From assembly GCA_025058595.1 (NCBI GenBank), contig JANXEK010000002.1, positions 17,248 through 81,247 of the forward strand: 64,000 nt of DNA. Reading direction: 5' to 3'. Below the pieces are notes generated by a model. That model had not been told where the DNA came from. It searched no databases and worked only from the letters and a program-made list of their open reading frames with translations. Made by a program: the position numbers and the translations under genes. Source of the stretch: Candidatus Bathyarchaeota archaeon. GTDB lineage: Archaea > Thermoproteota > CALKCG01 > B24 > DRYS01. Shown here one piece after another: positions 1 to 64,000 of this stretch (positions are counted from its first letter, which is position 1; the number at the start of each line of letters is the position of its first letter).

Positions 1-258
1 ATCCAGTTTAGCTAAGCTACCATCAGGAATCCTGCTATAATCTCCCGGAGGTGATGTATAATGCGCGGCGATATAGTCTACGCATATGTTACACGGGAAA
101 GCCGGCTTACCACCCCTATTCTTTATGGTATTCTCGACTTCTACGCATATGTCGAGTAGCTTCCGTCCAATCTTAACTATCCTATGAGCATCGTTGAGTA
201 TACTAGCGACTATCCTACCGGCTTTAACATAGTATTCGAATACATCTTCGTCTATCAT
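1..258 (-). CDS. map: methionine aminopeptidase type 2, N-terminal 86 codons (gene runs off the window start)
   Basis: My own minus-strand translation from ATG at 258 gives MIDEDVFEYYVKAGRIVASILNDAHRIVKIGRKLLDICVEVENTIKNRGGKPAFPCNICVDYIAAHYTSPPGDYSRIPDGSLAKLD. The PAFPxN..AAHYTP..D pattern is the archaeal/eukaryotic MetAP core. It is absent from the ORF track because it is truncated. Confidence 0.8.
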   Translation of the reverse strand, partial: MIDEDVFEYYVKAGRIVASILNDAHRIVKIGRKLLDICVEVENTIKNRGGKPAFPCNICVDYIAAHYTSPPGDYSRIPDGSLAKLD

Positions 259-276
259 GACCCATCCCGTGAGGTC

Positions 277-1914
277 TTATAGATCCTCTACAGCCATCCT
301 TAGTCTAGACAATATGAGGTCTCTATCCATGAGGGATAGGAATGGGGCTATCCTAGGACCGTAAGGTTTACCGAAAAAGATTAAATAGAGCGATCTGAAT
401 AGAGCCTCCTGGTCTTTTCTACCAAGCTTAGAGGTATAGCTCTTCATAGCTTCCTTTATATGCTCCTCGCTCCATATACAATTGGAAAGAATATCTAACA
501 ATCCTTCGAGCATATATTTCTCTCGATCCTCTAAACCCTCTATCACATCCTCAGGCGGATATTCGAGCATCCTTACCTTAAATTCATCTGGAGCATAGAG
601 ATCAAGCCAATTCTCTGCATGAGAGAGTCTAGCTTCTAGTTTATCCAACTCCCAAGATTCAAGCTCACCGGTAAGGATACCTGTGGATTTCAATCTTCTG
701 ATAGCAGCTTCAACCCTATTATCTTTCGGTAAAACTTGAATAAGGAGTGCAGCGTGAAGATATGGAAGTTGAAACGGTAAACGAGGCGGCGGATTAAACT
801 TTGTAGATAGCAGGTAGCTCTCTTTTATAAGCAGAAGCTCCTCCCTGTTATCTAAGCTCTCTACATCGAAGAATATCCGTTCAGCGCGATCATATAGATC
901 CGTGTATCTATAGATCTGGTCTAGGCTTAGGATGACCCTCTTCATAGGCTCGTTTACTAAGAAGTAGAATCTTAGAACCTCTGGCTCAGCTACTTTAAGC
1001 CACTCCTTAGGGGTGAAACCTATAAAATCGCTACTACCCATATCCCCTAGATCCCTACCTTTAACACTATATCCGACCCATTCGTATGGTATACCGAACG
1101 GTGGTTTAAACTGTAGGATCTCTCTAGCTATCTCTACGCAGGAATCCCTAGAGCCGCCAGGCGTAGCATGATCCTTACCGTAAGGTTCGAACCCTACATC
1201 TAAAGCTTTCCAGATAGCAGGCCATTCAAGCCTCCAGTATAGCTTGCCATCCTCTATAGATGATACACCTTCATAACCGCAGAACCTACATCTATAGGAT
1301 ACTTTGTACGATTCGAGATCGACATAGATCGGTTGAGACGAATCTATACGTTTACAGTTTCCGCACAGAGGCTCAAACGGAATCCATGATTCCGGGAACG
1401 GATTTCTACCTCTAAACCTATTCAACACCTTTACGACGCTACTGCGTTTACTTATGATTTCACGTACGAGTTTCTTCATAGAATCCATCCTATATAGATC
1501 TGTAGTCCTATAGATTTCCACTTTCTCGGAGAATTCTTCTATGTATGGTCCGAAATCCATCCAGTAGTGTTCAACCCAGTTATCGCAGCATCCATACGGA
1601 TCAGGTACATCTATCAGACGCCACCCAGTATAGCGACTAGCATCAACGTCACCGAATGCTCTAAGTTGAGCATCCTTACCCTTCCACGAATCTTGTGTAT
1701 ACAGTACGAGTATATGTCTAGTCTTCCATCCTCTATCCTCTAGTATCCTACGGAGGGCTTCGACGAGTATAATCTCACCTCTAAGCCTACCGATATGCTG
1801 AAGACCTGAAACCGAGAGGCCTCCGTTACAGACTAAGATAGGCTTACGTCCATCGGACCAGTACTCTTCGACTTTATCTGCTATCTTAACAACCCAATGT
1901 TTCGATACAACCAT
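277..1914 (-). CDS. lysS: class I lysyl-tRNA synthetase homologue with divergent HIGH and KMSKS motifs
   Basis: 545 aa, collinear with archaeal class I LysRS: PDPYGCC..EHY, WRLEWPAIW..FEPYGKDH, C-terminal FGKPYGPRIAPFL. HIGH reads HIGR. The KMSxSKG position reads DMGSSDF. Confidence 0.8.
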   Translation of the reverse strand: MVVSKHWVVKIADKVEEYWSDGRKPILVCNGGLSVSGLQHIGRLRGEIILVEALRRILEDRGWKTRHILVLYTQDSWKGKDAQLRAFGDVDASRYTGWRLIDVPDPYGCCDNWVEHYWMDFGPYIEEFSEKVEIYRTTDLYRMDSMKKLVREIISKRSSVVKVLNRFRGRNPFPESWIPFEPLCGNCKRIDSSQPIYVDLESYKVSYRCRFCGYEGVSSIEDGKLYWRLEWPAIWKALDVGFEPYGKDHATPGGSRDSCVEIAREILQFKPPFGIPYEWVGYSVKGRDLGDMGSSDFIGFTPKEWLKVAEPEVLRFYFLVNEPMKRVILSLDQIYRYTDLYDRAERIFFDVESLDNREELLLIKESYLLSTKFNPPPRLPFQLPYLHAALLIQVLPKDNRVEAAIRRLKSTGILTGELESWELDKLEARLSHAENWLDLYAPDEFKVRMLEYPPEDVIEGLEDREKYMLEGLLDILSNCIWSEEHIKEAMKSYTSKLGRKDQEALFRSLYLIFFGKPYGPRIAPFLSLMDRDLILSRLRMAVEDL

Positions 1915-2038
1915 TATTCTGAACTCTAGATTGAATTCAATCTGCGATATAACTATTTAGCGGAATGCTAACCGATATTAGGTCAGATAACCCCGTGTCG
2001 TAAGGATAACTGGATGCCTTATAGAGTACTTTCTAACC

Positions 2039-3448
2039 CTATACATAAAGGCCTAGACCGAGCGTATTGTTTAACCTCCTAGTCTCTATATATCCGTTCC
2101 TAACCTTGAAGATCTCCGGATATCTCTCTTGAACCTCTGGGAAAGCTAGAGGTAAATATTGTCTAGCGTTATACTCGAATCCTTTGATAGGGTTAATCCT
2201 AGCTGCGAATCCAGCGGAATGCACTAACGCTAGACCTGGGCATGTTAGATCTTGTACACTGTAAGGTACACCTAACTCTTCGGATTTGGCTACCATGAGG
2301 AGTGCTGAGCTATGACATTTACATGTCTTCAGAGCTACACCGCTCCAACCTAAGCTTAAAGCTAGATCGAAACTTTCCAAGTTAGTAGCACCCTCGTCTA
2401 CGAGTACAGGTTTAACCTGCGATACAGGTTTCATATCGAATCTATGACTAGCTATATCCCTACTAACAGGCTGCTCTACGTAGAGTATCCTATCGAAAAT
2501 ATTCGGAGCTTCGGATTTAACCCTCCTCAGATACTCTAAGACGTTACCTGGAGATCTATGCATCTCGTTCGAATCCACGGATAGATAGTATTCATCAACC
2601 CCTCTAGCCCTGAGGGCTTCAGATGCCACCTCGGCTACAGCTATGGTCCTCCTTACATCCCAATCTATATCCGTACCTGTGAGCTTAACTTTAAAACAGA
2701 ATACTCCATCTCTCTCTATCCACTCTTCTAAGCTTACAGGGAAGCCATCCTTAGGATCATCGAATCCGGCTTCATCCCTAGTGAGCTTATCCAACCCGCC
2801 GACTAGGTGAAAAACAGGAATCTTATCTTCGTACCTAGGCTTAACGTAATCCGATAGCCATTTACCCTTAAATCTTGATCCTAGATAGAAGCTTAGATCC
2901 CTCTCCATAAACCTAGGACTGTATCCATCGTAGCTACATATACCGTTAACCTTCCCAAATCCGTCGTGGATAGCAGCATCTATGGGTGAAACGGCTACAA
3001 GAGCCGCAAGGATAGGGAGCTGAACTTTAAGATTCAGATCCCTAGATACAGAGTCGGTTATCCTAGCAATATCTTTTTCGAGTTGTATAAACCAGTCTAT
3101 CGGATGTCTATACACGCCACTTCTGCTTTCATCCTCTATAAGCTTAGCATAACGTTCGGCGACGATTTTCATAGCTTCAAGCTTATCCTCATATTCAACC
3201 CTAGGATTTGGAAAGGCCCATTCACAGACTAGAGGCATAGAGCCTAGACCTACCGCTTCACGGCCGCTCCTATTCCTAGCTAGAGCTTTAACTATAAGCG
3301 AGATAGATTCCTCTACCACTACGGAGCCAAACTTTAGGGGTATACGAAGCCTATATGATTTATAGCTTAGCTCAAACTTATCGATACGTACATCTGAATC
3401 CATCATATAACGGTAGACTGATGAGTTATCGATATAAAAGTTGAGCAC
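2039..3448 (-). CDS. enolase-superfamily (mandelate racemase / muconate lactonizing type) enzyme
   Basis: 469 aa with an ordered KxK (FKVKL), metal ligands SVDSNE / YVEQP / VLVDEG and ALKTCK, typical of the MR/MLE barrel. Substrate unknown. Confidence 0.55.
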   Translation of the reverse strand: MLNFYIDNSSVYRYMMDSDVRIDKFELSYKSYRLRIPLKFGSVVVEESISLIVKALARNRSGREAVGLGSMPLVCEWAFPNPRVEYEDKLEAMKIVAERYAKLIEDESRSGVYRHPIDWFIQLEKDIARITDSVSRDLNLKVQLPILAALVAVSPIDAAIHDGFGKVNGICSYDGYSPRFMERDLSFYLGSRFKGKWLSDYVKPRYEDKIPVFHLVGGLDKLTRDEAGFDDPKDGFPVSLEEWIERDGVFCFKVKLTGTDIDWDVRRTIAVAEVASEALRARGVDEYYLSVDSNEMHRSPGNVLEYLRRVKSEAPNIFDRILYVEQPVSRDIASHRFDMKPVSQVKPVLVDEGATNLESFDLALSLGWSGVALKTCKCHSSALLMVAKSEELGVPYSVQDLTCPGLALVHSAGFAARINPIKGFEYNARQYLPLAFPEVQERYPEIFKVRNGYIETRRLNNTLGLGLYV

Positions 3449-3453
3449 CCAGA

Positions 3454-4626
3454 TTATCTGTGATATATACCATATCTTTTCGCTTCCTTTATCATAGCTA
3501 GAAAATTCGCAGGTTTCACGAAGCTATGTACACTATTACTCGAACCGACTATCAGCCCTCCCCCATGAGCTGCTACATCTATAAGTCTCCTAACCTCTCT
3601 TCTAACATCATCCTCGAACCCGTAGACTAGCGTATACGCACAATCTATGTTCCCAAAGAAGCAGATCCTATCCCCATAGGCTTCCTTAAGCTTAGCTATA
3701 TCCATACCTGCTCTAGGTTCTATAGCTAGATAGCCATCTATACCCGTCCCTACTATGAAATCATCTATGATCGGATTTATGTTGCCATCGGTATGCTTCA
3801 GGAATGGTACACCCCTCCTATGGCATGCATCGACGTGAGCTTTTATAGAAGGCATTATAAACTCCCTAAAGTGTTTAGGGTTCATGTAGGGTCCATGTCT
3901 GTATGCTATATCTGCCCCACCGCTTATAGCTTCGACGCCGCTATCGACCATAGCATCTATATAGGCTATGGCTCTTCTTGTCGTATAGTTTATCAGCTTC
4001 TTGACAGAATACGGATCGGTATATAAGGCTTTAAGAAATATGTGAAGCCATGAACCGCCGACCGGGAAGGATCCATCGATATCGCCCATAACGAGCATCC
4101 TACCCCCCACTGTTTTAACCGTATATTCTACAAGCTCAAGCTCCTCGGCCTCCACTTCTATAGGTTCCTCGCATAGCTTATCTACATAGTCTTCGAAAGC
4201 GTGAAGTCCACCCTTAGCTATACTGGAGTCGATCTGAGAGATAGAATCATACTCAGGGTCAAACCTGTATCGGAACCAATGCCCTTCAGGATCTTCTACA
4301 ATCCATTCGTACGGAGCTATAGGCTTAGGCTTAACAGGATTCCTACCCCACACAGGTCTAACCGTTATAATGTCGAGATCTAGCTTCGAGTATAGTTCGA
4401 CTCTATCTATCTTCATCCTACCGACAAGCTCATTCCTACGTCCTTCGTATATCATACGGTAGCATAGATCCATAAACCTACCTCCATAACCTACCATAAG
4501 CTCCCTACCTATCAGAGCTGAAGCTACAGGAGAATTAATATCATACTCCGATACAGCGACCCTATCAGCTTCCTCAAGGTATATCATGTTTAGAGCTCTA
4601 TCCCTAGGATTCAACCTCCCGTACAC
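3454..4626 (-). CDS. uroporphyrinogen decarboxylase (URO-D) superfamily protein, MtaA/CmuA-like
   Basis: 390 aa. The C-terminal half (FLKHTDGNINPIIDDFI..GIDGYLAIEP..GMDIAKLKEAYGDRICFFGNID) matches the URO-D/methyltransferase barrel. Confidence 0.6.
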   Translation of the reverse strand: MYGRLNPRDRALNMIYLEEADRVAVSEYDINSPVASALIGRELMVGYGGRFMDLCYRMIYEGRRNELVGRMKIDRVELYSKLDLDIITVRPVWGRNPVKPKPIAPYEWIVEDPEGHWFRYRFDPEYDSISQIDSSIAKGGLHAFEDYVDKLCEEPIEVEAEELELVEYTVKTVGGRMLVMGDIDGSFPVGGSWLHIFLKALYTDPYSVKKLINYTTRRAIAYIDAMVDSGVEAISGGADIAYRHGPYMNPKHFREFIMPSIKAHVDACHRRGVPFLKHTDGNINPIIDDFIVGTGIDGYLAIEPRAGMDIAKLKEAYGDRICFFGNIDCAYTLVYGFEDDVRREVRRLIDVAAHGGGLIVGSSNSVHSFVKPANFLAMIKEAKRYGIYHR

Positions 4627-4701
4627 CTACATCCTGCTAAGTTATTCAGACTATCAGATAATAAAAGTAGTTACGAGGTACCCCGACTTCAGAGGAACCT
4701 T

Positions 4702-5940
4702 CTAAAAGAGTATCAAGTATATCGATATCGATGCTAACACTAATCCTCCAGTTATCTGCATAGCTTTAGCTTTACCCGGTGTTCTTAGAGCGTTCAACCT
4801 CTCATGATACCTACTCGAGAGTATAGCTAGGAGGAGTATGAGTAGCAGAGGGGATATGAATACGGCGTCGTAAAGTAGTAGCAGGGTATACCTGTATAGA
4901 GGTTCTCTAATGTTTGAGAGTAAAGCTATTCCTACGAAGTATGGTCCACCGCTACATGGTAGAAGGGTGAGACTAACTATAAACCCTAACGTGAAGGATA
5001 CTAGAGGGCTGACGTAGGCTAACCCAGCGAGTCCGTATACGAACCTTCTGATAGCTTCTGGAGTCCCAGGTTTAAACTCTCTACCGAAGCCTCTAGCTAG
5101 GTTCACCAAACCTGCTGTTAAACCTGCTAAGCCTACGATATACTTCAAGTATGGTGTGATGGACATTATGAACGATAAACCTAATCCTAGAAGATAGTAG
5201 CCTATGAATACGGCTATTATGAACGATAAGCCTACGGTTAAACCTCTACCTCTACCGATAGATCCTACTGCTAACAGTAGTATAGCTGTGAATAGGAGGA
5301 ATGTACATGGGTTTATAGAATCTACAGCTGCTAACGATATTATAGATGGCAGTATCCATGGAGGTAGCCCCGATCGTTCAACATCCTCATCGAGTAAAAG
5401 CTCTTCTAGCTCAGCTATAATATCAGGATCCTTAACGCTATAATCCCCGTAGTATGTGTATACTGGGATGAGGGTTCCATTATCCTCGACCGATAATAGT
5501 CTGAAGATATCGTTCTCATTTATCGGAGCTATACCTATCGCTACGAGACGCCAACCTTTAAATACCACCACCATAGGCGTAGCGAAAGAAAGAACAAGCT
5601 CCTCCCATGTAACCCCCTCCTTCAAGAGGCATATCAGGCAAGTTTCATCAGGTATGTCTGGTACACCTGAAACCCTTAACAGATTTACTGCTTTCAGAAA
5701 CTTCTCGACGTTAGAAGTAGAGTTTAGAGTATGAAACGTATGATTTATTCTCTTAGAGGAGAGTATTTCGAGAAGTCTATTTGTAGTTACAGAATCTGGA
5801 AACCCGTATATGACTATATGAAGCTCGACGCTTCTAAAAACCTGGATCGTAAGCAAAATAATGAATAAAGCATGTAACAAAGCCCTACGTAAGTAAGGCA
5901 ATGAAACGCACCTACCTAGATATAGGGCTAGAACAAGCAT
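4702..5940 (-). CDS. membrane thiol:disulfide electron transporter: N-terminal thioredoxin-like CxxC domain fused to a CcdA/DsbD-type transmembrane domain
   Basis: 412 aa with a signal/TM segment, then CLIC (CxxC). The polytopic C-terminal half has the two CcdA hallmark motifs NPCTF and LPCSGGPY. Confidence 0.55.
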   Translation of the reverse strand: MLVLALYLGRCVSLPYLRRALLHALFIILLTIQVFRSVELHIVIYGFPDSVTTNRLLEILSSKRINHTFHTLNSTSNVEKFLKAVNLLRVSGVPDIPDETCLICLLKEGVTWEELVLSFATPMVVVFKGWRLVAIGIAPINENDIFRLLSVEDNGTLIPVYTYYGDYSVKDPDIIAELEELLLDEDVERSGLPPWILPSIISLAAVDSINPCTFLLFTAILLLAVGSIGRGRGLTVGLSFIIAVFIGYYLLGLGLSFIMSITPYLKYIVGLAGLTAGLVNLARGFGREFKPGTPEAIRRFVYGLAGLAYVSPLVSFTLGFIVSLTLLPCSGGPYFVGIALLSNIREPLYRYTLLLLYDAVFISPLLLILLLAILSSRYHERLNALRTPGKAKAMQITGGLVLASISIYLILF

Positions 5941-5995
5941 CTAAATAAAGATTTATAGGGTGTGGACAGGCGATCTAGGATTTCGGTGATCGTAT

Positions 5996-6862
5996 ATGAG
6001 GTTTAAGTATGCCGTATTTACCGTGATGACCCCTGAATATAGAGTAGAAGACGTGCCTAGCATCCTAAGCATGTACGGATATGATGGGGTTGAGTGGAGG
6101 GTGGCACCTGCTCCTCAAATTCAACCTGTCAAACCTTCATATTGGCAGGGAAATCTAGCCACCATAGACGAGTCTAGGCTGCTAGAGGAGGCGCCTAGGA
6201 TAAAGAGGTTAACTGAAGAGTATAATCTCTCCATACCCGCTCTTGGAACATATTTCAGAGTCCCAGGAGAGGATCTAAATAGAGTTAGGAGGGGAATCGA
6301 AGCGGCGAGGATTATGGATGCGAAGCAGATAAGAGTATCTGCACCCAGATATGATGGAAGCATAAACTATAGAGTATTGCTCGAGAAAGCTGTTAGCGAG
6401 TATCGCGTTATAGAGAGAATAGCTAGAGAGTATGGTGTTAGATGCTGTGTGGAGATACATATGGGCACTATATGTCCAAGCCCGAGCGCTACGTATAGAT
6501 TCGTTTCGAACTTCAACCCTGAATATGTAGGAGTGATATTGGATCCAGGCAATATGGTTCATGAAGGTTATGAAAACTGGCTTATGAGTTTAGAGATATT
6601 AGGAGAATATCTAGCGCATGTACATGTGAAGAATGCTGTATGGAGGCTTATTAGAGAGGATGATGGAACTAAAATATGGACTCCAACACATGCACCTGTG
6701 ATGGAGGGATACGTATACTGGCTGGAGGTTATGAAAGCGTTAGTTAGGGTTGGATATGAGGGATGGCTATCGTTCGAAGATTTCTCAGATATACCTACCG
6801 ATGAGAAGTTGAAGAGGAATATAGAGTATATGAAGATGTTGGAAGCTAAAATCGGATCCTAA
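5996..6862 (+). CDS. sugar phosphate isomerase/epimerase (xylose-isomerase-like TIM barrel)
   Basis: 288 aa. CVEIH..., ILDPGN, HVHVKN and SFED metal-ligand spacing is typical of the AP-endonuclease-2/xylose-isomerase-like fold. Confidence 0.65.
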   Translation: MRFKYAVFTVMTPEYRVEDVPSILSMYGYDGVEWRVAPAPQIQPVKPSYWQGNLATIDESRLLEEAPRIKRLTEEYNLSIPALGTYFRVPGEDLNRVRRGIEAARIMDAKQIRVSAPRYDGSINYRVLLEKAVSEYRVIERIAREYGVRCCVEIHMGTICPSPSATYRFVSNFNPEYVGVILDPGNMVHEGYENWLMSLEILGEYLAHVHVKNAVWRLIREDDGTKIWTPTHAPVMEGYVYWLEVMKALVRVGYEGWLSFEDFSDIPTDEKLKRNIEYMKMLEAKIGS

Positions 6863-6873
6863 CCGATAGCTAT

Positions 6874-7995
6874 CTACGGTATCCTATGGAATGTATCTAT
6901 CCAAGCCCTTTTAAGTCTAATGGCGTCATCAAAGCTCTCTACATCTATCGAGAATATAATTCCCGTAGGGTTGTCACCTAATGCTTCAGCGAATCTAGCT
7001 ACGAAACTGTGTACATCAACTCCAGATGGCATCCTATCCTTCCATACGAGGCATATACGCTTCTCGAAGGTTATTCTCCGGATATCCTCGAATCTATAGA
7101 GTTCAGGATTACCTAGATGGATAGCTTTCACTCCAGGTGTATCTACGACTATACCCAGTATGTGGGATACCTTTCCGCATGAATGCCATAGACCACCGTC
7201 GAACGGAGAGAAGCATTGTATGTTGTAACCCCTACAGAATTCTATGTAATGACGCGGCGAAAGTAGGGCGGCTGAATCTTCACATAACCTTACGCCGCCT
7301 TTACACATCCATAAGCCTGACGGGCCGTCGGTTTTATCCCATCCATGAGCTCCAGATACGAGGGGCTCGCCTATAAGCTTCTTCTGGATAGTGGTGAATT
7401 CTATGTAGGCTTCGGTAACCTTCGATAATATCTCTTTAACTTCATCTGGCTGGAGGTATAGCGCTTGAAATATCTTCTCACCGACTATCTGATGGGCTAG
7501 GTTGAATGGGCCTTGAGTATCTGCTAGATAGACTCTTACCCCTGTATCTTCAAGCTTCTCTATGAAGAAGCGTTCCACTTCTAAAGTTTTCGCAGGTAAC
7601 CCTTTACCGAAGTCGGGGTCGCCTAAGAGTGAAGCATCTAGCTTACCATCTACGAATAAACGCTTGGCTTTAGCCCATGGCGTGTTATCCTCCATTATCA
7701 TAACTTCGCATCCGAATGCGTTAGGTATTATGCATACGCCGTAATCTGCTCTAACAGCTGGGACTGCGTCATCCCTAACCATTAGATGGGGGATGACGTT
7801 TGTTTCTATTTGCGTTACGAGCATCTTACCTAGATCTTCGAATACCTCTCTATAGCTATAGTTATGCTTTAGGTTAGGGAAGTTTATAGTGAGAGGTGGT
7901 TGATCTACCGATCTGAAGAGCCATGCATCGCTTTGACGCTTCATACCTTTACTTATCGTCTCCATATCTATAAGCCGTTTTACTTCAGCCACCAC
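6874..7995 (-). CDS. URO-D superfamily protein (divergent)
   Basis: 373 aa. QGPFNLAHQIVG, LQPDEVKEIL, CEDSAALLSPRHYIEF and WHSCGK follow URO-D/MtaA family order. Confidence 0.45.
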   Translation of the reverse strand: MVAEVKRLIDMETISKGMKRQSDAWLFRSVDQPPLTINFPNLKHNYSYREVFEDLGKMLVTQIETNVIPHLMVRDDAVPAVRADYGVCIIPNAFGCEVMIMEDNTPWAKAKRLFVDGKLDASLLGDPDFGKGLPAKTLEVERFFIEKLEDTGVRVYLADTQGPFNLAHQIVGEKIFQALYLQPDEVKEILSKVTEAYIEFTTIQKKLIGEPLVSGAHGWDKTDGPSGLWMCKGGVRLCEDSAALLSPRHYIEFCRGYNIQCFSPFDGGLWHSCGKVSHILGIVVDTPGVKAIHLGNPELYRFEDIRRITFEKRICLVWKDRMPSGVDVHSFVARFAEALGDNPTGIIFSIDVESFDDAIRLKRAWIDTFHRIP

Positions 7996-8085
7996 CGAGT
8001 TAACTCGTCGGATACAGCTGTATAGATCATAACTCGATAGGAGAATGCAAGGGCTACAAGATTTAAATCTATAAACCTGGATACT

Positions 8086-8622
8086 GTGTATGCAGGTGGA
8101 AGCGGCATGTCCTGTAGGGTTAAGAGAGTTGCTATCCTAGCTGGACCTGAATATGAGGATTTAGAGTTGCACTATCCGTTGCTAAGGCTTAGGGAAGCTG
8201 GATTCGATGTGAAGGTTCTAGCTCTTACGAAGGAATCCGTTAAAGGTAAGCATGGGCTAACCGTAAACCCTGATCTAACGTTCGCTGAGGCTAAACCCAA
8301 TGAGTTTGATTGCGTGATTATACCTGGAGGTTGGGCGCCCGATAGGCTTAGAAGATACAGGGAAGTACTCGAGTTTGTTAGGGGTGTAGCTTCTAGGGGT
8401 ATCGTGGCCGCTATATGCCACGGACCACAGGTATTGATATCGGCAGGTCTTCTCAAAGGTAGACGTGTAACATGCGTATCAGCTATCAAGGATGATGTCG
8501 TAAACGCTGGAGCCGAGTATGTAGATGAACCTGTAGTCGTAGATGGGAATATGATAACTTCCAGAATACCTGCTGATCTACCATACTTCTGTCGAGAGAT
8601 TGTAAAGGCGTTAGGAGGCTAG
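8086..8622 (+). CDS. pfpI: DJ-1/PfpI family intracellular protease/deglycase
   Basis: AICHGPQVLISAGLL nucleophile elbow and VVVDGNMITSRIPADL. Collinear with Pyrococcus PfpI. The likely true start is ATG at 8107 (MSCRVKRVAIL). Confidence 0.9.
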   Translation: MYAGGSGMSCRVKRVAILAGPEYEDLELHYPLLRLREAGFDVKVLALTKESVKGKHGLTVNPDLTFAEAKPNEFDCVIIPGGWAPDRLRRYREVLEFVRGVASRGIVAAICHGPQVLISAGLLKGRRVTCVSAIKDDVVNAGAEYVDEPVVVDGNMITSRIPADLPYFCREIVKALGG

Positions 8623-9941
8623 AAGAAGTCTGTTAGGGGCTTCTGTTTAACCTTCTCACTAGTTTTCGGTTCCATATATTCGCTACCTTCGATCTCTCTA
8701 GCTACCCCCTCACCCTTCTCAGGAAATATTATTATCCTACCATATACACCGTCGTATCCAGGGATCACTTTAACCCTCCCCTCTCTAACGCGTATAATAG
8801 CTTCGGCTATCGACGGATCAACTATCTTAGCTATATCATCGAAGCTTGCATCTAGTAGGACGGTATACTCGTCACCAAACCGGGAGATGAGCATGTTATA
8901 GATGGCCCAGACAGCTTTCGAGTTCGGGGAGCTAGCATCTATAACCGCTGATATAACCTCTGAGAGCGGTAGTAAGCGTATGTATCCAGGTGAACCGGCT
9001 GGTTTAGATCCGTAGGGTCTATCGGCGAGCTCCTCGACTCTCTGTTCGACACCTTTAGTTAAAGTTTTATGGCAGACCGGGCATCTACCGCCAAGCCTTA
9101 TAGCTTCTGCTGGTGGGAGGGATATACCACATGCCCTATGACCTGTCCAGTGGTATTTTCCGTATGCTGGATCTGTTTCTATGGTAAACCTAAGTATACT
9201 TGCATCTTTCTTCCTTATCGAATCTACGATATCTTTATACGTTAGCTGGTTAACCTCGAATACGTTAGCCTCCCTCCCTATCCTCCACGGCCAGTAGGAG
9301 TGCGAATCGCTATTCGATAGAAGAGTGAATCTATCTAGTGAGCTTAAACGCCAGTTCATAGGCGGGTCTGAAGATAGCCCCGTTTCGAGAGCGTAGATGT
9401 ATCTAGCCATATCTTGATAGCAGTCGTCTACACTATCGAAGCCACTGAAGGCCCCGAAGATGCTGAACCAAGGAGTCCACGCATGTGCGGGGAAGATCAC
9501 GTTATCCTTAGAAACCTCTAAAACTTCCTCCACTAGGTGGGGGGCTGACATATTCAGCGTTGGTCTACCATCAGCTTCTAAATCTCCATACATAGATAAT
9601 CTGTCGTTTACCTGTTCCGCTACATCGATGCCGGGCGTTAGGATCACATGGTGAATCTTCTTAGTCTTACCCTCAAATTCGAATATCGTTGAAACCTCAC
9701 CTGTGACCATGAAGTAGATGGGGAGTTCAGGTTTATCCGTGAGCTTATACAAACCGGGTTCATCAGATTCGACTAAGGAGCGTTTAACTTCATACAACCA
9801 TCTAGGGTGGGTGAAATCCCCTGTACCTACGAGCGTCAACCCCTTTATCTTAGAGAATCTAGCTATCCTCTCTAGATCCATATCAGAGCTTGTAGCTCTA
9901 CTATACTTACCATGTATATGTAGATCTACTATAACTCTCAT
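8619..9941 (-). CDS. endQ: endonuclease Q (PHP-domain, deaminated-base endonuclease)
   Basis: 440 aa. N-terminal PHP motif DLHIHGKYSRA..GTGDFTHP, then AHAWTPW, SNSDSHS, GKYHWTGHRAC, zinc finger CPVCHKTLTKGV and C-terminal IPGYDGVYG. Collinear with Pyrococcus EndoQ. Confidence 0.75.
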   Translation of the reverse strand: MRVIVDLHIHGKYSRATSSDMDLERIARFSKIKGLTLVGTGDFTHPRWLYEVKRSLVESDEPGLYKLTDKPELPIYFMVTGEVSTIFEFEGKTKKIHHVILTPGIDVAEQVNDRLSMYGDLEADGRPTLNMSAPHLVEEVLEVSKDNVIFPAHAWTPWFSIFGAFSGFDSVDDCYQDMARYIYALETGLSSDPPMNWRLSSLDRFTLLSNSDSHSYWPWRIGREANVFEVNQLTYKDIVDSIRKKDASILRFTIETDPAYGKYHWTGHRACGISLPPAEAIRLGGRCPVCHKTLTKGVEQRVEELADRPYGSKPAGSPGYIRLLPLSEVISAVIDASSPNSKAVWAIYNMLISRFGDEYTVLLDASFDDIAKIVDPSIAEAIIRVREGRVKVIPGYDGVYGRIIIFPEKGEGVAREIEGSEYMEPKTSEKVKQKPLTDFF

Positions 9942-10049
9942 TACTAAGATCGAACCTCTTAGTATCGGGCGAGCTTACACTGAAGCCTCCATATACAAGT
10001 TACGCGATATCCTGGATATATATTTGAAGGCGATTGCAAGATAGATGAG

Positions 10050-10827
10050 ATGAAACGCTCTAAACCTATACAGAGCGAGGGGGGAGAAATACATCTCTCT
10101 CCAGATAGGCGATTCATTAGATGATGTGGCTAAAGGTATCGGTAGCATAGTCTTAAGCTAAACTTCAAACAGTACTACGATGAGCATATAAGTGTCGAAG
10201 TCATGTAAGCTATAGCGAGCGTAGGTGATACTATTCATCCATACTTCACTAGAAACTCTATGGAGGAGGAGAGAGGAAAGCTTCTCTTCGCATCTAATAG
10301 GACTGGAAGGTGGCAGCTATACCTTCTAGATTCTAAAGAATAGCTATGATACGGTTAACGGAGATCGATGTATAGACGTTAGGATACGAGATACTCTACA
10401 TAACCCTAGAGGATTTCAACCCCATGGACATATCGATAGACCGTTATAACAGGTATCTCGCATTCAGATACGACGAGGTAGATAACGTAATACGGTGAGG
10501 GTAGATACACCCCGATATGCTAGAATACCTTCTACCTTAGACTTAGAAGTATCGTGTTAAGATTCGATCTAGGTAATGATGAACCCTTTACCGCTCTGAA
10601 GCGTATCTACATGGATACCCAAGTGTAAACCCTGATGGAGTCATGTTCCGCCATGAGGAGTTTTGGTATCTCATGCGAAGGATATGGATAGTTAAAGCTT
10701 CGACGTTTTCATCTTTTCGATGTACATTAAGAGTAGAGATGAGGAGAGGATGTCTGTCAGTGATAAAGCTTACCCTGATCGATCCTTTAGAGATGGAGGA
10801 TCCTTCATAGGGTTCATAACGTATTAA
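10050..10827 (+). pseudogene. decayed beta-propeller (PD40/TolB-type repeat) gene remnant; may extend to about 11250
   Basis: Plus-strand fragments in shifting frames, each ended by stops: GEIHLSPDRRFIR*, IHPYFTRNSMEEERGKLLFASNRTGRWQLYLLDSKE*, NPDGVMF..., YPDRSFRDGGSFIGFITY*. These resemble repeated PD40 blades (SPDG..iaF, llFaSnRtG.wqlY). Confidence 0.35.
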
Positions 10828-11313
10828 GGTGGATCCTCTAAATCCGGTTTTCGCATCAAATTTCAAAAGCATCATAGACACCGGATAGAGGATATACGAT
10901 ATCTAGCTGGCTCATATGGATGGTATAGCGTAGGACTGACGAATTCTCAGGAACGATTACCTTCTTCACCTTCGATAGATGTTCATCGATAGCCTCTAAG
11001 GATGATAGTGTATCATCCTTAGACATATCTAGGTCAAACATTCGAACGCCTATCTACCGTGTATCGGTGATGCTCCTGATACCTTCACCATGCCTCGAAT
11101 GCACCATATCTATCTGAGTAACGGTAGGGTTAGCTAAACTATCCGGATTAACCCTTATACTCGATGTAAACTTAACCGTATAAGTATGGATTTTTAGGTG
11201 GTTATTAATGGAAAACATATGGAAATATTCATGGTCGAACCCCTGGGGGGTAGAGGCTTCTATCTATCGTTTCTCTTCTAGAGTAGAAGACGGTGTGGTG
11301 GATCTAGGCGAAG

Positions 11314-12468
11314 TTAGTATGATCCTAAGAACCCATCTGGAGCTAGACTTGTAGCTAGCATGACCATGTTTATATCCTCATACTTCCGCCATGCATAATC
11401 CCCTCTACTTCTAGAATTCAACCAATACCTATCTATACGATCGGCTAGCCTCATGTAGTATCTTAAGCTTTCTAATAGGTAATCCATCCTATCATCTCTA
11501 GGGAAGCTACCGCTTCTAACCAATCTGAAGAGACGATCTAAAGCTTTAAGACCTATCGATAAGCCGAGCTCTCTGAAGGCGAGCCTACCGCTCGATGGAA
11601 GGATCGATTGTCTACCAGTAAGGTATAGTTCTAAGCTTAGTAGAGCTGCATCGAGTATATCGGCTAACATATCTATTCGATCGATAGATCTATACGATAT
11701 CAATCTAGCGAGTGTGTATGCATCCCATAGTAGGGTTCCGATACCGAGCGGGTCATCCGTAGCTAACTCTACTCCTCGTAGGATCCCTTCGATCTCCTCT
11801 ATCTCCTTAGAGAGGCTAGGCCAGAGCGGATCCCTTGGAGCGTAGGCTTGAAGCTCATAGTACACCGTGAATCCGTCGAGAGGATCGTGTAAACCCATAG
11901 AGACTACTAACGGATACGATAGGTCTATGCTCATCTTCCAGTATATACGTTTCCTTCCGCTATGATCCGTATAGACGAAGGCTCTATGAGCGGTTTTAGC
12001 AAGCTCTATAGCCCATAGATTATAGATAGCATCACCTGTCGCTAGATAGACCCTATTCAATGTATACATCCACCTTGTTAGATAGTGGTAGTATTGACCA
12101 TCACGCTCCCATTCTAGGTACTCATCGAATGGTTCGTCAGGTTTACGTTCAGGTAGAGGTTTTCCTATTCTTAACCCACCTATAGTCGGATGTTTAAACC
12201 CTTCTTCATCGCTTAAACCGCTTATCCACCCTCTCCTACTGTCATCGTCACGGTGTCTACCGAGTATGAAGTGAACCTGGTCTATAAGCTTTAAAGCTAG
12301 ATTCTTATACCTTTCACCGAAGTCTTTACGGTAGAGTTCTAGGAGATTGCATACGGCGAATGCATCTGTCCACAGATAACGTCTAGGCTTTAGATCTGAT
12401 GAAATCCCCGTACGATAGGCGAAATCGTTCATAATCTCCTCGACTATAGCTAGAGGATTAAACTGCAT
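11314..12468 (-). CDS. conserved hypothetical protein (helical-repeat, possibly alpha/alpha-toroid fold)
   Basis: 384-aa uninterrupted ORF with typical codon usage. No catalytic motif I can name. Confidence 0.55.
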   Translation of the reverse strand: MQFNPLAIVEEIMNDFAYRTGISSDLKPRRYLWTDAFAVCNLLELYRKDFGERYKNLALKLIDQVHFILGRHRDDDSRRGWISGLSDEEGFKHPTIGGLRIGKPLPERKPDEPFDEYLEWERDGQYYHYLTRWMYTLNRVYLATGDAIYNLWAIELAKTAHRAFVYTDHSGRKRIYWKMSIDLSYPLVVSMGLHDPLDGFTVYYELQAYAPRDPLWPSLSKEIEEIEGILRGVELATDDPLGIGTLLWDAYTLARLISYRSIDRIDMLADILDAALLSLELYLTGRQSILPSSGRLAFRELGLSIGLKALDRLFRLVRSGSFPRDDRMDYLLESLRYYMRLADRIDRYWLNSRSRGDYAWRKYEDINMVMLATSLAPDGFLGSY

Positions 12469-12512
12469 ATCCCTCTAAAATCGGATATAATCACCGATAT
12501 AACCATACAGTT

Positions 12513-13619
12513 TTACACAATCCTACATCCATCTACCTTCACATCTATCGCTATCTGCCATCTATAAGGTGCGACCTCCTTCACGATCCTACTAGATAAT
12601 ACCTTATCGAAGATCCTACCAGCTTTAACTATACCTTCGATAACCTTTGCTTCAGCCTTCTCTAACGCATATGATCCATCCTCGAATCCATAGTAATGGA
12701 TTATACCGTCTGATGGCTTAAGAGCTATACATGCTACATCGATATACTCTATAGCCTTTTCAGGTAGATTCATTATCACCCTATCTGCTACGTTACGTAA
12801 CCTAGTTTGTATGATTTCTCTAGCATCACCTAGAATCGGTATGACTTTATCCTCCACCCTATTAATACGTAAATTCTTCTCTAGGTATCCTATAGCATCC
12901 GGGTTTATATCGATAGCATAAACCCTTACGTTACGGTGGAGCTTAGCTATCAGTATCGAAAACGGACCTACACCTGCGAACATATCTACGATAGTCTCAC
13001 CTTCGACTACTTGAGATGCGATTCTGTAATGCTCGTATGATAGCCTAGGCGAGAAGTATACCTTCCTAGGGTCTAGAAGGTAGCTACAACCATATTCTCT
13101 ATGAACGGTCTCGGTATTCTCGGATCCTGCTACGACTTCGTAGCTTCTAACACGGTAGACACCGGTGACGGCGCTAGATTTAGCTAGGACCGATCTCACA
13201 CGTTTGAACACGTTCATGACAGCTTCCCCTATAAGCGTCTTATAATCTTCAAGCTCCTCCGGTATCTCTAGGATCGCTATATCCCCTACGAAATCTATCG
13301 AACGTGGAAGGCAGGCGAGGAGGTGTGGTGGAAGCTTATCTTCCAAGATATCTAGAATACTTTTAGCAGGTTTCGCATACCTTTGGAAGCTGTGGATGCA
13401 TATCTCGAATTCAGATACCTCCTTCTCGATAACCTCTAGCTGCCACTTTGAGGGCTTCTCTTTGATAGGGATGAATAGATAGCGATCATTCCTCACTACC
13501 TTAAGGCTCCTATCTAGAAGATCGAGGTCATCCAGGATTCTAATCATCTTCTCACCTAAACTCTTCTCTATCCTAATAGAGTAGGATTCGACCGTAGATC
13601 GGGGGAGATCGCTAGACAT
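12513..13619 (-). CDS. trm5: tRNA (guanine37-N1)-methyltransferase Trm5 / Met-10+ family
   Basis: 368 aa. SAM motif IVDMFAGVGPFSI, VYAIDINPDA and the NLP catalytic motif (VIMNLPEKA). Confidence 0.8.
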   Translation of the reverse strand: MSSDLPRSTVESYSIRIEKSLGEKMIRILDDLDLLDRSLKVVRNDRYLFIPIKEKPSKWQLEVIEKEVSEFEICIHSFQRYAKPAKSILDILEDKLPPHLLACLPRSIDFVGDIAILEIPEELEDYKTLIGEAVMNVFKRVRSVLAKSSAVTGVYRVRSYEVVAGSENTETVHREYGCSYLLDPRKVYFSPRLSYEHYRIASQVVEGETIVDMFAGVGPFSILIAKLHRNVRVYAIDINPDAIGYLEKNLRINRVEDKVIPILGDAREIIQTRLRNVADRVIMNLPEKAIEYIDVACIALKPSDGIIHYYGFEDGSYALEKAEAKVIEGIVKAGRIFDKVLSSRIVKEVAPYRWQIAIDVKVDGCRIV

Positions 13620-13702
13620 AACTAAGCTTGAACCACTATACGATGAAGCGGGAATCGGTTATCTTAAACGTTAACCATGCCCTATAGATTTTGAAGCGTA
13701 AA

Positions 13703-14365
13703 CTATGATGAGGATTCTGTATTCATGTATTTAACTGGCTCTAATGCTATAGCTCTTATCCATGATGAGTCTAGATTAGCGATCTTCAAAGGTAGTCCTA
13801 TGAAGAATACCCTTTCACTCTTCAGTCTGTCCAGGTTTATCAAGCCTTCGATTATAGGTATATCGTTCTCCAGCAAGATTCTATGGGTAGCTAAACCGGA
13901 TCCTGGCTCATCTGGATGGACACCTTGAAGCCCAAGCATCTTTATACGCTTATCTGCAAGATACTTTGCAGCTTCACGGGTAACGTATGATCCGCCGCTA
14001 CTCCATAGTAGAACTATATCTCCCTCCTTAATCTTCTGTAGATGCTCAGCTTTTATCGAGGTGTTAGCTTCAAATTTTAAGACGGTGGCTTCACCTATGA
14101 ACTTCTCTAACGGTATCTCTATGAGTGGCTTGAGATCTGGGCGGAGGTGGGATGGCCCCTCTATATGTGTACCTATATGGGATTCAGCTTCTAGGAAGTG
14201 CATATAGGTACCGTCTTCGGCGTTTATAAACTGTTCTATGTTAAACCTTCTAACTTGGTTACCACGTATATATTCGCCGTTGACTTTCAATACGTTAGGA
14301 TGAATCTCTACGGATAGATCTACGATCCTATAGCCTTTAAGAGCTTCGATTATATCTCCGACCAT
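13703..14365 (-). CDS. cyclase family protein (kynurenine formamidase-like)
   Basis: 220 aa with the family signature HIGTHIEGPSH (HxGTHxDxPxH). Confidence 0.7.
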   Translation of the reverse strand: MVGDIIEALKGYRIVDLSVEIHPNVLKVNGEYIRGNQVRRFNIEQFINAEDGTYMHFLEAESHIGTHIEGPSHLRPDLKPLIEIPLEKFIGEATVLKFEANTSIKAEHLQKIKEGDIVLLWSSGGSYVTREAAKYLADKRIKMLGLQGVHPDEPGSGLATHRILLENDIPIIEGLINLDRLKSERVFFIGLPLKIANLDSSWIRAIALEPVKYMNTESSS

Positions 14366-14571
14366 ACCTAACCACAGATGAAGAATACCGGGGTAGGGAT
14401 TTATCTCTTTCGAAACTCGTACAGCTTGCCCAACCTTATAGGAGCTAACTGTAGAGGCTATGGTTTTAATGGTCTGCAGCTTGATAGATGATTCAACGGT
14501 AGGTATAGACTTAGAGTACCGGGGAGGGGTGTCCTTATAACGTAAGAGTTATCGGGAGTAGCGGGGCCGAT

Positions 14572-15429
14572 CTATCTAACGTAATTATCGAGGAATTCTA
14601 TGATCCGCCTAGCCATAGGTTCTAAGGGTAATCCATGCCCTGCATCGTACCAGTATACTTCTTTAGGTTCACCCGCCTTCTCGGCTAGCTGTCTCTGGGT
14701 TTCCGCTGGGACGATATCATCGTATCTTCCGCAATGGAATTGTATAGGTCTAGGTGAAGTTAGATGTATGAAGTTTATCGGATCTATAGGGGCTAGAAGA
14801 GATTCTAGCTGTTGGTATGTTATACCGAGTTCTTCTATCCTAGCTCTTATAGGTGGTACGGAGTAGTGTCTGCTAGTCTTTATCATCAATGGGATATTCC
14901 CTCCGCCGACTATTATAACAGCCGCCTTTACCCTAGACTCTATGCTTACGAATAACGCTCCGAGTATACCACCCATACTACCGCCTACATAGCCTATCTT
15001 CCTACTATCGACTTCCACTCTAGTTTCTAGGAAGTCTACAGCTCTCCTTAAATCGATTATGGTTTGAATAACGTTAGCTTTAAGCTCATCTATATCCGGA
15101 GAATATAGGGCTTTACCCGGTACGCTTCTCTCCCCATGATACACAGCGTCTATAGAGAATAGCGAGAAACCCTTATCCGAGAACATATCGGCTATAGGTA
15201 TGATATCCTCCTTTCTACCCCCGTAGCCGTGGAGGAATAGTATACATGGATAGGGAGGGCTACCATACCTACATACGGTGAGTATAGCTGGAACTCTCTG
15301 ATCGTTAACACTATCATAGTACACCTTATATGCTACGTAGCTATCCTTCTCTACAAATTTAGAGGTAACTGGGTTGAGAGGTATAGATTTATCGTAATCG
15401 TAAAGTCTGATATATTCCTCGACCCGCAT
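14572..15429 (-). CDS. alpha/beta hydrolase (dienelactone hydrolase / S9 peptidase-like esterase)
   Basis: 285 aa. HGYGG oxyanion region, nucleophile elbow GGSMGG, C-terminal D...H (YDAGHG). Confidence 0.8.
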   Translation of the reverse strand: MRVEEYIRLYDYDKSIPLNPVTSKFVEKDSYVAYKVYYDSVNDQRVPAILTVCRYGSPPYPCILFLHGYGGRKEDIIPIADMFSDKGFSLFSIDAVYHGERSVPGKALYSPDIDELKANVIQTIIDLRRAVDFLETRVEVDSRKIGYVGGSMGGILGALFVSIESRVKAAVIIVGGGNIPLMIKTSRHYSVPPIRARIEELGITYQQLESLLAPIDPINFIHLTSPRPIQFHCGRYDDIVPAETQRQLAEKAGEPKEVYWYDAGHGLPLEPMARRIIEFLDNYVR

Positions 15430-16160
15430 ATCCTCTACTATAGCCTACAATTTGATAGCCGGATTAAATCTTACCTCGTAAGAGGGGTTAGCTTTAATGG
15501 TTAGAGATTTACTGCTTGAGAAGGCAGGGTATAGGTCTTACGATGATGTAGGGCCTTCTCTTATGATGTCGAGCGATCGAGGCTTAGATCGATAGCCCTA
15601 TCTAATTCTTCTTCGAGGAGGAATTTAGAAGCGAATCTCGGGAAGATAGAAGTTTTCAGAGGGTTTCGAGGGATTCAGTTCCATCTGGTAGTGTAGTTTG
15701 TGAGAAATCGGATCCAGAGATATTCAGGATAGCTTCACGGCTATGCGAGACTTCCCATGATCAGATAGTAACAAGATGATTATCTAGGAGATACGAATGC
15801 TATCTTGCTAGAGAAGATAGTATGCTGGTAGAGGTTGTGTAAAGGTTAGTAGGCTGACGGAGATCCCCAGAGATGCTGGAAGCTATGCTAACCCATATAT
15901 CTTCGGATTCTATTCTGAGAGTAGAGGAGCGATCTTGAATACTGCTCGGTGAGATAGCTATATCCATCACGAGTATCGTTATCCAGGTTTAAGGAATCTA
16001 AGATACACTAAACGATGGCATCTGGACGATAGATACACCTCGGTTATAGAGAGTTAAAGGTTGAAACCTGTATAGTTATATGTGGTCGATATCCTAGCCA
16101 CATTCTTCTATAAGACTAAAATATGGTGATCATAGCGAAGTATATATCGGAGGTGAGAAT

Positions 16161-16427
16161 ATGAGTAAGGAGGAAGCTGAAGAGGTAGAAAGAATACTTA
16201 GCGCGGTATCTAGCCAGGTTCCATCCTTGATAAAAGGCATAATAGCGAGCATTTTCTCAGAGGAAGCAGGTAGGGAGATGGGAAGAGCAGCTGGAGCTTT
16301 CTATAAAAGCTTGATAGAATCTGGTATACCTGAGCAAACTGCTTTAAAGATGACCGAAGACTATCTATCTATATTTACGGATATAGGGAGGATCGTGAGG
16401 AGGCTTAGACCAGAAGAGGGGAAGTGA
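16161..16427 (+). CDS. small hypothetical protein
   Basis: 88-aa ORF preceded by a strong SD box, GGAGGTGA (16149-16156), 5 nt before the ATG. Confidence 0.5.
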   Translation: MSKEEAEEVERILSAVSSQVPSLIKGIIASIFSEEAGREMGRAAGAFYKSLIESGIPEQTALKMTEDYLSIFTDIGRIVRRLRPEEGK

Positions 16428-16470
16428 GGAGAAAGCATCATGACTTATACGCTGGAGGTTTAAACTAGGG

Positions 16471-16728
16471 ATGAGGAGTGGACGCTTCGTATCGTTTTTC
16501 CGTATAGCGGCTTTACTTGTCGTTCTTATGGTAAAGCTATTGTGGATTCTATTGATTTTAGAGTGGAGTATTCGGAGAGCTAGGAGAGAGTTTGAGAAGC
16601 AGATTTTAGTGTATGGTGTATCGAGAGAGTATGCTAGGAGGATGAGCGCTACCTACCGAAGCGTCATGAGGAGGAGTGTTAGAAGTATGCTTAAGCGATC
16701 TTTAGGTAGATCTTTATGGATGGAATAA
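16471..16728 (+). CDS. small membrane protein with an Arg-rich cytoplasmic tail
   Basis: 85 aa with one hydrophobic helix (AALLVVLMVKLLWILLILEW) followed by a basic tail. GGAGGT lies upstream. It overlaps the next ORF, which suggests coupling. Confidence 0.4.
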   Translation: MRSGRFVSFFRIAALLVVLMVKLLWILLILEWSIRRARREFEKQILVYGVSREYARRMSATYRSVMRRSVRSMLKRSLGRSLWME

Positions 16729-17150
16729 GGAGAAGCGATATCTTAGAGGAAATAAGCCGTAAATTAGATGCGATCCTAGAGAGGCTTAGCCTTCTAGAAC
16801 AGATAGCTTTAGATAATCCTAGATATGCAGATTCAGCAGAAACCCTTAGGCTTACCAGGGTATTCCTAAGCCTATACGGAGAGCCTCTGAAGATATTGAA
16901 TCGTCTAAGAGCGGCTGACTCATACATTAGACGTGAATCTATAGAGAGGGATGAAATCTCTAGATGTATAATCCAAGCTTTAGCCGTGAAAGGAGCGATG
17001 AATATCTCAGCTATCACACGAGAGGTGAGATCTATGAGGGGGAAAGCTTCGAGGAGAATTATTCGTGAACGATTGAAGAAGCTTGAAAAAGAGGGGGTAA
17101 TTAAAAAAATCGATGGAACTAGAAAGACTTACAGCTTAATAGAAAAATAG
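16716..17150 (+). CDS. winged-helix DNA-binding protein
   Basis: 144 aa. The C-terminal segment ISRCIIQALAVKGAMNISAITREV...RIIRERLKKLEKEGVIKKI looks like a wHTH (ArsR/MarR-like). Confidence 0.5.
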   Translation: MDGIRRSDILEEISRKLDAILERLSLLEQIALDNPRYADSAETLRLTRVFLSLYGEPLKILNRLRAADSYIRRESIERDEISRCIIQALAVKGAMNISAITREVRSMRGKASRRIIRERLKKLEKEGVIKKIDGTRKTYSLIEK

Positions 17151-17264
17151 GGAGAGAATGAAGAATGAATTAAGATAAAAATCTAATCTCTTAACTTAAT
17201 AGATTTAATCGGTAAAGAAATCGATAGGAATATAGGGGTAAACAATATTCTGCTTAGAAAAGAC

Positions 17265-17549
17265 TTATAGAGACTTATCTTTTCTACTGGGAGACTGGAA
17301 GCAGGGGATTACATCTTCAATATCTATAGATTTAAATATATCATCTAAATGATACGCCCAGATCTCATTATCTAAATATATGTGCTCATAAAATCTTTTA
17401 TCTAGAATATCATCTAATAATTAGTCTTTCGATCTATTATCCTAGATAACATCTTTAAACTCGATCGTGTTTCTAACTGTATCATCTAGAAGATAGACTT
17501 TATGAAGCGGGGATACATAGAGTACCAGATCTTCAAATAGCCCTTTCAT
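17265..17549 (-). pseudogene. decayed ORF with two in-frame stops (unknown family)
   Basis: Minus-strand frame reads MKGLFEDLVLYVSPLHKVYLLDDTVRNTIEFKDVI*DNRSKD*LLDDILDKRFYEHIYLDNEIWAYHLDDIFKSIDIEDVIPCFQSPSRKDKSL*. One frame is kept over 95 codons but is broken by TAG and TAA. Confidence 0.3.
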
Positions 17550-17689
17550 CGGATAACTTTCTAAAGTAGATACGACTAGGAGCTTTACGCGAAATGTTTA
17601 AACGTGAAGTTGAGGGGGGAGGGTAAGTATAGCTAGATTTGTAGAGAGTAGCAGAAGAGGTATAAACTACCAACGCTTTGATGGAAGGG

Positions 17690-17766
17690 TGGCGGGCCCG
17701 GAGGGGTTCGAACCCCCGACCAACAGGTTAAGAGCCTGCCGCTCTGCCTGGCTGAGCTACGGGCCC
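17690..17766 (-). tRNA. tRNA-Lys (anticodon CUU), CCA encoded, no intron
   Basis: The reverse complement GGGCCCGTAGCTCAGCCAGGCAGAGCGGCAGGCTCTTAACCTGTTGGTCGGGGGTTCGAACCCCTCCGGGCCCGCCA folds as a cloverleaf: 7-bp acceptor, GCTC/GAGC D stem, anticodon loop CTCTTAA, T loop TTCGAAC. Confidence 0.9.
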
Positions 17767-17944
17767 TTTTACTTAAGGGGATAGTTAGAGCTTCCATATT
17801 AAGCTTTAGGGTTCATGCGAGTATAGCTTTAATGGCCTAGTATGCAGCTGGATCGCGTATAGCTCCACCATACTGTCTGATACCCTTCAATCTTATAGTT
17901 AATCTTTTCTCTACGTAGTTCCACTGAATTTTTCTAGGCGGTAT

Positions 17945-18400
17945 ATGTTGATGGCTAGCTTCGACTCTAGGGTTTATCCTAAGATGCCTCTAGTAGCTGC
18001 ATCCATAGCCTTGATTGATAGAGATGGAAGGATACTCCTGGTTAGGAGGAGGTTTGAGCCTGGTGAGGGTCTATGGTCTATACCAGGCGGGTTGGTTGAG
18101 CTTGGTGAGACTGTATGGGAGGCTGCTTTAAGAGAGCTTGAAGAGGAAACTGGTTTAAAGGCTAACTTGAACCGCATATTGGATGTAGTGGATGTTATAG
18201 TTAGGGATGGGAATACTATCAGATACCACTACGTTATAGTAGTGTTCGAAGCTATGAATCCGTCTGGTAGGCTTAAACAGTATTCTGAGGAATGTATCGA
18301 GATAGGATGGTTCAGTTTGAATGAAGCTTTATCTATGGAGTTGACGAAGACCGCTAGGAGGATTCTGGAAAAGCTTACGAAGGAGTATGGGTATTCCTAG
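17945..18400 (+). CDS. NUDIX hydrolase
   Basis: Nudix box GGLVELGETVWEAALRELEEETGL (Gx5Ex7REUxEExGU). Confidence 0.9.
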   Translation: MLMASFDSRVYPKMPLVAASIALIDRDGRILLVRRRFEPGEGLWSIPGGLVELGETVWEAALRELEEETGLKANLNRILDVVDVIVRDGNTIRYHYVIVVFEAMNPSGRLKQYSEECIEIGWFSLNEALSMELTKTARRILEKLTKEYGYS

Positions 18401-18413
18401 GTAGGATGCACCG

Positions 18414-18977
18414 CTATCTTCGTATGACCGTTAACGCTATATCCTCTAGGAGTATGTTGAGTATAGCAGCCTTCATATCGGGATACATGTGTTCAGATTT
18501 CAATCTTTCTTCCGATATACCGAATAAATCCATTATACTCTTAACCTTTTCATCGCTTACATTCTCCAGTATATCTGATCCACTCTCTTCGCCTAGAATC
18601 TCTCTAACTTTACCTGAAGCGGTCTCTGTGTATTCGCGATTCTCTGAGAAAATTATGATGACGACGTCCTGCAGTCCTTTTCTCAACCCGGATTTAGCCA
18701 AAGCTTTATCGATCTGATCCTCAGCAGCTATCTTCAGGAGGATTTCTAAGGTAAGAGTTTTAGCTATATTCACAGATCTCTCGAATGATTTCAGAGCATA
18801 GAGGAACGCGAAACGTATATGCTCAAGGTTGAGGATCGAATCAGCTCTTAAAACCTGAACCTCAGCGGGTTCGCACGCCTTTCTAAGAATCTTTATGAAG
18901 CTAGTAGGATCCTCTACGTAGAGATCTCTGAAACCTAACACGTATACGGTATAGTTTTCGATACTGAGTCTATCCAT
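18414..18977 (-). CDS. cgi121: KEOPS complex subunit Cgi121
   Basis: 187 aa. The pattern VQVLRADSILNLEHIRFAFLYALKSF...NIAKTLTLEILLKIAAEDQIDKAL..GL is collinear with archaeal Cgi121. Confidence 0.65.
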   Translation of the reverse strand: MDRLSIENYTVYVLGFRDLYVEDPTSFIKILRKACEPAEVQVLRADSILNLEHIRFAFLYALKSFERSVNIAKTLTLEILLKIAAEDQIDKALAKSGLRKGLQDVVIIIFSENREYTETASGKVREILGEESGSDILENVSDEKVKSIMDLFGISEERLKSEHMYPDMKAAILNILLEDIALTVIRR

Positions 18978-19626
18978 ACCTAGCTATCCATCCGAGGAAC
19001 TTATCGACTAATAAAGGCTTTAACCCCGCTTCGACTAGGAGTCTACGTAGATCCTCTATGCTCCTACCCTCCTCCTTAAACCTCCTATATAGTATCTCTA
19101 CAGCTTCCCTCACCTCATGCGGGAATATTATCCACGCATTCGTAGTTTTCGCATAGAAATCCGGTTTGAATATGGACCAAGGCTTATAGTATATGGTAGC
19201 TACTCTAACCTCCCCTGCACCCATAGATTCAAGCCTCTCCTTCACAAGCTTCAAACTCTTACCCGTATCCGCTACATCATCTACGACTAGAATCTTCAGA
19301 CCTCTAACATCTACCGGTATATCCTGAGTAATCATAGGTTCGTTCATAGTCTCACCGATACCTTTATAGAATTCGACTTTTATGCTAGCTATATTCGGGT
19401 TTAATAGGAAATCTGAGAGCAGTCTAGCCGGTATCCAGCCTCCTCTAGCGATACCTACTATGAGATCTGGCTTAAACCCAGCTTTCTCTACTAGCTGGGC
19501 GAGCTCTAGGCATAGCTCATAAAGGTAATCCCAATCTGGAGCTTCAAACTTCATAGTACCCTTAATCTCAGAGGTCATAGCATCTTGAGAATAGATATCT
19601 TCGAATAGAAAACTCTTATGGCTCAA
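18970..19626 (-). CDS. purine phosphoribosyltransferase (hypoxanthine/guanine type)
   Basis: PRPP-binding motif ILVVDDVADTGKSL; archaeal Hpt-like length with a C-terminal extension. Confidence 0.8.
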   Translation of the reverse strand: MSHKSFLFEDIYSQDAMTSEIKGTMKFEAPDWDYLYELCLELAQLVEKAGFKPDLIVGIARGGWIPARLLSDFLLNPNIASIKVEFYKGIGETMNEPMITQDIPVDVRGLKILVVDDVADTGKSLKLVKERLESMGAGEVRVATIYYKPWSIFKPDFYAKTTNAWIIFPHEVREAVEILYRRFKEEGRSIEDLRRLLVEAGLKPLLVDKFLGWIARYG

Positions 19627-20926
19627 CTCTATCGGGGGTTCTCGGGAATGGTATAGCCATCCTAACGCTAGGTAGCCTACAGATCCATCTAACCAGTCTC
19701 TCTATACCCATACCGAAACCTGAATGAGGTGGACATCCATACATCCTAAGCTCAGTATACCATGAGAGAGTCTCCTTACGAAGCTCCTGCTCCGCTATGC
19801 GTCTAAGTAACGTATCGTAGTCTGATATGCGTTGACCTCCAGTTGCAAGTTCACCGTAACCCTCAGGTGCTATAAGATCGAAAGAGAGAGTTACCCTAGG
19901 ATCGTATGGATCTAGCATATGGTAGAAACTCCTAGTAGAGGCAGGGTAATGCGTTACGAAGAACGGTTTATCGAATACGGACGATATTAACGCTTCATCC
20001 CTACTAGAGAAATCTTCACCCCAAATAGTCTCAGAACCTTTACCTCTAGCGATCTCTAACGCTTCGGTGTATGTTATCCTAGGTAGGGGGGTGGTGGGTG
20101 GCTTAAAATCTACACCGAGTATACTTAACTCCTCTTCGCACCTCTCGGCAATTCCTCTACATATATAGGCTGATAGATCCTCTAACGTCTTCATATCCTC
20201 CTCTAGATCTGCGAAAGCCATCTCGCATTCAACCTGCCAGAATTCTGTTAGATGCTTCCTAGTCCTGGACTTCTCCGCCCTGAAGCATGGACCGAGAGTA
20301 TATACCTTACCGAAAGCCGCTATAGCTGCCTCCTGGTATAGCTGAGCACTCTGGGTGAGATAGACTTTATCCCCGAAATAGTCTACAGGGAATAGGGTAG
20401 CTCCGCCTTCGCATGCAGATTTAACGAAGATCGGTGCATGAAATTCTATGAAGCCGTTCATATCCATATACTCTCTTATAAGCCTGCAAACCTCGGCTCT
20501 CACCTTCAATACGGATCGGACCTTGGGGCTTCTAATCCATAGATGTCTATTGTCGAATAGGAAACCCGGAGATTTAACGGCTGATCTAGTTATAGGCCAT
20601 ACACCGGATTTTGATATGATCTCTAGATCGTGCGCTCTAACTTCTAGACCACCAGGTGCACGTTTATCCTCCACGATTATGCCTCTAACCGCTATAACGT
20701 CCTCTATGTTCAGCTTATCTACGAGCTTAAATAGCTCTGGTTTCTCACTACGTTTAAGAGAAATCTGAATATACCCGCTACCATCTCGGATGCCTATGAA
20801 TGCTACTCCACCAACCCTACTGATTCTATGTATCCACCCTCTGACGGTTACTGTACGACCTATAGGTTTCGATCTGAATATATCCGTTACTTTCTCGACG
20901 TTCTTCCACCATACCGCTCCACTCAT
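19616..20926 (-). CDS. asnS: class IIb Asx-tRNA synthetase, most likely asparagine--tRNA ligase
   Basis: 436 aa. OB-fold N-terminus, motif 2 GPCFRAEKSRTRKHLTEFWQVECEMAF (AsnRS-like), motif 3 GFGMGIERLV. AspRS cannot be fully excluded without a search. Confidence 0.75.
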   Translation of the reverse strand: MSGAVWWKNVEKVTDIFRSKPIGRTVTVRGWIHRISRVGGVAFIGIRDGSGYIQISLKRSEKPELFKLVDKLNIEDVIAVRGIIVEDKRAPGGLEVRAHDLEIISKSGVWPITRSAVKSPGFLFDNRHLWIRSPKVRSVLKVRAEVCRLIREYMDMNGFIEFHAPIFVKSACEGGATLFPVDYFGDKVYLTQSAQLYQEAAIAAFGKVYTLGPCFRAEKSRTRKHLTEFWQVECEMAFADLEEDMKTLEDLSAYICRGIAERCEEELSILGVDFKPPTTPLPRITYTEALEIARGKGSETIWGEDFSSRDEALISSVFDKPFFVTHYPASTRSFYHMLDPYDPRVTLSFDLIAPEGYGELATGGQRISDYDTLLRRIAEQELRKETLSWYTELRMYGCPPHSGFGMGIERLVRWICRLPSVRMAIPFPRTPDRVEP

Positions 20927-21063
20927 AACCTGATATATGGGTTTACACTGATAAGCTTAATAAACGCTATTCAGCTTCGCATAATAGAGTTGTAATCGTA
21001 GAGCTTACGAGATACTAGCCCTCATGTATGGTAGAGTTAGGAGTGGCTGCTTATCTTTCAAGG

Positions 21064-21693
21064 CTAAACTTTCCTATTCTTCCTTAGAATACCTTCAGCT
21101 CTACGGAGGTCTTCGATGCTATTCACATTGAGAAACGTATCTGTAGAGCCTAGAATATTTTCTACAACTACAGTTGAAAAGTATATCTTACGTTTAATCT
21201 TCTGAATCATATCTATAAACCTGTTCTCACCTAGTTCTAAGGCTTTAACCGCTGCTTCGATAGCGGGTTTCACTTTATATGCCGCGTAGAGAGGTTCTAT
21301 AAAACCGTTAGGCCATCTAGGTATTACAGCATCGAACGTACTGCCCATAGTCTCGGATAGTATGGATAGAAGCTCTGGAGATACCAACGGTATATCACAT
21401 GATAGTAGTATCGAGTTTCCGCCTCGAACATTCCTCCAACCTTCCAACGCTGCTCTTAGAGGACCTGAAGCCTCGTAATCCTCCACAACTATCCTAGCAC
21501 CTGACGCTATCCTCTCTATAGGGGATAGATCTATATCCCTAGATACGACTATCAATACCTCATCAGATATCGATGATGCGGCATCGTATACGTAGCCGAG
21601 CATAGGCTTACCTAGAATCTCTACCAAAGCTTTAGATCTACCGAATCTTCTAGACGATCCGCCGGCAAGGATTATAGACGATAGATCCGCCAT
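21064..21693 (-). CDS. mobA: molybdenum cofactor guanylyltransferase
   Basis: N-terminal ILAGGSSRRFGRSKAL..GKPML and a 209-aa length typical of MobA. Confidence 0.8.
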   Translation of the reverse strand: MADLSSIILAGGSSRRFGRSKALVEILGKPMLGYVYDAASSISDEVLIVVSRDIDLSPIERIASGARIVVEDYEASGPLRAALEGWRNVRGGNSILLSCDIPLVSPELLSILSETMGSTFDAVIPRWPNGFIEPLYAAYKVKPAIEAAVKALELGENRFIDMIQKIKRKIYFSTVVVENILGSTDTFLNVNSIEDLRRAEGILRKNRKV

Positions 21694-22050
21694 TGTAAAC
21701 CACAGATAGTGTATAACTACTGGTGTTTAAATCCCTTTACACAGGTACTATAGCGTTTAGTTCGATACATGCCGGATATCTACTTGAACGACTACTCGCC
21801 TTTCGATATCGAGAATAATCTAACCTTCGAACTAATAGATACGAATCGTTGAAGGGATTACTTATATCGGCATCCCATGTCAAACTCATTCACAACGCGA
21901 ATATGTAACCCAGTATTTCGCTTACTCGAATCCAACGGTATCCTTAACCTAGAATTTTATCTGAGCTTTCCGAGCAAACAGACTATATAGAGCCGTATAC
22001 TAGGGGAATCTAACTTACTTGCTTTTCTATATCATCCATATTCTTCATCG

Positions 22051-22902
22051 ATGCAAAGTCCTTCCAATATCGTCTCTAGCAAAATCTATATCTTTCGGTT
22101 ATCCGGTAGAAGGAGCGTAGTCTCGATGTTGCTCTCTATACCCCTCCCTCCGGAGATAGGTAAAGGTGAAGCTAACTCTTTCTTTGCTAGGGTATGTGAG
22201 TTGGGATTTGAAGCTATTTCGATCCATTGCTCACCTGAAGCTGAATACCTAGATCCAGATTGGCTGCGTAAGATGAAGGCTTCATACGGCTTAGAGATAG
22301 CTCTTCATACACCTACCAAGAATTTCGATCTCTCAGCACCATTGGAGGATGTTAGAAGGCTTAGCGTATCCTACGCTATACGTATGGTGAAAACCGGGGA
22401 GGCAGCAGATGCCCTATACTACGAGCTACATCTAGGTGGAAATCTAACTTACAGTGTAGAGAAAAGCTTCGCCGTAGATAACGCTGTTAGGAGTTTAAGA
22501 GAGCTTTTAACTCTTAAACCTTCTGCTATTCTAACGGTAGAGAATGATGACCGTGGATACGTATTCTCGGATCATGAGATCTTAGCAGAAGTTTTAGATA
22601 GCTACCCTGAGGTTATGTTGACATTAGACATCGCACATGCGTATAGAAGCGGTGATAGACCATCCAACTTTATGAGAAGGTTTAGTCGCAAGGTGTATGC
22701 AGTGCATCTTCACGATATCGTAGATGGAAAGGATCACTACCAGCTAGGATTGGGTTCGATCGAATGGGCTAGTCTACTAAAACCTATCATGGGCATGGAT
22801 CCGACGGTAGCTGTTCTCGAGACATATCACGGCGAATACGATCTTATCGGGAATGCGTATAGGAGCGTAGATTTTCTAAGGAGATACATCTCTACCCTTT
22901 AA
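22051..22902 (+). CDS. sugar phosphate isomerase/epimerase (xylose-isomerase-like TIM barrel)
   Basis: YELHLG, TVEND, LDIAHA and HLHD motifs. The real start is probably the internal M at about 22126. Confidence 0.6.
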   Translation: MQSPSNIVSSKIYIFRLSGRRSVVSMLLSIPLPPEIGKGEANSFFARVCELGFEAISIHCSPEAEYLDPDWLRKMKASYGLEIALHTPTKNFDLSAPLEDVRRLSVSYAIRMVKTGEAADALYYELHLGGNLTYSVEKSFAVDNAVRSLRELLTLKPSAILTVENDDRGYVFSDHEILAEVLDSYPEVMLTLDIAHAYRSGDRPSNFMRRFSRKVYAVHLHDIVDGKDHYQLGLGSIEWASLLKPIMGMDPTVAVLETYHGEYDLIGNAYRSVDFLRRYISTL

Positions 22903-23788
22903 GCTTAGATACTACGTAGCCTACTATCTCTTCAGCTATATTTTTATCTGTAGTCGATTGTAACCCCCTCCAATCAGGCTGGCTATTAACTTCGTTCACG
23001 AAGAAGCGTCCATCCCTAGTAACCATTATATCTACTCCCGCAATCTCGCATCCAAGTATAGATGCAGCCTTCACGGCTGCATCCTCTAGTTCTGAGTTCA
23101 ACTTGACAGATCTGGTCCATGCACCTTGAGCTACGTTCGTCTTCCAGTATCCAGATATCCTTCTAGCAGATGCTACAACCCTATCGCCTACCACGAACGC
23201 TCTTATATCAGAGAATCCGTGCGGTATATAGCTCTGCAGATATATCACTGAACGTTGACTAGATAGAAGCCTGAAGAGCCTGATAGCTACATCGCTAACT
23301 TCAACCCTGGCTACACCTACACCTCTAGATCCGAATAACGGTTTTAACACCGTATTCCCGCCGAGCATCCTATATCCTCTCAAAGCTTCACCGTAACCCT
23401 CGGCTACTATCGTAGCAGGTGTAGGTATATCATTCCTTTCTAAGAGTAGTAACGAGTAGTATTTATCGACAGCTTTCTCTATAGCTTCACCTCGATTTAC
23501 AACCTTAACCCCTAAATCCTCTATAGCTTTGAGTAGATCCACCCTGAGTATTATCTGCTCGAGGGAGCCTGAACCTATAGGTCTCACGATAACTGCGGAT
23601 ACCTCATCCTCTATAGGTTTTCCATGAAGCGTTACACCGAGCCTTAACCCTATAGTTCCCATGAGATCCTTGAAGCCGAAGCATACTGGGGTCACGTTAA
23701 ATTTAACCATAGCCTGTTTAAGCTGAAGGTTGCACCAAGCTTGAGGATTCCTAGTAAGTATTCCTATCTTCATAGCTAAATCTAACAT
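22892..23788 (-). CDS. RimK-family ATP-grasp alpha-L-glutamate/aminoadipate ligase
   Basis: 298 aa. ATP-grasp motifs VLKPLFGSRGVGV and GVDIM....FFVNEVNSQPDW. Confidence 0.8.
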   Translation of the reverse strand: MLDLAMKIGILTRNPQAWCNLQLKQAMVKFNVTPVCFGFKDLMGTIGLRLGVTLHGKPIEDEVSAVIVRPIGSGSLEQIILRVDLLKAIEDLGVKVVNRGEAIEKAVDKYYSLLLLERNDIPTPATIVAEGYGEALRGYRMLGGNTVLKPLFGSRGVGVARVEVSDVAIRLFRLLSSQRSVIYLQSYIPHGFSDIRAFVVGDRVVASARRISGYWKTNVAQGAWTRSVKLNSELEDAAVKAASILGCEIAGVDIMVTRDGRFFVNEVNSQPDWRGLQSTTDKNIAEEIVGYVVSKLKG

Positions 23789-23921
23789 CGTATCGGAGAG
23801 GTTTTAAAGTTCACTAAGTGGGGTCGAGATTTTCAATCCGTGAACTGTATGAGGATGTTTAGATGGGGCGCCATAGATACTCATTTAAGCTAGATGTATA
23901 GCGTATCATTTACATCGAGGG

Positions 23922-25172
23922 GTGTCTATGCTTAGCTATAGATCCATAGTCGCAGTATCTCTAGTTATAGCTATTCTAGGAGTAGCATCTACGTTCTATC
24001 TTAACAGCAAGTATAACCTAGTGTTGAACGATTATACTAAGCTGAGAATCGATTATACATCTCTCTCAGATGATCATCGTAAACTTGAGGAGAGCTTCAA
24101 CGATCTATTATCGAGGTATAGACGGCTTAACGAGAGCTATGTACGGTTGAACGCTAGCTATACAAGTGTATCGCATGAATATGATGTTTTAATGATCCTC
24201 TATGAGGAGTTAGAGGATCATTATGATGAGCTACAATCCAGATATAACGCTCTGATGGATGATTACATGGCACTTCGATACATGTATAATCGGCTTAACG
24301 AGAGCTATAGCATCCTGGAATCTATGTATGAGTCCCTAACTGAGAACTATAGCATCCTCCAGAGATCCTTCGACGAACTCAACATAGGCTATAGAGATAT
24401 CCAACTAGAGTATATCCGGCTTAGATCATCGTATGATAAACTTCTAGGATCGTATGAAGCTCTTAAAGCTCGTTATACGAACCTGTCTAGAAACTATGAG
24501 GTTTGGCGTAGATATATGCTATCATATTTATCGTTTCCAGACTCCATACCTAGAGTTTTAAGCGATGATGAGATAGGTAGATTCGCATCGCTCGTGCAAG
24601 CCCTTATAACGTATCCGTTAGATTACTGGCTGTCTATTGAGGAGATATACATGTATATTAAGAATCATGTAGGATATGCGGATGATCCGCCTATACCGTA
24701 CCCACCGACAGCTTCATCACTAGAGGCGGGCTATTATAAGCCAGAAACCTATGATAGGATAATCCTTTCGCCTATGGAGACCCTTAAACGTGGTTATGGT
24801 GATAGTGAAGATCAATCTATACTCCTCTACGCGCTTATAAAAGCCTATGAGAGGTATATGCATGGAAGGGAGTATGTGGTATGGATTCTGGATATAGCTT
24901 TAATCGATGGGAAGAGGCATATGGCTGTAGCTATACCGGCTCAAGGCGGGAGGATAGCTATAATAGATGTAGCTGAAGGATATTACACCGGGTATCCATC
25001 CAGCTTGAGGCCTCTGGATTCCTATATGGAATTGATAAGTTATTCCAGCTTATTCATACATCATGAGGGGATCGAAAGCGTAGCGATATATACGGTTAGA
25101 TCGGGCCGGTTAATTAGAATATTGGAGGGGGATCTACACGATATGATAGATTTCGTGAAGCAATTAGCTTGA
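23922..25172 (+). CDS. membrane-anchored coiled-coil protein with a globular C-terminal domain (possibly transglutaminase-like fold without the Cys)
   Basis: 416 aa: N-terminal TM helix, a 168-aa perfect heptad array, then a 215-aa globular domain containing GYGDSEDQSILLYALIKAYERY. Confidence 0.7.
   Translation: MSMLSYRSIVAVSLVIAILGVASTFYLNSKYNLVLNDYTKLRIDYTSLSDDHRKLEESFNDLLSRYRRLNESYVRLNASYTSVSHEYDVLMILYEELEDHYDELQSRYNALMDDYMALRYMYNRLNESYSILESMYESLTENYSILQRSFDELNIGYRDIQLEYIRLRSSYDKLLGSYEALKARYTNLSRNYEVWRRYMLSYLSFPDSIPRVLSDDEIGRFASLVQALITYPLDYWLSIEEIYMYIKNHVGYADDPPIPYPPTASSLEAGYYKPETYDRIILSPMETLKRGYGDSEDQSILLYALIKAYERYMHGREYVVWILDIALIDGKRHMAVAIPAQGGRIAIIDVAEGYYTGYPSSLRPLDSYMELISYSSLFIHHEGIESVAIYTVRSGRLIRILEGDLHDMIDFVKQLA
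24012..24515 (+). repeat. 24 contiguous 21-nt (heptad) coding repeats, consensus Y-x-x-L-x-x-x
   Basis: YNLVLND YTKLRID YTSLSDD HRKLEES FNDLLSR YRRLNES YVRLNAS YTSVSHE YDVLMIL YEELEDH YDELQSR YNALMDD YMALRYM YNRLNES YSILESM YESLTEN YSILQRS FDELNIG YRDIQLE YIRLRSS YDKLLGS YEALKAR YTNLSRN YEVWRRY. An exact 18-nt repeat, cggcttaacgagagctat, occurs at 24123 and 24291, which is 168 nt or 8 heptads apart. Confidence 0.85.
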
Positions 25173-25258
25173 ATATACTCTATGTATAAAGTATCCGATA
25201 CGGATAACCTATACTATGAGGAGGAAACGCTTTTAAATGAAAGCCGGATCTCCATGAA

Positions 25259-26308
25259 GTGATGTCTGGTAGAGTTGATGCTAGAGTGAAGATCGGCTTC
25301 GATGAGTTAGATAGAAACGTTATCTCAGCTGGTTTATGCACTTCCTGCGCCGCCTGCTATACGGTATGCCCTATACAGGTTATAGGTTTCGATCTATCGG
25401 AATCTAAACCTAGACTTATAGGTGAATGCGCAAAGTGTAGTCTCTGCTACAATGTATGCCCGCAAACCCTTACCAATCAGGATGAATTTGAGGTGAAGAT
25501 ATTCGGGTTGAATAAACCTCTAGAAGTATCTTACGGATACTATGAGAAGATCTATGAATCTAGAAGCCGTGATCCCAGGATACTAGATGTAGCTCAGGAT
25601 GGGGGCACCGTTACATCCATACTATGTCATGCTCTAGAATCTGGGTTGGTAGACGCCGTTCTAGCTACAAAGCCATCTAGCGATAACCCGTTCAAACCCG
25701 TCCCATGGATCGCTACCACTGTGGAGGAGGTTATAAAATGTGCAGGTTCGAGGTATAGTCTTGCACCTATCTTCTACCGGTTTAGAGAGGCTGGTAAGAT
25801 GGGAATTAAGAGCGTAGCATGCGTCGGTATGTCGCATATAGCTACAGCTGCTAGAAGGATCTCACAATACAGGGTTAGAGGATTAGAGGCTAGGTTAAAC
25901 CTTATAATCGGTTTATTCTGCTTCGAAGCCTTCCCATACGACAGCCTCAGATCCACTCTAGCTTCCAAGCTTAACCTACCCGAAGACTCGTTATATAAGC
26001 TGAATATTAAGCGTGGTAGATTCATAGTTACGATTAAAGATGGCAAAACATTCGAGATACCTATCAAGAGGGCATCTGTGAAACCATACGATTGCTGTCT
26101 ATCTTGTAGAGATTTCGCAGCTAGGTTAGCCGATATATCTGTAGGCAGTCTAGGTCTCGATGGATGGAACGTCGTTATAGCTAGGGGGAGAGGAATGGTT
26201 AAACTCTTAGAAGAAGCTGCGAAAACTGGATGGATCGAAATAAGGGAGCCTAGCTCTCAAACCTTGGAGAGCTTAGAGAGATTATCGAATCTTAAGATGA
26301 GTAGATGA
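25259..26308 (+). CDS. coenzyme F420 hydrogenase/dehydrogenase beta-subunit family protein with an N-terminal 2x[4Fe-4S] domain
   Basis: CTSCAACYTVCP and CAKCSLCYNVCP ferredoxin motifs, followed by an FrhB-like core (AQDGGTVTSIL). Confidence 0.7.
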   Translation: MMSGRVDARVKIGFDELDRNVISAGLCTSCAACYTVCPIQVIGFDLSESKPRLIGECAKCSLCYNVCPQTLTNQDEFEVKIFGLNKPLEVSYGYYEKIYESRSRDPRILDVAQDGGTVTSILCHALESGLVDAVLATKPSSDNPFKPVPWIATTVEEVIKCAGSRYSLAPIFYRFREAGKMGIKSVACVGMSHIATAARRISQYRVRGLEARLNLIIGLFCFEAFPYDSLRSTLASKLNLPEDSLYKLNIKRGRFIVTIKDGKTFEIPIKRASVKPYDCCLSCRDFAARLADISVGSLGLDGWNVVIARGRGMVKLLEEAAKTGWIEIREPSSQTLESLERLSNLKMSR

Positions 26309-26351
26309 ACGGAGTATTTAATTAGATCCCAGTATACGTCGTAAGATAGGA

Positions 26352-26972
26352 TTGGAGGAGCTTACCGAGATTCTTAAGGAATGTAAAGGTATACTAAATT
26401 CTAGATTACTGGAGAAGTTATCGTCTAGGTTTGGTAGATCTAGAGTGGATAAAGCGGTTAAAACCGTTCTGGATGGGAGGGTTAAACTGTGTTTATTTAA
26501 ACCTAGTGGCAGGATTCTCTGGATAGTCGAGGGGAAGGAGAGGGAACGTTTCATACTACCGGCTTCAGGTTATTGTAACTGTGAGGATTTCTACTTCAAC
26601 GTAGTGGATGGGAAAACCAGGTTATGCTACCATGTTATAGCTCAGAGGATAGCTTCGCTACTAGGTCGTTACAATGTGGTGGAGATGAGGGATGAGCAAT
26701 ATAGTGAATTTACAGAAGAATTTAGAATGATACATGTAGAGGGGAGACCTAGATATCTAGATGTAGCCGAGAAGGTAAGAGCTACTTCGTTTGAAATCAT
26801 AGCTGAGAGAGGGCCTCAACCCACCGGTGTGTTATACTTCCTTCTCTCTGAGATGGGGTTCTATATACCTTCGAAGAGAAGTCTATCGATGATACTCAGG
26901 ATGGATCCTAAGAATAGGTTCAGGTTTAAATCTGGGAAATGGACTCTTTCAACACCTTCTCGAGAAAACTGA
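26352..26972 (+). CDS. SWIM zinc-finger protein
   Basis: CxCx(n)CxH signature: CNCEDFYFNVVDGKTRLCYH. Confidence 0.6.
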   Translation: MEELTEILKECKGILNSRLLEKLSSRFGRSRVDKAVKTVLDGRVKLCLFKPSGRILWIVEGKERERFILPASGYCNCEDFYFNVVDGKTRLCYHVIAQRIASLLGRYNVVEMRDEQYSEFTEEFRMIHVEGRPRYLDVAEKVRATSFEIIAERGPQPTGVLYFLLSEMGFYIPSKRSLSMILRMDPKNRFRFKSGKWTLSTPSREN

Positions 26973-27588
26973 ACGTGAAACGACTATGATCTATCTTCCT
27001 ATAGAGGTGCAATAGATCGTCTACTGTATCTACGTCTAACGATACCGTTTCAGATAGGTATACGTACACTTCGAAGCCAAGCGACGCCGCCTCGTATAGA
27101 TGCTGCCTGTAGCTATCTTTACCGAATCTGAAAACGAAATCATTAAACGGCTTTAACGCGAGTAGGTTTGTTCCATCGAATCTTCTACATGGAGCTATAA
27201 CGGCTGTACTACGGCTACATCCTAAGCTTATTATCTCGGATATAGCTTCTATATCTTCAGCTTCTATCAAAGGTATATCTACAGGTAGGATGATCATCGT
27301 CTGCATACCTTTCTCTAAAGCCCATGACGAAGCTAGTTTTAGAGATTCGTTAAGCGGTAGACCGTTATCGTATATGAACTCTAAACCGTATTCGTATGCT
27401 AAGCTCTCCACCTTCTTATCAGATGAAACTATAGCTATCCTCTCGATAGGCGCTTCTTCTAAAGCTCTGAGTTCATCCATGAGCATAGTTAGCGTTAGGT
27501 TAGCTCTAGCTTCATCATCCATAATCATGGATAGCCTACTCTTAGAATTTTTAAGATTCTTGACAGGTATCACGGCGAGGCTCATCAC
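26926..27588 (-). CDS. cofC: 2-phospho-L-lactate guanylyltransferase
   Basis: 220 aa. N-terminal AVIPVKNLKNSKSRL and translationally coupled to cofD by a 4-nt overlap. Confidence 0.7.
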   Translation of the reverse strand: MMSLAVIPVKNLKNSKSRLSMIMDDEARANLTLTMLMDELRALEEAPIERIAIVSSDKKVESLAYEYGLEFIYDNGLPLNESLKLASSWALEKGMQTMIILPVDIPLIEAEDIEAISEIISLGCSRSTAVIAPCRRFDGTNLLALKPFNDFVFRFGKDSYRQHLYEAASLGFEVYVYLSETVSLDVDTVDDLLHLYRKIDHSRFTFSFLEKVLKESISQI

Positions 27589-28547
27589 GAAATCTCCATA
27601 AGGTTTAACGCAGCTTTCGCTAATCTAACTTTATCTTCGATGGATCTCATCAGAGTATCTGTAGCTAAAGTTTTTATTCCAAGCTTTTCTATCCTCACTG
27701 TCTGGATTGAGTCCCTTATATCTACTACTAATCCATCGAGAAAATCTCTGTAGAGCCAGGCGACACCGTAGGGGGATACCTCGACGCCGAGAAACCTCAT
27801 AAATTTATCTGCAGGACCTTTAACAGGTGCCCCGGCTATTATAGGTGTGACCGCTACTTTAGGATAGCTTGCTCCTCTAAGCTTATCCCTGATACCTTTA
27901 ACCGATAGTATTGGGCCTATGCTGATAACCGGATTACTCGGGCATACTATAACTCCGCTACATCCCTCTAAAGCTTCTAAAACTTCAGCCGTAGCTTCGG
28001 CTTCCCCTATACCTTTAAATTCGACTCCCAGTATGCTAGGTTCGCACCTATACTTAACCATATACTCCTGTATATGTATTACACCTATATCCGTCTCTAC
28101 ATACGTTTGCACGGAGTGATCGGTCATAGGCAGTATTTCAACCTCTACGTTCAGAGCTCTACATATCCTATGCGTAGCCTCTGTGAGACTGAAACCTTTC
28201 TTCATAAGCATAGTACGGTAGAAGCATGTAGCTAGATCCATATCGCCTAGCTTAAACCAGTTTTCAAGCCCAAACCTAGCTAAGCTCTCTACGAAGTTAA
28301 AAGTATCCCCCTTGATACCCCACCCTCTATCTTCGTCGACTACCCCAGCCAGAGTGTACGTTACTATATCTACATCTGGAGATACATGTACCCCGTAGAT
28401 ATCTATGTCATCGGCTGTATTCACTATAACCTTAATATCCTTCGGATCTACGACTCTTACAAGACCCTGTAGGAATCTAGCTGCACCTACACCTCCGGCT
28501 AAAACAGCTATCATTATCCGCCCCCTTGAGATGTACCCTAAAACCAT
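27585..28547 (-). CDS. cofD: 2-phospho-L-lactate transferase
   Basis: LAGGVGAARFLQGL, VNTADD, LGDMDLA and CPSNPVISIGPILSVKGIRD are collinear with methanogen CofD. Confidence 0.85.
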   Translation of the reverse strand: MVLGYISRGRIMIAVLAGGVGAARFLQGLVRVVDPKDIKVIVNTADDIDIYGVHVSPDVDIVTYTLAGVVDEDRGWGIKGDTFNFVESLARFGLENWFKLGDMDLATCFYRTMLMKKGFSLTEATHRICRALNVEVEILPMTDHSVQTYVETDIGVIHIQEYMVKYRCEPSILGVEFKGIGEAEATAEVLEALEGCSGVIVCPSNPVISIGPILSVKGIRDKLRGASYPKVAVTPIIAGAPVKGPADKFMRFLGVEVSPYGVAWLYRDFLDGLVVDIRDSIQTVRIEKLGIKTLATDTLMRSIEDKVRLAKAALNLMEIS

Positions 28548-28625
28548 TATTTAGGATTTCACCTATCCTTCAAAATATTTTTCGGATCCAGATATACTAT
28601 CCTATATAGGGAAGGATTAGAAGAC

Positions 28626-29792
28626 ATGGTTACGAATCTACCTGTACGAGCGAAGGTTAAATGGGCTGAAGTAACAGCCGCTAAGGATCCTAGAGATAAG
28701 ATAAGGCTTATGCGTGAGTTCCTAGCCCTCTGTCCTAGACATAAGGGTACTGAGAAGCTTATAGCCTATGTTAAACGTAGGATAGCTCAGCTGGAGGAAG
28801 AGATCGAGTACGCACGTAGAGTTAAAGCTCGTAGTAGACATGAAAGCTTAATCATCGAGAAATCCGGTGATGTACAGGTAGCTATCATAGGTTACACGAA
28901 TTCCGGTAGGAGTAGTCTACTATCAGCTCTAACGAACGCTAGACCAAAGATCTCGGATAGGCCTTTCACTACTTTGAAGCCTATACCAGGGATGCTAATC
29001 TACAACGACGTAAGGATACAGCTTATAGAGGTGCCGCCGCTTACCAGAGGGCTCTCTGAGGGTTACGTTAGAGGTTCTAATGCTTTAAGCTTGATGAGGG
29101 CTGCTGATTGCTTGATTATCATGGTAGACTTATCGGATGATCCTGTCAGGGATTTCATGGAGATAACATCTGAGCTTAAGGAGTCTAGGATACTCATAGA
29201 GGAGCCTAAAGGCTACGTCGAGATAGAGAAGACAGATACAGGCGGGATTAGAATCGTAGGGGGACGGCTCTTAGACTCTACCGTCGACGATCTGAGACGG
29301 CTACTAGTAAGCTATAGGATACCTTCAGCTATAGTGAAGATCCACGGCGAAGTCACCTTAGATGAAGTCGAAGATTCTCTATTCGGTTCATACCAGTATA
29401 AGCCCACTATAGTAATCGGTTCTAAGATAGATCTACCCAATGCTAGAGAGAATATGGAAAGATTGAAAGATAGCATAGGCGATAGGCTACCTGTAATCGG
29501 TGTATCGTGTATCACTGGTGAAGGATTAGAGATGGTCGCTCCATCGATATTGAAGGCTATGAGGATTATAAGGGTATATACTAAGAAGCCTGGGGAGCCT
29601 CCGAGTCCTAAACCGGTAGTATTAAGGGAGGGGGCTACTATAGGGGATGTAGCATCGATCATACATACAGAGTTGAGGGAGAGATTCAGGTATGCAAGGG
29701 TATGGAGCGGATTAGATAGAGCGAACGTTATGAAGGTAGGCTTGAACTACAAGCTTAGGGATGGGGATATAGTAGAGATACATGCAGGATAA
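28626..29792 (+). CDS. DRG/Rbg-family (Obg-like) protein with a C-terminal TGS domain; GTPase motifs degenerate
   Basis: 388 aa with DRG architecture: helical N-terminus, G domain with insert, TGS ending LRDGDIVEIH. G1 reads GYTNSGRS, G3 reads EVPP, G4 reads SKID. Confidence 0.75.
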   Translation: MVTNLPVRAKVKWAEVTAAKDPRDKIRLMREFLALCPRHKGTEKLIAYVKRRIAQLEEEIEYARRVKARSRHESLIIEKSGDVQVAIIGYTNSGRSSLLSALTNARPKISDRPFTTLKPIPGMLIYNDVRIQLIEVPPLTRGLSEGYVRGSNALSLMRAADCLIIMVDLSDDPVRDFMEITSELKESRILIEEPKGYVEIEKTDTGGIRIVGGRLLDSTVDDLRRLLVSYRIPSAIVKIHGEVTLDEVEDSLFGSYQYKPTIVIGSKIDLPNARENMERLKDSIGDRLPVIGVSCITGEGLEMVAPSILKAMRIIRVYTKKPGEPPSPKPVVLREGATIGDVASIIHTELRERFRYARVWSGLDRANVMKVGLNYKLRDGDIVEIHAG

Positions 29793-29803
29793 ACTTCTAT
29801 ACG

Positions 29804-30202
29804 CTAGGATACTATCTCTACAAAACCTTCATCACCGTAGACTTTAAGGTACATACCAGTCTTGAAAATGTAGGATTCAGGTTTATCGAGGAGAGGTATA
29901 CCTGCTAAAACCGCACCTACGGCTATAACAGGATCTGCCTCTAGACAGATCATAGCTTTAGGAGCGGAGCCACGTTTCGCAAGCCTATAGAGCGTATATG
30001 AGCCTACAGTCGAGCCTTTCCCTCTAGGAAATATGAATATCTTCGCAGCTATACTTTCGCCTCTAATAGGATTGAAGCGATCGATTACTATACCGGTCGA
30101 AGGATCTACTCCCCCGAAGAAGCTTACAGGTTCAGGGGATACCAGAGAATATCCTTCAGCGTATCCCCCTACGAGGCGCCTACACCTTATACGCGTGGAT
30201 AA
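29804..30202 (-). CDS. aconitase X swivel-domain subunit (DUF126; putative phosphomevalonate dehydratase small subunit); start codon unresolved
   Basis: My codon-by-codon translation gives LSTRIRCRRLVGGYAEGYSLVSPEPVSFFGGVDPSTGIVIDRFNPIRGESIAAKIFIFPRGKGSTVGSYTLYRLAKRGSAPKAMICLEADPVIAVGAVLAGIPLLDKPESYIFKTGMYLKVYGDEGFVEIVS*. This is a full-length AcnX small-subunit pattern. It is missing from the ORF track because no ATG/GTG/TTG precedes it. Confidence 0.7.
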   Translation of the reverse strand, partial: LSTRIRCRRLVGGYAEGYSLVSPEPVSFFGGVDPSTGIVIDRFNPIRGESIAAKIFIFPRGKGSTVGSYTLYRLAKRGSAPKAMICLEADPVIAVGAVLAGIPLLDKPESYIFKTGMYLKVYGDEGFVEIVS

Positions 30203-31393
30203 TCACCTCGAAGCCGTGCTTATACATTCGATAGTCGGCAAGAATAGAGTTTTTACCCCGGCTAGATGTCTGCCGTAGAACCACATCTTAAGCGAATCTG
30301 TAGCCATAACCTTATACCCTATAGATGATAGCGGAGCTAGAGCTGGACATGCATCTCTATAGATCTCCCCACCTACGGATACTATCTCATCTACCAGGCC
30401 GCATCTTTCAGCTGCACTGTACACAGCTCTAGATGTGAATAACCAAAGCTTTACATCACCCTTAACCCTCCTACCCTTGAGGAGGTAAGCTATAGTATTC
30501 AGCTCTTCTAACGAGAGATGAGGGCAACCCAGACATACGATATCGACGCTACCTCTATCCGTAATATTCTCTGGTAATGTTTCGATAACCTCCTTTAACG
30601 TAGAGTAATCGAAGGATAGGGTTTCACAGGGAATAGGCTTAATATCGCCAAGTACGTTTGCGGTGAACATATTCAAACCACCCGTGGAAGCCATAGCTGC
30701 ACTCACAGCTTTGAGCTTATCTAGATTACACTCTTTTAATCCTTCGATAAAGGGGATTACTCCTCCCTTTAGTATCCTACCTATATAGAACCCGAGTACA
30801 CTATACTCCCAAACCTCTTCTAAATCCATCTCAACCTTAACGGATACGCTAGGCCTACGATTCTCATCCAGATGCAACCCGTAGAATGGTGTTTTACCTA
30901 TGAGAGCCGCTGCTAAAGCTGATGGGCCACCCTCCCTATTAGTCTTAGCTTTCAATACAGAGTTAGCAAAGACTACAGCCGATGATTCTGACCATGCTAT
31001 ATGGCTTCCAGGTGTAGGAAGGTTACCTGATAGGTACGGTGTACATGTACATATAGGCAGGATTCCGAGTTTCATGTACGCTTCCACGATCCTAACCTGT
31101 TTAGAAGCATACTCCATAGGTATACCCATGATGTTCCACCTATCCAGATCCATCCCTAACGGGTTTAACGTCGATAACACCTCGACCCTACCGTCGAAGA
31201 GGTTTTCGATCCATTCTAAACCTTCATCCCCTATGGATGTATAGCTTACACCGGCTATCTGAGCCGACGATATAGGTATCAATCTTTCAGCTTCATAGAG
31301 ATCACCTAAAGCCACCAGTATTTCCATAGCCTTCTGTTTAGCGTACCCATACTCGCCTTTGAGTATACGCTCCTCATCCTTAGATAGATACAA
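30203..31393 (-). CDS. aconitase X catalytic subunit (DUF521; putative phosphomevalonate dehydratase large subunit)
   Basis: 396 aa. N-terminal LSKDEERILKGEYGYAKQKAMEILVALG and conserved Cys residues, as in the AcnX family. Confidence 0.8.
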   Translation of the reverse strand: MYLSKDEERILKGEYGYAKQKAMEILVALGDLYEAERLIPISSAQIAGVSYTSIGDEGLEWIENLFDGRVEVLSTLNPLGMDLDRWNIMGIPMEYASKQVRIVEAYMKLGILPICTCTPYLSGNLPTPGSHIAWSESSAVVFANSVLKAKTNREGGPSALAAALIGKTPFYGLHLDENRRPSVSVKVEMDLEEVWEYSVLGFYIGRILKGGVIPFIEGLKECNLDKLKAVSAAMASTGGLNMFTANVLGDIKPIPCETLSFDYSTLKEVIETLPENITDRGSVDIVCLGCPHLSLEELNTIAYLLKGRRVKGDVKLWLFTSRAVYSAAERCGLVDEIVSVGGEIYRDACPALAPLSSIGYKVMATDSLKMWFYGRHLAGVKTLFLPTIECISTASR

Positions 31394-31425
31394 GCATATA
31401 TCACCACCCTAGATATAGCATCCTG

Positions 31426-32697
31426 CTACCACTCCCTCCTGTAATCCTCTTTCCTGGCATCCATTGGTAGAGTAGCATCTATAATCCATTTAGAAGTTAA
31501 ACCCGTCTTGCTAGTCGAGGGGTCAAGAGATGATCCGTGAGCCCCTCTCACGATGTGTACACCTCTATCTGGTTGAAGCCTAGTAGCTAAAGCCCATTCC
31601 ACCTCCTCCGGATCATACACGTTTATATCTGGATCGACTACTACGACGAGCTTTAAACTTGGATGCGCTGCTAAAGCTGCTAAACCAGCATTAACACCTT
31701 CTCCCTCATTCCTCTTATCTATAGATATGATTGCATGAAGCCATGAGCAACCACCGGGTGTAAGGTACACCTTTCTAACGTTCGGCACAGTATTTCTAAC
31801 TATCTTGTATATTCTAGGCTCCTGTGGTAAGCCCATGAGGAGCTTATGTTCGACGCCTCCTGGCAGTATGAAATGCCATATTGGATCGCTACGCCAATAT
31901 ACGCGGTCCACCTCCAGTACTGGCTGCATCCTAACTTTATCCCATGTACCGGTTATATCGATGAACGGCCCCTCTTCAGACTCTTCATCATGCAGTATAC
32001 TCCCCATCATAACGAATTCAGCATCTACGGGTATATCCAGCCCATCGATCTTAATACATTTGAACTCATAGAAGACTCTAGCGTAGGATAGCTCGTTTAG
32101 ATCTGGATACGATGTAGCAGCTGCTAGACATATAGCAGGGTGAACACCGCATACAACGGCTACCCTAGTATCCATTCCATGCTCTTTATTCCATGTATAG
32201 AATCTATAGAGATCTCTCGGTACCAATCTTATCGTAAACCTATTCTCTCCTATCCACATTAACCTATGGAAGCTGGCATTCATCCTACCATCTGGTGGCT
32301 CCCTAGCAAGTACTATAGTACCGGTAGTATAATATCTTCGACACTTTTCATGGAAGATAGCTAGAGGTATAATCTCTTTAAGGTTAGGATTATCTTCATG
32401 GTTCTCTAAGAATGGCGCGTTATTAGTGTAACCATAGCTTATAGGTCTATCTAAAGCTGAAGCTAGTTTCTCGATCAATGAGTTTAGGTCGATCTTTAAA
32501 GCTTTAGCTATCACCTCTCTAGAATAGCAGAGATTACCTATACCCCTATAACCCGGGTATCCTTCGATATTCTCGAACATTACCGGCTTCCTAAAACGTC
32601 TAAGATAATCCGCTATACGTAGCTCGGTAGATACAGGCTCACCTATCCTCTCTACCTCTATTTCCTCTAGAAACTGTCTAAGACTGCTCGACATCAT
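31426..32697 (-). CDS. UbiD-family decarboxylase (candidate anhydromevalonate phosphate decarboxylase)
   Basis: 423 aa. N-terminal LRQFLEEIE...PVMFENIEGYPGYR and UbiD core. Adjacent to the AcnX pair. Confidence 0.8.
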   Translation of the reverse strand: MMSSSLRQFLEEIEVERIGEPVSTELRIADYLRRFRKPVMFENIEGYPGYRGIGNLCYSREVIAKALKIDLNSLIEKLASALDRPISYGYTNNAPFLENHEDNPNLKEIIPLAIFHEKCRRYYTTGTIVLAREPPDGRMNASFHRLMWIGENRFTIRLVPRDLYRFYTWNKEHGMDTRVAVVCGVHPAICLAAATSYPDLNELSYARVFYEFKCIKIDGLDIPVDAEFVMMGSILHDEESEEGPFIDITGTWDKVRMQPVLEVDRVYWRSDPIWHFILPGGVEHKLLMGLPQEPRIYKIVRNTVPNVRKVYLTPGGCSWLHAIISIDKRNEGEGVNAGLAALAAHPSLKLVVVVDPDINVYDPEEVEWALATRLQPDRGVHIVRGAHGSSLDPSTSKTGLTSKWIIDATLPMDARKEDYRREW

Positions 32698-32727
32698 CCT
32701 ACCGGTATATTCGTAAACATATTTAAG

Positions 32728-34479
32728 CTAAGTCTCGGATAGCATACCTTTAACCTTCTCTTCGAAATATTTCAATGCAGCTTTAAGATAGGTTTCATCC
32801 ATCGATCTACCGCAACATTCGGTTTCTAAGATCCTCCTAGGTATCCTAAGGGAATCTATCCTGAAGCCTAGATCTAGTTTAACCTTATACTTCTCTCTAT
32901 ATATCTTAAACCCTAGATCTATCAGAGTATCTCTAGTATGATTTATACCTAGAGCTTTCAATGCTTCGGCAACCCTATCAGCGATATATATACCTCTAGC
33001 GAAGAAGCATACGACTAAACTTGAGAGGATCTGCCTCCAGGCTTCCTCCTCCACCAACCTGTCTATAAGATGCTCAGGGGGAGGATACTCTTTACCTAGA
33101 AGCTTCTCATCTAAGCTATATCCTGCAGAATCGAGGTGGCTATGCCTCGCACCTGTGAGATATGTTAGGTATGCTCCATACCCAGTCGAGTAGCCAGGCA
33201 TCTCATTCCCACCGAAAGCTAGAGCGTAATCCTCCCCGCCGTAGATCCTGGACGCATGATCTACACCTAGACTTAGATCTCTATAGAACTGGTTAACCTG
33301 GTCTACGATATATCGTACAGCCTGTAGATAGCCTTCGACGTAGCCCCATCTAAGTTCCACAAGCGTATCGTTAACGGTTATCAAGCCTTTCTCGTATGCT
33401 TCTGTAGCCCACGCTAAAGCTACACCAGTACTCATAGCATCTAGACCGTAGATTTCGACTGAATCTAAGAGTCTAAGCATGCCATCAGTATCGCTTATAC
33501 CGAGCATAGATCCTAAGGCATAGATCGGCTCATAATCGTATGAAACATACGTAGTTTTGTAGAAGTATGGCTCCCCTTCATATGGCTCCCTTAGAGCTGC
33601 CAGATGGATGCAAGCAATCGGGCAGTGGCTACATGCAACTCTACGTCCTAACCTATTCTCAGCTAGATACTCCCCGCTTATAAGCTCGGCTTTATCTAAG
33701 CTCGAATACCTGAGATTCATAGTCGGCAGACCTTTAATGGCGTTGAGCATATTCACGTTCATCGATGTACCTATATCATGGTATTTCTTCATCAACTCAC
33801 TCTTAACGGCGAGATCATATATCTCATCGTATACCTTACGATAGAGCCTAGGTTCCTTTACAGGTATACTCTCCCTACCATAGATAACTAGAGCTTTAAG
33901 CTTCTTAGAACCGAAAACAGCACCTAACCCCAACCTACCGAAATGCCTGTAAGTCTCTGTTACGACGCATGCATACCTTACAAGGTTTTCCCCGGCTCTA
34001 CCTATACGCATTATAGTCCTTAACCCTCTTCCATACTCCCTCTCCCTAAGTATACGGCCTACAGTCACGGTACTACGTATACCCCACAATGTAGAAGCAT
34101 CCCTAAACCTGACAGTCCCATCGCCTATCGTCAAGTATACAGGCATATCGCTCGCACCTTTGATAACTATCGCGCCATATCCAGCCATACGTATCGCTAC
34201 GGCGCTTCGACCACCAGCATGACTTTCACCTAGATTCCCTGTTAATGGTGATTTGAATATAGCTACGGTTTTAGACGCCATCGGATATAAACATGTTAGA
34301 GGCCCGACGGCGAATACTACTACGTTATCAGGGCTCAACGGATCTGCATCAAGCTTGATCTCTTCTCTGAAAAGCTGTATAGCTACACCGATACCTCCAA
34401 GCCATCTATCGAATAGATCCTGTCTATCTTCAACCCAGAAATCTCTTTTAGATAGGTCTACGTAGAGTACATTCCACAT
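32728..34479 (-). CDS. aldehyde:ferredoxin oxidoreductase family tungstoenzyme (WOR5-like size)
   Basis: 583 aa. N-terminal LYVDLS...WLGGIG, AOR domains 1-3, cluster ligands CSHCPIAC. Confidence 0.9.
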   Translation of the reverse strand: MWNVLYVDLSKRDFWVEDRQDLFDRWLGGIGVAIQLFREEIKLDADPLSPDNVVVFAVGPLTCLYPMASKTVAIFKSPLTGNLGESHAGGRSAVAIRMAGYGAIVIKGASDMPVYLTIGDGTVRFRDASTLWGIRSTVTVGRILREREYGRGLRTIMRIGRAGENLVRYACVVTETYRHFGRLGLGAVFGSKKLKALVIYGRESIPVKEPRLYRKVYDEIYDLAVKSELMKKYHDIGTSMNVNMLNAIKGLPTMNLRYSSLDKAELISGEYLAENRLGRRVACSHCPIACIHLAALREPYEGEPYFYKTTYVSYDYEPIYALGSMLGISDTDGMLRLLDSVEIYGLDAMSTGVALAWATEAYEKGLITVNDTLVELRWGYVEGYLQAVRYIVDQVNQFYRDLSLGVDHASRIYGGEDYALAFGGNEMPGYSTGYGAYLTYLTGARHSHLDSAGYSLDEKLLGKEYPPPEHLIDRLVEEEAWRQILSSLVVCFFARGIYIADRVAEALKALGINHTRDTLIDLGFKIYREKYKVKLDLGFRIDSLRIPRRILETECCGRSMDETYLKAALKYFEEKVKGMLSET

Positions 34480-34485
34480 ACAGTA

Positions 34486-34887
34486 TCATACCTCCTCCAA
34501 CCCTATAACGTTGTATGGACAATACCTCGTACAATATCCACAATGAACACATACAACAGGCTTATTTTTCTCTTCATCCCAGGATACTGCTCCTATTACA
34601 CATGCATCTACGCATCTCTCGCACCCTATACATCTGGATGGATCCAAGATTACACCTCCGCCAACCCTCCTCCTCAAAGCATTGGTAGGGCATGCCTTAG
34701 CACACGGCGGATCTTCACATGCTCTACAGACGACTACAGTGAATCCTTTCTCGAAGCCTCCTACGCTCCTAACATGGATAGCAGATTTACTATATCCACC
34801 TGACGAAAACCTACGGTTACATGCGAACATACACATTTGGCAGCCTACGCATCTCTCAGCATCTAACACCGCAAGTCTCTTCCCCAA
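34486..34887 (-). CDS. 4x[4Fe-4S] ferredoxin-like partner subunit of the AOR-family enzyme
   Basis: Four Cys clusters: CVGCQMCMFAC, CRACEDPPCAKACP, CIGCERCVDAC, CVHCGYCTRYCP. Confidence 0.85.
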   Translation of the reverse strand: MGKRLAVLDAERCVGCQMCMFACNRRFSSGGYSKSAIHVRSVGGFEKGFTVVVCRACEDPPCAKACPTNALRRRVGGGVILDPSRCIGCERCVDACVIGAVSWDEEKNKPVVCVHCGYCTRYCPYNVIGLEEV

Positions 34888-34960
34888 AGCTTAATCCTCC
34901 TAAAACTATTCAACGCGACTCGTTCATAACATCGAAGCTGCCTTATTAGCGTTGCCTATA

Positions 34961-35647
34961 TCATCTTTGTATGAGTGGAAGGACTTCATCTTCTATGAAT
35001 CTTATGAAATCACCTTCACCTACATTCCCGAAGGCAACCACTACACCGTTACGCGCTATACCTACAGTTATCCCGTAACTTCTGGAGGTCGTTACTATGT
35101 ACCATATCTTCCCGCGTCTCAGATACTCCGTATATAGAGTTGTATCCTTCAAGCTATCTCCATAGAGTGAAAGCTTGCTAATCCCAGGTATATCGACGCC
35201 GTCGAAGAATATAACCTTGGTAGATTCAGGATTCTCTTCATGAAATCTTTTCATATTCTCGGTTGAGAATGTAGCTTCGGTTATGAGTCCACGTTTTATG
35301 AAGAGTATCTCGCTTATCCTATTTGCGATCATATTCGCGCGATGCTTCTTCTCCAATACCGTTAAGGTTGTATATCCGGAGGAATATCTGAAAACTATAG
35401 TGCTTTCATAAGTTCTTATGATCGGCGTAAGCTTCCCCCTCTGTTTCACGAATATCGGTTTGTCAAAGCAGAATACCGCTCTAACTCTATCGCTAGAAGC
35501 TACTATATCTCTGACCTCGATTATTAGGTCGAGTTTAACACCCATCTTCTCGTATACTCTTTCTTCCCTATACTCTCTAAGCTTCCTAGCTATACTATCC
35601 ATAGGAATATCCTCGACTAGCTTGAATATCTTAGCCGACAGGACCAT
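34961..35647 (-). CDS. hypothetical protein
   Basis: 228-aa clean ORF. No motif I recognise. Confidence 0.55.
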   Translation of the reverse strand: MVLSAKIFKLVEDIPMDSIARKLREYREERVYEKMGVKLDLIIEVRDIVASSDRVRAVFCFDKPIFVKQRGKLTPIIRTYESTIVFRYSSGYTTLTVLEKKHRANMIANRISEILFIKRGLITEATFSTENMKRFHEENPESTKVIFFDGVDIPGISKLSLYGDSLKDTTLYTEYLRRGKIWYIVTTSRSYGITVGIARNGVVVAFGNVGEGDFIRFIEDEVLPLIQR

Positions 35648-35742
35648 ACAGATCTGGATACCTATAGAGACTCGAGAAGCTTAAAATTATATACCGCAAT
35701 CTAAATACGATAGGGAAACTCGAAGAAAGCGGAGACTAAAGA

Positions 35743-35749
35743 TTTAAAT
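35743..35749 (+). promoter_or_regulatory. candidate TATA box (TTTAAAT) with a purine-rich BRE-like AAAGA upstream, for rps17e
   Basis: actAAAGATTTAAATcg lies about 70 nt upstream of the proposed start. Motif-based only. Confidence 0.3.
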
Positions 35750-35815
35750 CGATCTAAGGTTAAACTCGTATCCTCTAAGGCTAGATAGATTTAGAAGCGG
35801 GGAGGGTGACGAAGT

Positions 35816-36064
35816 ATAGGCAACATAAGACCTGCTTTCGTGAAAAGAACGGCGAAGCTGATATTCGAGAAATATAACGAGCAGATATCCACAGATTTCG
35901 ACAGGAATAAGGAGCTGGTAGCTAAGGTTTTAAACATAGAATCTAAATTCCTCAGAAATGCTATAGCAGGTTATCTAACTTCGTATGCTAAGAGGCTTAT
36001 GAAGATAGAAAGCTTAGAGGAGGAAGTATCTGAAGAGGGAGAGGTGGAGGAAGAAGAAGCCTGA
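35816..36064 (+). CDS. rps17e: 30S ribosomal protein S17e (start proposed at ATA 35816; the ORF-track GTG at 35840 would remove the conserved N-terminus)
   Basis: The frame is open from 35810. (M)GNIRPAFVKRTAKLIFEKYNEQISTDFDRNKELV..KFLRNAIAGYLT matches the S17e N-terminal consensus MG(K/N)(V/I)R..VKR. GGAGGGTG at 35801-35808 lies 7 nt before the ATA. Confidence 0.85.
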   Translation: MGNIRPAFVKRTAKLIFEKYNEQISTDFDRNKELVAKVLNIESKFLRNAIAGYLTSYAKRLMKIESLEEEVSEEGEVEEEEA

Positions 36065-36067
36065 AAT

Positions 36068-38230
36068 TCAACGTAGATTCTTAACCTGCTCTAGTATCCT
36101 CTGCGCTACAGCCATCCCTATTGATGGTACTTTCACTAGATCCTCCATCTTCGCATGACGTAAATCCTCCAAACTTCTGAAGCCAGCGTTAAAAAGGTTT
36201 CTAGCTCTAACTCTACCTATACCCTCTAGCTTTACCAGGGATAATAGCTCGGATTTAACACCAACCTCCATCCTATCTTTTAGTACTCTGAATTCACCGT
36301 TTAGATCGCTATAGCCTATTAACGGGCTTAACTCTGAAGACGCGTAGAGAAGCCACGAAGCGGTTAAAGTTAGCCGGAAAAGGTCGCCTGGCTCTACATG
36401 GAATGCCTCGTAGATCCTCTCTTCGCTTTCCTCCTCTATCCAAGCTTCTAAGGTTAAAGCGGTCTTCAGACGGGCTAGGGCTTCTATGTAGCCTACGCTC
36501 GTATACCATTCGCTATCTAGCGGCAGCTCGCTATACCTGCTATCCAGTATTGGTTCAAGCTTTCTAATATCAGCTCTTGAAGGATATAGTTTAGGCTCTA
36601 GATCAGGCATCGAAGCTACGATGTAGAGTAGGGTGAGATCCGTATGGCTTCTAACGATATGAAGGTTTCTTTCGAGGATTACAGCTGAAAGCGGATCTAT
36701 ATAAAGTTCAGATACTCTCCTACCTAGCTTCGTCGCGTAGAAAGTATCTTGATCGACCTCCACCATCTGATACTGCGATAGGAATCTAAGGGCCTTATCG
36801 ATGTATCGCTTAATATTCTCCATATGATTCTGGTTTGCGAATAGGGATCTACCGAAGAAGCTGTAGAGCATACCCCTACTAGTAGAGCCTTCGGAAGCTA
36901 TAACTCCGAGTAGATGACTCCTTAGTACCTTCTCCGAGCTGAGTTTCGATCTTAAAACCTCAGCCTCGGCCCGTATATACCTATCTATAAGATACTCGAC
37001 TTCATCTTCATCTCTAGCGATTATCAGAGCGAAACCCTCCTTATCGTATTTAGGTCTACCAGCCCTTCCAGCCATCTGCTTGTATTCCATGATAGGTATC
37101 TCGTGATAGCCTATATCAGGTTCGAATCTATAGTAGCTAGAGATTACCACGACTCTAGCAGGTAGATTTACACCTGCGGCTAGAGTAGGTGTAGCCGCTA
37201 AGGCTTTGATGAAACCTTTACGGAAATAATCCTCTATAAAGGTTCTATGCATATTATGCAACCCTGCATGATGGAACGCTACCCCTCTACGTATAAGCTC
37301 TGATAGTATATCTGAGTGCGGTATTCTAGCCTCTCCGACTTCGAGGATCATCTTAGATATCGATCTAAGATTAACCCTATCTTCGCTATCCAGTAGCTCG
37401 TAGACTACCTTAGACAGTTTCTTAGCCATCGAGACAGCATCCCTTCGAGTATTCGTGAATACAAGAAGCTGCCCTCCATCCCGGATAGTATCCACCGCTA
37501 TATCTAGTATAGGGTCTCCGAGTTTACTTGTCAACGTTTTCTCGAAACCATCGGCGAACAGTATCCGTCCACCGTATACGATACCCTCTGTAAGCTTCAC
37601 AGGTCTCCAAACAGATACTACATAATCTGCATCGAGCCATCTAGCTATCTCCTCAGCATTCCTAACCGTAGCGCTTAAAGCTAGTATCTGTGTTTCAGGC
37701 TTATGATACCTGATCTTCGTCAGAAGCACCTCTAAGGTTGGACCTCTATCCGGGTCGTTTATATAATGCACTTCATCTGCTACCACCAAAGATACGTCTT
37801 TAAGCCACGGAGCTTTATGCCTCACTAGAGAATCGCATTTCTCGTTAGTCGTAACTATCCAATCGTAATCTGAAAGCCATCGATCCTCACTATCATAATC
37901 ACCCATAGTTAAAGCTACTCTCACTCTCCACCCAAGCTTAGATGCAAGTTCTTCGTTAACCTTAAACTCCTGATATTTCTCGTATGCTAAAGCTCTAAGA
38001 GGAGTTAGATACAGTACTTTCCCTCTACCCTCATATATATGTTTCAGGCCGCATACTTCAGCTACAAGCGTTTTACCGCTAGCCGTAGGGGTGGCTAACA
38101 GAAGATTTCTGCCTTTCAATACGTTGCTCCTAGTCAGGGCATCTTCCTGGGGAGGGTATAAGGTATCGATACCTTTCCATTCAAGCATACTCGATATATC
38201 TCTAGGTATCGGCAGATCCCTGAGACGCAT
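36068..38230 (-). CDS. hel308: Hel308/Hjm Ski2-like DNA helicase
   Basis: 720 aa. Walker A TASGKT, DEVH box, winged-helix/ratchet region and a C-terminal HhH (GIGRVRARNL). Confidence 0.9.
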   Translation of the reverse strand: MRLRDLPIPRDISSMLEWKGIDTLYPPQEDALTRSNVLKGRNLLLATPTASGKTLVAEVCGLKHIYEGRGKVLYLTPLRALAYEKYQEFKVNEELASKLGWRVRVALTMGDYDSEDRWLSDYDWIVTTNEKCDSLVRHKAPWLKDVSLVVADEVHYINDPDRGPTLEVLLTKIRYHKPETQILALSATVRNAEEIARWLDADYVVSVWRPVKLTEGIVYGGRILFADGFEKTLTSKLGDPILDIAVDTIRDGGQLLVFTNTRRDAVSMAKKLSKVVYELLDSEDRVNLRSISKMILEVGEARIPHSDILSELIRRGVAFHHAGLHNMHRTFIEDYFRKGFIKALAATPTLAAGVNLPARVVVISSYYRFEPDIGYHEIPIMEYKQMAGRAGRPKYDKEGFALIIARDEDEVEYLIDRYIRAEAEVLRSKLSSEKVLRSHLLGVIASEGSTSRGMLYSFFGRSLFANQNHMENIKRYIDKALRFLSQYQMVEVDQDTFYATKLGRRVSELYIDPLSAVILERNLHIVRSHTDLTLLYIVASMPDLEPKLYPSRADIRKLEPILDSRYSELPLDSEWYTSVGYIEALARLKTALTLEAWIEEESEERIYEAFHVEPGDLFRLTLTASWLLYASSELSPLIGYSDLNGEFRVLKDRMEVGVKSELLSLVKLEGIGRVRARNLFNAGFRSLEDLRHAKMEDLVKVPSIGMAVAQRILEQVKNLR

Positions 38231-38286
38231 ACGTCCAACCTCACCCTACATTACACGGAGACCACCATAGATAGCTGTAACGAAAG

Positions 38287-40332
38287 CTACATAGTTTTCT
38301 TCAAGAATCCAGGTCTATGCTCGTATAAAGTTCCCTCTTTAAGCATCTGATTTATAAGCTTAACAGACTCTGTTTTATCCATACCATACTCCTCCTCCAA
38401 TATCTTTACCAGATCATCTTTACCGGCCATACCGTTCTCCTTCTCAAGCTTAGAGACTACGGAGAGTATCAGTTGAAGCTTATCCCTCATACTCTTAGGC
38501 TTCCCAGTCATTATGATATCTATATCTATCTTACCAGAAGCTATATCGAACCCAACCTGCTCTAAAGTCGCTCCCATGAGCCTTATAGCGGCTTCAGTAT
38601 CTTCCACTGTTACCGTATCCCTTAAAGCAGCCCTAGCCCTAGCTTCAGCTAACCTTATTATGGATTCAAGCTGCCTAACCGTTATAGCTATAGGCGAACC
38701 TGAACTCTCAGATAAAGCCCTCATTTTCAGGTAGAAATCCCTTATTCTCTCCATAGCCTCCTTCGAAAGTTTAGGGTTGATCCTCTTAGCATAAGCTATA
38801 TACTTCCTGAGGAATTCGGATTCTATCGGTGGGGCTTCAGGAAGCTCTCGGGTACTATGAAGCATCAATACATGTTCGGCGATACGTGCATCTAGAGATT
38901 TATCAGGCTTATCCCTCAATACGAATATCAGATCAAACCTGGATAGTATCGAAACCGGTAGGTTTATATTGTCTGCCACCGTTCTGAGCGGGTCATATCT
39001 ACCGAAGGCTGGGTTAGCCGCCGCTATTATAGAAGCCCGTGCGTTAAGCGTAGCGACTATACCACCTTTAGCGATAGATACAGTTTGCTGTTCCATAGCT
39101 TCATGCATAGCAACCCTATCCTCAGGTCTCATTTTATCTATCTCATCTATAGCGCATACACCTCTATCGGAGAGTACGAGAGCTCCTGCTTCGAGAGCCA
39201 TAGCTCCACCCTTATCCCTAACTACAGCGGCTGTCAATCCTGCAGCTGTAGTTCCCCTCCCATGTGTGTATAACCCTCTAGGAGCAACTCTATGAACATA
39301 TTGTAGTAACTGACTCTTACCTGTACCTGGATCGCCTATGATGAGTATATTTATATCTCCTCTGATCTGGTTCCCTCCAACCGTTATGGGAACACCGCCG
39401 AATAGCATGTATACTATAGCCTCTTTAATATCATCATATCCATAGATTGCCGGGGCTATCGATGCTTTAAGCTTCTCGTAAATACCGGGATCAGATGCTA
39501 TCTTCCTAATCCTCTCTTCTTCCTCTACCGTGATCTCTATCTGCTCAGGCTCCTTACCTTTAACCTCTATATTATTCGTTTCGACCGTTAAATTGAATAT
39601 ACGAAGCCCACCCCTACCGGGCAGTATCTGAGGCTTAGCTTTAACTATCCCTGTGACTACGACGTTATCCCCAGGTCTAGCGGTATCCACTAGATCATCT
39701 GTAACTACGATATCTATCCATCTAGGTATCTGCCCCGGAGGTAGATCCTCGGGTCTTTCCTGGATTCTAAGCTCCTGATAGTTTATAAACTCAGATCTAT
39801 CTTCAAGTAGCTTCCAACTACTCTTCTTACAGTTTGGACATATAGTCGGTGTAGCTATAGCCGTACTCTCCTCTTGAGGTATAGATTCGGATATATGGCC
39901 GCAGACTTTACAAGCGAATGTAGCTTTAATCAGGAGCGGATGTACAGCAGTCGCTCGGACTATAATCCCTTCAAACTGTACTAACTGTCCTAGATGATCT
40001 ACACAGATCTTCCTTAATGGGAACGTCTCTATCAGATCCTTAAACCTTACGTTAATCTTCCTAATCTTCTCAGCGTAATCCCTTGCTTCCACTTTAAGCT
40101 GATCGAAAGCAGCTTTCTCTAGCTCTGGTAAAACTCTACTTGGATATCTCTGAGCGTATATAGCTAACTCTTCATCATATATCCTCAGATCTATGAAGCT
40201 AACTTTAATGCTTTTCAAGCCTAGGGAGGCTATCTGGAGGAGCTGCTCACGGTACTTGAAAGATCCATCTTCAGATCTAAACGTTCTAAGGAAGCTCTGA
40301 AACTTATCGGCTATGTTGAACGTTATCTCCAT
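38287..40332 (-). CDS. mcm: minichromosome maintenance (MCM) replicative helicase
   Basis: 681 aa. Zn motif CKVCGH...CPNC, Walker A GDPGTGKSQ, Walker B IDEIDKM, arginine finger SRFDLIF. No intein. Confidence 0.95.
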   Translation of the reverse strand: MEITFNIADKFQSFLRTFRSEDGSFKYREQLLQIASLGLKSIKVSFIDLRIYDEELAIYAQRYPSRVLPELEKAAFDQLKVEARDYAEKIRKINVRFKDLIETFPLRKICVDHLGQLVQFEGIIVRATAVHPLLIKATFACKVCGHISESIPQEESTAIATPTICPNCKKSSWKLLEDRSEFINYQELRIQERPEDLPPGQIPRWIDIVVTDDLVDTARPGDNVVVTGIVKAKPQILPGRGGLRIFNLTVETNNIEVKGKEPEQIEITVEEEERIRKIASDPGIYEKLKASIAPAIYGYDDIKEAIVYMLFGGVPITVGGNQIRGDINILIIGDPGTGKSQLLQYVHRVAPRGLYTHGRGTTAAGLTAAVVRDKGGAMALEAGALVLSDRGVCAIDEIDKMRPEDRVAMHEAMEQQTVSIAKGGIVATLNARASIIAAANPAFGRYDPLRTVADNINLPVSILSRFDLIFVLRDKPDKSLDARIAEHVLMLHSTRELPEAPPIESEFLRKYIAYAKRINPKLSKEAMERIRDFYLKMRALSESSGSPIAITVRQLESIIRLAEARARAALRDTVTVEDTEAAIRLMGATLEQVGFDIASGKIDIDIIMTGKPKSMRDKLQLILSVVSKLEKENGMAGKDDLVKILEEEYGMDKTESVKLINQMLKEGTLYEHRPGFLKKTM

Positions 40333-40896
40333 CTAGCTTCCCACCCAATATAGATTCCTCCACTCCTCTACGATCCCTCTCAACCCTTCGTACAGGATCC
40401 TCTCCTCGATGGATAAGTTCGATATCGTTTGTATCGTCTGCTTAGCAAGCGTTAACTCCATAACTTTACGCAACCTACTAGAAGCTATATCTCCAGCCAT
40501 CATTAAAGCCTTCCTATACTCTTCGATCTTATCGACTTCACGTAGCGCCTTAGCTTTAAGCTCATCCAGATAAAATTTTAGTTTGAGATAGAAATTTTCA
40601 GGTAGAGGCGATAGCACCCTGGATGGCTGTATAACCTCGATCCAGTGCAGTTTGGATAACGTCTTCATGTCGACCCTCTCATCTTCTTTAAACTCCACAA
40701 TCCCAGCTTTGACAAGTTCTATGGCGACCCATAAAGGCAGTTTAACCTCAGAATCCTTCTTAAATCCTGGGATAACGAATCCTTCTATATCTATACCCTG
40801 GAAATCGGCTAACGTTATAAGCCTAACTTCCTGATGGAGCGAATTCTCTAAGATTGACTCAAGCCTCTGTCTAAATCCTAGATAACGTTCGATCAT
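40333..40896 (-). CDS. gins23: GINS subunit (Gins23-like)
   Basis: 187 aa. LPLWVAIELVKAGIVEF motif. Its stop codon abuts the mcm ATG, the crenarchaeal gins23-mcm arrangement. Confidence 0.65.
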   Translation of the reverse strand: MIERYLGFRQRLESILENSLHQEVRLITLADFQGIDIEGFVIPGFKKDSEVKLPLWVAIELVKAGIVEFKEDERVDMKTLSKLHWIEVIQPSRVLSPLPENFYLKLKFYLDELKAKALREVDKIEEYRKALMMAGDIASSRLRKVMELTLAKQTIQTISNLSIEERILYEGLRGIVEEWRNLYWVGS

Positions 40897-41007
40897 CGTT
40901 TAATCATCATATATAGGATACAAAGGACAGAGATATCAATATATGTGGTATGTACAGCTAAGCTTATCCCAACAGATCTAGGTCTACTTGAAATATCTAA
41001 GATAAAA

Positions 41008-41745
41008 CTATCCTTCGATGTTACCCATCGAATCTAACTTACCCATCCTATCTTCTCCTCTTTTAGAGTATACGTTCTCTGTTATATAGCTCCTTATAGC
41101 TAAAGCTTTACCCCGTCCTAGCCCCTCTACTCTGCTAAGCTCTACCACCGATGCGTTGAAGATAGATTCCAAGTTTCCGAAGTGATATAGAAGCCTCTTC
41201 GCAAGGGTTACACCTATTCCTGGAAGCGTAGCGAGAGTAGCTATCTGAGGCGGTAAAGATGATGGTATCCTCGGAAGCCTCACCGTCACAGGTTTAGAGG
41301 GCTTAACCCGATGTATCCTCTTAGCTAGACATGCTAGGAGGATAGCTGTCTCATCTATATCCGTCGTTTGAATCATGGCTACACCGTAATCTATCGTAAG
41401 CGAAGATAATGCTCCGAAATAGATCCTCAAGTTTCTTATCCTTCTACCAATCCTCCTAGGATCACCCTCTACTATAAGTAGAGGTTTATTGAAAGATGAT
41501 TTGAGGGTTTTAACTTGCTCGAATAACCTACCATCGAATATAGAGCTGATGAAATCCTCTACGCTTTTACGTTCGACGGCAACCTCTTCGGATAATATGT
41601 AATCCCCTATTTCGAGCTTCTCGATTACAGGCTCTACATCCTCCCTTCTCAATAGGTTTACAATACCGGTAGATTCTTCCCTTACGTCTACTATTACCCT
41701 GGGTTTTCCAGTATTCATAGAGTGCAAGTCAGATTTATTTAACAC
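41008..41745 (-). CDS. xpf: XPF/ERCC4 structure-specific endonuclease, short crenarchaeal form
   Basis: 245 aa. GDY..x..VAVERKSVEDF (GDXnERKX3D) plus a C-terminal (HhH)2. Confidence 0.85.
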   Translation of the reverse strand: MLNKSDLHSMNTGKPRVIVDVREESTGIVNLLRREDVEPVIEKLEIGDYILSEEVAVERKSVEDFISSIFDGRLFEQVKTLKSSFNKPLLIVEGDPRRIGRRIRNLRIYFGALSSLTIDYGVAMIQTTDIDETAILLACLAKRIHRVKPSKPVTVRLPRIPSSLPPQIATLATLPGIGVTLAKRLLYHFGNLESIFNASVVELSRVEGLGRGKALAIRSYITENVYSKRGEDRMGKLDSMGNIEG

Positions 41746-41769
41746 CTACTCGATATTAACGTATGTCGT

Positions 41770-42279
41770 ATGTCTAAGTTGAAGCCAGATGTTGTTAAGG
41801 CTTTAGAGGGATTGTTTAAGAGCTATGAAAGAGTGGGTGGCGGTAGGATAGCATTTTATACGGGTGATGCTAATGCTGCCACCATATATTATCGACCTGT
41901 ATATATGGGGTTTCTCCTAGGCTTTGAGAGACTACATGAATTCTCGACGATGATAGAATACGCGGATAACGTTAAGTATAGAGCTACGAGAACCTATTGT
42001 AAGATATCCTTATCACCGGGTATTAAAAGGAGGTTTGAGATCGAATGCGAAAATGAAGATCTGAAAAGCTTGGTATTCAGCTCTTTATCAAAGCAGCTTC
42101 AAGAGGCTAAACCGGAGATTCTACTCATAGATCCAACACCAGGGTTAGCGGAGAATCGTATAGTCGTAATAGCCCGTAAGTATACGGGGATGGGGTTTAA
42201 ATTCTCCAGGGACATATGCGCCGTCTATAGGCTAGTTATAGACGCTACGAAGACTATTAGAAGATGGATCGAGATGTAG
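41770..42279 (+). CDS. hypothetical protein
   Basis: 169-aa ORF. No recognisable motif. Confidence 0.5.
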   Translation: MSKLKPDVVKALEGLFKSYERVGGGRIAFYTGDANAATIYYRPVYMGFLLGFERLHEFSTMIEYADNVKYRATRTYCKISLSPGIKRRFEIECENEDLKSLVFSSLSKQLQEAKPEILLIDPTPGLAENRIVVIARKYTGMGFKFSRDICAVYRLVIDATKTIRRWIEM

Positions 42280-42357
42280 ATCAGTAAAACCTGGTCTAGC
42301 GATCTTAAGTAACTTAATCTATCTCTAGAACTCGTAGTATGAGGTGGAAAGACTGGT

Positions 42358-44112
42358 TTGCCGAGTATTCAGATGGAAATTAGGGAGAGGGATGCTGGTG
42401 GACGTATATGCCGTTTAACGGTTAAAGGTAGAAAGCTAATTACGCCGTTATTCCTCCCAGTCTATAATCCAGGTAAACCGATCATAACACCTAGAGAGTT
42501 TAGGGAGGAGTTTAAACTTGAAGCTATGATGACTAACGCCTACATAATATATAGAAGGGACGAAGCGAGATACTCTGCAGTCTCCGAGGGCATCCATAGA
42601 TTTCTAGGATTTGACGGTATTATCTTTACAGATTCAGGAGCATACCAGATGTTTAGGGGGAAGTTAGAGGTAAGTCAGGAGGAGATCATAAGGTTTCAAG
42701 AGAGTATAGGTTCAGATGTAGGTGTAATGCTAGATGTGCCTTCTAGACATGAAGGAAGAAGAGAAGTGTATGAGAGCGTCATAGTTACGGCTAGAAGGGC
42801 TAGGGAGTGGTATAATATCCGGAAGGGTGATGGTATAATATGGGAGGGGGCTATCCAGGGTGGAGGATATCCTGACTTAGTAGAGCTTTCGTGTAGATAC
42901 ATGTCTAGGTATCCTTTCGATATATACGCCGTAGGGGTTCCGCCTAGGTTATGGAAGGAGTATAAGTTCATGGAGATAGCATCGCAAGGAGTTGTAGTAG
43001 TTCGCAGCTTACCAGCAGGGAGGCTTCGGCATGCATTCGGGATAGGCCATCCTATGGCTATACCCCTACTTGTAGCGGTAGGTTATGACATATTTGATTC
43101 AGCGAGCTACGCGCTATATGCGGAGGACGATAGATATATGACTGAGTACGGTACTAAGAAGTTAGATAGACTTAAGTATCTACCTTGCAGCTGCCCGGTT
43201 TGTAGAAGTGTATCGATCGAAGAGTTAAAGTCTATGGATAGAGATGGTAGGGTAAAGCTTCTAGCTAAGCATAATCTATACGTTATATTGAGAGAGGTAG
43301 AGCTTGTGAAACAGGCTATACATGAGGGGAGGCTATGGGAGCTAGTAGCAGTTAGAGCGAGAAGCCATCCGATGCTCTTAGAAGCAATGTATGGCATCCT
43401 AAGAAGGTATGGTAGATACTACGAAAAGTTGGATCCTATAACTAAACGATCAGCGCTACTCTATACTGGATGCGAAGTAAAGCTTAGACCTGATTATCGC
43501 AGAGCTATTAAGAGGCTTGAGAGCAGGCTTGGAACATCTATAGCGCCTAGAGCTTTAAGGCTTATCTGGCCTTTTGGACAACATGAATCACCGGTAGAGA
43601 TATTCAGATTTGACGAAAGGAATTATGGAGATTTAGAAACTGTGAGGATATTAGCAGATTATCAGTTTGGATATGGGGTGGGCGTTAAGCTATTCCCTGA
43701 TAACTGCGTAGTAGAGAAGAGTCGTAGAACCGGTCGCATACGTAGAGTATGGCTTGAGGGGGAACTCCTCGCGACTGTTAGACCTAGGGATGGGTTCCTA
43801 CTACTCCAACTACCCGCGGCCATGAAGCTAACCTACGCTATACCTGGTAGGAGGTACAAGGTTAGGCTTATATCTTCCTATAGTGTGGAGGAGAGGGTAG
43901 CTATGGGTGGCGATGTCTTAGGATGGCATATACTCGAAGCGGATCCGCTTATAGTTCCAGGTGAGGTTACCGTTATACTTAACAACAAAGGTAGAGTATT
44001 GGCGGTAGGTGAAGCTCTTCTTTCAGGGATAGAGATGAGCGAGATTAGAAGGGGTATAGCTGTTAGAGTTAGGGATTTTATAGGGAGGAGGAGGTATGCG
44101 CAGCCTTGTTAA
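42358..44112 (+). CDS. tgtA: archaeosine tRNA-guanine transglycosylase with C-terminal C2/PUA domains
   Basis: 584 aa. FTDSGAYQ catalytic region, Zn site CSCPVC....H, PUA-like C-terminus. Confidence 0.9.
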   Translation: MPSIQMEIRERDAGGRICRLTVKGRKLITPLFLPVYNPGKPIITPREFREEFKLEAMMTNAYIIYRRDEARYSAVSEGIHRFLGFDGIIFTDSGAYQMFRGKLEVSQEEIIRFQESIGSDVGVMLDVPSRHEGRREVYESVIVTARRAREWYNIRKGDGIIWEGAIQGGGYPDLVELSCRYMSRYPFDIYAVGVPPRLWKEYKFMEIASQGVVVVRSLPAGRLRHAFGIGHPMAIPLLVAVGYDIFDSASYALYAEDDRYMTEYGTKKLDRLKYLPCSCPVCRSVSIEELKSMDRDGRVKLLAKHNLYVILREVELVKQAIHEGRLWELVAVRARSHPMLLEAMYGILRRYGRYYEKLDPITKRSALLYTGCEVKLRPDYRRAIKRLESRLGTSIAPRALRLIWPFGQHESPVEIFRFDERNYGDLETVRILADYQFGYGVGVKLFPDNCVVEKSRRTGRIRRVWLEGELLATVRPRDGFLLLQLPAAMKLTYAIPGRRYKVRLISSYSVEERVAMGGDVLGWHILEADPLIVPGEVTVILNNKGRVLAVGEALLSGIEMSEIRRGIAVRVRDFIGRRRYAQPC

Positions 44113-44773
44113 GATCTACGAAAAGCTTGAAAGATACGATCCTATACTTGTAGAGGGGCTTCCAGGTATAGGGTTCGTTTCGAATATACTTGCACTGCAT
44201 ATGATTAGAGTACTTAAAGCTAAGCTTATCTGCGATATAAAGTCGCCGTACTTCCAAGATATCTCTCTCGTAGAATCCGACGGAACGATAAAACCTTCCA
44301 TAGCACAGCTGTATTTAGCCGATATTAAAGGTAGAAAATTACTCATACTCTATGGAAATACTCAAGCTTACACGCCATACGGCCAGTATGAGCTGTGTAG
44401 CCGCGTCCTAGAGGTAGCTGATCGTATGATGTGTAGACTCGTAGTATGTATGGGTGGCTATGGTGTAGGACAGCAGAAGCCACGTATAGAGGTATACGGT
44501 ACATCGGTCGATCTTGAGTGGATGTGGAAGCTTAGGGAGTTAGGAGTTAAACCTGTGACTGGCAGGATTTATGGTGTCGCAGGGGTCTTAATGGCTATGG
44601 CTCCGCTATATGGTATGAAAGGAATATGCCTCCTAGCTGAAACCCCTGGCATGTACCCTGATCCAAGGGCATCTAGGAGGCTACTCGAAATATTCAATAA
44701 GCTATTCGATTTTGATATCCCAGATGAAGGGTTGGCTAAGATAGCTACGTATATGGATACGTTAGAAGGATAG
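44096..44773 (+). CDS. PAC2-family proteasome assembly chaperone-like protein
   Basis: 225 aa. N-terminal ILVEGLPGIGFVSNILALHMI is typical of the archaeal PAC2/COG1938 family. Confidence 0.65.
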   Translation: MRSLVKIYEKLERYDPILVEGLPGIGFVSNILALHMIRVLKAKLICDIKSPYFQDISLVESDGTIKPSIAQLYLADIKGRKLLILYGNTQAYTPYGQYELCSRVLEVADRMMCRLVVCMGGYGVGQQKPRIEVYGTSVDLEWMWKLRELGVKPVTGRIYGVAGVLMAMAPLYGMKGICLLAETPGMYPDPRASRRLLEIFNKLFDFDIPDEGLAKIATYMDTLEG

Positions 44774-46534
44774 ATAGCTTGAACCTACTAAGATTCTATC
44801 TCTGAACTCCGCTTGCTTACCTGGATTCCATTTATAGGTCGGTCTGTAGTAGCCTACGACTCTCGCGTATACCTCCATACTACCACCGCATCTAGGGCAT
44901 CTATCGTAGACGCCATGCACCATATAAGCTTCCTTAGGACAGATAGAGAATGTAGCCGCCAGATCTATATACGGTATACGGTAGTTCTCAGCTATCCTCC
45001 TAACAAGCTTCTTAGCTACGGTGGCATCTATAGGTTCGCCTAGATGTATCCTGAATACGGTTCCACCTGAGAAGAGCGGAAGCAACCTACTCTCTATATG
45101 GAGTCTCTCAGATAAGGGGATATTTTCATCCGTAGGTATTAGCACGGTCGTATAGTATGGGGAGGAATCTACACCTTTAGTATAGATTCCAAGGTATCTC
45201 TCTCTATCCATCTTGGCGAGTCTGTAGCTAGCACCCTCACCTGGGGTCTCCTCTAGGTTCCATAACTTACCTGTCTCTATCTGAAACTCTTTGAGCCTAT
45301 CGCCTATATAGAGCAGCACCTCTTCGACAAAATCCACAGCTTTCGATAAGGATTCTCCCAGGAAGTTTATACACATCTCGTTTAAGCCTATAACTCCTAT
45401 AGTTCTAAAGTATCTATCTGGATCGAAGCCGTAAGCTTGAGCGAAAGGCATCAACCCTTTAGCTAGTGAACGTTCCACCATCCCAGATTTGAACATCAGA
45501 TACTCTCTAGCTATATCGAGAAGTCTATCTAGACGATCAAAGAAGTCTGCTTCATCCTTCGCTAGATATCCTAGTCTAGCCATATTCAAGCTTACCACAC
45601 CTATACTACCTGTACCGCCTTCAGATGTGAATAACCCTTTAGGTGAGGATAGCTGGCTTAGATCTATGAGAAGCCTACAACACATAGACCTCATAGTATT
45701 CTCAGGTATACCTGAACCTAGATAGTTCATGAAGTAGTAGGTGCCAAGCTTAGAATCAACTTCGAAGATAGCATCTAAGGCTTCCGAATCCCAATCCAAC
45801 CTGTTAGTGAGGTTGACCGTAGGTATGGGGAATGTGAATGGTCTACCAGCCGCATCCCTCTCCGCGTATATCTCAGCCATAGCTAGATTAACCATCTCTA
45901 TCTCATCCTGGAAATCAGCGTAAGTATCCTCCTTCTCCTCACCGCCTATTATCACACGTTGCTCCTCAAGATGAGCTGGACAGCATAGGTTAAACGTTAA
46001 ATTTGTGAACGGCGATTGGAAGCTCTGTCTAGTAGTAAAGTTCAAATTGTATACGAGCTTCTGAAGATTCTGTTTAACCTCCTTGTATGATAGATGGTCG
46101 TACGCTATGAACGGAGCTACTATAGTATCGAAATCCGAGAATGCTTGAGCACCGCTGAACTCGTTCTGACTCATGAGGAAATAGTTGGCTATATGATCGA
46201 CTACAGCTGAGAAATGTTTCGCAGGACGAGAGGTTATAGTCGGAGATCTTATGCCTATACGTAGTAGTAGGAGAAGATCTCCTCCATGACAATACGGTAT
46301 AAGATTTCCGCTATCGAGGTTATGGATATGGATGTCGCCTTCTATATGAGCTCTAGCAGCTTCTTTAGGCATAGTTCTTAGAGCATATTCCCTGAGATAT
46401 GTGTTGGCTATATAGCTCAATAACCCGCTGTAAGAGTAGTTGAAGTTAGCATTTTCCTTTATCAGCCATGACACTCCCTCGAGATACTCGTTTAGGAGTA
46501 GAGTATCGACACTACTTTCCTGCATAGCCTTCAA
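44762..46534 (-). CDS. nrdD: anaerobic ribonucleoside-triphosphate reductase (class III)
   Basis: 590 aa. C-terminal Zn ribbon CPKE..CPRCGG and glycyl-radical motif ARVVGYYRP. Confidence 0.9.
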   Translation of the reverse strand: MKAMQESSVDTLLLNEYLEGVSWLIKENANFNYSYSGLLSYIANTYLREYALRTMPKEAARAHIEGDIHIHNLDSGNLIPYCHGGDLLLLLRIGIRSPTITSRPAKHFSAVVDHIANYFLMSQNEFSGAQAFSDFDTIVAPFIAYDHLSYKEVKQNLQKLVYNLNFTTRQSFQSPFTNLTFNLCCPAHLEEQRVIIGGEEKEDTYADFQDEIEMVNLAMAEIYAERDAAGRPFTFPIPTVNLTNRLDWDSEALDAIFEVDSKLGTYYFMNYLGSGIPENTMRSMCCRLLIDLSQLSSPKGLFTSEGGTGSIGVVSLNMARLGYLAKDEADFFDRLDRLLDIAREYLMFKSGMVERSLAKGLMPFAQAYGFDPDRYFRTIGVIGLNEMCINFLGESLSKAVDFVEEVLLYIGDRLKEFQIETGKLWNLEETPGEGASYRLAKMDRERYLGIYTKGVDSSPYYTTVLIPTDENIPLSERLHIESRLLPLFSGGTVFRIHLGEPIDATVAKKLVRRIAENYRIPYIDLAATFSICPKEAYMVHGVYDRCPRCGGSMEVYARVVGYYRPTYKWNPGKQAEFRDRILVGSSYLSF

Positions 46535-46759
46535 TCTAGAGAGTGAAAGGAGGATTCTATATAAACCTTTAGCATTATTACTCTAGAAAACTGTAGTTAG
46601 CAGCCCAAAGAGATAACCTTCAAGAAGTATAAGCTTCCATCTTAAAGTTAACGGAGCTGAAACCATGTACAACATAGTAGAGTTATACATATACATTTCT
46701 AAACTTAGGATCCGACTAGAAGAGACGTGAATATATATTGCAGTAAATACGCCTATCTC

Positions 46760-47926
46760 CTAAAGTTTCTCTAGAGCTTCACTAATCCTCTTCAAACCTT
46801 CCACTATCATCTCTTTAGATAGAGCATACGAAAGTCTAAGATAGCCTTCACCATGCTGACCGAAAGCTGTTCCGTGAAGAACGGCTACCTTAGCCTCTGC
46901 TAACAGGTATTTCATAAGGTCTATCGATTTCAACCCGTAGCTGCTAACGTTCGGGAATATGTAGAATGCCCCCTTAGGTTTGATAACTCTGATGCCGTCG
47001 ATCTTCCTCATGAGATCGTATATAAGATCTCTACGGCTCCTATACTCTTCGACCATAGATTTCACACAATCCTGCGGACCTCTTAGAGCAGCTATAGCAG
47101 CTTTCTGTACGAACGCTACAGGGCAGCTTACGATGTTTATCTGAAGCTTCGTCATATACTCGATGAGCGAACTATTAGCGATAGCGTATCCCAGCCTCCA
47201 ACCAGTCATAGCATACGTCTTAGAGAAGCCATCCACCACTATGATATTATCATCGAATTCTTTTAAGAACGAATAGTGAGGATATTCGAAGACTATCTTA
47301 GAGTACACTTCGTCTGCTAGTATATAGATGCCTTTCTCCCTAGCTACCTCGGCTATACTTTTAACATCGCTAGCAGATAGCATGGATCCTGTAGGATTGC
47401 ACGGAGTATTAACAACTATCATCTTCGTCCTATCGGTTATATTCTCGACCACAGCATCGGCTGTAAGCCTGAACTCCTCCCCCTCATGTACAGGGATTAA
47501 TATAGGTTTAGCACCTACAAAGTTAACTATGGATTCGTATATGGGATAAGCTGGGCTAGGTATTATAACCTCGTCACCTGAATCGAGTAGAGCTAGCATA
47601 GCTGCGAATATACATGGCTTAGCACCAGGCATAACTACGACGTTTCTATTAGGATCGAAATCGACTCCGTAATCATCACGAATTTTATCGGTGATAGCCT
47701 CTCTGAGCTCCCTTATACCTTGCGAAGGAGTATAATGCGTAAACCCAGATTTCAGCGCTTCGATAGCTGCATCTTTGATATGCCCGGGAGTATCGAAATC
47801 AGGTTCACCTATCTCGAAATGCACAATATTAAACCCCTTATACTCCATCTCTCTAGCTAACGCTAAGACTTCGAAAGCGGTTTCGGTACCAAGCCTAGAC
47901 ATACTTGAAGCTAGCTTTAACCCCAT
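46760..47926 (-). CDS. class I pyridoxal-phosphate aminotransferase (aspartate aminotransferase-like)
   Basis: 388 aa. NPCNPTG and PLP-lysine motif FSKTYAMTGWRLGY. Confidence 0.9.
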   Translation of the reverse strand: MGLKLASSMSRLGTETAFEVLALAREMEYKGFNIVHFEIGEPDFDTPGHIKDAAIEALKSGFTHYTPSQGIRELREAITDKIRDDYGVDFDPNRNVVVMPGAKPCIFAAMLALLDSGDEVIIPSPAYPIYESIVNFVGAKPILIPVHEGEEFRLTADAVVENITDRTKMIVVNTPCNPTGSMLSASDVKSIAEVAREKGIYILADEVYSKIVFEYPHYSFLKEFDDNIIVVDGFSKTYAMTGWRLGYAIANSSLIEYMTKLQINIVSCPVAFVQKAAIAALRGPQDCVKSMVEEYRSRRDLIYDLMRKIDGIRVIKPKGAFYIFPNVSSYGLKSIDLMKYLLAEAKVAVLHGTAFGQHGEGYLRLSYALSKEMIVEGLKRISEALEKL

Positions 47927-48108
47927 ACAGAAGGTACACCCCTATATAGGCAAACCAGAGAAGCATTAGATTCTACCCGTAAATTATATAAATTTTACGC
48001 TTTAAATGAAGCCGTGCATAGAAGTTATGATATCTACTTAGAGGAAGAACCATACAGAATCAGAGCAAGGCTTATCAGCTACGAACAGGGTTACATAGAT
48101 ATCGTAGC

Positions 48109-48183
48109 GGGCCGGTAGCTCAGCCTGGTATGAGCACCCGGTTTGCACCCGGGAGGTCGCGGGTTCGAATCCCGCCCGGTCCA
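48109..48183 (+). tRNA. tRNA-Ala (anticodon UGC), no encoded CCA, no intron
   Basis: GGGCCGGTAGCTCAGCCTGGTATGAGCACCCGGTTTGCACCCGGGAGGTCGCGGGTTCGAATCCCGCCCGGTCCA. It has the G3:U70 Ala identity pair, anticodon loop TTTGCAC, T loop TTCGAAT and a T-run just downstream. Confidence 0.9.
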
Positions 48184-48456
48184 CTACCTTTTGAAATTTA
48201 GTTAGAAGAATTAAATACCCTATCCCACGGTCTCTGATGAAGTTTCATGAGGTATGGTGAGTATGTATGAAGATTAGTTGAACTTCTGCTTTCTCCTAGC
48301 TTATCATAGGGGGAGGTGCAGAGAAGTTTATACAGCTGATAGGATAATAGAGCTATAGAAACCAGAGATGGAGGGATCTTCCTATGGATGTCATAACGTT
48401 TGAATGCGTAACTGTTAAACGTAAACCGGGGGAGAAATTTACTAGGTGTATTAAGG

Positions 48457-49290
48457 ATGCCAGCAGAGAAAGATGTATTAGAGAGGTTAAAGGAGGCTCT
48501 TAGAGAAGATGATAATGTCTTATTGGCGTATCTATTCGGTTCGAGAGCTAGGGGGGAAGCCTCGCCGATAAGCGACTATGATGTAGCGGTACTCCTTAAA
48601 GATAGCGGGTTGCAGGCTTTCGCTGAAGTTTTATCGAGTATATCAAAGGCTCTAGGTGTATGCGAGGATAAGATAGATATTCTGGATTTAGCTAGAGCTC
48701 CACTACACCTGAAGGCTAAGGTTCTATCTGAGGGTATACTCATAATCGATAGAGGTTATGACGATACTCTAAGGCTTGAAGTAAATACTAGATATCCTGA
48801 GGTAGCCTACCAAACAAGAGTTCTACTTAGGAAATGGCTGGATAATCCAGTAGGTTTAGATCTGAGAGTTATCAAGGAGAGGATAGACTACCTCACGCAG
48901 CTCAACGATAATATCAAATCTTTCTTCGGAAAACATAAACCCGAGGATGTTTCAACGGATTTTGAAGCTTGGTTCGCCCTCAAAGGCATAGTTCAAGATT
49001 CAATACAAGCAATCATAGATATATGTGCACATATCTTCAGTTCTAAAAATCTCGGTGTAGCCGAATCCTACAGAGATTATGTGGAGAAGCTAAGCGAACA
49101 TGGCTATATAAGCGGCGAACTTGCTAAGGAGCTAAAGTTAGCGATAGCTATGAGGAATAGACTTATACACAGGTATTTAGCCGTAGAACCGATAGAACTC
49201 TGGGATTTTGCAGTCAGACTATCTATAGAGATAATACCGAGATTTAGGGATTGGATTCTGAAAAGTATGCATACCTGCGAAGGAAGATAA
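48457..49290 (+). CDS. fused minimal nucleotidyltransferase (MNT) - HEPN/DUF86 protein
   Basis: N-terminal pol-beta NTase motif FGSRARGEASPISDYDVAVL. C-terminal HEPN Rx4H motif AMRNRLIHRY. Confidence 0.8.
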   Translation: MPAEKDVLERLKEALREDDNVLLAYLFGSRARGEASPISDYDVAVLLKDSGLQAFAEVLSSISKALGVCEDKIDILDLARAPLHLKAKVLSEGILIIDRGYDDTLRLEVNTRYPEVAYQTRVLLRKWLDNPVGLDLRVIKERIDYLTQLNDNIKSFFGKHKPEDVSTDFEAWFALKGIVQDSIQAIIDICAHIFSSKNLGVAESYRDYVEKLSEHGYISGELAKELKLAIAMRNRLIHRYLAVEPIELWDFAVRLSIEIIPRFRDWILKSMHTCEGR

Positions 49291-49513
49291 TCATAAAGAT
49301 CGAGGGAATAAGAACATCATTCTAAGAAACGAGTGTGAGAAGATCATAGTTATCGATGACCTTTCAGTTTTTCCTCAGAAATTATGAGGCTGGTATCGAT
49401 ATATCGACATCGAGACTTCTCCTCGCCTAGTAATTCGCTTATTCTTCCATGGCTAATTTTGTAATTAGACTTCTTCAGCTCCTTGACACCACTACGGAGA
49501 TTCTCCCAGAATT

Positions 49514-49666
49514 CTACCTCTCGACGATTCTCTCGATAGCATGTTCGATCTTAGGATTTATGGCATGTGATCTACTTCTAGCGATACCATATTCAATCAT
49601 TCTCTCAGCCAACTGGACGATCACCCTTCTAAGCTTAACAGTTACAGATATAGACACTAGGCACAT
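49514..49666 (-). CDS. candidate ribbon-helix-helix (CopG-like) small protein, possibly a frameshifted remnant
   Basis: My own translation gives MCLVSISVTVKLRRVIVQLAERMIEYGIARSRSHAINPKIEHAIERIVER*. It shows a beta-strand/helix/SRS pattern as in RHH antitoxins. A second frame continues EFWENLRSGVKELKK... without a start. Confidence 0.3.
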   Translation of the reverse strand: MCLVSISVTVKLRRVIVQLAERMIEYGIARSRSHAINPKIEHAIERIVER

Positions 49667-49781
49667 CAGATTGTACTCGAATGCGCCTAACTCGATCTCT
49701 TGTGAACCAAAGATGCAATATACGGCGTGATCGTTTATTCATAAGCTTAAATTGTCGGTTTCACGGATTGGATGTTAGGGT

Positions 49782-50867
49782 TTGACGCCTAGGGATCGTT
49801 GCATATACAGTATTCTTTTGGAGGAGCCTGATAGGATACCTTTGATCCTTAGGATTAGACCTGAACCTTACGAAAGGTTGAAATCTCTATTAGGGTTTAA
49901 GGATTACCTGGATCTATATAGGTATCTTGGTGTCGATATCATTGGTACGCATATAGGTATTAGGGGTGGCTATCTTCCCAGTGGTGTAGAAGTTAAGGAG
50001 GGGCCTTACGGTCCTGCATATATCGTGGGTGAGTATATGGGTTTTGAGGTTAGGAGGGATATATGGGGTGTGGAGAGTATATGGCGTCCAGACAGGACTT
50101 ATACGTACACCTACTATAGGCATCCGCTACAGTTTATCAGGCTCGATGATTATATATGGCCTGAAGTGGATGTAGATAGATTCAATGAAGTTCTAAGGAT
50201 TCGTAGAGCCTACGAGGACTACTGTCTATACGGTTCTGTAGAGCATTTATGGGAGATCGCATGGCAGCTTATAGGGTTTAACGAAACTATGAAAATACTG
50301 TATACGAGGATCGACTATTTGAATAGAGTCTTGGACAATCTTCAGAGGATAAGGTTGGAGCAAGCTAAGCTTCTATGTGAAGCTGGTATCGACGTCGTAT
50401 ATGATGGGGATGACGTAGGTATGCAGAAGGGGATGATGATCTCACCCAGTATATGGAGGCATCTGTTGAAGCCTCGCTATAAGGAGTTGGTAGATCTATG
50501 CCATAGGTACGGAGTATTTTTCAATTTCCATAGCGATGGATGGATAGAGCCTATAATACCAGATCTAGTCGAGATAGGTGTAGATATACTCAACCCGATT
50601 CAACCCGAATGTATGGATCCCACCAAGATTAAACAGATCTACGGTGATAAACTTTGTTTCGATGGAACTATAGGCGTTCAAAGCATACTACCCTTCGGAA
50701 GAGTGGAGGATGTAGCAAAAGAGGTGATAGATAGGATAGCTGATCTAGGACCTACAGGTTTAATCCTAGGGCCAACCCATAGCATACAACCAGATACACC
50801 CATAGATAACGTATTGGTACTTTATAAAACCGCTTTGAAACATGGATGGAACACTAAGAAGCCGTAA
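49782..50867 (+). CDS. URO-D superfamily protein, MtaA/CmuA-like
   Basis: 361 aa. FNFHSDGWIEPIIPDLVEIGVDILNPIQPECMD..IYGDKLCFDGTIG. Confidence 0.65.
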   Translation: MTPRDRCIYSILLEEPDRIPLILRIRPEPYERLKSLLGFKDYLDLYRYLGVDIIGTHIGIRGGYLPSGVEVKEGPYGPAYIVGEYMGFEVRRDIWGVESIWRPDRTYTYTYYRHPLQFIRLDDYIWPEVDVDRFNEVLRIRRAYEDYCLYGSVEHLWEIAWQLIGFNETMKILYTRIDYLNRVLDNLQRIRLEQAKLLCEAGIDVVYDGDDVGMQKGMMISPSIWRHLLKPRYKELVDLCHRYGVFFNFHSDGWIEPIIPDLVEIGVDILNPIQPECMDPTKIKQIYGDKLCFDGTIGVQSILPFGRVEDVAKEVIDRIADLGPTGLILGPTHSIQPDTPIDNVLVLYKTALKHGWNTKKP

Positions 50868-50870
50868 CGG

Positions 50871-52760
50871 TCAGTTAAGTTTAATCCTATCAGCTAGAGG
50901 CGCAATATCCTCTAACCCAAGCATATGAAGCTTACTCTTCAGTTCCTCTATAGATCGGAGACTTCTACATTCGTAGAATAGGTTTAGCATCTCATGTATA
51001 TTATCGCATACCGATCCTTTAGCAGGTCCATCGGCGATAGGTTCTTCTACGAATCTCCTAGGGAGATTATCATCGCTATTGCTCATACCGAATAGGTAGT
51101 TTACCATCCTTTCTAGGTACCATACACTCTCTCCCGCATGTAGTATACCCATCTTATCGCATCCTATACCTGTAACGGCGGTCCAAACCTTAGCGATGTG
51201 ATCGAAATCGACTATACCGAATACACCAAACTTACATAGTATAGCTGAATCTAGGAAGCAGCATAAATTCTGGTGTATAATCACCGTATTGACATACTCC
51301 TCAACAGATGAAGGCGGCTTAGATATGCCATACTCAGGTAAAAGAACTCCTCTCTCCACTAACATAGCCATACCTTGGAGGTGGCATGCACCCCTATTAG
51401 ATGTAGCGTAAGCAAGCCCCATACTCTTATAGAGTCGAGGATTATGGTAGGGAACCTCAAGTCCCTTAACATGTAGTGCGAAACGATTCGTACTCCTACC
51501 GATAGCTTCGGAAGCCCTCTTAACACCATCAGAGAGTATGGTGCCGAAACCCTCTCTCAAACCTATCATCTCTATAAGCTTGGATAGAATCGATGCGTCA
51601 CCCCATCTGAGCTCTAAACCGCCAGTATCATCTTTAGTAATAAGCCCTTTCTCGTAGGCTTCCATAGCCCAAGCTATAACTTCACCAGTCGATATAGTAT
51701 CGATACCGAGCCTATCACAGAGTTCGTTGAGCTTTATAAGAACTATAGGATCAGAGTTGAGGACCATTGACCCTAGAGCGGCTACAGATTCGTACTCAGG
51801 ACCTTTACCTTTGTATCTACCGAACCCGGGATCATCGAACTCGATAACCCTCTCACACGCAATACTACAGAGGATCCCTGAGCCGCAGATCTTCCTTCCG
51901 CTCCCACTCCTATACTTCTCCATTATAGTTACGCCGCTTATCTTCCAAGCATCATCCCATGACCCCATAACCCAATGCTTTATCGGCAGATTTCCAGTTC
52001 GTATAAACATCGATACACCTCCGGCGGTCCCATATTCCATCATCGCTTCACCTCTGCTAGTCCTGGGAGCTTTAGAAAGCCAGTCAGAGTTCAGTTCCCT
52101 AAGGCATTCAGGATCATGTACATCGATAGGGTTGGATCCACGTACAGATATAGCTTTAAGCTTCTTCGAACCCATAACAGCGCCTAACCCTGTCCTACCT
52201 GCAATTCTCCTCTCAGAGCTTACTATACATGCTATCCTAGAGAGACGCTCACCAGCTAAACCTATAACGATCGATCTGAACCCATCACCTAGAAACCTAG
52301 CTATAGCCGATGACGCCTCCAATGAATCCATGCCCCAGAGATCCGATGCAGGCTTCACATCTACAGATCCATCGTCTATGATTATATGTACAGGTTTATC
52401 TGATGCCCCTACCACCACTATGCCATCGAAGCCAGCTTTCTTCAAAGATAAGCCGAACGAGCCTGCGAACGTAGATTTACCTAACCCATACGTTAGAGGC
52501 GATCTAGATACCAATACTGTTTTAGATCCGAAGGCAGATACCCCAGTAAGAGGTCCTGTCATAACTATCAGAGGGTTATCAGGCGATAGAGGATCCGGAA
52601 TACTAGACCTCTCTACGGCTGTGTAGTTTAGTAGAAACTTGGTAGCGTAACCTGCCCCCCCGATAAACCTCGATATCCAACTTTCATCCAGCTGCTCAAC
52701 CGAGGATCTACCCGAAGACAGATCAACCATTAAGATACGCCCGCATACGCCGCCAATCAT
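50871..52760 (-). CDS. aldehyde:ferredoxin oxidoreductase family tungstoenzyme (second paralogue)
   Basis: 629 aa. N-terminal ILMVDLSSG...FIGGAG and AOR domains. No adjacent ferredoxin subunit. Confidence 0.9.
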   Translation of the reverse strand: MIGGVCGRILMVDLSSGRSSVEQLDESWISRFIGGAGYATKFLLNYTAVERSSIPDPLSPDNPLIVMTGPLTGVSAFGSKTVLVSRSPLTYGLGKSTFAGSFGLSLKKAGFDGIVVVGASDKPVHIIIDDGSVDVKPASDLWGMDSLEASSAIARFLGDGFRSIVIGLAGERLSRIACIVSSERRIAGRTGLGAVMGSKKLKAISVRGSNPIDVHDPECLRELNSDWLSKAPRTSRGEAMMEYGTAGGVSMFIRTGNLPIKHWVMGSWDDAWKISGVTIMEKYRSGSGRKICGSGILCSIACERVIEFDDPGFGRYKGKGPEYESVAALGSMVLNSDPIVLIKLNELCDRLGIDTISTGEVIAWAMEAYEKGLITKDDTGGLELRWGDASILSKLIEMIGLREGFGTILSDGVKRASEAIGRSTNRFALHVKGLEVPYHNPRLYKSMGLAYATSNRGACHLQGMAMLVERGVLLPEYGISKPPSSVEEYVNTVIIHQNLCCFLDSAILCKFGVFGIVDFDHIAKVWTAVTGIGCDKMGILHAGESVWYLERMVNYLFGMSNSDDNLPRRFVEEPIADGPAKGSVCDNIHEMLNLFYECRSLRSIEELKSKLHMLGLEDIAPLADRIKLN

Positions 52761-53746
52761 GACGTGACCCTATATCTAGGGGGTCTCGAAGATAAACGTT
52801 GTACCGTGAGGGTAACCTCAACATATCGGATTGAGGCTGTGTATAGCCAGGTTAACTTCAAGATAGCTTAGAGATGAAAGACGTTTAGAGCAGGAAAGGA
52901 TATGGTATAAAGATAAGCCACCTTTTAGTGAGCGTAACAGAGATTTTAGGATATATCAAAGCGTATCTAAGGGTCGCCGATGCTTAGGGGGTCTTCAGAC
53001 GTTACGTCATCATGAATGAGTTCGACGATGCTATGGCTACCTCGTGACGCGCCTCTAAGGTATATAGTTACTGCCATGACAGGTATAGGTCTAGCCATGT
53101 TTATATCTAGGTATAGAGTGCCTCCCTCATAGAGATCTGAGAGACTAGGTATAGGAATAGGTTAGAGTTCTTCAGAAAGCTTAACGGAAACCTTACCAAG
53201 ATTCATATATGATAACATCGCCAGCATGCAATCTAGCCCTGCTATCCATACTCGCGTTATCCTTGGATACGTATATATGGATAAACTCATCCTACACGTT
53301 ATCGTAACGCTATCCGCCGGTTTGGTAACCGTAGCTATAGCGTCGATTATTAGGCGGCATCATACCATATTCAGAGATCGGGGAGAGGAATAGTTTTATA
53401 TGATCACACCGGTATTCGATATGGATGCCTGTAGATACCTTAAAACTTTACGAAAATATCGATGATAGACCTATCGAGGAAGTTATGGGTGTGAATAGAG
53501 TTGATATCACGGTAACAGAGGTCTATGCGAAAACTTTAAGGATAAACATAGTAGGTTCGAACGTAGATTATAGGTTATAGATGAGGTTAGCGCGGCGAAG
53601 ACTAGGGTTATCGATACACGGTCACGCTAACGGATTAAGCTCGAGGTGTATCTCGGTGGATGGAGGTATTCGAATAGGTCTTAAAGCCTCTGTCGTACGT
53701 TAAAATATTAGTAGGCGATGATCCTTAGAGTTATGTATGGGTTGGA

Positions 53747-54544
53747 TTGATGAAGCATGTAATAACGTTAACGACTGATTTCGGCTATAGAGATCCGTAT
53801 GTAGCTTGTATGAAGGGGGTAATACTTTCGATATGCCCTAATGCAACGATCATCGATGTGACGCACGATGTATCGAAGTTTGATGTAGAAGAAGCGGCAT
53901 ATATACTCTATAGAGCTTATAGCTTTTTCCCCTCTGGGACGATACATGTATGCGTAGTAGATCCGGGTGTAGGGACGGAGAGGAGGCCTATAGCTATCGA
54001 ATCTAAGAGGTATATATTCATAGGTCCTGATAACGGGGTTCTAACGCTAGCAGCCGAGGATGACGGCATAGAAGGCGTATACGTCATAGAGAGTAGGCAT
54101 GTAATGCTGGGTGAGGTTAGCTTCACGTTTCATGGCAGGGATATATTCGCTCCAACAGCGGCATGGATCGCGTTAGGCTACCCCTTAGAGATGTTAGGTA
54201 GGAGTGTAGAGGATATAGAAAGGGTTAGGTTGGCTATACCGCGAATCGATGGGGATAGGTTAAGAGGGAAGATCATATACGTGGATTCCTATGGAAATCT
54301 CGTAACTAATGTCAGGTGGGATCTGATTAAAGGTAGAGTAGCGTTCGGCGATACGGTTAAACTATCCTACAGAGATCGTGAAGTTTACGCGTCTATATCG
54401 AAAGCTTACGGAGAAGTACCTCTAGGCGAACTACTATTAATACCGGGAAGCGGAGGCTTCATGGAGATATCTATGAATATGGGTGATGCATCTAAGAAGC
54501 TAGATCTTAAGAGAGGCGATTACGTTTACCTAGAGTTCATGTAA
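53747..54544 (+). CDS. S-adenosyl-L-methionine hydroxide adenosyltransferase family (DUF62) protein
   Basis: 265 aa. N-terminal ITLTTDFGYRDPYVACMKGVI, VCVVDPGVGT and FHGRDIFAP. Confidence 0.85.
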   Translation: MMKHVITLTTDFGYRDPYVACMKGVILSICPNATIIDVTHDVSKFDVEEAAYILYRAYSFFPSGTIHVCVVDPGVGTERRPIAIESKRYIFIGPDNGVLTLAAEDDGIEGVYVIESRHVMLGEVSFTFHGRDIFAPTAAWIALGYPLEMLGRSVEDIERVRLAIPRIDGDRLRGKIIYVDSYGNLVTNVRWDLIKGRVAFGDTVKLSYRDREVYASISKAYGEVPLGELLLIPGSGGFMEISMNMGDASKKLDLKRGDYVYLEFM

Positions 54545-54748
54545 ACCTTTAAACCTTAAGAGTATAAACGGGTTGGGCGGACATGGAAAAATGATAGTCA
54601 GGTTTGGTAGATCTACGCTTCTTATAGGCTTAATCTGGCTACCCTTAGTTTGTTTAACTATCATATCGCGTCGATATCCTAACAGCATCTCATGGATATT
54701 GGAAAATCTTAAATATCTATACGGAGTATGTTCTGCTAGTGAGGGTAT

Positions 54749-55474
54749 ATGAGTGTATACGAGTATACAGTCGAAACGGAGGATCTAGCTAAATACTACC
54801 AGATGGGCCCTATAACGATTAAAGCTCTAGACGGTGTATCGGTTAAGATTAGGAGGGGGGAGTACGTATCTGTTATGGGTCCAAGCGGATCTGGTAAGAC
54901 TACCTTCTTCAATATGATCGGCGGGCTAGATAGGCCTACACGTGGACAGGTCTATATAGATGAAGTGGACATATCTAAGCTGGACGCCTACGAGCTTGCA
55001 TGGCTTAGATGCCGTAAGATAGGCTATATATTCCAGACATTCAACCTGATACCGGTATTAACGGCTATGGAGAACGTTATGCTTCCGATGATATTCGCAG
55101 GGGTGCCTAGGGATGAGAGGATGAGGAAGGCTAGAGAGCTTCTCGAGACTGTCGGTTTAGGTGATCGTTTGAGTCATAGACCACCTGAGCTTTCTGGCGG
55201 GCAGCAGCAGAGGGTTGCTATAGCTAGAGCGCTAGCTAACGATCCGGTTATAGTCCTCGCGGATGAGCCTACAGGAAACCTGGATCTTCATACAGGGCTA
55301 CATATAATAAACCTGGTAAGAAAGCTTAACGAGGAGAAAGGTGTAACCATCGTCACCGCTACACACGATCTTAAGATGATAGATGTATCTGATAGGATAT
55401 TCTGGATAAGAGATGGAAAGGTGGAGCGTATAGAGACGAGGAAGGAGGTTGCTATCGGAAGGGAGATAGCGTAG
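54749..55474 (+). CDS. ABC transporter ATP-binding protein (MacB/LolD-like)
   Basis: Walker [10 protein letters not shown], signature LSGGQQQRV, Walker [12 protein letters not shown]. No cognate permease next to it. Confidence 0.9.
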
Positions 55475-55476
55475 GA

Positions 55477-56250
55477 TTAATACCAGTTAGCATATACTCG
55501 CAGTAGGATCGATATAGCTAGTATACATAGAAGGAACGAAGCTATCGCGTAATCCGAATGTTTCATATTAAGCTCGTATATACTCGTTCTTTTCTCTGAT
55601 GCCCCATACCCTCTAGCCTCCATAGCTTCGGCTAATTCTATGCTACGCGTAAAACTTCTTATGAACACTGGGATGAGTATTGGTATATAGTTCCTTATCC
55701 TACGTACGATGTTACCCTTCTCGAGCTCTAACCCTCTAGACCTCTGAGCATCTATAACCGTCTGTATCTCTAGGGCTAGGTCCGGTACGAACCTTATAGC
55801 CGATGTGAAAGCGAAACAGTAATCGTACGGTACTTTAAGCTTCTCCAACGCTAAACTCAAATCTTCCGGTGTAGTCGTGAGGAAGAATATCGAGAAGATA
55901 GATGTGAACGTTAAGAATCTTAAACCCATAGAGAAGGCATAGGATACTGTTTCTACCGTTAAAGTGAGGCCTCCCGATAGATAGCCTGCAAACATGTTAA
56001 CTACCACTATCATCGATGTCAAGAATAACGCCCCCCTAAGGGAGCGTATCCATTCCCTATGAACCTTCGCTATAGCTATAAGCGGTATCGTCGAGATGAA
56101 TATCGTAATCATAGCGGTTAAGCTATAGTAGATTATAGAGATTATACTCGCTACGAATACGTATAATGCTTTAACCCTAGGATCCATTCTATGTATAGGC
56201 GAATCCCTTCTCCTAAACCTGAAGACTTCTAGGAAGCTTAGCATAGACAT
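55477..56250 (-). CDS. ecfT: ECF transporter transmembrane (T) component
   Basis: 257 aa, polytopic. CbiQ/EcfT motifs RSRGLE and AMEARGY. Confidence 0.8.
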   Translation of the reverse strand: MSMLSFLEVFRFRRRDSPIHRMDPRVKALYVFVASIISIIYYSLTAMITIFISTIPLIAIAKVHREWIRSLRGALFLTSMIVVVNMFAGYLSGGLTLTVETVSYAFSMGLRFLTFTSIFSIFFLTTTPEDLSLALEKLKVPYDYCFAFTSAIRFVPDLALEIQTVIDAQRSRGLELEKGNIVRRIRNYIPILIPVFIRSFTRSIELAEAMEARGYGASEKRTSIYELNMKHSDYAIASFLLCILAISILLRVYANWY

Positions 56251-57065
56251 TCATCCCTAAGAAAGTTTAACAGAATTTTGAATGCATCATCGACGTTGAG
56301 GAGAGCGTAACCAGATCGATGCAGGTTGAGTTTAGACGCGAATAACGATATCTGAGGGGGTAGTAGCGATGTAGATCTCATAAGCTCCTCATCTATCAAT
56401 ATCTTTTCTGCGGGTCCGTCAGCTATAATCTCGCCTCTACGCATAAGTATAACTCTAGGCTTACACTCTGCGACGAACTCTACGTCGTGCGTCACCATAA
56501 CGATGGTTTTACCTCTACGATTAACCTCTAACAAAAAGTCTAGTAGCCTATCTTTCTGCTCGGGATCCTGACCTATCGTAGGCTCATCTAAAACTAGATA
56601 ATCAGGATCGAACACAAGTATAGAAGCTAGAGCTAGCCTCTTCTTCTCACCTCCGCTAAGCGTGAAGGGAGATAAACCCCTATACTTCTCGAGACCTGTA
56701 AACTTTAGTATGGAGTCGATCCTCCTAGCTATCTCACCTTCGGGGAGTCCGAAATTTCTAAGAGCAAACGCTATCTCATCTTCGATAGTTTCGGCGAACA
56801 GCTGATGCTCAGGATTCTGGAAGACTATACCTACCTTCCGTGAAAGCTCGGCTACAGAAGTCTCCTTAGTATCTACACCGTCTACCACCACGCATCCCTT
56901 AGTAGGTTTGAGTAACCCGTTGAACATCTTTATCAACGTAGTTTTACCAGCACCGTTTTCACCCATTATAGCTACGAGCTCCCCCTTACCTATAGCTAGG
57001 TTTATATTCCTTAAAGCTTCAACCCCTCCAGGGTAGGTGAAGTATACTCTTCTAACTTCTATCAA
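56238..57065 (-). CDS. ecfA: ECF transporter ATPase component
   Basis: Walker A GENGAGKTT, signature LSGGEKKRL, Walker B LVLDEPT. Overlaps both neighbours, which suggests an operon. Confidence 0.85.
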   Translation of the reverse strand: MIEVRRVYFTYPGGVEALRNINLAIGKGELVAIMGENGAGKTTLIKMFNGLLKPTKGCVVVDGVDTKETSVAELSRKVGIVFQNPEHQLFAETIEDEIAFALRNFGLPEGEIARRIDSILKFTGLEKYRGLSPFTLSGGEKKRLALASILVFDPDYLVLDEPTIGQDPEQKDRLLDFLLEVNRRGKTIVMVTHDVEFVAECKPRVILMRRGEIIADGPAEKILIDEELMRSTSLLPPQISLFASKLNLHRSGYALLNVDDAFKILLNFLRDECLC

Positions 57066-57909
57066 CCTTCAGATGCACCTCTCTGAAAACATTCACAGCT
57101 TCTTCAACAGTTAGAGGTATCCTCTTAAACTGGAGGCCACACCCTGCGAGTTTGAGAAACAATCTAGGTATAGATGGCGGTCTAACGCCGTAGATAGATA
57201 GATCTTTCATGAAAACCTCTCGAGGATCACCTTCTACGACTATACGTCCTCCATCCATCACTATAATCCTATCGGCTAAACTTGAGGCAAACTCGAGTTT
57301 ATGCTCTACGAGTATAACAGTTAGCTTAAGCCTACTGTTAAGCTCTTTAAGCAGGTTGAATATCGATAAGGATGTATATGGATCTAGATATGCGGTAGGT
57401 TCATCGAGGATTATCACCTGCGGCTGCATAGCTAGTATAGCCGCTATAGCGACCCTCTGCTGTTGGCCGCCAGAAAGCTCATGAGGGGCTCTAAACCTTA
57501 GATCGGGTATACCAAGCATCTCTAAAGCCCAGTTAACCCTCTTTCTAATCTCATCCTTAGGTACTCCTAGATTTTCAAGCCCGAACGCTACATCCCTTTC
57601 GACGGTTAACATGAATAGTTGACTCGACGGATTCTGGAATACCATACCGACTATGGATGCCATACGGGAGACTGGTGTCTTAGTTACATCCAACCCTGCC
57701 ACGGTGATAGAGCCTTTAAGCTCGCCTTCATAGAATTGCGGGATTAAACCGTTTAGACAGCGGCATAGGGTGGTCTTACCGCATCCACTCCTACCGGTTA
57801 CCACTACGAACTCCCCTCTACCTATATCTAGGGATACACCTCTGAGAATCCAATCATCAGATCCTCTATACCTGAACCATAGATCCTCGATGCTAACTAT
57901 ATGCAACAT
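57052..57909 (-). CDS. ecfA: ECF transporter ATPase component (second)
   Basis: Walker A GRSGCGKTT, signature LSGGQQQRV, Walker B IILDEPT. Confidence 0.85.
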   Translation of the reverse strand: MLHIVSIEDLWFRYRGSDDWILRGVSLDIGRGEFVVVTGRSGCGKTTLCRCLNGLIPQFYEGELKGSITVAGLDVTKTPVSRMASIVGMVFQNPSSQLFMLTVERDVAFGLENLGVPKDEIRKRVNWALEMLGIPDLRFRAPHELSGGQQQRVAIAAILAMQPQVIILDEPTAYLDPYTSLSIFNLLKELNSRLKLTVILVEHKLEFASSLADRIIVMDGGRIVVEGDPREVFMKDLSIYGVRPPSIPRLFLKLAGCGLQFKRIPLTVEEAVNVFREVHLKVDRS

Positions 57910-57991
57910 TGAATCCTCCGATGGTTAGCTAGATCCCTGTATACCTATCCCGATAGGGAGTGTGCACGATATAAGCTTTAGTCGGTGAAAT

Positions 57992-58345
57992 CTACGTTAA
58001 TCCTTGAATCTGCCCCTGCAGCTTACGTTGAGCTTCGATAAGCTTCTCCCTAGTTCTCTCCTCCTGTTTAGATAATACTGAGATCCTCATATCCAGTAGA
58101 TCCTTCCTCTCTTTAAGCTCGGCTATCATAACGTTACGGCTAACTTTTATGAGGAGGGGCCCTACAGCCTTATACACGATAGCCTCTTCTGATAGCTTCT
58201 CTAACTCTTCTAGAGCCTGCTCCACACCTAGAAGCTCAGCTTCCAACTGCTGCTTCTGGGCGACTACCGTTTGGAATGTTTGTTGAAGCTGCTGAATCCT
58301 TACAAGCTGTTCCTGTATAGCTGGAGGTATCTTCTCACTACTCAT
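57992..58345 (-). CDS. pfdB: prefoldin beta subunit
   Basis: 117 aa: two coiled-coil arms flanking a beta hairpin (AIVYKAVGPLLIKV). Confidence 0.85.
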   Translation of the reverse strand: MSSEKIPPAIQEQLVRIQQLQQTFQTVVAQKQQLEAELLGVEQALEELEKLSEEAIVYKAVGPLLIKVSRNVMIAELKERKDLLDMRISVLSKQEERTREKLIEAQRKLQGQIQGLT

Positions 58346-58407
58346 AACATGAAAGCAGAGATGGGTTCGAGCCTTTATAACTTTTCCGCTGAATCTAGCT
58401 AGAGAGA

Positions 58408-58419
58408 AATATTTATAGA
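58408..58419 (+). promoter_or_regulatory. candidate TATA box (aaATATTTATAGaa) for the EF-2 transcript
   Basis: An AT-rich TTTATA element about 60 nt upstream of ATG 58476. GGAGGA at 58460-58465 is the SD box. Motif-based only. Confidence 0.3.
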
Positions 58420-58475
58420 AGGATGGCTGCTTCTATAATGCCTAAGAAAACCTAGATACGGAGGATAGATGCGAT

Positions 58476-60708
58476 ATGCCTGGGAGATACAAAAGCGTAG
58501 CGGAGGTATTAAGTATAGTTAAGGATAAGGGTCAGATCCGAAAGGGGTAGACGACCGTACAGCTACCTACCCCCGGAAGATATAGGTATAATAGCCCATG
58601 TAGATCATGGTAAAACTACTATGACTGATAGCCTTCTAGCAGCAGCCGGGCTTTTATCACCTACGGTTGCAGGGAAGGCTCTAGCCTTAGATTACATGGA
58701 GGAGGAGCAGAAGAGGCAGATGACTATTAAAGCAGCTAACATAAGCCTGTACTACGAGCTTGAAGGTAAGCCTTACATCATAAACCTGATAGATACACCC
58801 GGACATATCGACTTCACAGGGAAGGTTACGAGGAGCTTGAGAGCGATAGATGGAGCTATAGTAGTCGTAGATGCAGTTGAAGGCGTTATGACGCAGACTG
58901 AAACCGTTACTAGGCAGGCACTCGAAGAAAGGGTTAGACCTCTACTCTACATAAATAAGATCGATAGATTGATAAACGAGCTTAAGTTAGAGCCGCAAGC
59001 CGTACAGGAGACCTTGATGAATATAATAAAGGATTTCAATAACCTCATCGAGATTTACGCTGAACCTGAATTCAGATCTAGCTGGAAGGTTAACCCTGCT
59101 CTGAACCAAGTCGTCTTCGGCTCCGCTAGGGATAGATGGGGGTTCACGTTGGATATAGCTATGAAGAAGGGTGTTAAATTCTCAGATATAGTAGAGGCGT
59201 ATAGAAGAGGGAAGGCTGATGAGTTAGCTAGAGATCTACCGCTTCATGAAGCTATACTGGAGATGGTTATAAGGCATATCCCGAACCCTGTAGATGCGCA
59301 GAAGATAAGGATACCTAAGATATGGAGGGGTGATCTCGACAGCCCGGTAGGTAGAGCTATGCTTTCATGCGATGATGATGGACCTATCGTTATGTGCGTC
59401 TCCAATATAACGGTTGACCCACATGCAGGCGTCGTAGCTACTGGTAGATTGTTCTCTGGAACCCTCAACGAGGGAAGCGAGGTGTATCTAGTGGGGGTTA
59501 GGAGGAGGAGCCGTGTACAGCAGGTATGTATATACATGGGTCCTAGGAGGGAGATAGTGGGAAGCCTATCTGCAGGCAACATACCGGCGTTACTAGGTTT
59601 AGATGAGGCTAGGGCTGGCGAGACTATATCTAATACGCAGGACATAGTACCCTTCGAGACTGTAAGGTATGTAACCGAGCCTGTTATAACGGTCGCTATA
59701 GAGCCTAAGTATAGTAGAGATCTACCTAAACTTGTAGATATCCTCAGAAGACTCTCCATAGAGGATCCGAACCTTGTAACGCATATAGATCAGGAGAGCG
59801 GTGAATATTTGATATCAGGTTTAGGACAGGTGCATATAGAGATAGCGTTAACGCTTATACAGAAGACGGGTATAGAGATAATCGTATCGAAACCCACCAT
59901 AATCTATAGGGAGAATATCAGAAGTGCTGTAGGCTCTTTCATGGGTAAATCGCCTAATAAGCATAATAGGGTGTTCATAAGCGTAGAGCCGCTCGAACCT
60001 GAAGTTATAGAGAAGATCATGAGCGGAGAATTGCACGACGAACTCGATAGGAGGATTAAGACGAAAATTTTGAGGGATGCAGGATGGAATGCCGACGATG
60101 CTAGGAATATTCTATCTATAGATCAACATGGATGCGTACTGGTAGATAGGACTAAGGGGGTACAGTATCTGAACGAAGCTATAGACTATATAATCTCAGG
60201 CTTCATATCGGCTATGGATGATGGACCCCTCTGCAGAGAATATGTGAGAGGCGTCAAAGTTATACTGAATCACGCAGAACTACACTCAGATCCAGCTCAT
60301 AGAGGACCGGCGCAGATAATACCGGCTGTAAGACAGGCTATATACGCAGCTATGCTCTCAGCGAACCCGACTCTACTAGAACCCATTATGCGTATAGAGG
60401 TTAAGACACCTCTAGATATGGTCGGTAACGTGATCAGGATTATAACCGGTAGACGTGGACAGGTAGTAAGCTTATCGCAGGATGCCTATCTAGCTAGGAT
60501 TATCGGCGAAATACCAGCAGCTGAAACTTTCGATCTAGCAGAGATCATGAGATCTACGACTAGCGGTAAAGCATTCTGGTCTCTAAGCTTCTCTAGATGG
60601 GCTCCAGTACCGGCATCGATGCAGAAAGCTATAATAGCGGAGATAAGGACTAGGAAGGGATTACCCCCCGAGCCGCCTAGAGCTGAAGACTTCATAGTGA
60701 AAGAGTAG
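58476..60708 (+). CDS. fusA: translation elongation factor aEF-2, interrupted by a 37-nt predicted BHB intron (exon 1 58476-58542, exon 2 58580-60708; 731 aa after splicing)
   Basis: Exon 1 encodes MPGRYKSVAEVLSIVKDKGQIR. Exon 2 encodes (N)[23 protein letters not shown]... through the diphthamide region DPAHRGPAQ to the stop at 60708. The ORF track shows only the part from internal ATG 58621, which lacks the P-loop. Confidence 0.85.
58543..58579 (+). other. predicted bulge-helix-bulge (splicing-endonuclease type) intron within the aEF-2 coding region
   Basis: Sequence AGGGGTAGACGACCGTACAGCTACCTACCCCCGGAAG. It has a central 4-bp helix 58537-58540:58574-58577, 3-nt bulges 58541-58543 and 58578-58580 on opposite strands, and a 7-bp inner helix 58544-58550:58567-58573. 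It contains an in-frame TAG (58548-58550), and its length of 37 corrects the exon frame offset. Confidence 0.6.
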
Positions 60709-60753
60709 AAAGAATTCAGGGTGTTACTCGAAGGGATATATTCTCCATACCTT

Positions 60754-61149
60754 CTATACTTCAGATCCTTCCGGCGGCGACTCTTCTCTCCTCTCACCTA
60801 ATGCCGTGTAGTAACGGAAGTATGTCTCTTTAATCCTAGACCAATCCATAACTTCTGATACTAGGATCTTTAGATGGGTTTTAAGGAGTTCTCCGGCTTT
60901 CTCGCTTCCAAACTGGCTTGCATTCCATGTAACGAATGGCGGATAGAAAACTGCTTCCTTGAATAACAGCTTGGAGTCCTTGACATCAAACTTTACGTAA
61001 CCTAGCTCTCTAAGGTAACATACATCGTTTGGACATAGTATATCGATCTCCTTCATCTCCAGCTTTAGGAGAAGAAGCTTATATTCTGATGGATGATTTA
61101 TCTCACGTCCGCAAGGACATTGCACTTTGAGGTTGGATACCTTAGCCAA
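60754..61149 (-). CDS. hypothetical protein with an N-terminal Cys-rich (zinc-ribbon-like) segment
   Basis: 131 aa. CPCG...CPNDVC spacing. No family assignment. Confidence 0.5.
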   Translation of the reverse strand: MAKVSNLKVQCPCGREINHPSEYKLLLLKLEMKEIDILCPNDVCYLRELGYVKFDVKDSKLLFKEAVFYPPFVTWNASQFGSEKAGELLKTHLKILVSEVMDWSRIKETYFRYYTALGERREESPPEGSEV

Positions 61150-61191
61150 CTAGACCCCCACCTTTAGGTATTTTCTAAATCGATGAAGGAT

Positions 61192-61686
61192 TTAAAGCTT
61201 ATATCCTATCCTTCTAAGAAGCGCCTTCCTAGACTCCCTATCCTGATCGGTTTCTATACCTTTAGATTTGAAGCCATCTACTACGCCTAGTATCGCTCTA
61301 CCCTGCTCGGTTTCGGCTACAACCACCTGCACAGGGTTAGCTGTAGCGCATAGGATCGAGCATACCTCTGGAACTCTTTTAAGCTCGTTCAGAACGTTTA
61401 TCGGGTAAGCCTTCCTGAGATACACTATGAAGCTATGACCTACACCAAGCTTCAAAGCTTGTTCAGCAACTTTACGTTTAAGATCTTCGCTATTACCTTC
61501 AACCCTCACTAAGCATGGACCTGAAGCTTCGCAGAAGCCTACCGCAAACTCTACATCTGGAGTCGAGGATTTTACTGCTTCATAGATATCCTCGACAGAT
61601 TTTATGAAATGTGTTATACCTATTATAACGTTGCAACCTTCAGGCACCTCTATACTGATAGCCTCTATCCTAACCGACATATACAT
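61192..61686 (-). CDS. adenosine-specific kinase family (PF04008-like) protein
   Basis: 164 aa. THFIKSVEDIYEAV, FCEASGPCLVR, GVGHSF, YPINVLNELKRVPEV, CATANPVQVVVAETEQGRAILGVVDG and RRIGYK match my recollection of this family. Confidence 0.7.
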   Translation of the reverse strand: MYMSVRIEAISIEVPEGCNVIIGITHFIKSVEDIYEAVKSSTPDVEFAVGFCEASGPCLVRVEGNSEDLKRKVAEQALKLGVGHSFIVYLRKAYPINVLNELKRVPEVCSILCATANPVQVVVAETEQGRAILGVVDGFKSKGIETDQDRESRKALLRRIGYKL

Positions 61687-61738
61687 CCACCTAATCTATG
61701 TAATGGTAGGGGAATCATAACTTTTGCCTCTATAACCG

Positions 61739-62434
61739 TTAATGCATACCGATCGATCTGATACCTTCAACCATCATCTTCAGGATTACACGTTTAAAGT
61801 AGAGTAGGCTTGATAGAAGGAAGACTAGACTGTATGCTAGACTTATAGGTACCATCAAGTTGAGGGGCAGTGCTGTTTCTAAGCCTAGGATGGAGTATCT
61901 TAGCAACTCTACAGGGTAGCTATATGGTGTCGATAGGGCTACGATCCGTAGCTGTGGAGGCATACTTGATAAAGGTGTGAAACCGCCTGTAACTATAGGT
62001 AGTAGCCATCCTAGCATCTCCATGATAGGCCCGCTTACATCCGCTGAGAGTATCGTACCGCCTAGCATTATAGCGTGAGCTACTAGGACCTGGAGAAACG
62101 ATAGAATGCCTATCGCTAAAAATAAAGGCGAATGGATAGATAGGATAGGGGGGAGGGAGAGGAATGAGAAGATAGCGTATACCGTTATTAGCGATAGTAG
62201 CAGCCATACGGTCGAAACAGGTATCAAACCTATGTAGATGGTAAGTATACTTCTACTAGATACTAACATATATTCGAGTACGCCTGCGACAGCTATACTC
62301 CTTAACTCTGAAGCCCAATCCCAAGTTGCTAGCGAATATGAAAGGAAAACTGTCACGCTTAAGAATATATTGGCAGATACGTATCCGATAGGTGTATCGG
62401 GTGGTTTGAATAGGATTACTGGTATCGTGAACAA
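61739..62434 (-). CDS. ABC-2 type transporter permease (the coding region very likely extends upstream to about 62539 via a non-canonical start)
   Basis: Polytopic 231-aa ORF from TTG 62434. The same frame is open to 62560 and encodes ENLIELIKTLFKLYISRELFRGRGLIVGLLGIAVWIS, equivalent to the N-terminus of the upstream paralogue. Confidence 0.7.
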   Translation of the reverse strand: MFTIPVILFKPPDTPIGYVSANIFLSVTVFLSYSLATWDWASELRSIAVAGVLEYMLVSSRSILTIYIGLIPVSTVWLLLSLITVYAIFSFLSLPPILSIHSPLFLAIGILSFLQVLVAHAIMLGGTILSADVSGPIMEMLGWLLPIVTGGFTPLSSMPPQLRIVALSTPYSYPVELLRYSILGLETALPLNLMVPISLAYSLVFLLSSLLYFKRVILKMMVEGIRSIGMH

Positions 62435-62535
62435 TGATATCCATACGGCTATACCGAGTAAACCTACGATTAATCCACGCCCTCTGAAGAGTTCCCTAGA
62501 GATATATAGTTTGAAGAGAGTTTTAATCAGCTCAA

Positions 62536-63363
62536 TCAGATTTTCACACCCTCCTTCACTTTAGTATGCTCCCAAAAATGTATACTCCTATAGCTTAGAG
62601 GCGAGTATACTATGATGAGTATCGTAGCTATACCTATGAGGGAGAGGATATTTACGAAGACAGGATCTAGCTGTGGGGCTGAGAGTAGTAGGTGGATCGC
62701 TTCTACCATATGCGATTGAGGCATAGCGTAACAAATTATCCGCCCTATAAACGGCATGAATCTTCTAGGATAATACACACCTGTGAATATTAGCAGGATG
62801 GGACGGATTACGTTTGTAATCCTCCAGATACCTCCGCCTAAACCGTATATCACGCCTATTAGGAGTAGTACCACGGGTATCGTGAAGATGGAGGCCAACA
62901 CCGTCATAAGCAGTACTATCAATGCTTCTACAAACCCTGTATACCCGTGGTAATAGGTGAAAACTGGTATTATGCTTGTAACCCCACTTAGGAATACTAG
63001 TAGAAGCCTAGGTATCGGTATCGCTAGATAATGCTTCAACCTGGAGGTGGGGGAGGATACCACGTATGCCATAGTCCCTATGAATTCATCGAGGATAGGT
63101 CTCCAGAGAATATCATCCATTACGCTTAGCATAGACATCAAGATGAAACCGTTCGTAATTAGAAATATGATAGGCGTTAAACCTACTCTCTCTTCGAAAA
63201 AGCTTTGAGAACCCATGGATGAACCTATCAAGAGTACGAATATCATCAGTGTATACGGGTAGGCTAGGATTGCGAAGAATAGAGATCTTCTCCTCAGAAT
63301 ATCTGCATACATAAACTTAGTTTCCGCTCTGAGGAGATCTAGAAAACTCATAGAATCTAGCAA
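62536..63363 (-). CDS. ABC-2 type transporter permease
   Basis: 275 aa with six predicted TM segments. Coupled to the upstream ATPase by a 7-nt overlap. Confidence 0.75.
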   Translation of the reverse strand: MLDSMSFLDLLRAETKFMYADILRRRSLFFAILAYPYTLMIFVLLIGSSMGSQSFFEERVGLTPIIFLITNGFILMSMLSVMDDILWRPILDEFIGTMAYVVSSPTSRLKHYLAIPIPRLLLVFLSGVTSIIPVFTYYHGYTGFVEALIVLLMTVLASIFTIPVVLLLIGVIYGLGGGIWRITNVIRPILLIFTGVYYPRRFMPFIGRIICYAMPQSHMVEAIHLLLSAPQLDPVFVNILSLIGIATILIIVYSPLSYRSIHFWEHTKVKEGVKI

Positions 63364-64000
63364 GCCCTCCTAGAGAAGTATAGGAAGACATCTTCTAGAG
63401 ACGGTTCTTCTATCTTAAATGAGATTATACGATAGCCTCTAACTGTAAGGAGGGGTAGTATGGAGTTTAATGCTTCGATCGGATCATTAGTCTTGATATC
63501 TAGTTCGAATAGATCTGTATCGACGCGATTAACGCGATGCTCCAAACTTCGATCGGATAGGATCGGGGACGGATCATCCCCTTTCACCGTGATCTTTAAG
63601 CTTCTAAGTTTAGGTATACGATCCTTAAGATCGGATGGGGATCCTTCTGCTACGATTAAACCTCGGTCTATGAATAGTATACGATCGCATACCATCTCTG
63701 CTTCGAACATATTATGCGTAGTATAGAGTATAGCTTTGCCCTCCTTAGCTAAATCTCTCACTAAGCTACGTATCTTCACAGCACTCGGGGGATCCAAACC
63801 TAACGTAGGTTCATCGAGTAAGAGTATCGGTGGATCCTTAAGGAGAGCTCTAGCAAGACCTAGACGAGCTTTCATACCTAGACTGAATTCTTCGAAAAGT
63901 CTGTCGACCCCACCAAGCCTATCGAGCTCGAGAAGTTTGAATAGGTAATCTAGCCTAGCTTCTAGATCCCTACGGTTCATGTCGTAGAGCACTCCAAAAT
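63357..64000 (-). CDS. ABC transporter ATP-binding protein, C-terminal part (N-terminus lies beyond the window end)
   Basis: Signature-like FSLGMKARL, Walker B ILLLDEPTLGLD, H-loop TTHNM. The frame stays open to position 64000. Confidence 0.85.
   Translation of the reverse strand, partial: FGVLYDMNRRDLEARLDYLFKLLELDRLGGVDRLFEEFSLGMKARLGLARALLKDPPILLLDEPTLGLDPPSAVKIRSLVRDLAKEGKAILYTTHNMFEAEMVCDRILFIDRGLIVAEGSPSDLKDRIPKLRSLKITVKGDDPSPILSDRSLEHRVNRVDTDLFELDIKTNDPIEALNSILPLLTVRGYRIISFKIEEPSLEDVFLYFSRRAC

Follow-up and report, generated by a model that had tools for sequence, protein, structure and literature searches.

How a Bathyarchaeia archaeon could make a P-loop-containing elongation factor 2 (aEF-2) from a gene whose open reading frame (ORF) begins downstream of the P-loop is the question raised by this locus. 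In the window, the whole 64-kb stretch of DNA that was analysed, a 695-aa ORF (58621-60708, + strand) encodes a product on which precomputed Pfam matches recognise the G domain and domains II-V. The codons for IGIIAHVDHGKTT lie upstream at 58582-58620 in the frame of this ORF, which is blocked further upstream by a TAG (58516-58518), and the exon-1 frame reads MPGRYKSVAEVLSIVKDKGQIR followed by K-G-stop, the stop being the TAG at 58548-58550. As is established for translational GTPases, an EF-2 that lacks the G1 motif would be unable to bind GTP. Deletion of nucleotides 58543-58579 yielded a CDS of 2196 nt, with a 22-codon first exon placed in front of the 695-codon ORF, and a 731-aa aEF-2 that bears the conserved ...IRNIGIIAHVDHGKTT motif. 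When the spliced protein was aligned with solved aEF-2 structures, it matched 8hl1 (E=6e-273), and the alignment was continuous across the junction (query 'qirnigiiahvdhgktt', 8hl1 'rvrnigiiahvdhgktt'). From these and the comparative sequence data below, we conclude that the aEF-2 gene is very probably interrupted by an archaeal bulge-helix-bulge (BHB) intron of 37 nt, with a motif of the relaxed HBh' type, whose splicing would depend on EndA and RtcB. The closest genomes to that of the host are hot-spring MAGs. The features of the locus are collected in Table 1.

Table 1. Coordinates of the aEF-2 locus and its predicted BHB intron (a slash marks a predicted cut)
Feature	Position	Strand	Remark
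TATA-like A/T-rich box aaatatttataga	58407..58419	+	~57-69 nt 5' of the start codon; putative promoter element
Shine-Dalgarno-like GGAGGA	58460..58465	+	10 nt 5' of ATG 58476
Exon 1	58476..58542	+	ATG plus 21 codons (MPGRYKSVAEVLSIVKDKGQIR) plus first base of the Asn codon (A)
Outer-helix base, exon-1 side	58536	+	A58536:U58581, sole consistent outer pair
Central helix, 5' strand UCCG	58537..58540	+	4 bp with 58574-58577; Ile codon bases 2-3 and Arg codon bases 1-2
5' bulge AA/A, 3 nt	58541..58543	+	predicted cut after 58542
Intron, 37 nt	58543..58579	+	predicted; 41 GTDB species genomes have a homologous intron at this site
Inner helix h', 5' strand GGGGUAG	58544..58550	+	pairs with 58567-58573; includes in-frame UAG 58548-58550
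Intron loop, 16 nt	58551..58566	+	neither length nor sequence conserved across loci
Inner helix h', 3' strand CUACCCC	58567..58573	+	pairs with 58544-58550, 7 bp
Central helix, 3' strand CGGA	58574..58577	+	intronic; covariation
3' bulge AG/A, 3 nt	58578..58580	+	predicted cut after 58579
Exon 2	58580..60708	+	last two bases of the Asn codon (AU), then IGIIAHVDHGKTT... to the stop codon

The locus carries the two 3-nt bulges on opposite strands, with a 4-bp helix between them, that define a BHB, and on the intron side a flanking helix (h') of 7 bp in the window. The exon-side flanking helix (h) of the strict hBHBh' motif was not found at the locus; because the outer helix is weak, the motif is of the relaxed HBh' kind. 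The coordinates, pairings, bulges and 2196-nt/731-aa product given in the initial annotation were each correct on recheck. The local minimum-free-energy fold was the proposed BHB, but its energy was ordinary (z=-0.35; 68/200 shuffles folded as well), and a loose BHB scan returned ~750 motifs per strand, equal to the number in shuffled sequence. The structure of this single sequence is therefore weak evidence. A strict scan of the window (four Watson-Crick central pairs, 3-nt bulges, at least seven Watson-Crick inner pairs and length <=60) gave four places on the + strand and two on the - strand, compared with ~0.8 per strand in shuffles. When the scan was combined with ORF logic, the other strict BHB-like hairpins in the window restored no ORF. 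The motif at the aEF-2 locus is non-random because excision there restores both the frame and an invariant Asn codon, and because it is conserved and covaries in 41 other genomes. Rfam at gathering thresholds gave no match at the intron. In a scan of the window for further mRNA introns, chance matches dominated.

An intron of 25-44 nt was present at the identical codon position in at least 41 other species-representative Bathyarchaeia genomes, and we compared 42 intron loci (41 distinct sequences) with 37 intronless EF-2 genes. Every one of the 41 distinct sequences paired throughout the central helix, in which compensatory exchange between CG and UA (34/7) and UA/UG variation (36/5) occurred. 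Six of the seven inner-helix pairs had changes on both sides, and 85.7% of cells in this helix were paired across the 41 sequences; the mismatches result from 1-nt bulges in some lineages. When all pairs were considered, 91.4% of cells were paired, compared with 22-46% after the partner was slid by 1-3 columns. Both-sided changes occurred in 8/13 pairs, and the observed covariation score was reached by none of 500 shuffles. RNAalifold independently recovered both helices, central and inner, together with the 5' bulge of 3 nt. At only 23 of the 42 loci did the unconstrained minimum-free-energy fold contain the full central helix along with three or more of the first four inner-helix pairs.

Bulge lengths were constant at 3 nt in an anchor-based analysis. 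Among the 41 sequences, the 5' bulge was AA/A in 35, UA/A in 3 and AA/U in 3. The second base of the 3' bulge varied freely (U16, G10, A11, C4; n=41), which is expected if this base is intronic. As the initial annotation had stated, the outer helix is weak, and only its first pair is consistent; we found in addition that this pair covaries (A:U 36, G:C 4, unpaired 1; n=41), and the next position was mismatched in 38/41. An offset outer helix of 4-5 bp is possible in some lineages.

Splice sites in the 42-locus set were placed by the BHB rule alone. Excision by this rule brought 42/42 CDSs into frame, with intron lengths in all three classes modulo 3. The spliced CDSs read ...[IV]RN[IM]GIIAH..., with RN[IM]GIIAHxDHGKTT restored in every one of the 42, and those complete on their contigs encoded 728-731 aa. 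In silico, cuts between bulge nucleotides 2 and 3 would thus give a functional product. Since codons have to supply the whole outer helix and one of the two central-helix strands, codon usage is constrained: the helix-forming Arg codon was CGA or CGU in 42/42 intron genes, whereas 30/37 intronless genes had AGR there. An in-frame stop lay inside the intron at all 42 loci (TAG 34, TAA 5, TGA 3), and at 40 of them it was the third codon after Arg. The exon-1 peptide was conserved across the 42 loci, and the entropy by codon position (0.57/0.38/1.24) indicates purifying selection in the exon-1 frame. A Shine-Dalgarno-like motif preceded exon 1 in 24/42 loci. A comparable A/T box was seen by eye ~50-65 nt 5' of exon 1 in most of the 42 loci, and a regular expression found it in 14/42.

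An independent assembly, GCA_033581435.1 (5 mismatches in 8088 nt), contained the same 37-nt insert with one substitution, which falls in the loop. Presence of the insert in two assemblies indicates that it is no assembly artefact, a possibility that the initial annotation had raised. Its central claim, a BHB intron whose removal from the mRNA is needed for a P-loop-containing aEF-2, is strongly supported by the occurrence in 41 species, the covariation, the 42/42 restored frames and the codon constraint. The host belongs to the Bathyarchaeia and is no classical crenarchaeote.

We infer that EndA and RtcB act on this transcript and that it is spliced in vivo, as follows. Transcription would proceed from the promoter 5' of exon 1, and in the pre-mRNA the UCCG at the end of exon 1 would pair with the intronic CGGA to form the 4-bp central helix. 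The 7-bp intron-internal helix would stack on it and leave two 3-nt bulges on opposite strands. EndA would then cut each bulge on the 3' side of its second nucleotide (58542 and 58579), as in the EndA-RNA crystal structure (PMC12397907). Ligation of the exons by RtcB would create the codon A/AU (Asn) and an uninterrupted 731-codon mRNA for an EF-2 with a P-loop. The predicted mRNA junction is ...CAGAUCCGAA/AUAUAGGUAUA... (also given as ...AAGGGUCAGAUCCGAA/AUAUAGGUAUAAUAGCC...), and a spliced read across it would lack 37 nt of the genomic sequence; GQIRNIGIIAHVDHGK is an example of a predicted junction-crossing peptide. The freed 37-nt intron would probably be circular, with the predicted circle junction ...CCCGGAAG/AGGGGUAG.... 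Unspliced mRNA would give a 24-aa peptide only, because of the conserved stop three codons into the intron. The intron was probably gained once, in the ancestor of a large Bathyarchaeia clade with hot-spring, soil, peat and sediment lineages, and lost a few times later. One study that included Bathyarchaeia reports both EndA and RtcB from every near-complete archaeal genome it covered (PMC12918454). In the 64-kb window, a Pfam scan of 56/57 ORFs found none of EndA, RtcB and cbf5.

The interruption could also be crossed by the ribosome rather than removed from the RNA. In programmed translational bypassing of the phage T4 gene 60 style, take-off near the Arg codon would be followed by a skip of 25-44 nt with no RNA splicing, and the short gap with its stable hairpin, the stop codon soon after the putative take-off site and the fact that no spliced RNA was seen are consistent with such a process. 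However, bypassing is unable to assemble a codon from bases flanking the gap. In the unspliced DNA, the in-frame codon that precedes IGII specifies Tyr in 16 sequences, Asp in 10, His in 4 and Asn in 11, whereas Asn is invariant at this position in 37/37 intronless EF-2 genes. The locus also lacks matched take-off and landing codons: there is no CGA or other CGN landing codon in the exon-2 frame, and the CGG at 58574-58576 is out of frame and runs into UAG (58583-58585). Because the covarying 4-bp/3-nt/3-nt geometry is, moreover, specific to EndA substrates, we consider bypassing highly improbable. It is also very unlikely that the element is truly excised but that EndA and RtcB are not responsible, the work being done by a different endonuclease and ligase or by some unknown ribozyme. 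Neither enzyme was identified among the ORFs scanned in the window, and the weak outer helix makes the motif non-canonical, but the spacing is exactly that of EndA, with 3-nt bulges 4 bp apart and cuts after bulge nucleotide 2. Group I and group II introns have a ribozyme core of hundreds of nucleotides, for which the EF-2 introns, at 25-44 nt, are far too small, and the intron of the window has no Rfam match. Both (alpha-beta)2 and epsilon2 EndA are documented to act on relaxed HBh' motifs (PMC6379350).

Finally, the two parts of the gene might never be joined, so that the locus would be a pseudogene, an insertion or artefact, or a source of truncated EF-2 translated from Met37 (58621), with intact EF-2 encoded elsewhere. 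A truncated EF-2 of this kind, without G1, could bind no GTP. The gene callers and the NCBI annotation do give a 695-aa EF-2 in these lineages, a second EF-2 copy is possible outside the 64-kb window, and EF-2 paralogues were reported in some Bathyarchaeota (PMC6143161). On the other hand, the insert occurs in two assemblies and 41 other species, and the ORF is intact across clades of only 60-67% protein identity. In addition, the P-loop codons 5' of Met37 have no start codon and yet are perfectly conserved, and exon 1 shows protein-level conservation with third-position variation. These observations make the absence of joining extremely improbable, and splicing at the BHB remains the preferred reading. 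The EF-2 gene calls that we recovered for the intron lineages were 695, 706 or 714 aa long, and the 695-aa calls had no P-loop; the recovered calls in these lineages are N-terminally wrong.

When a profile of 22 spliced N-termini was searched against 5.8 billion proteins, which are essentially DNA-derived, the top matches with intact junctions were those of intronless sister lineages. Among 240 retrieved proteins compared with the 42 spliced products, the matches of at least 90% identity were all N-terminally truncated, with no intact junction. One protein, P0138, was considered as an intron read-through and rejected; it is encoded on a long-read contig that misses one A in a GAAAG run and has other frameshifts too. 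JGI metagenome contigs, which are DNA-derived, were scanned for CARATCCGAAATATNGGNATHAT, and the 47 matches were bacterial EF-G or intronless archaeal EF-2. These collections thus yielded neither a spliced transcript nor an intron circle nor a junction peptide. A search for a canonical tRNA intron in the fetched loci, intended as an internal positive control, returned a single long tRNA-Gly with a non-canonical insert. The searched literature, which excludes most subscription journals, contained no report of an EF-2 intron.

By analogy with HAC1/XBP1-type regulated cytoplasmic splicing, the intron might be an archaeal control point at which EndA/RtcB activity gates EF-2 production, an idea that resembles the regulatory checkpoint of the initial annotation and that we regard as rather unlikely. 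Features that fit it are the position of the intron 67 nt into the CDS, the fixed-position stop (TAG/TAA/TGA) in the BHB helix and the retention of the intron throughout a deep clade. The conserved in-frame intronic stop is the sole hint that selection acts on more than splicing itself. If such control existed, translation capacity would be coupled to the capacity for tRNA/rRNA processing or to the loading of ribosomes on the leader ORF.

If it is spliced, the aEF-2 gene would be, in the searched literature, only the second archaeal protein-coding sequence that needs BHB splicing, cbf5 having stood alone for more than 20 years. An intron in an essential, highly expressed translation factor, conserved in 41 or more species of an uncultured class that is abundant worldwide, would mean that splicing of protein genes by the tRNA machinery is no one-off. 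Its position 22 codons from the start, together with the conserved internal stop, would offer a handle on splicing that occurs alongside coupled transcription and translation. The N-terminal miscalls affect a standard phylogenomic marker. These Bathyarchaeia may possibly contain further unrecognised mRNA introns, and more archaeal mRNA introns can be sought through groups of homologues whose truncations all fall at one residue.

The initial annotation named cbf5 as the near-sole precedent in protein-coding genes, which agrees with the searched literature except for one addition: the only BHB introns named there in mRNA are those of cbf5 and one in a Haloferax 5'UTR (PMC2738675; PMC7714728). 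The cbf5 intron of Crenarchaeota (Aeropyrum, Sulfolobus; Watanabe 2002, Yoshinari 2006, Yokobori 2009, PMC2738675) is, like that of EF-2, a short BHB-type intron in coding sequence, often relaxed, and is attributed to a hetero-oligomeric, broad-specificity EndA. In both cases gene callers mis-annotate the gene as split or frameshifted, and gain was followed by scattered loss. The EF-2 intron is no member of the cbf5 family, because its host gene is aEF-2 and its lineage is Bathyarchaeia, but the class of intron is common to both. The cbf5 gene encodes a pseudouridine synthase and its intron occurs in Desulfurococcales and Sulfolobales, whereas the EF-2 intron interrupts the gene of an abundant translational GTPase in Bathyarchaeia. 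The latter also lies 67 nt into the CDS directly before the P-loop, has a strongly conserved in-frame stop and is predicted from its sequence to be spliced.

The BHB introns of archaeal tRNA and rRNA (hBHBh', or relaxed hBH/HBh') have the same 4-bp helix, 3-nt bulges and cut rule as the EF-2 intron, and EndA and RtcB presumably process both. The EF-2 intron is within the size range of tRNA introns, 11-175 nt (PMC2738675). In contrast to these RNAs, the EF-2 mRNA has neither a tRNA body nor an rRNA processing stem for recognition. The 5'UTR BHB intron of Haloferax volcanii HVO_1309 is likewise an EndA substrate in an mRNA, and its removal is apparently needed for efficient expression (Schwarz et al. 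2020, PMC7714728); it is located in an untranslated leader, so the protein is unchanged, and it is known from a single species. In the IRE1/RtcB splicing of eukaryotic HAC1/XBP1, a small intron is cut from a cytoplasmic mRNA by a structure-recognising protein endonuclease, and a tRNA ligase, which in metazoa is RtcB, joins the exons. There too excision shifts the reading frame, and functional protein is made from the spliced mRNA alone. The endonuclease is a different one, however, it recognises twin stem-loops rather than a BHB, and it serves a regulated stress switch, whereas regulation of EF-2 is speculative. Phage T4 gene 60 resembles the EF-2 gene in that a short, structured, stop-containing gap is skipped to make protein, but the skip is ribosomal and uses matched take-off and landing codons, which EF-2 does not have. 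The EF-2 junction codon is assembled from bases on either side of the gap and would therefore require joining of the RNA.

The split aEF-2 gene and the bulge-helix-bulge (BHB) fold proposed in the initial annotation matched the sequence at every coordinate. The frame that encodes the P-loop segment has no start codon, and its upstream end is closed by TAG at 58516-58518. Deletion of 58543-58579 produced a 2196-nt CDS of 731 aa, as had been predicted for excision of 37 nt. Solved aEF-2 structures matched this product over its whole length (8hl1, E=6e-273), and the alignment remained collinear and unbroken across the junction (...qirNIGIIAHVDHGKTT... vs ...rvrNIGIIAHVDHGKTT...).

Features of the split aEF-2 gene in the window
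Feature	Position	Strand	Remark
Exon-1 start	ATG 58476	+	GGAGGA precedes; opens MPGRYKSVAEVLSIVKDKGQIR
Exon-1 frame end	UAG 58548-58550	+	after MPGRYKSVAEVLSIVKDKGQIR reads K-G-stop
P-loop segment IGIIAHVDHGKTT	58582-58620	+	directly upstream of, and in the same frame as, the 695-aa ORF (ATG 58621)
Central helix	U58537-G58540 : C58574-A58577	+	paired
Inner helix	G58544-G58550 : C58567-C58573	+	paired
3-nt bulges, opposite strands	AAA 58541-58543; AGA 58578-58580	+	

The proposed BHB was the local minimum-free-energy fold, yet its energy was unremarkable (z=-0.35). Loose BHB geometry occurred ~750 times per strand in the window and in shuffles alike; strict geometry occurred four times on the + strand and twice on the - strand, compared with ~0.8 per strand in shuffles. 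Taken from the window sequence only, the structure by itself is weak evidence. The force of the observation is that the motif lies exactly where excision mends the frame and rebuilds an invariant codon. The other strict hairpins, a slight excess over shuffles (40279-40330, 61561-61602 and 63289-63342 on the + strand; 23057-23082 and 12558-12608 on the - strand), were contained in intact ORFs or ran antisense to them; no reading frame was restored by any.

When the spliced protein was queried against 5.8 billion proteins, the best eleven matches (71-98% identity) were all exactly 695 aa long and cut at the same methionine; those with names were Bathyarchaeia. A GTDB scan with one genome per species yielded 80 EF-2 loci, of which almost all bore a Bathyarchaeia label. 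The P-loop frame was shut a few codons upstream of IGII/MGII in 41 of them, and the same 41 carried a conserved exon 1, MPRYK[ST]T.EI.KII.NK[DE]QIR, 25-44 nt further upstream and usually in another frame, which places an intron at the same site in 41 other species. The remaining loci, among them those of remoter Bathyarchaeia (50-58% identity) and of a few nearer relatives, read continuously as ...IRNIGII.... The named genomes nearest to the window were hot-spring Bathyarchaeia MAGs. An assembly artefact was excluded because GCA_033581435.1, nearly identical to the window with 5 mismatches in 8088 nt, carries the same 37-nt insert, identical except for one loop base.

A stop-less intron that seemed to be read through (locus L128, 1501-1884; protein P0138) is most likely a homopolymer error and no real exception. 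One A is missing from the GAAAG run at its 5' splice site, more frameshifts follow downstream and the contig name is of long-read-assembler style. Archaeal aEF-2 contigs were also found in MAGs labelled as the bacteria Methylomirabilota, Acidiferrales, Acidoferrum, Planctomycetota and Patescibacteria (L016, L017, L028, L056 and L062), and are probably mis-binned. On L017, which belongs to an EF-2-intron lineage, a tRNA-Gly(CCC) was called at 102 nt (6463-6564). Its anticodon stem-loop is intact, and the anticodon arm is separated from the T arm by an insert of ~26 nt. The BHB scanner gave no resolution of this insert, which may be a non-canonical intron.

For the comparison, splice sites were set solely by the BHB rule, with cuts after nucleotide 2 of each 3-nt bulge, the position seen in an EndA-RNA crystal structure (PMC12397907). 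All 42 spliced CDSs were in frame and read [IV]RN[IM]GIIAH, with intron lengths of 25-44 nt that represent all three modulo-3 classes; contig-complete products were 728-731 aa long. In an alignment-free analysis anchored at the splice sites, the central helix was paired in 41 of 41 distinct sequences (UA 36/UG 5; CG 34/UA 7; CG 41; GC 41), and the first four pairs of the inner helix, with many pair types, in 34-41 of 41. When the 3' partner was shifted by one base, overall pairing fell from 91% to ~51%. In the MAFFT alignment, 91.4% of cells were paired compared with 22-46% for slid partners, changes on both sides were present in 8 of 13 pairs, and double-change cells numbered 55 against 14.5±5.2 in shuffles. 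The covariation score was reached by none of 500 shuffles. RNAalifold, given no input structure, recovered both helices, central and inner, together with the 3-nt bulge on the 5' side.

The base preceding the 'AU' of the junction Asn codon was U, G, A or C in 16, 10, 11 and 4 sequences, respectively, so that the genomic codon would specify Tyr, Asp, Asn or His, whereas all 37 intronless genes have Asn at this position. This variation beside an invariant Asn argues that the base acts as intronic and that the A of the codon must derive from exon 1. The central helix takes its C-G from an Arg codon, which was CGA/CGU in all 42 genes with the intron; 30 of the 37 intronless genes have AGA/AGG. Exon 1 is translated, to judge by its entropy by codon position of 0.57/0.38/1.24, and an A/T box ~50-65 nt away and an SD-like motif usually lie upstream.

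The exon-1 frame met a stop within the intron in 42/42 genes, a feature unremarked in the initial annotation, although this count is inflated by shared ancestry. The stop (58548-58550 in the window, and the homologous position in loci L001-L057) lies inside the inner helix and was exactly the third codon after Arg in 40/42. It was TAG in 34, TAA in 5 and TGA in 3, with matching changes in the partner strand, and was kept also in introns of 27, 30, 33 and 36 nt, lengths divisible by three. This pattern suggests selection for termination of unspliced-mRNA translation rather than for one sequence.

We agree with the earlier caveat that the outer helix is weak, as pairing is consistent at its first position only. 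This pair covaries (A:U in 36 and G:C in 4 of 41), the G:C cases combining an Ile->Val change on the exon-1 side with AAU->AAC on the exon-2 side; the second position is mismatched in 38/41. In several mesophilic lineages, an offset outer helix of 4-5 bp is possible (ACCAG/UUGGU). Because of this poor outer helix, the motif is classed as a relaxed HBh' BHB, a class that (alpha-beta)2 and epsilon2 EndA cleave and to which the cbf5 intron, too, typically belongs (PMC6379350; PMC2738675).

Cleavage at the two bulges by the splicing endonuclease EndA and ligation by RtcB is the best explanation, and we consider it highly probable. EndA would cut the pre-mRNA at both bulges, and RtcB would then join the exons. 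Neither gene was found within the 64-kb window; both were present in every near-complete archaeal genome of one study, Bathyarchaeia included (PMC12918454). Spliced EF-2 products were not found in protein and metagenome collections, both of which are essentially DNA-derived. Ribosomal bypassing of the intron gap fails, since the Asn codon is built from bases flanking the gap on both sides and there is no matching in-frame landing codon. A pseudogene, an artefact or a truncated protein fails against the conservation of the intron over 41 species, the P-loop codons conserved despite the absent start codon, the selection on exon 1 and the same insert in a second assembly. A group I or II self-splicing intron was excluded by size, and Rfam gave no match. 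The idea that splicing here is a regulatory checkpoint is speculation and rather unlikely.

The window also carries ordinary archaeal chromosomal genes (MCM, Hel308-like helicase, XPF, archaeosine TGT, prefoldin beta and ECF transporter). It further contains three URO-D/MtaA-like ORFs (3454-4626, 6874-7995 and 49782-50867) and two aldehyde:ferredoxin oxidoreductases (32728-34479 and 50871-52760). In a 277-aa ORF (48457-49290, +), a Pol-beta/MNT nucleotidyltransferase domain is fused to a HepT-like RNase domain; these usually form a two-gene toxin-antitoxin pair.

In a neighbour-joining tree of EF-2 proteins, intron-bearing genes formed one large clade that splits into a hot-spring branch, to which the window belongs, and a second from soil, peat and sediment. 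L009, which lacks the intron and whose Arg codon is also AGA/AGG, was nested inside this clade, L014 and L021 lay near the base of the soil/peat/sediment branch, and Brockarchaeota-like sequences and distant Bathyarchaeia were without the intron. One ancient gain and a few later losses is the simplest reading. Some intronless archaeal EF-2 genes (L121, L087, L094 and related loci) have exactly the codons CAR AUC CGA AAU AUN at the site and therefore already contain the exon-derived strand of the central helix; this may represent the state before insertion or the trace left by precise intron loss.

Public EF-2 gene calls in all intron-bearing lineages (P0001-P0011, P0038, P0081, P0118 and others) have a wrong N-terminus: 695 aa from the Met after the P-loop, and thus lacking it, 706 or 714 aa from MGII, or, in one case, 753 aa with junk read-through. 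These errors matter because aEF-2 is a phylogenomic marker.

A targeted literature search of incomplete coverage returned no report of an EF-2 intron, and an earlier description elsewhere is possible. An in-depth analysis of how archaeal EF-2 evolved, Bathyarchaeota included, mentions none, the word occurring solely in a reference title (PMC6143161). Consistent with the initial view of cbf5 as essentially the only protein-gene precedent, the sole BHB intron named within an archaeal coding sequence in searchable papers is that of Crenarchaeota cbf5 (PMC7714728, PMC2738675, PMC6379350, PMC12397907); one further mRNA BHB intron named lies in a Haloferax 5'UTR (PMC7714728). The EF-2 intron shares its mechanism class with known BHB introns, and with that of cbf5 a pattern of gain followed by a few losses, but differs from them in its gene, its lineage and its unusually broad conservation.
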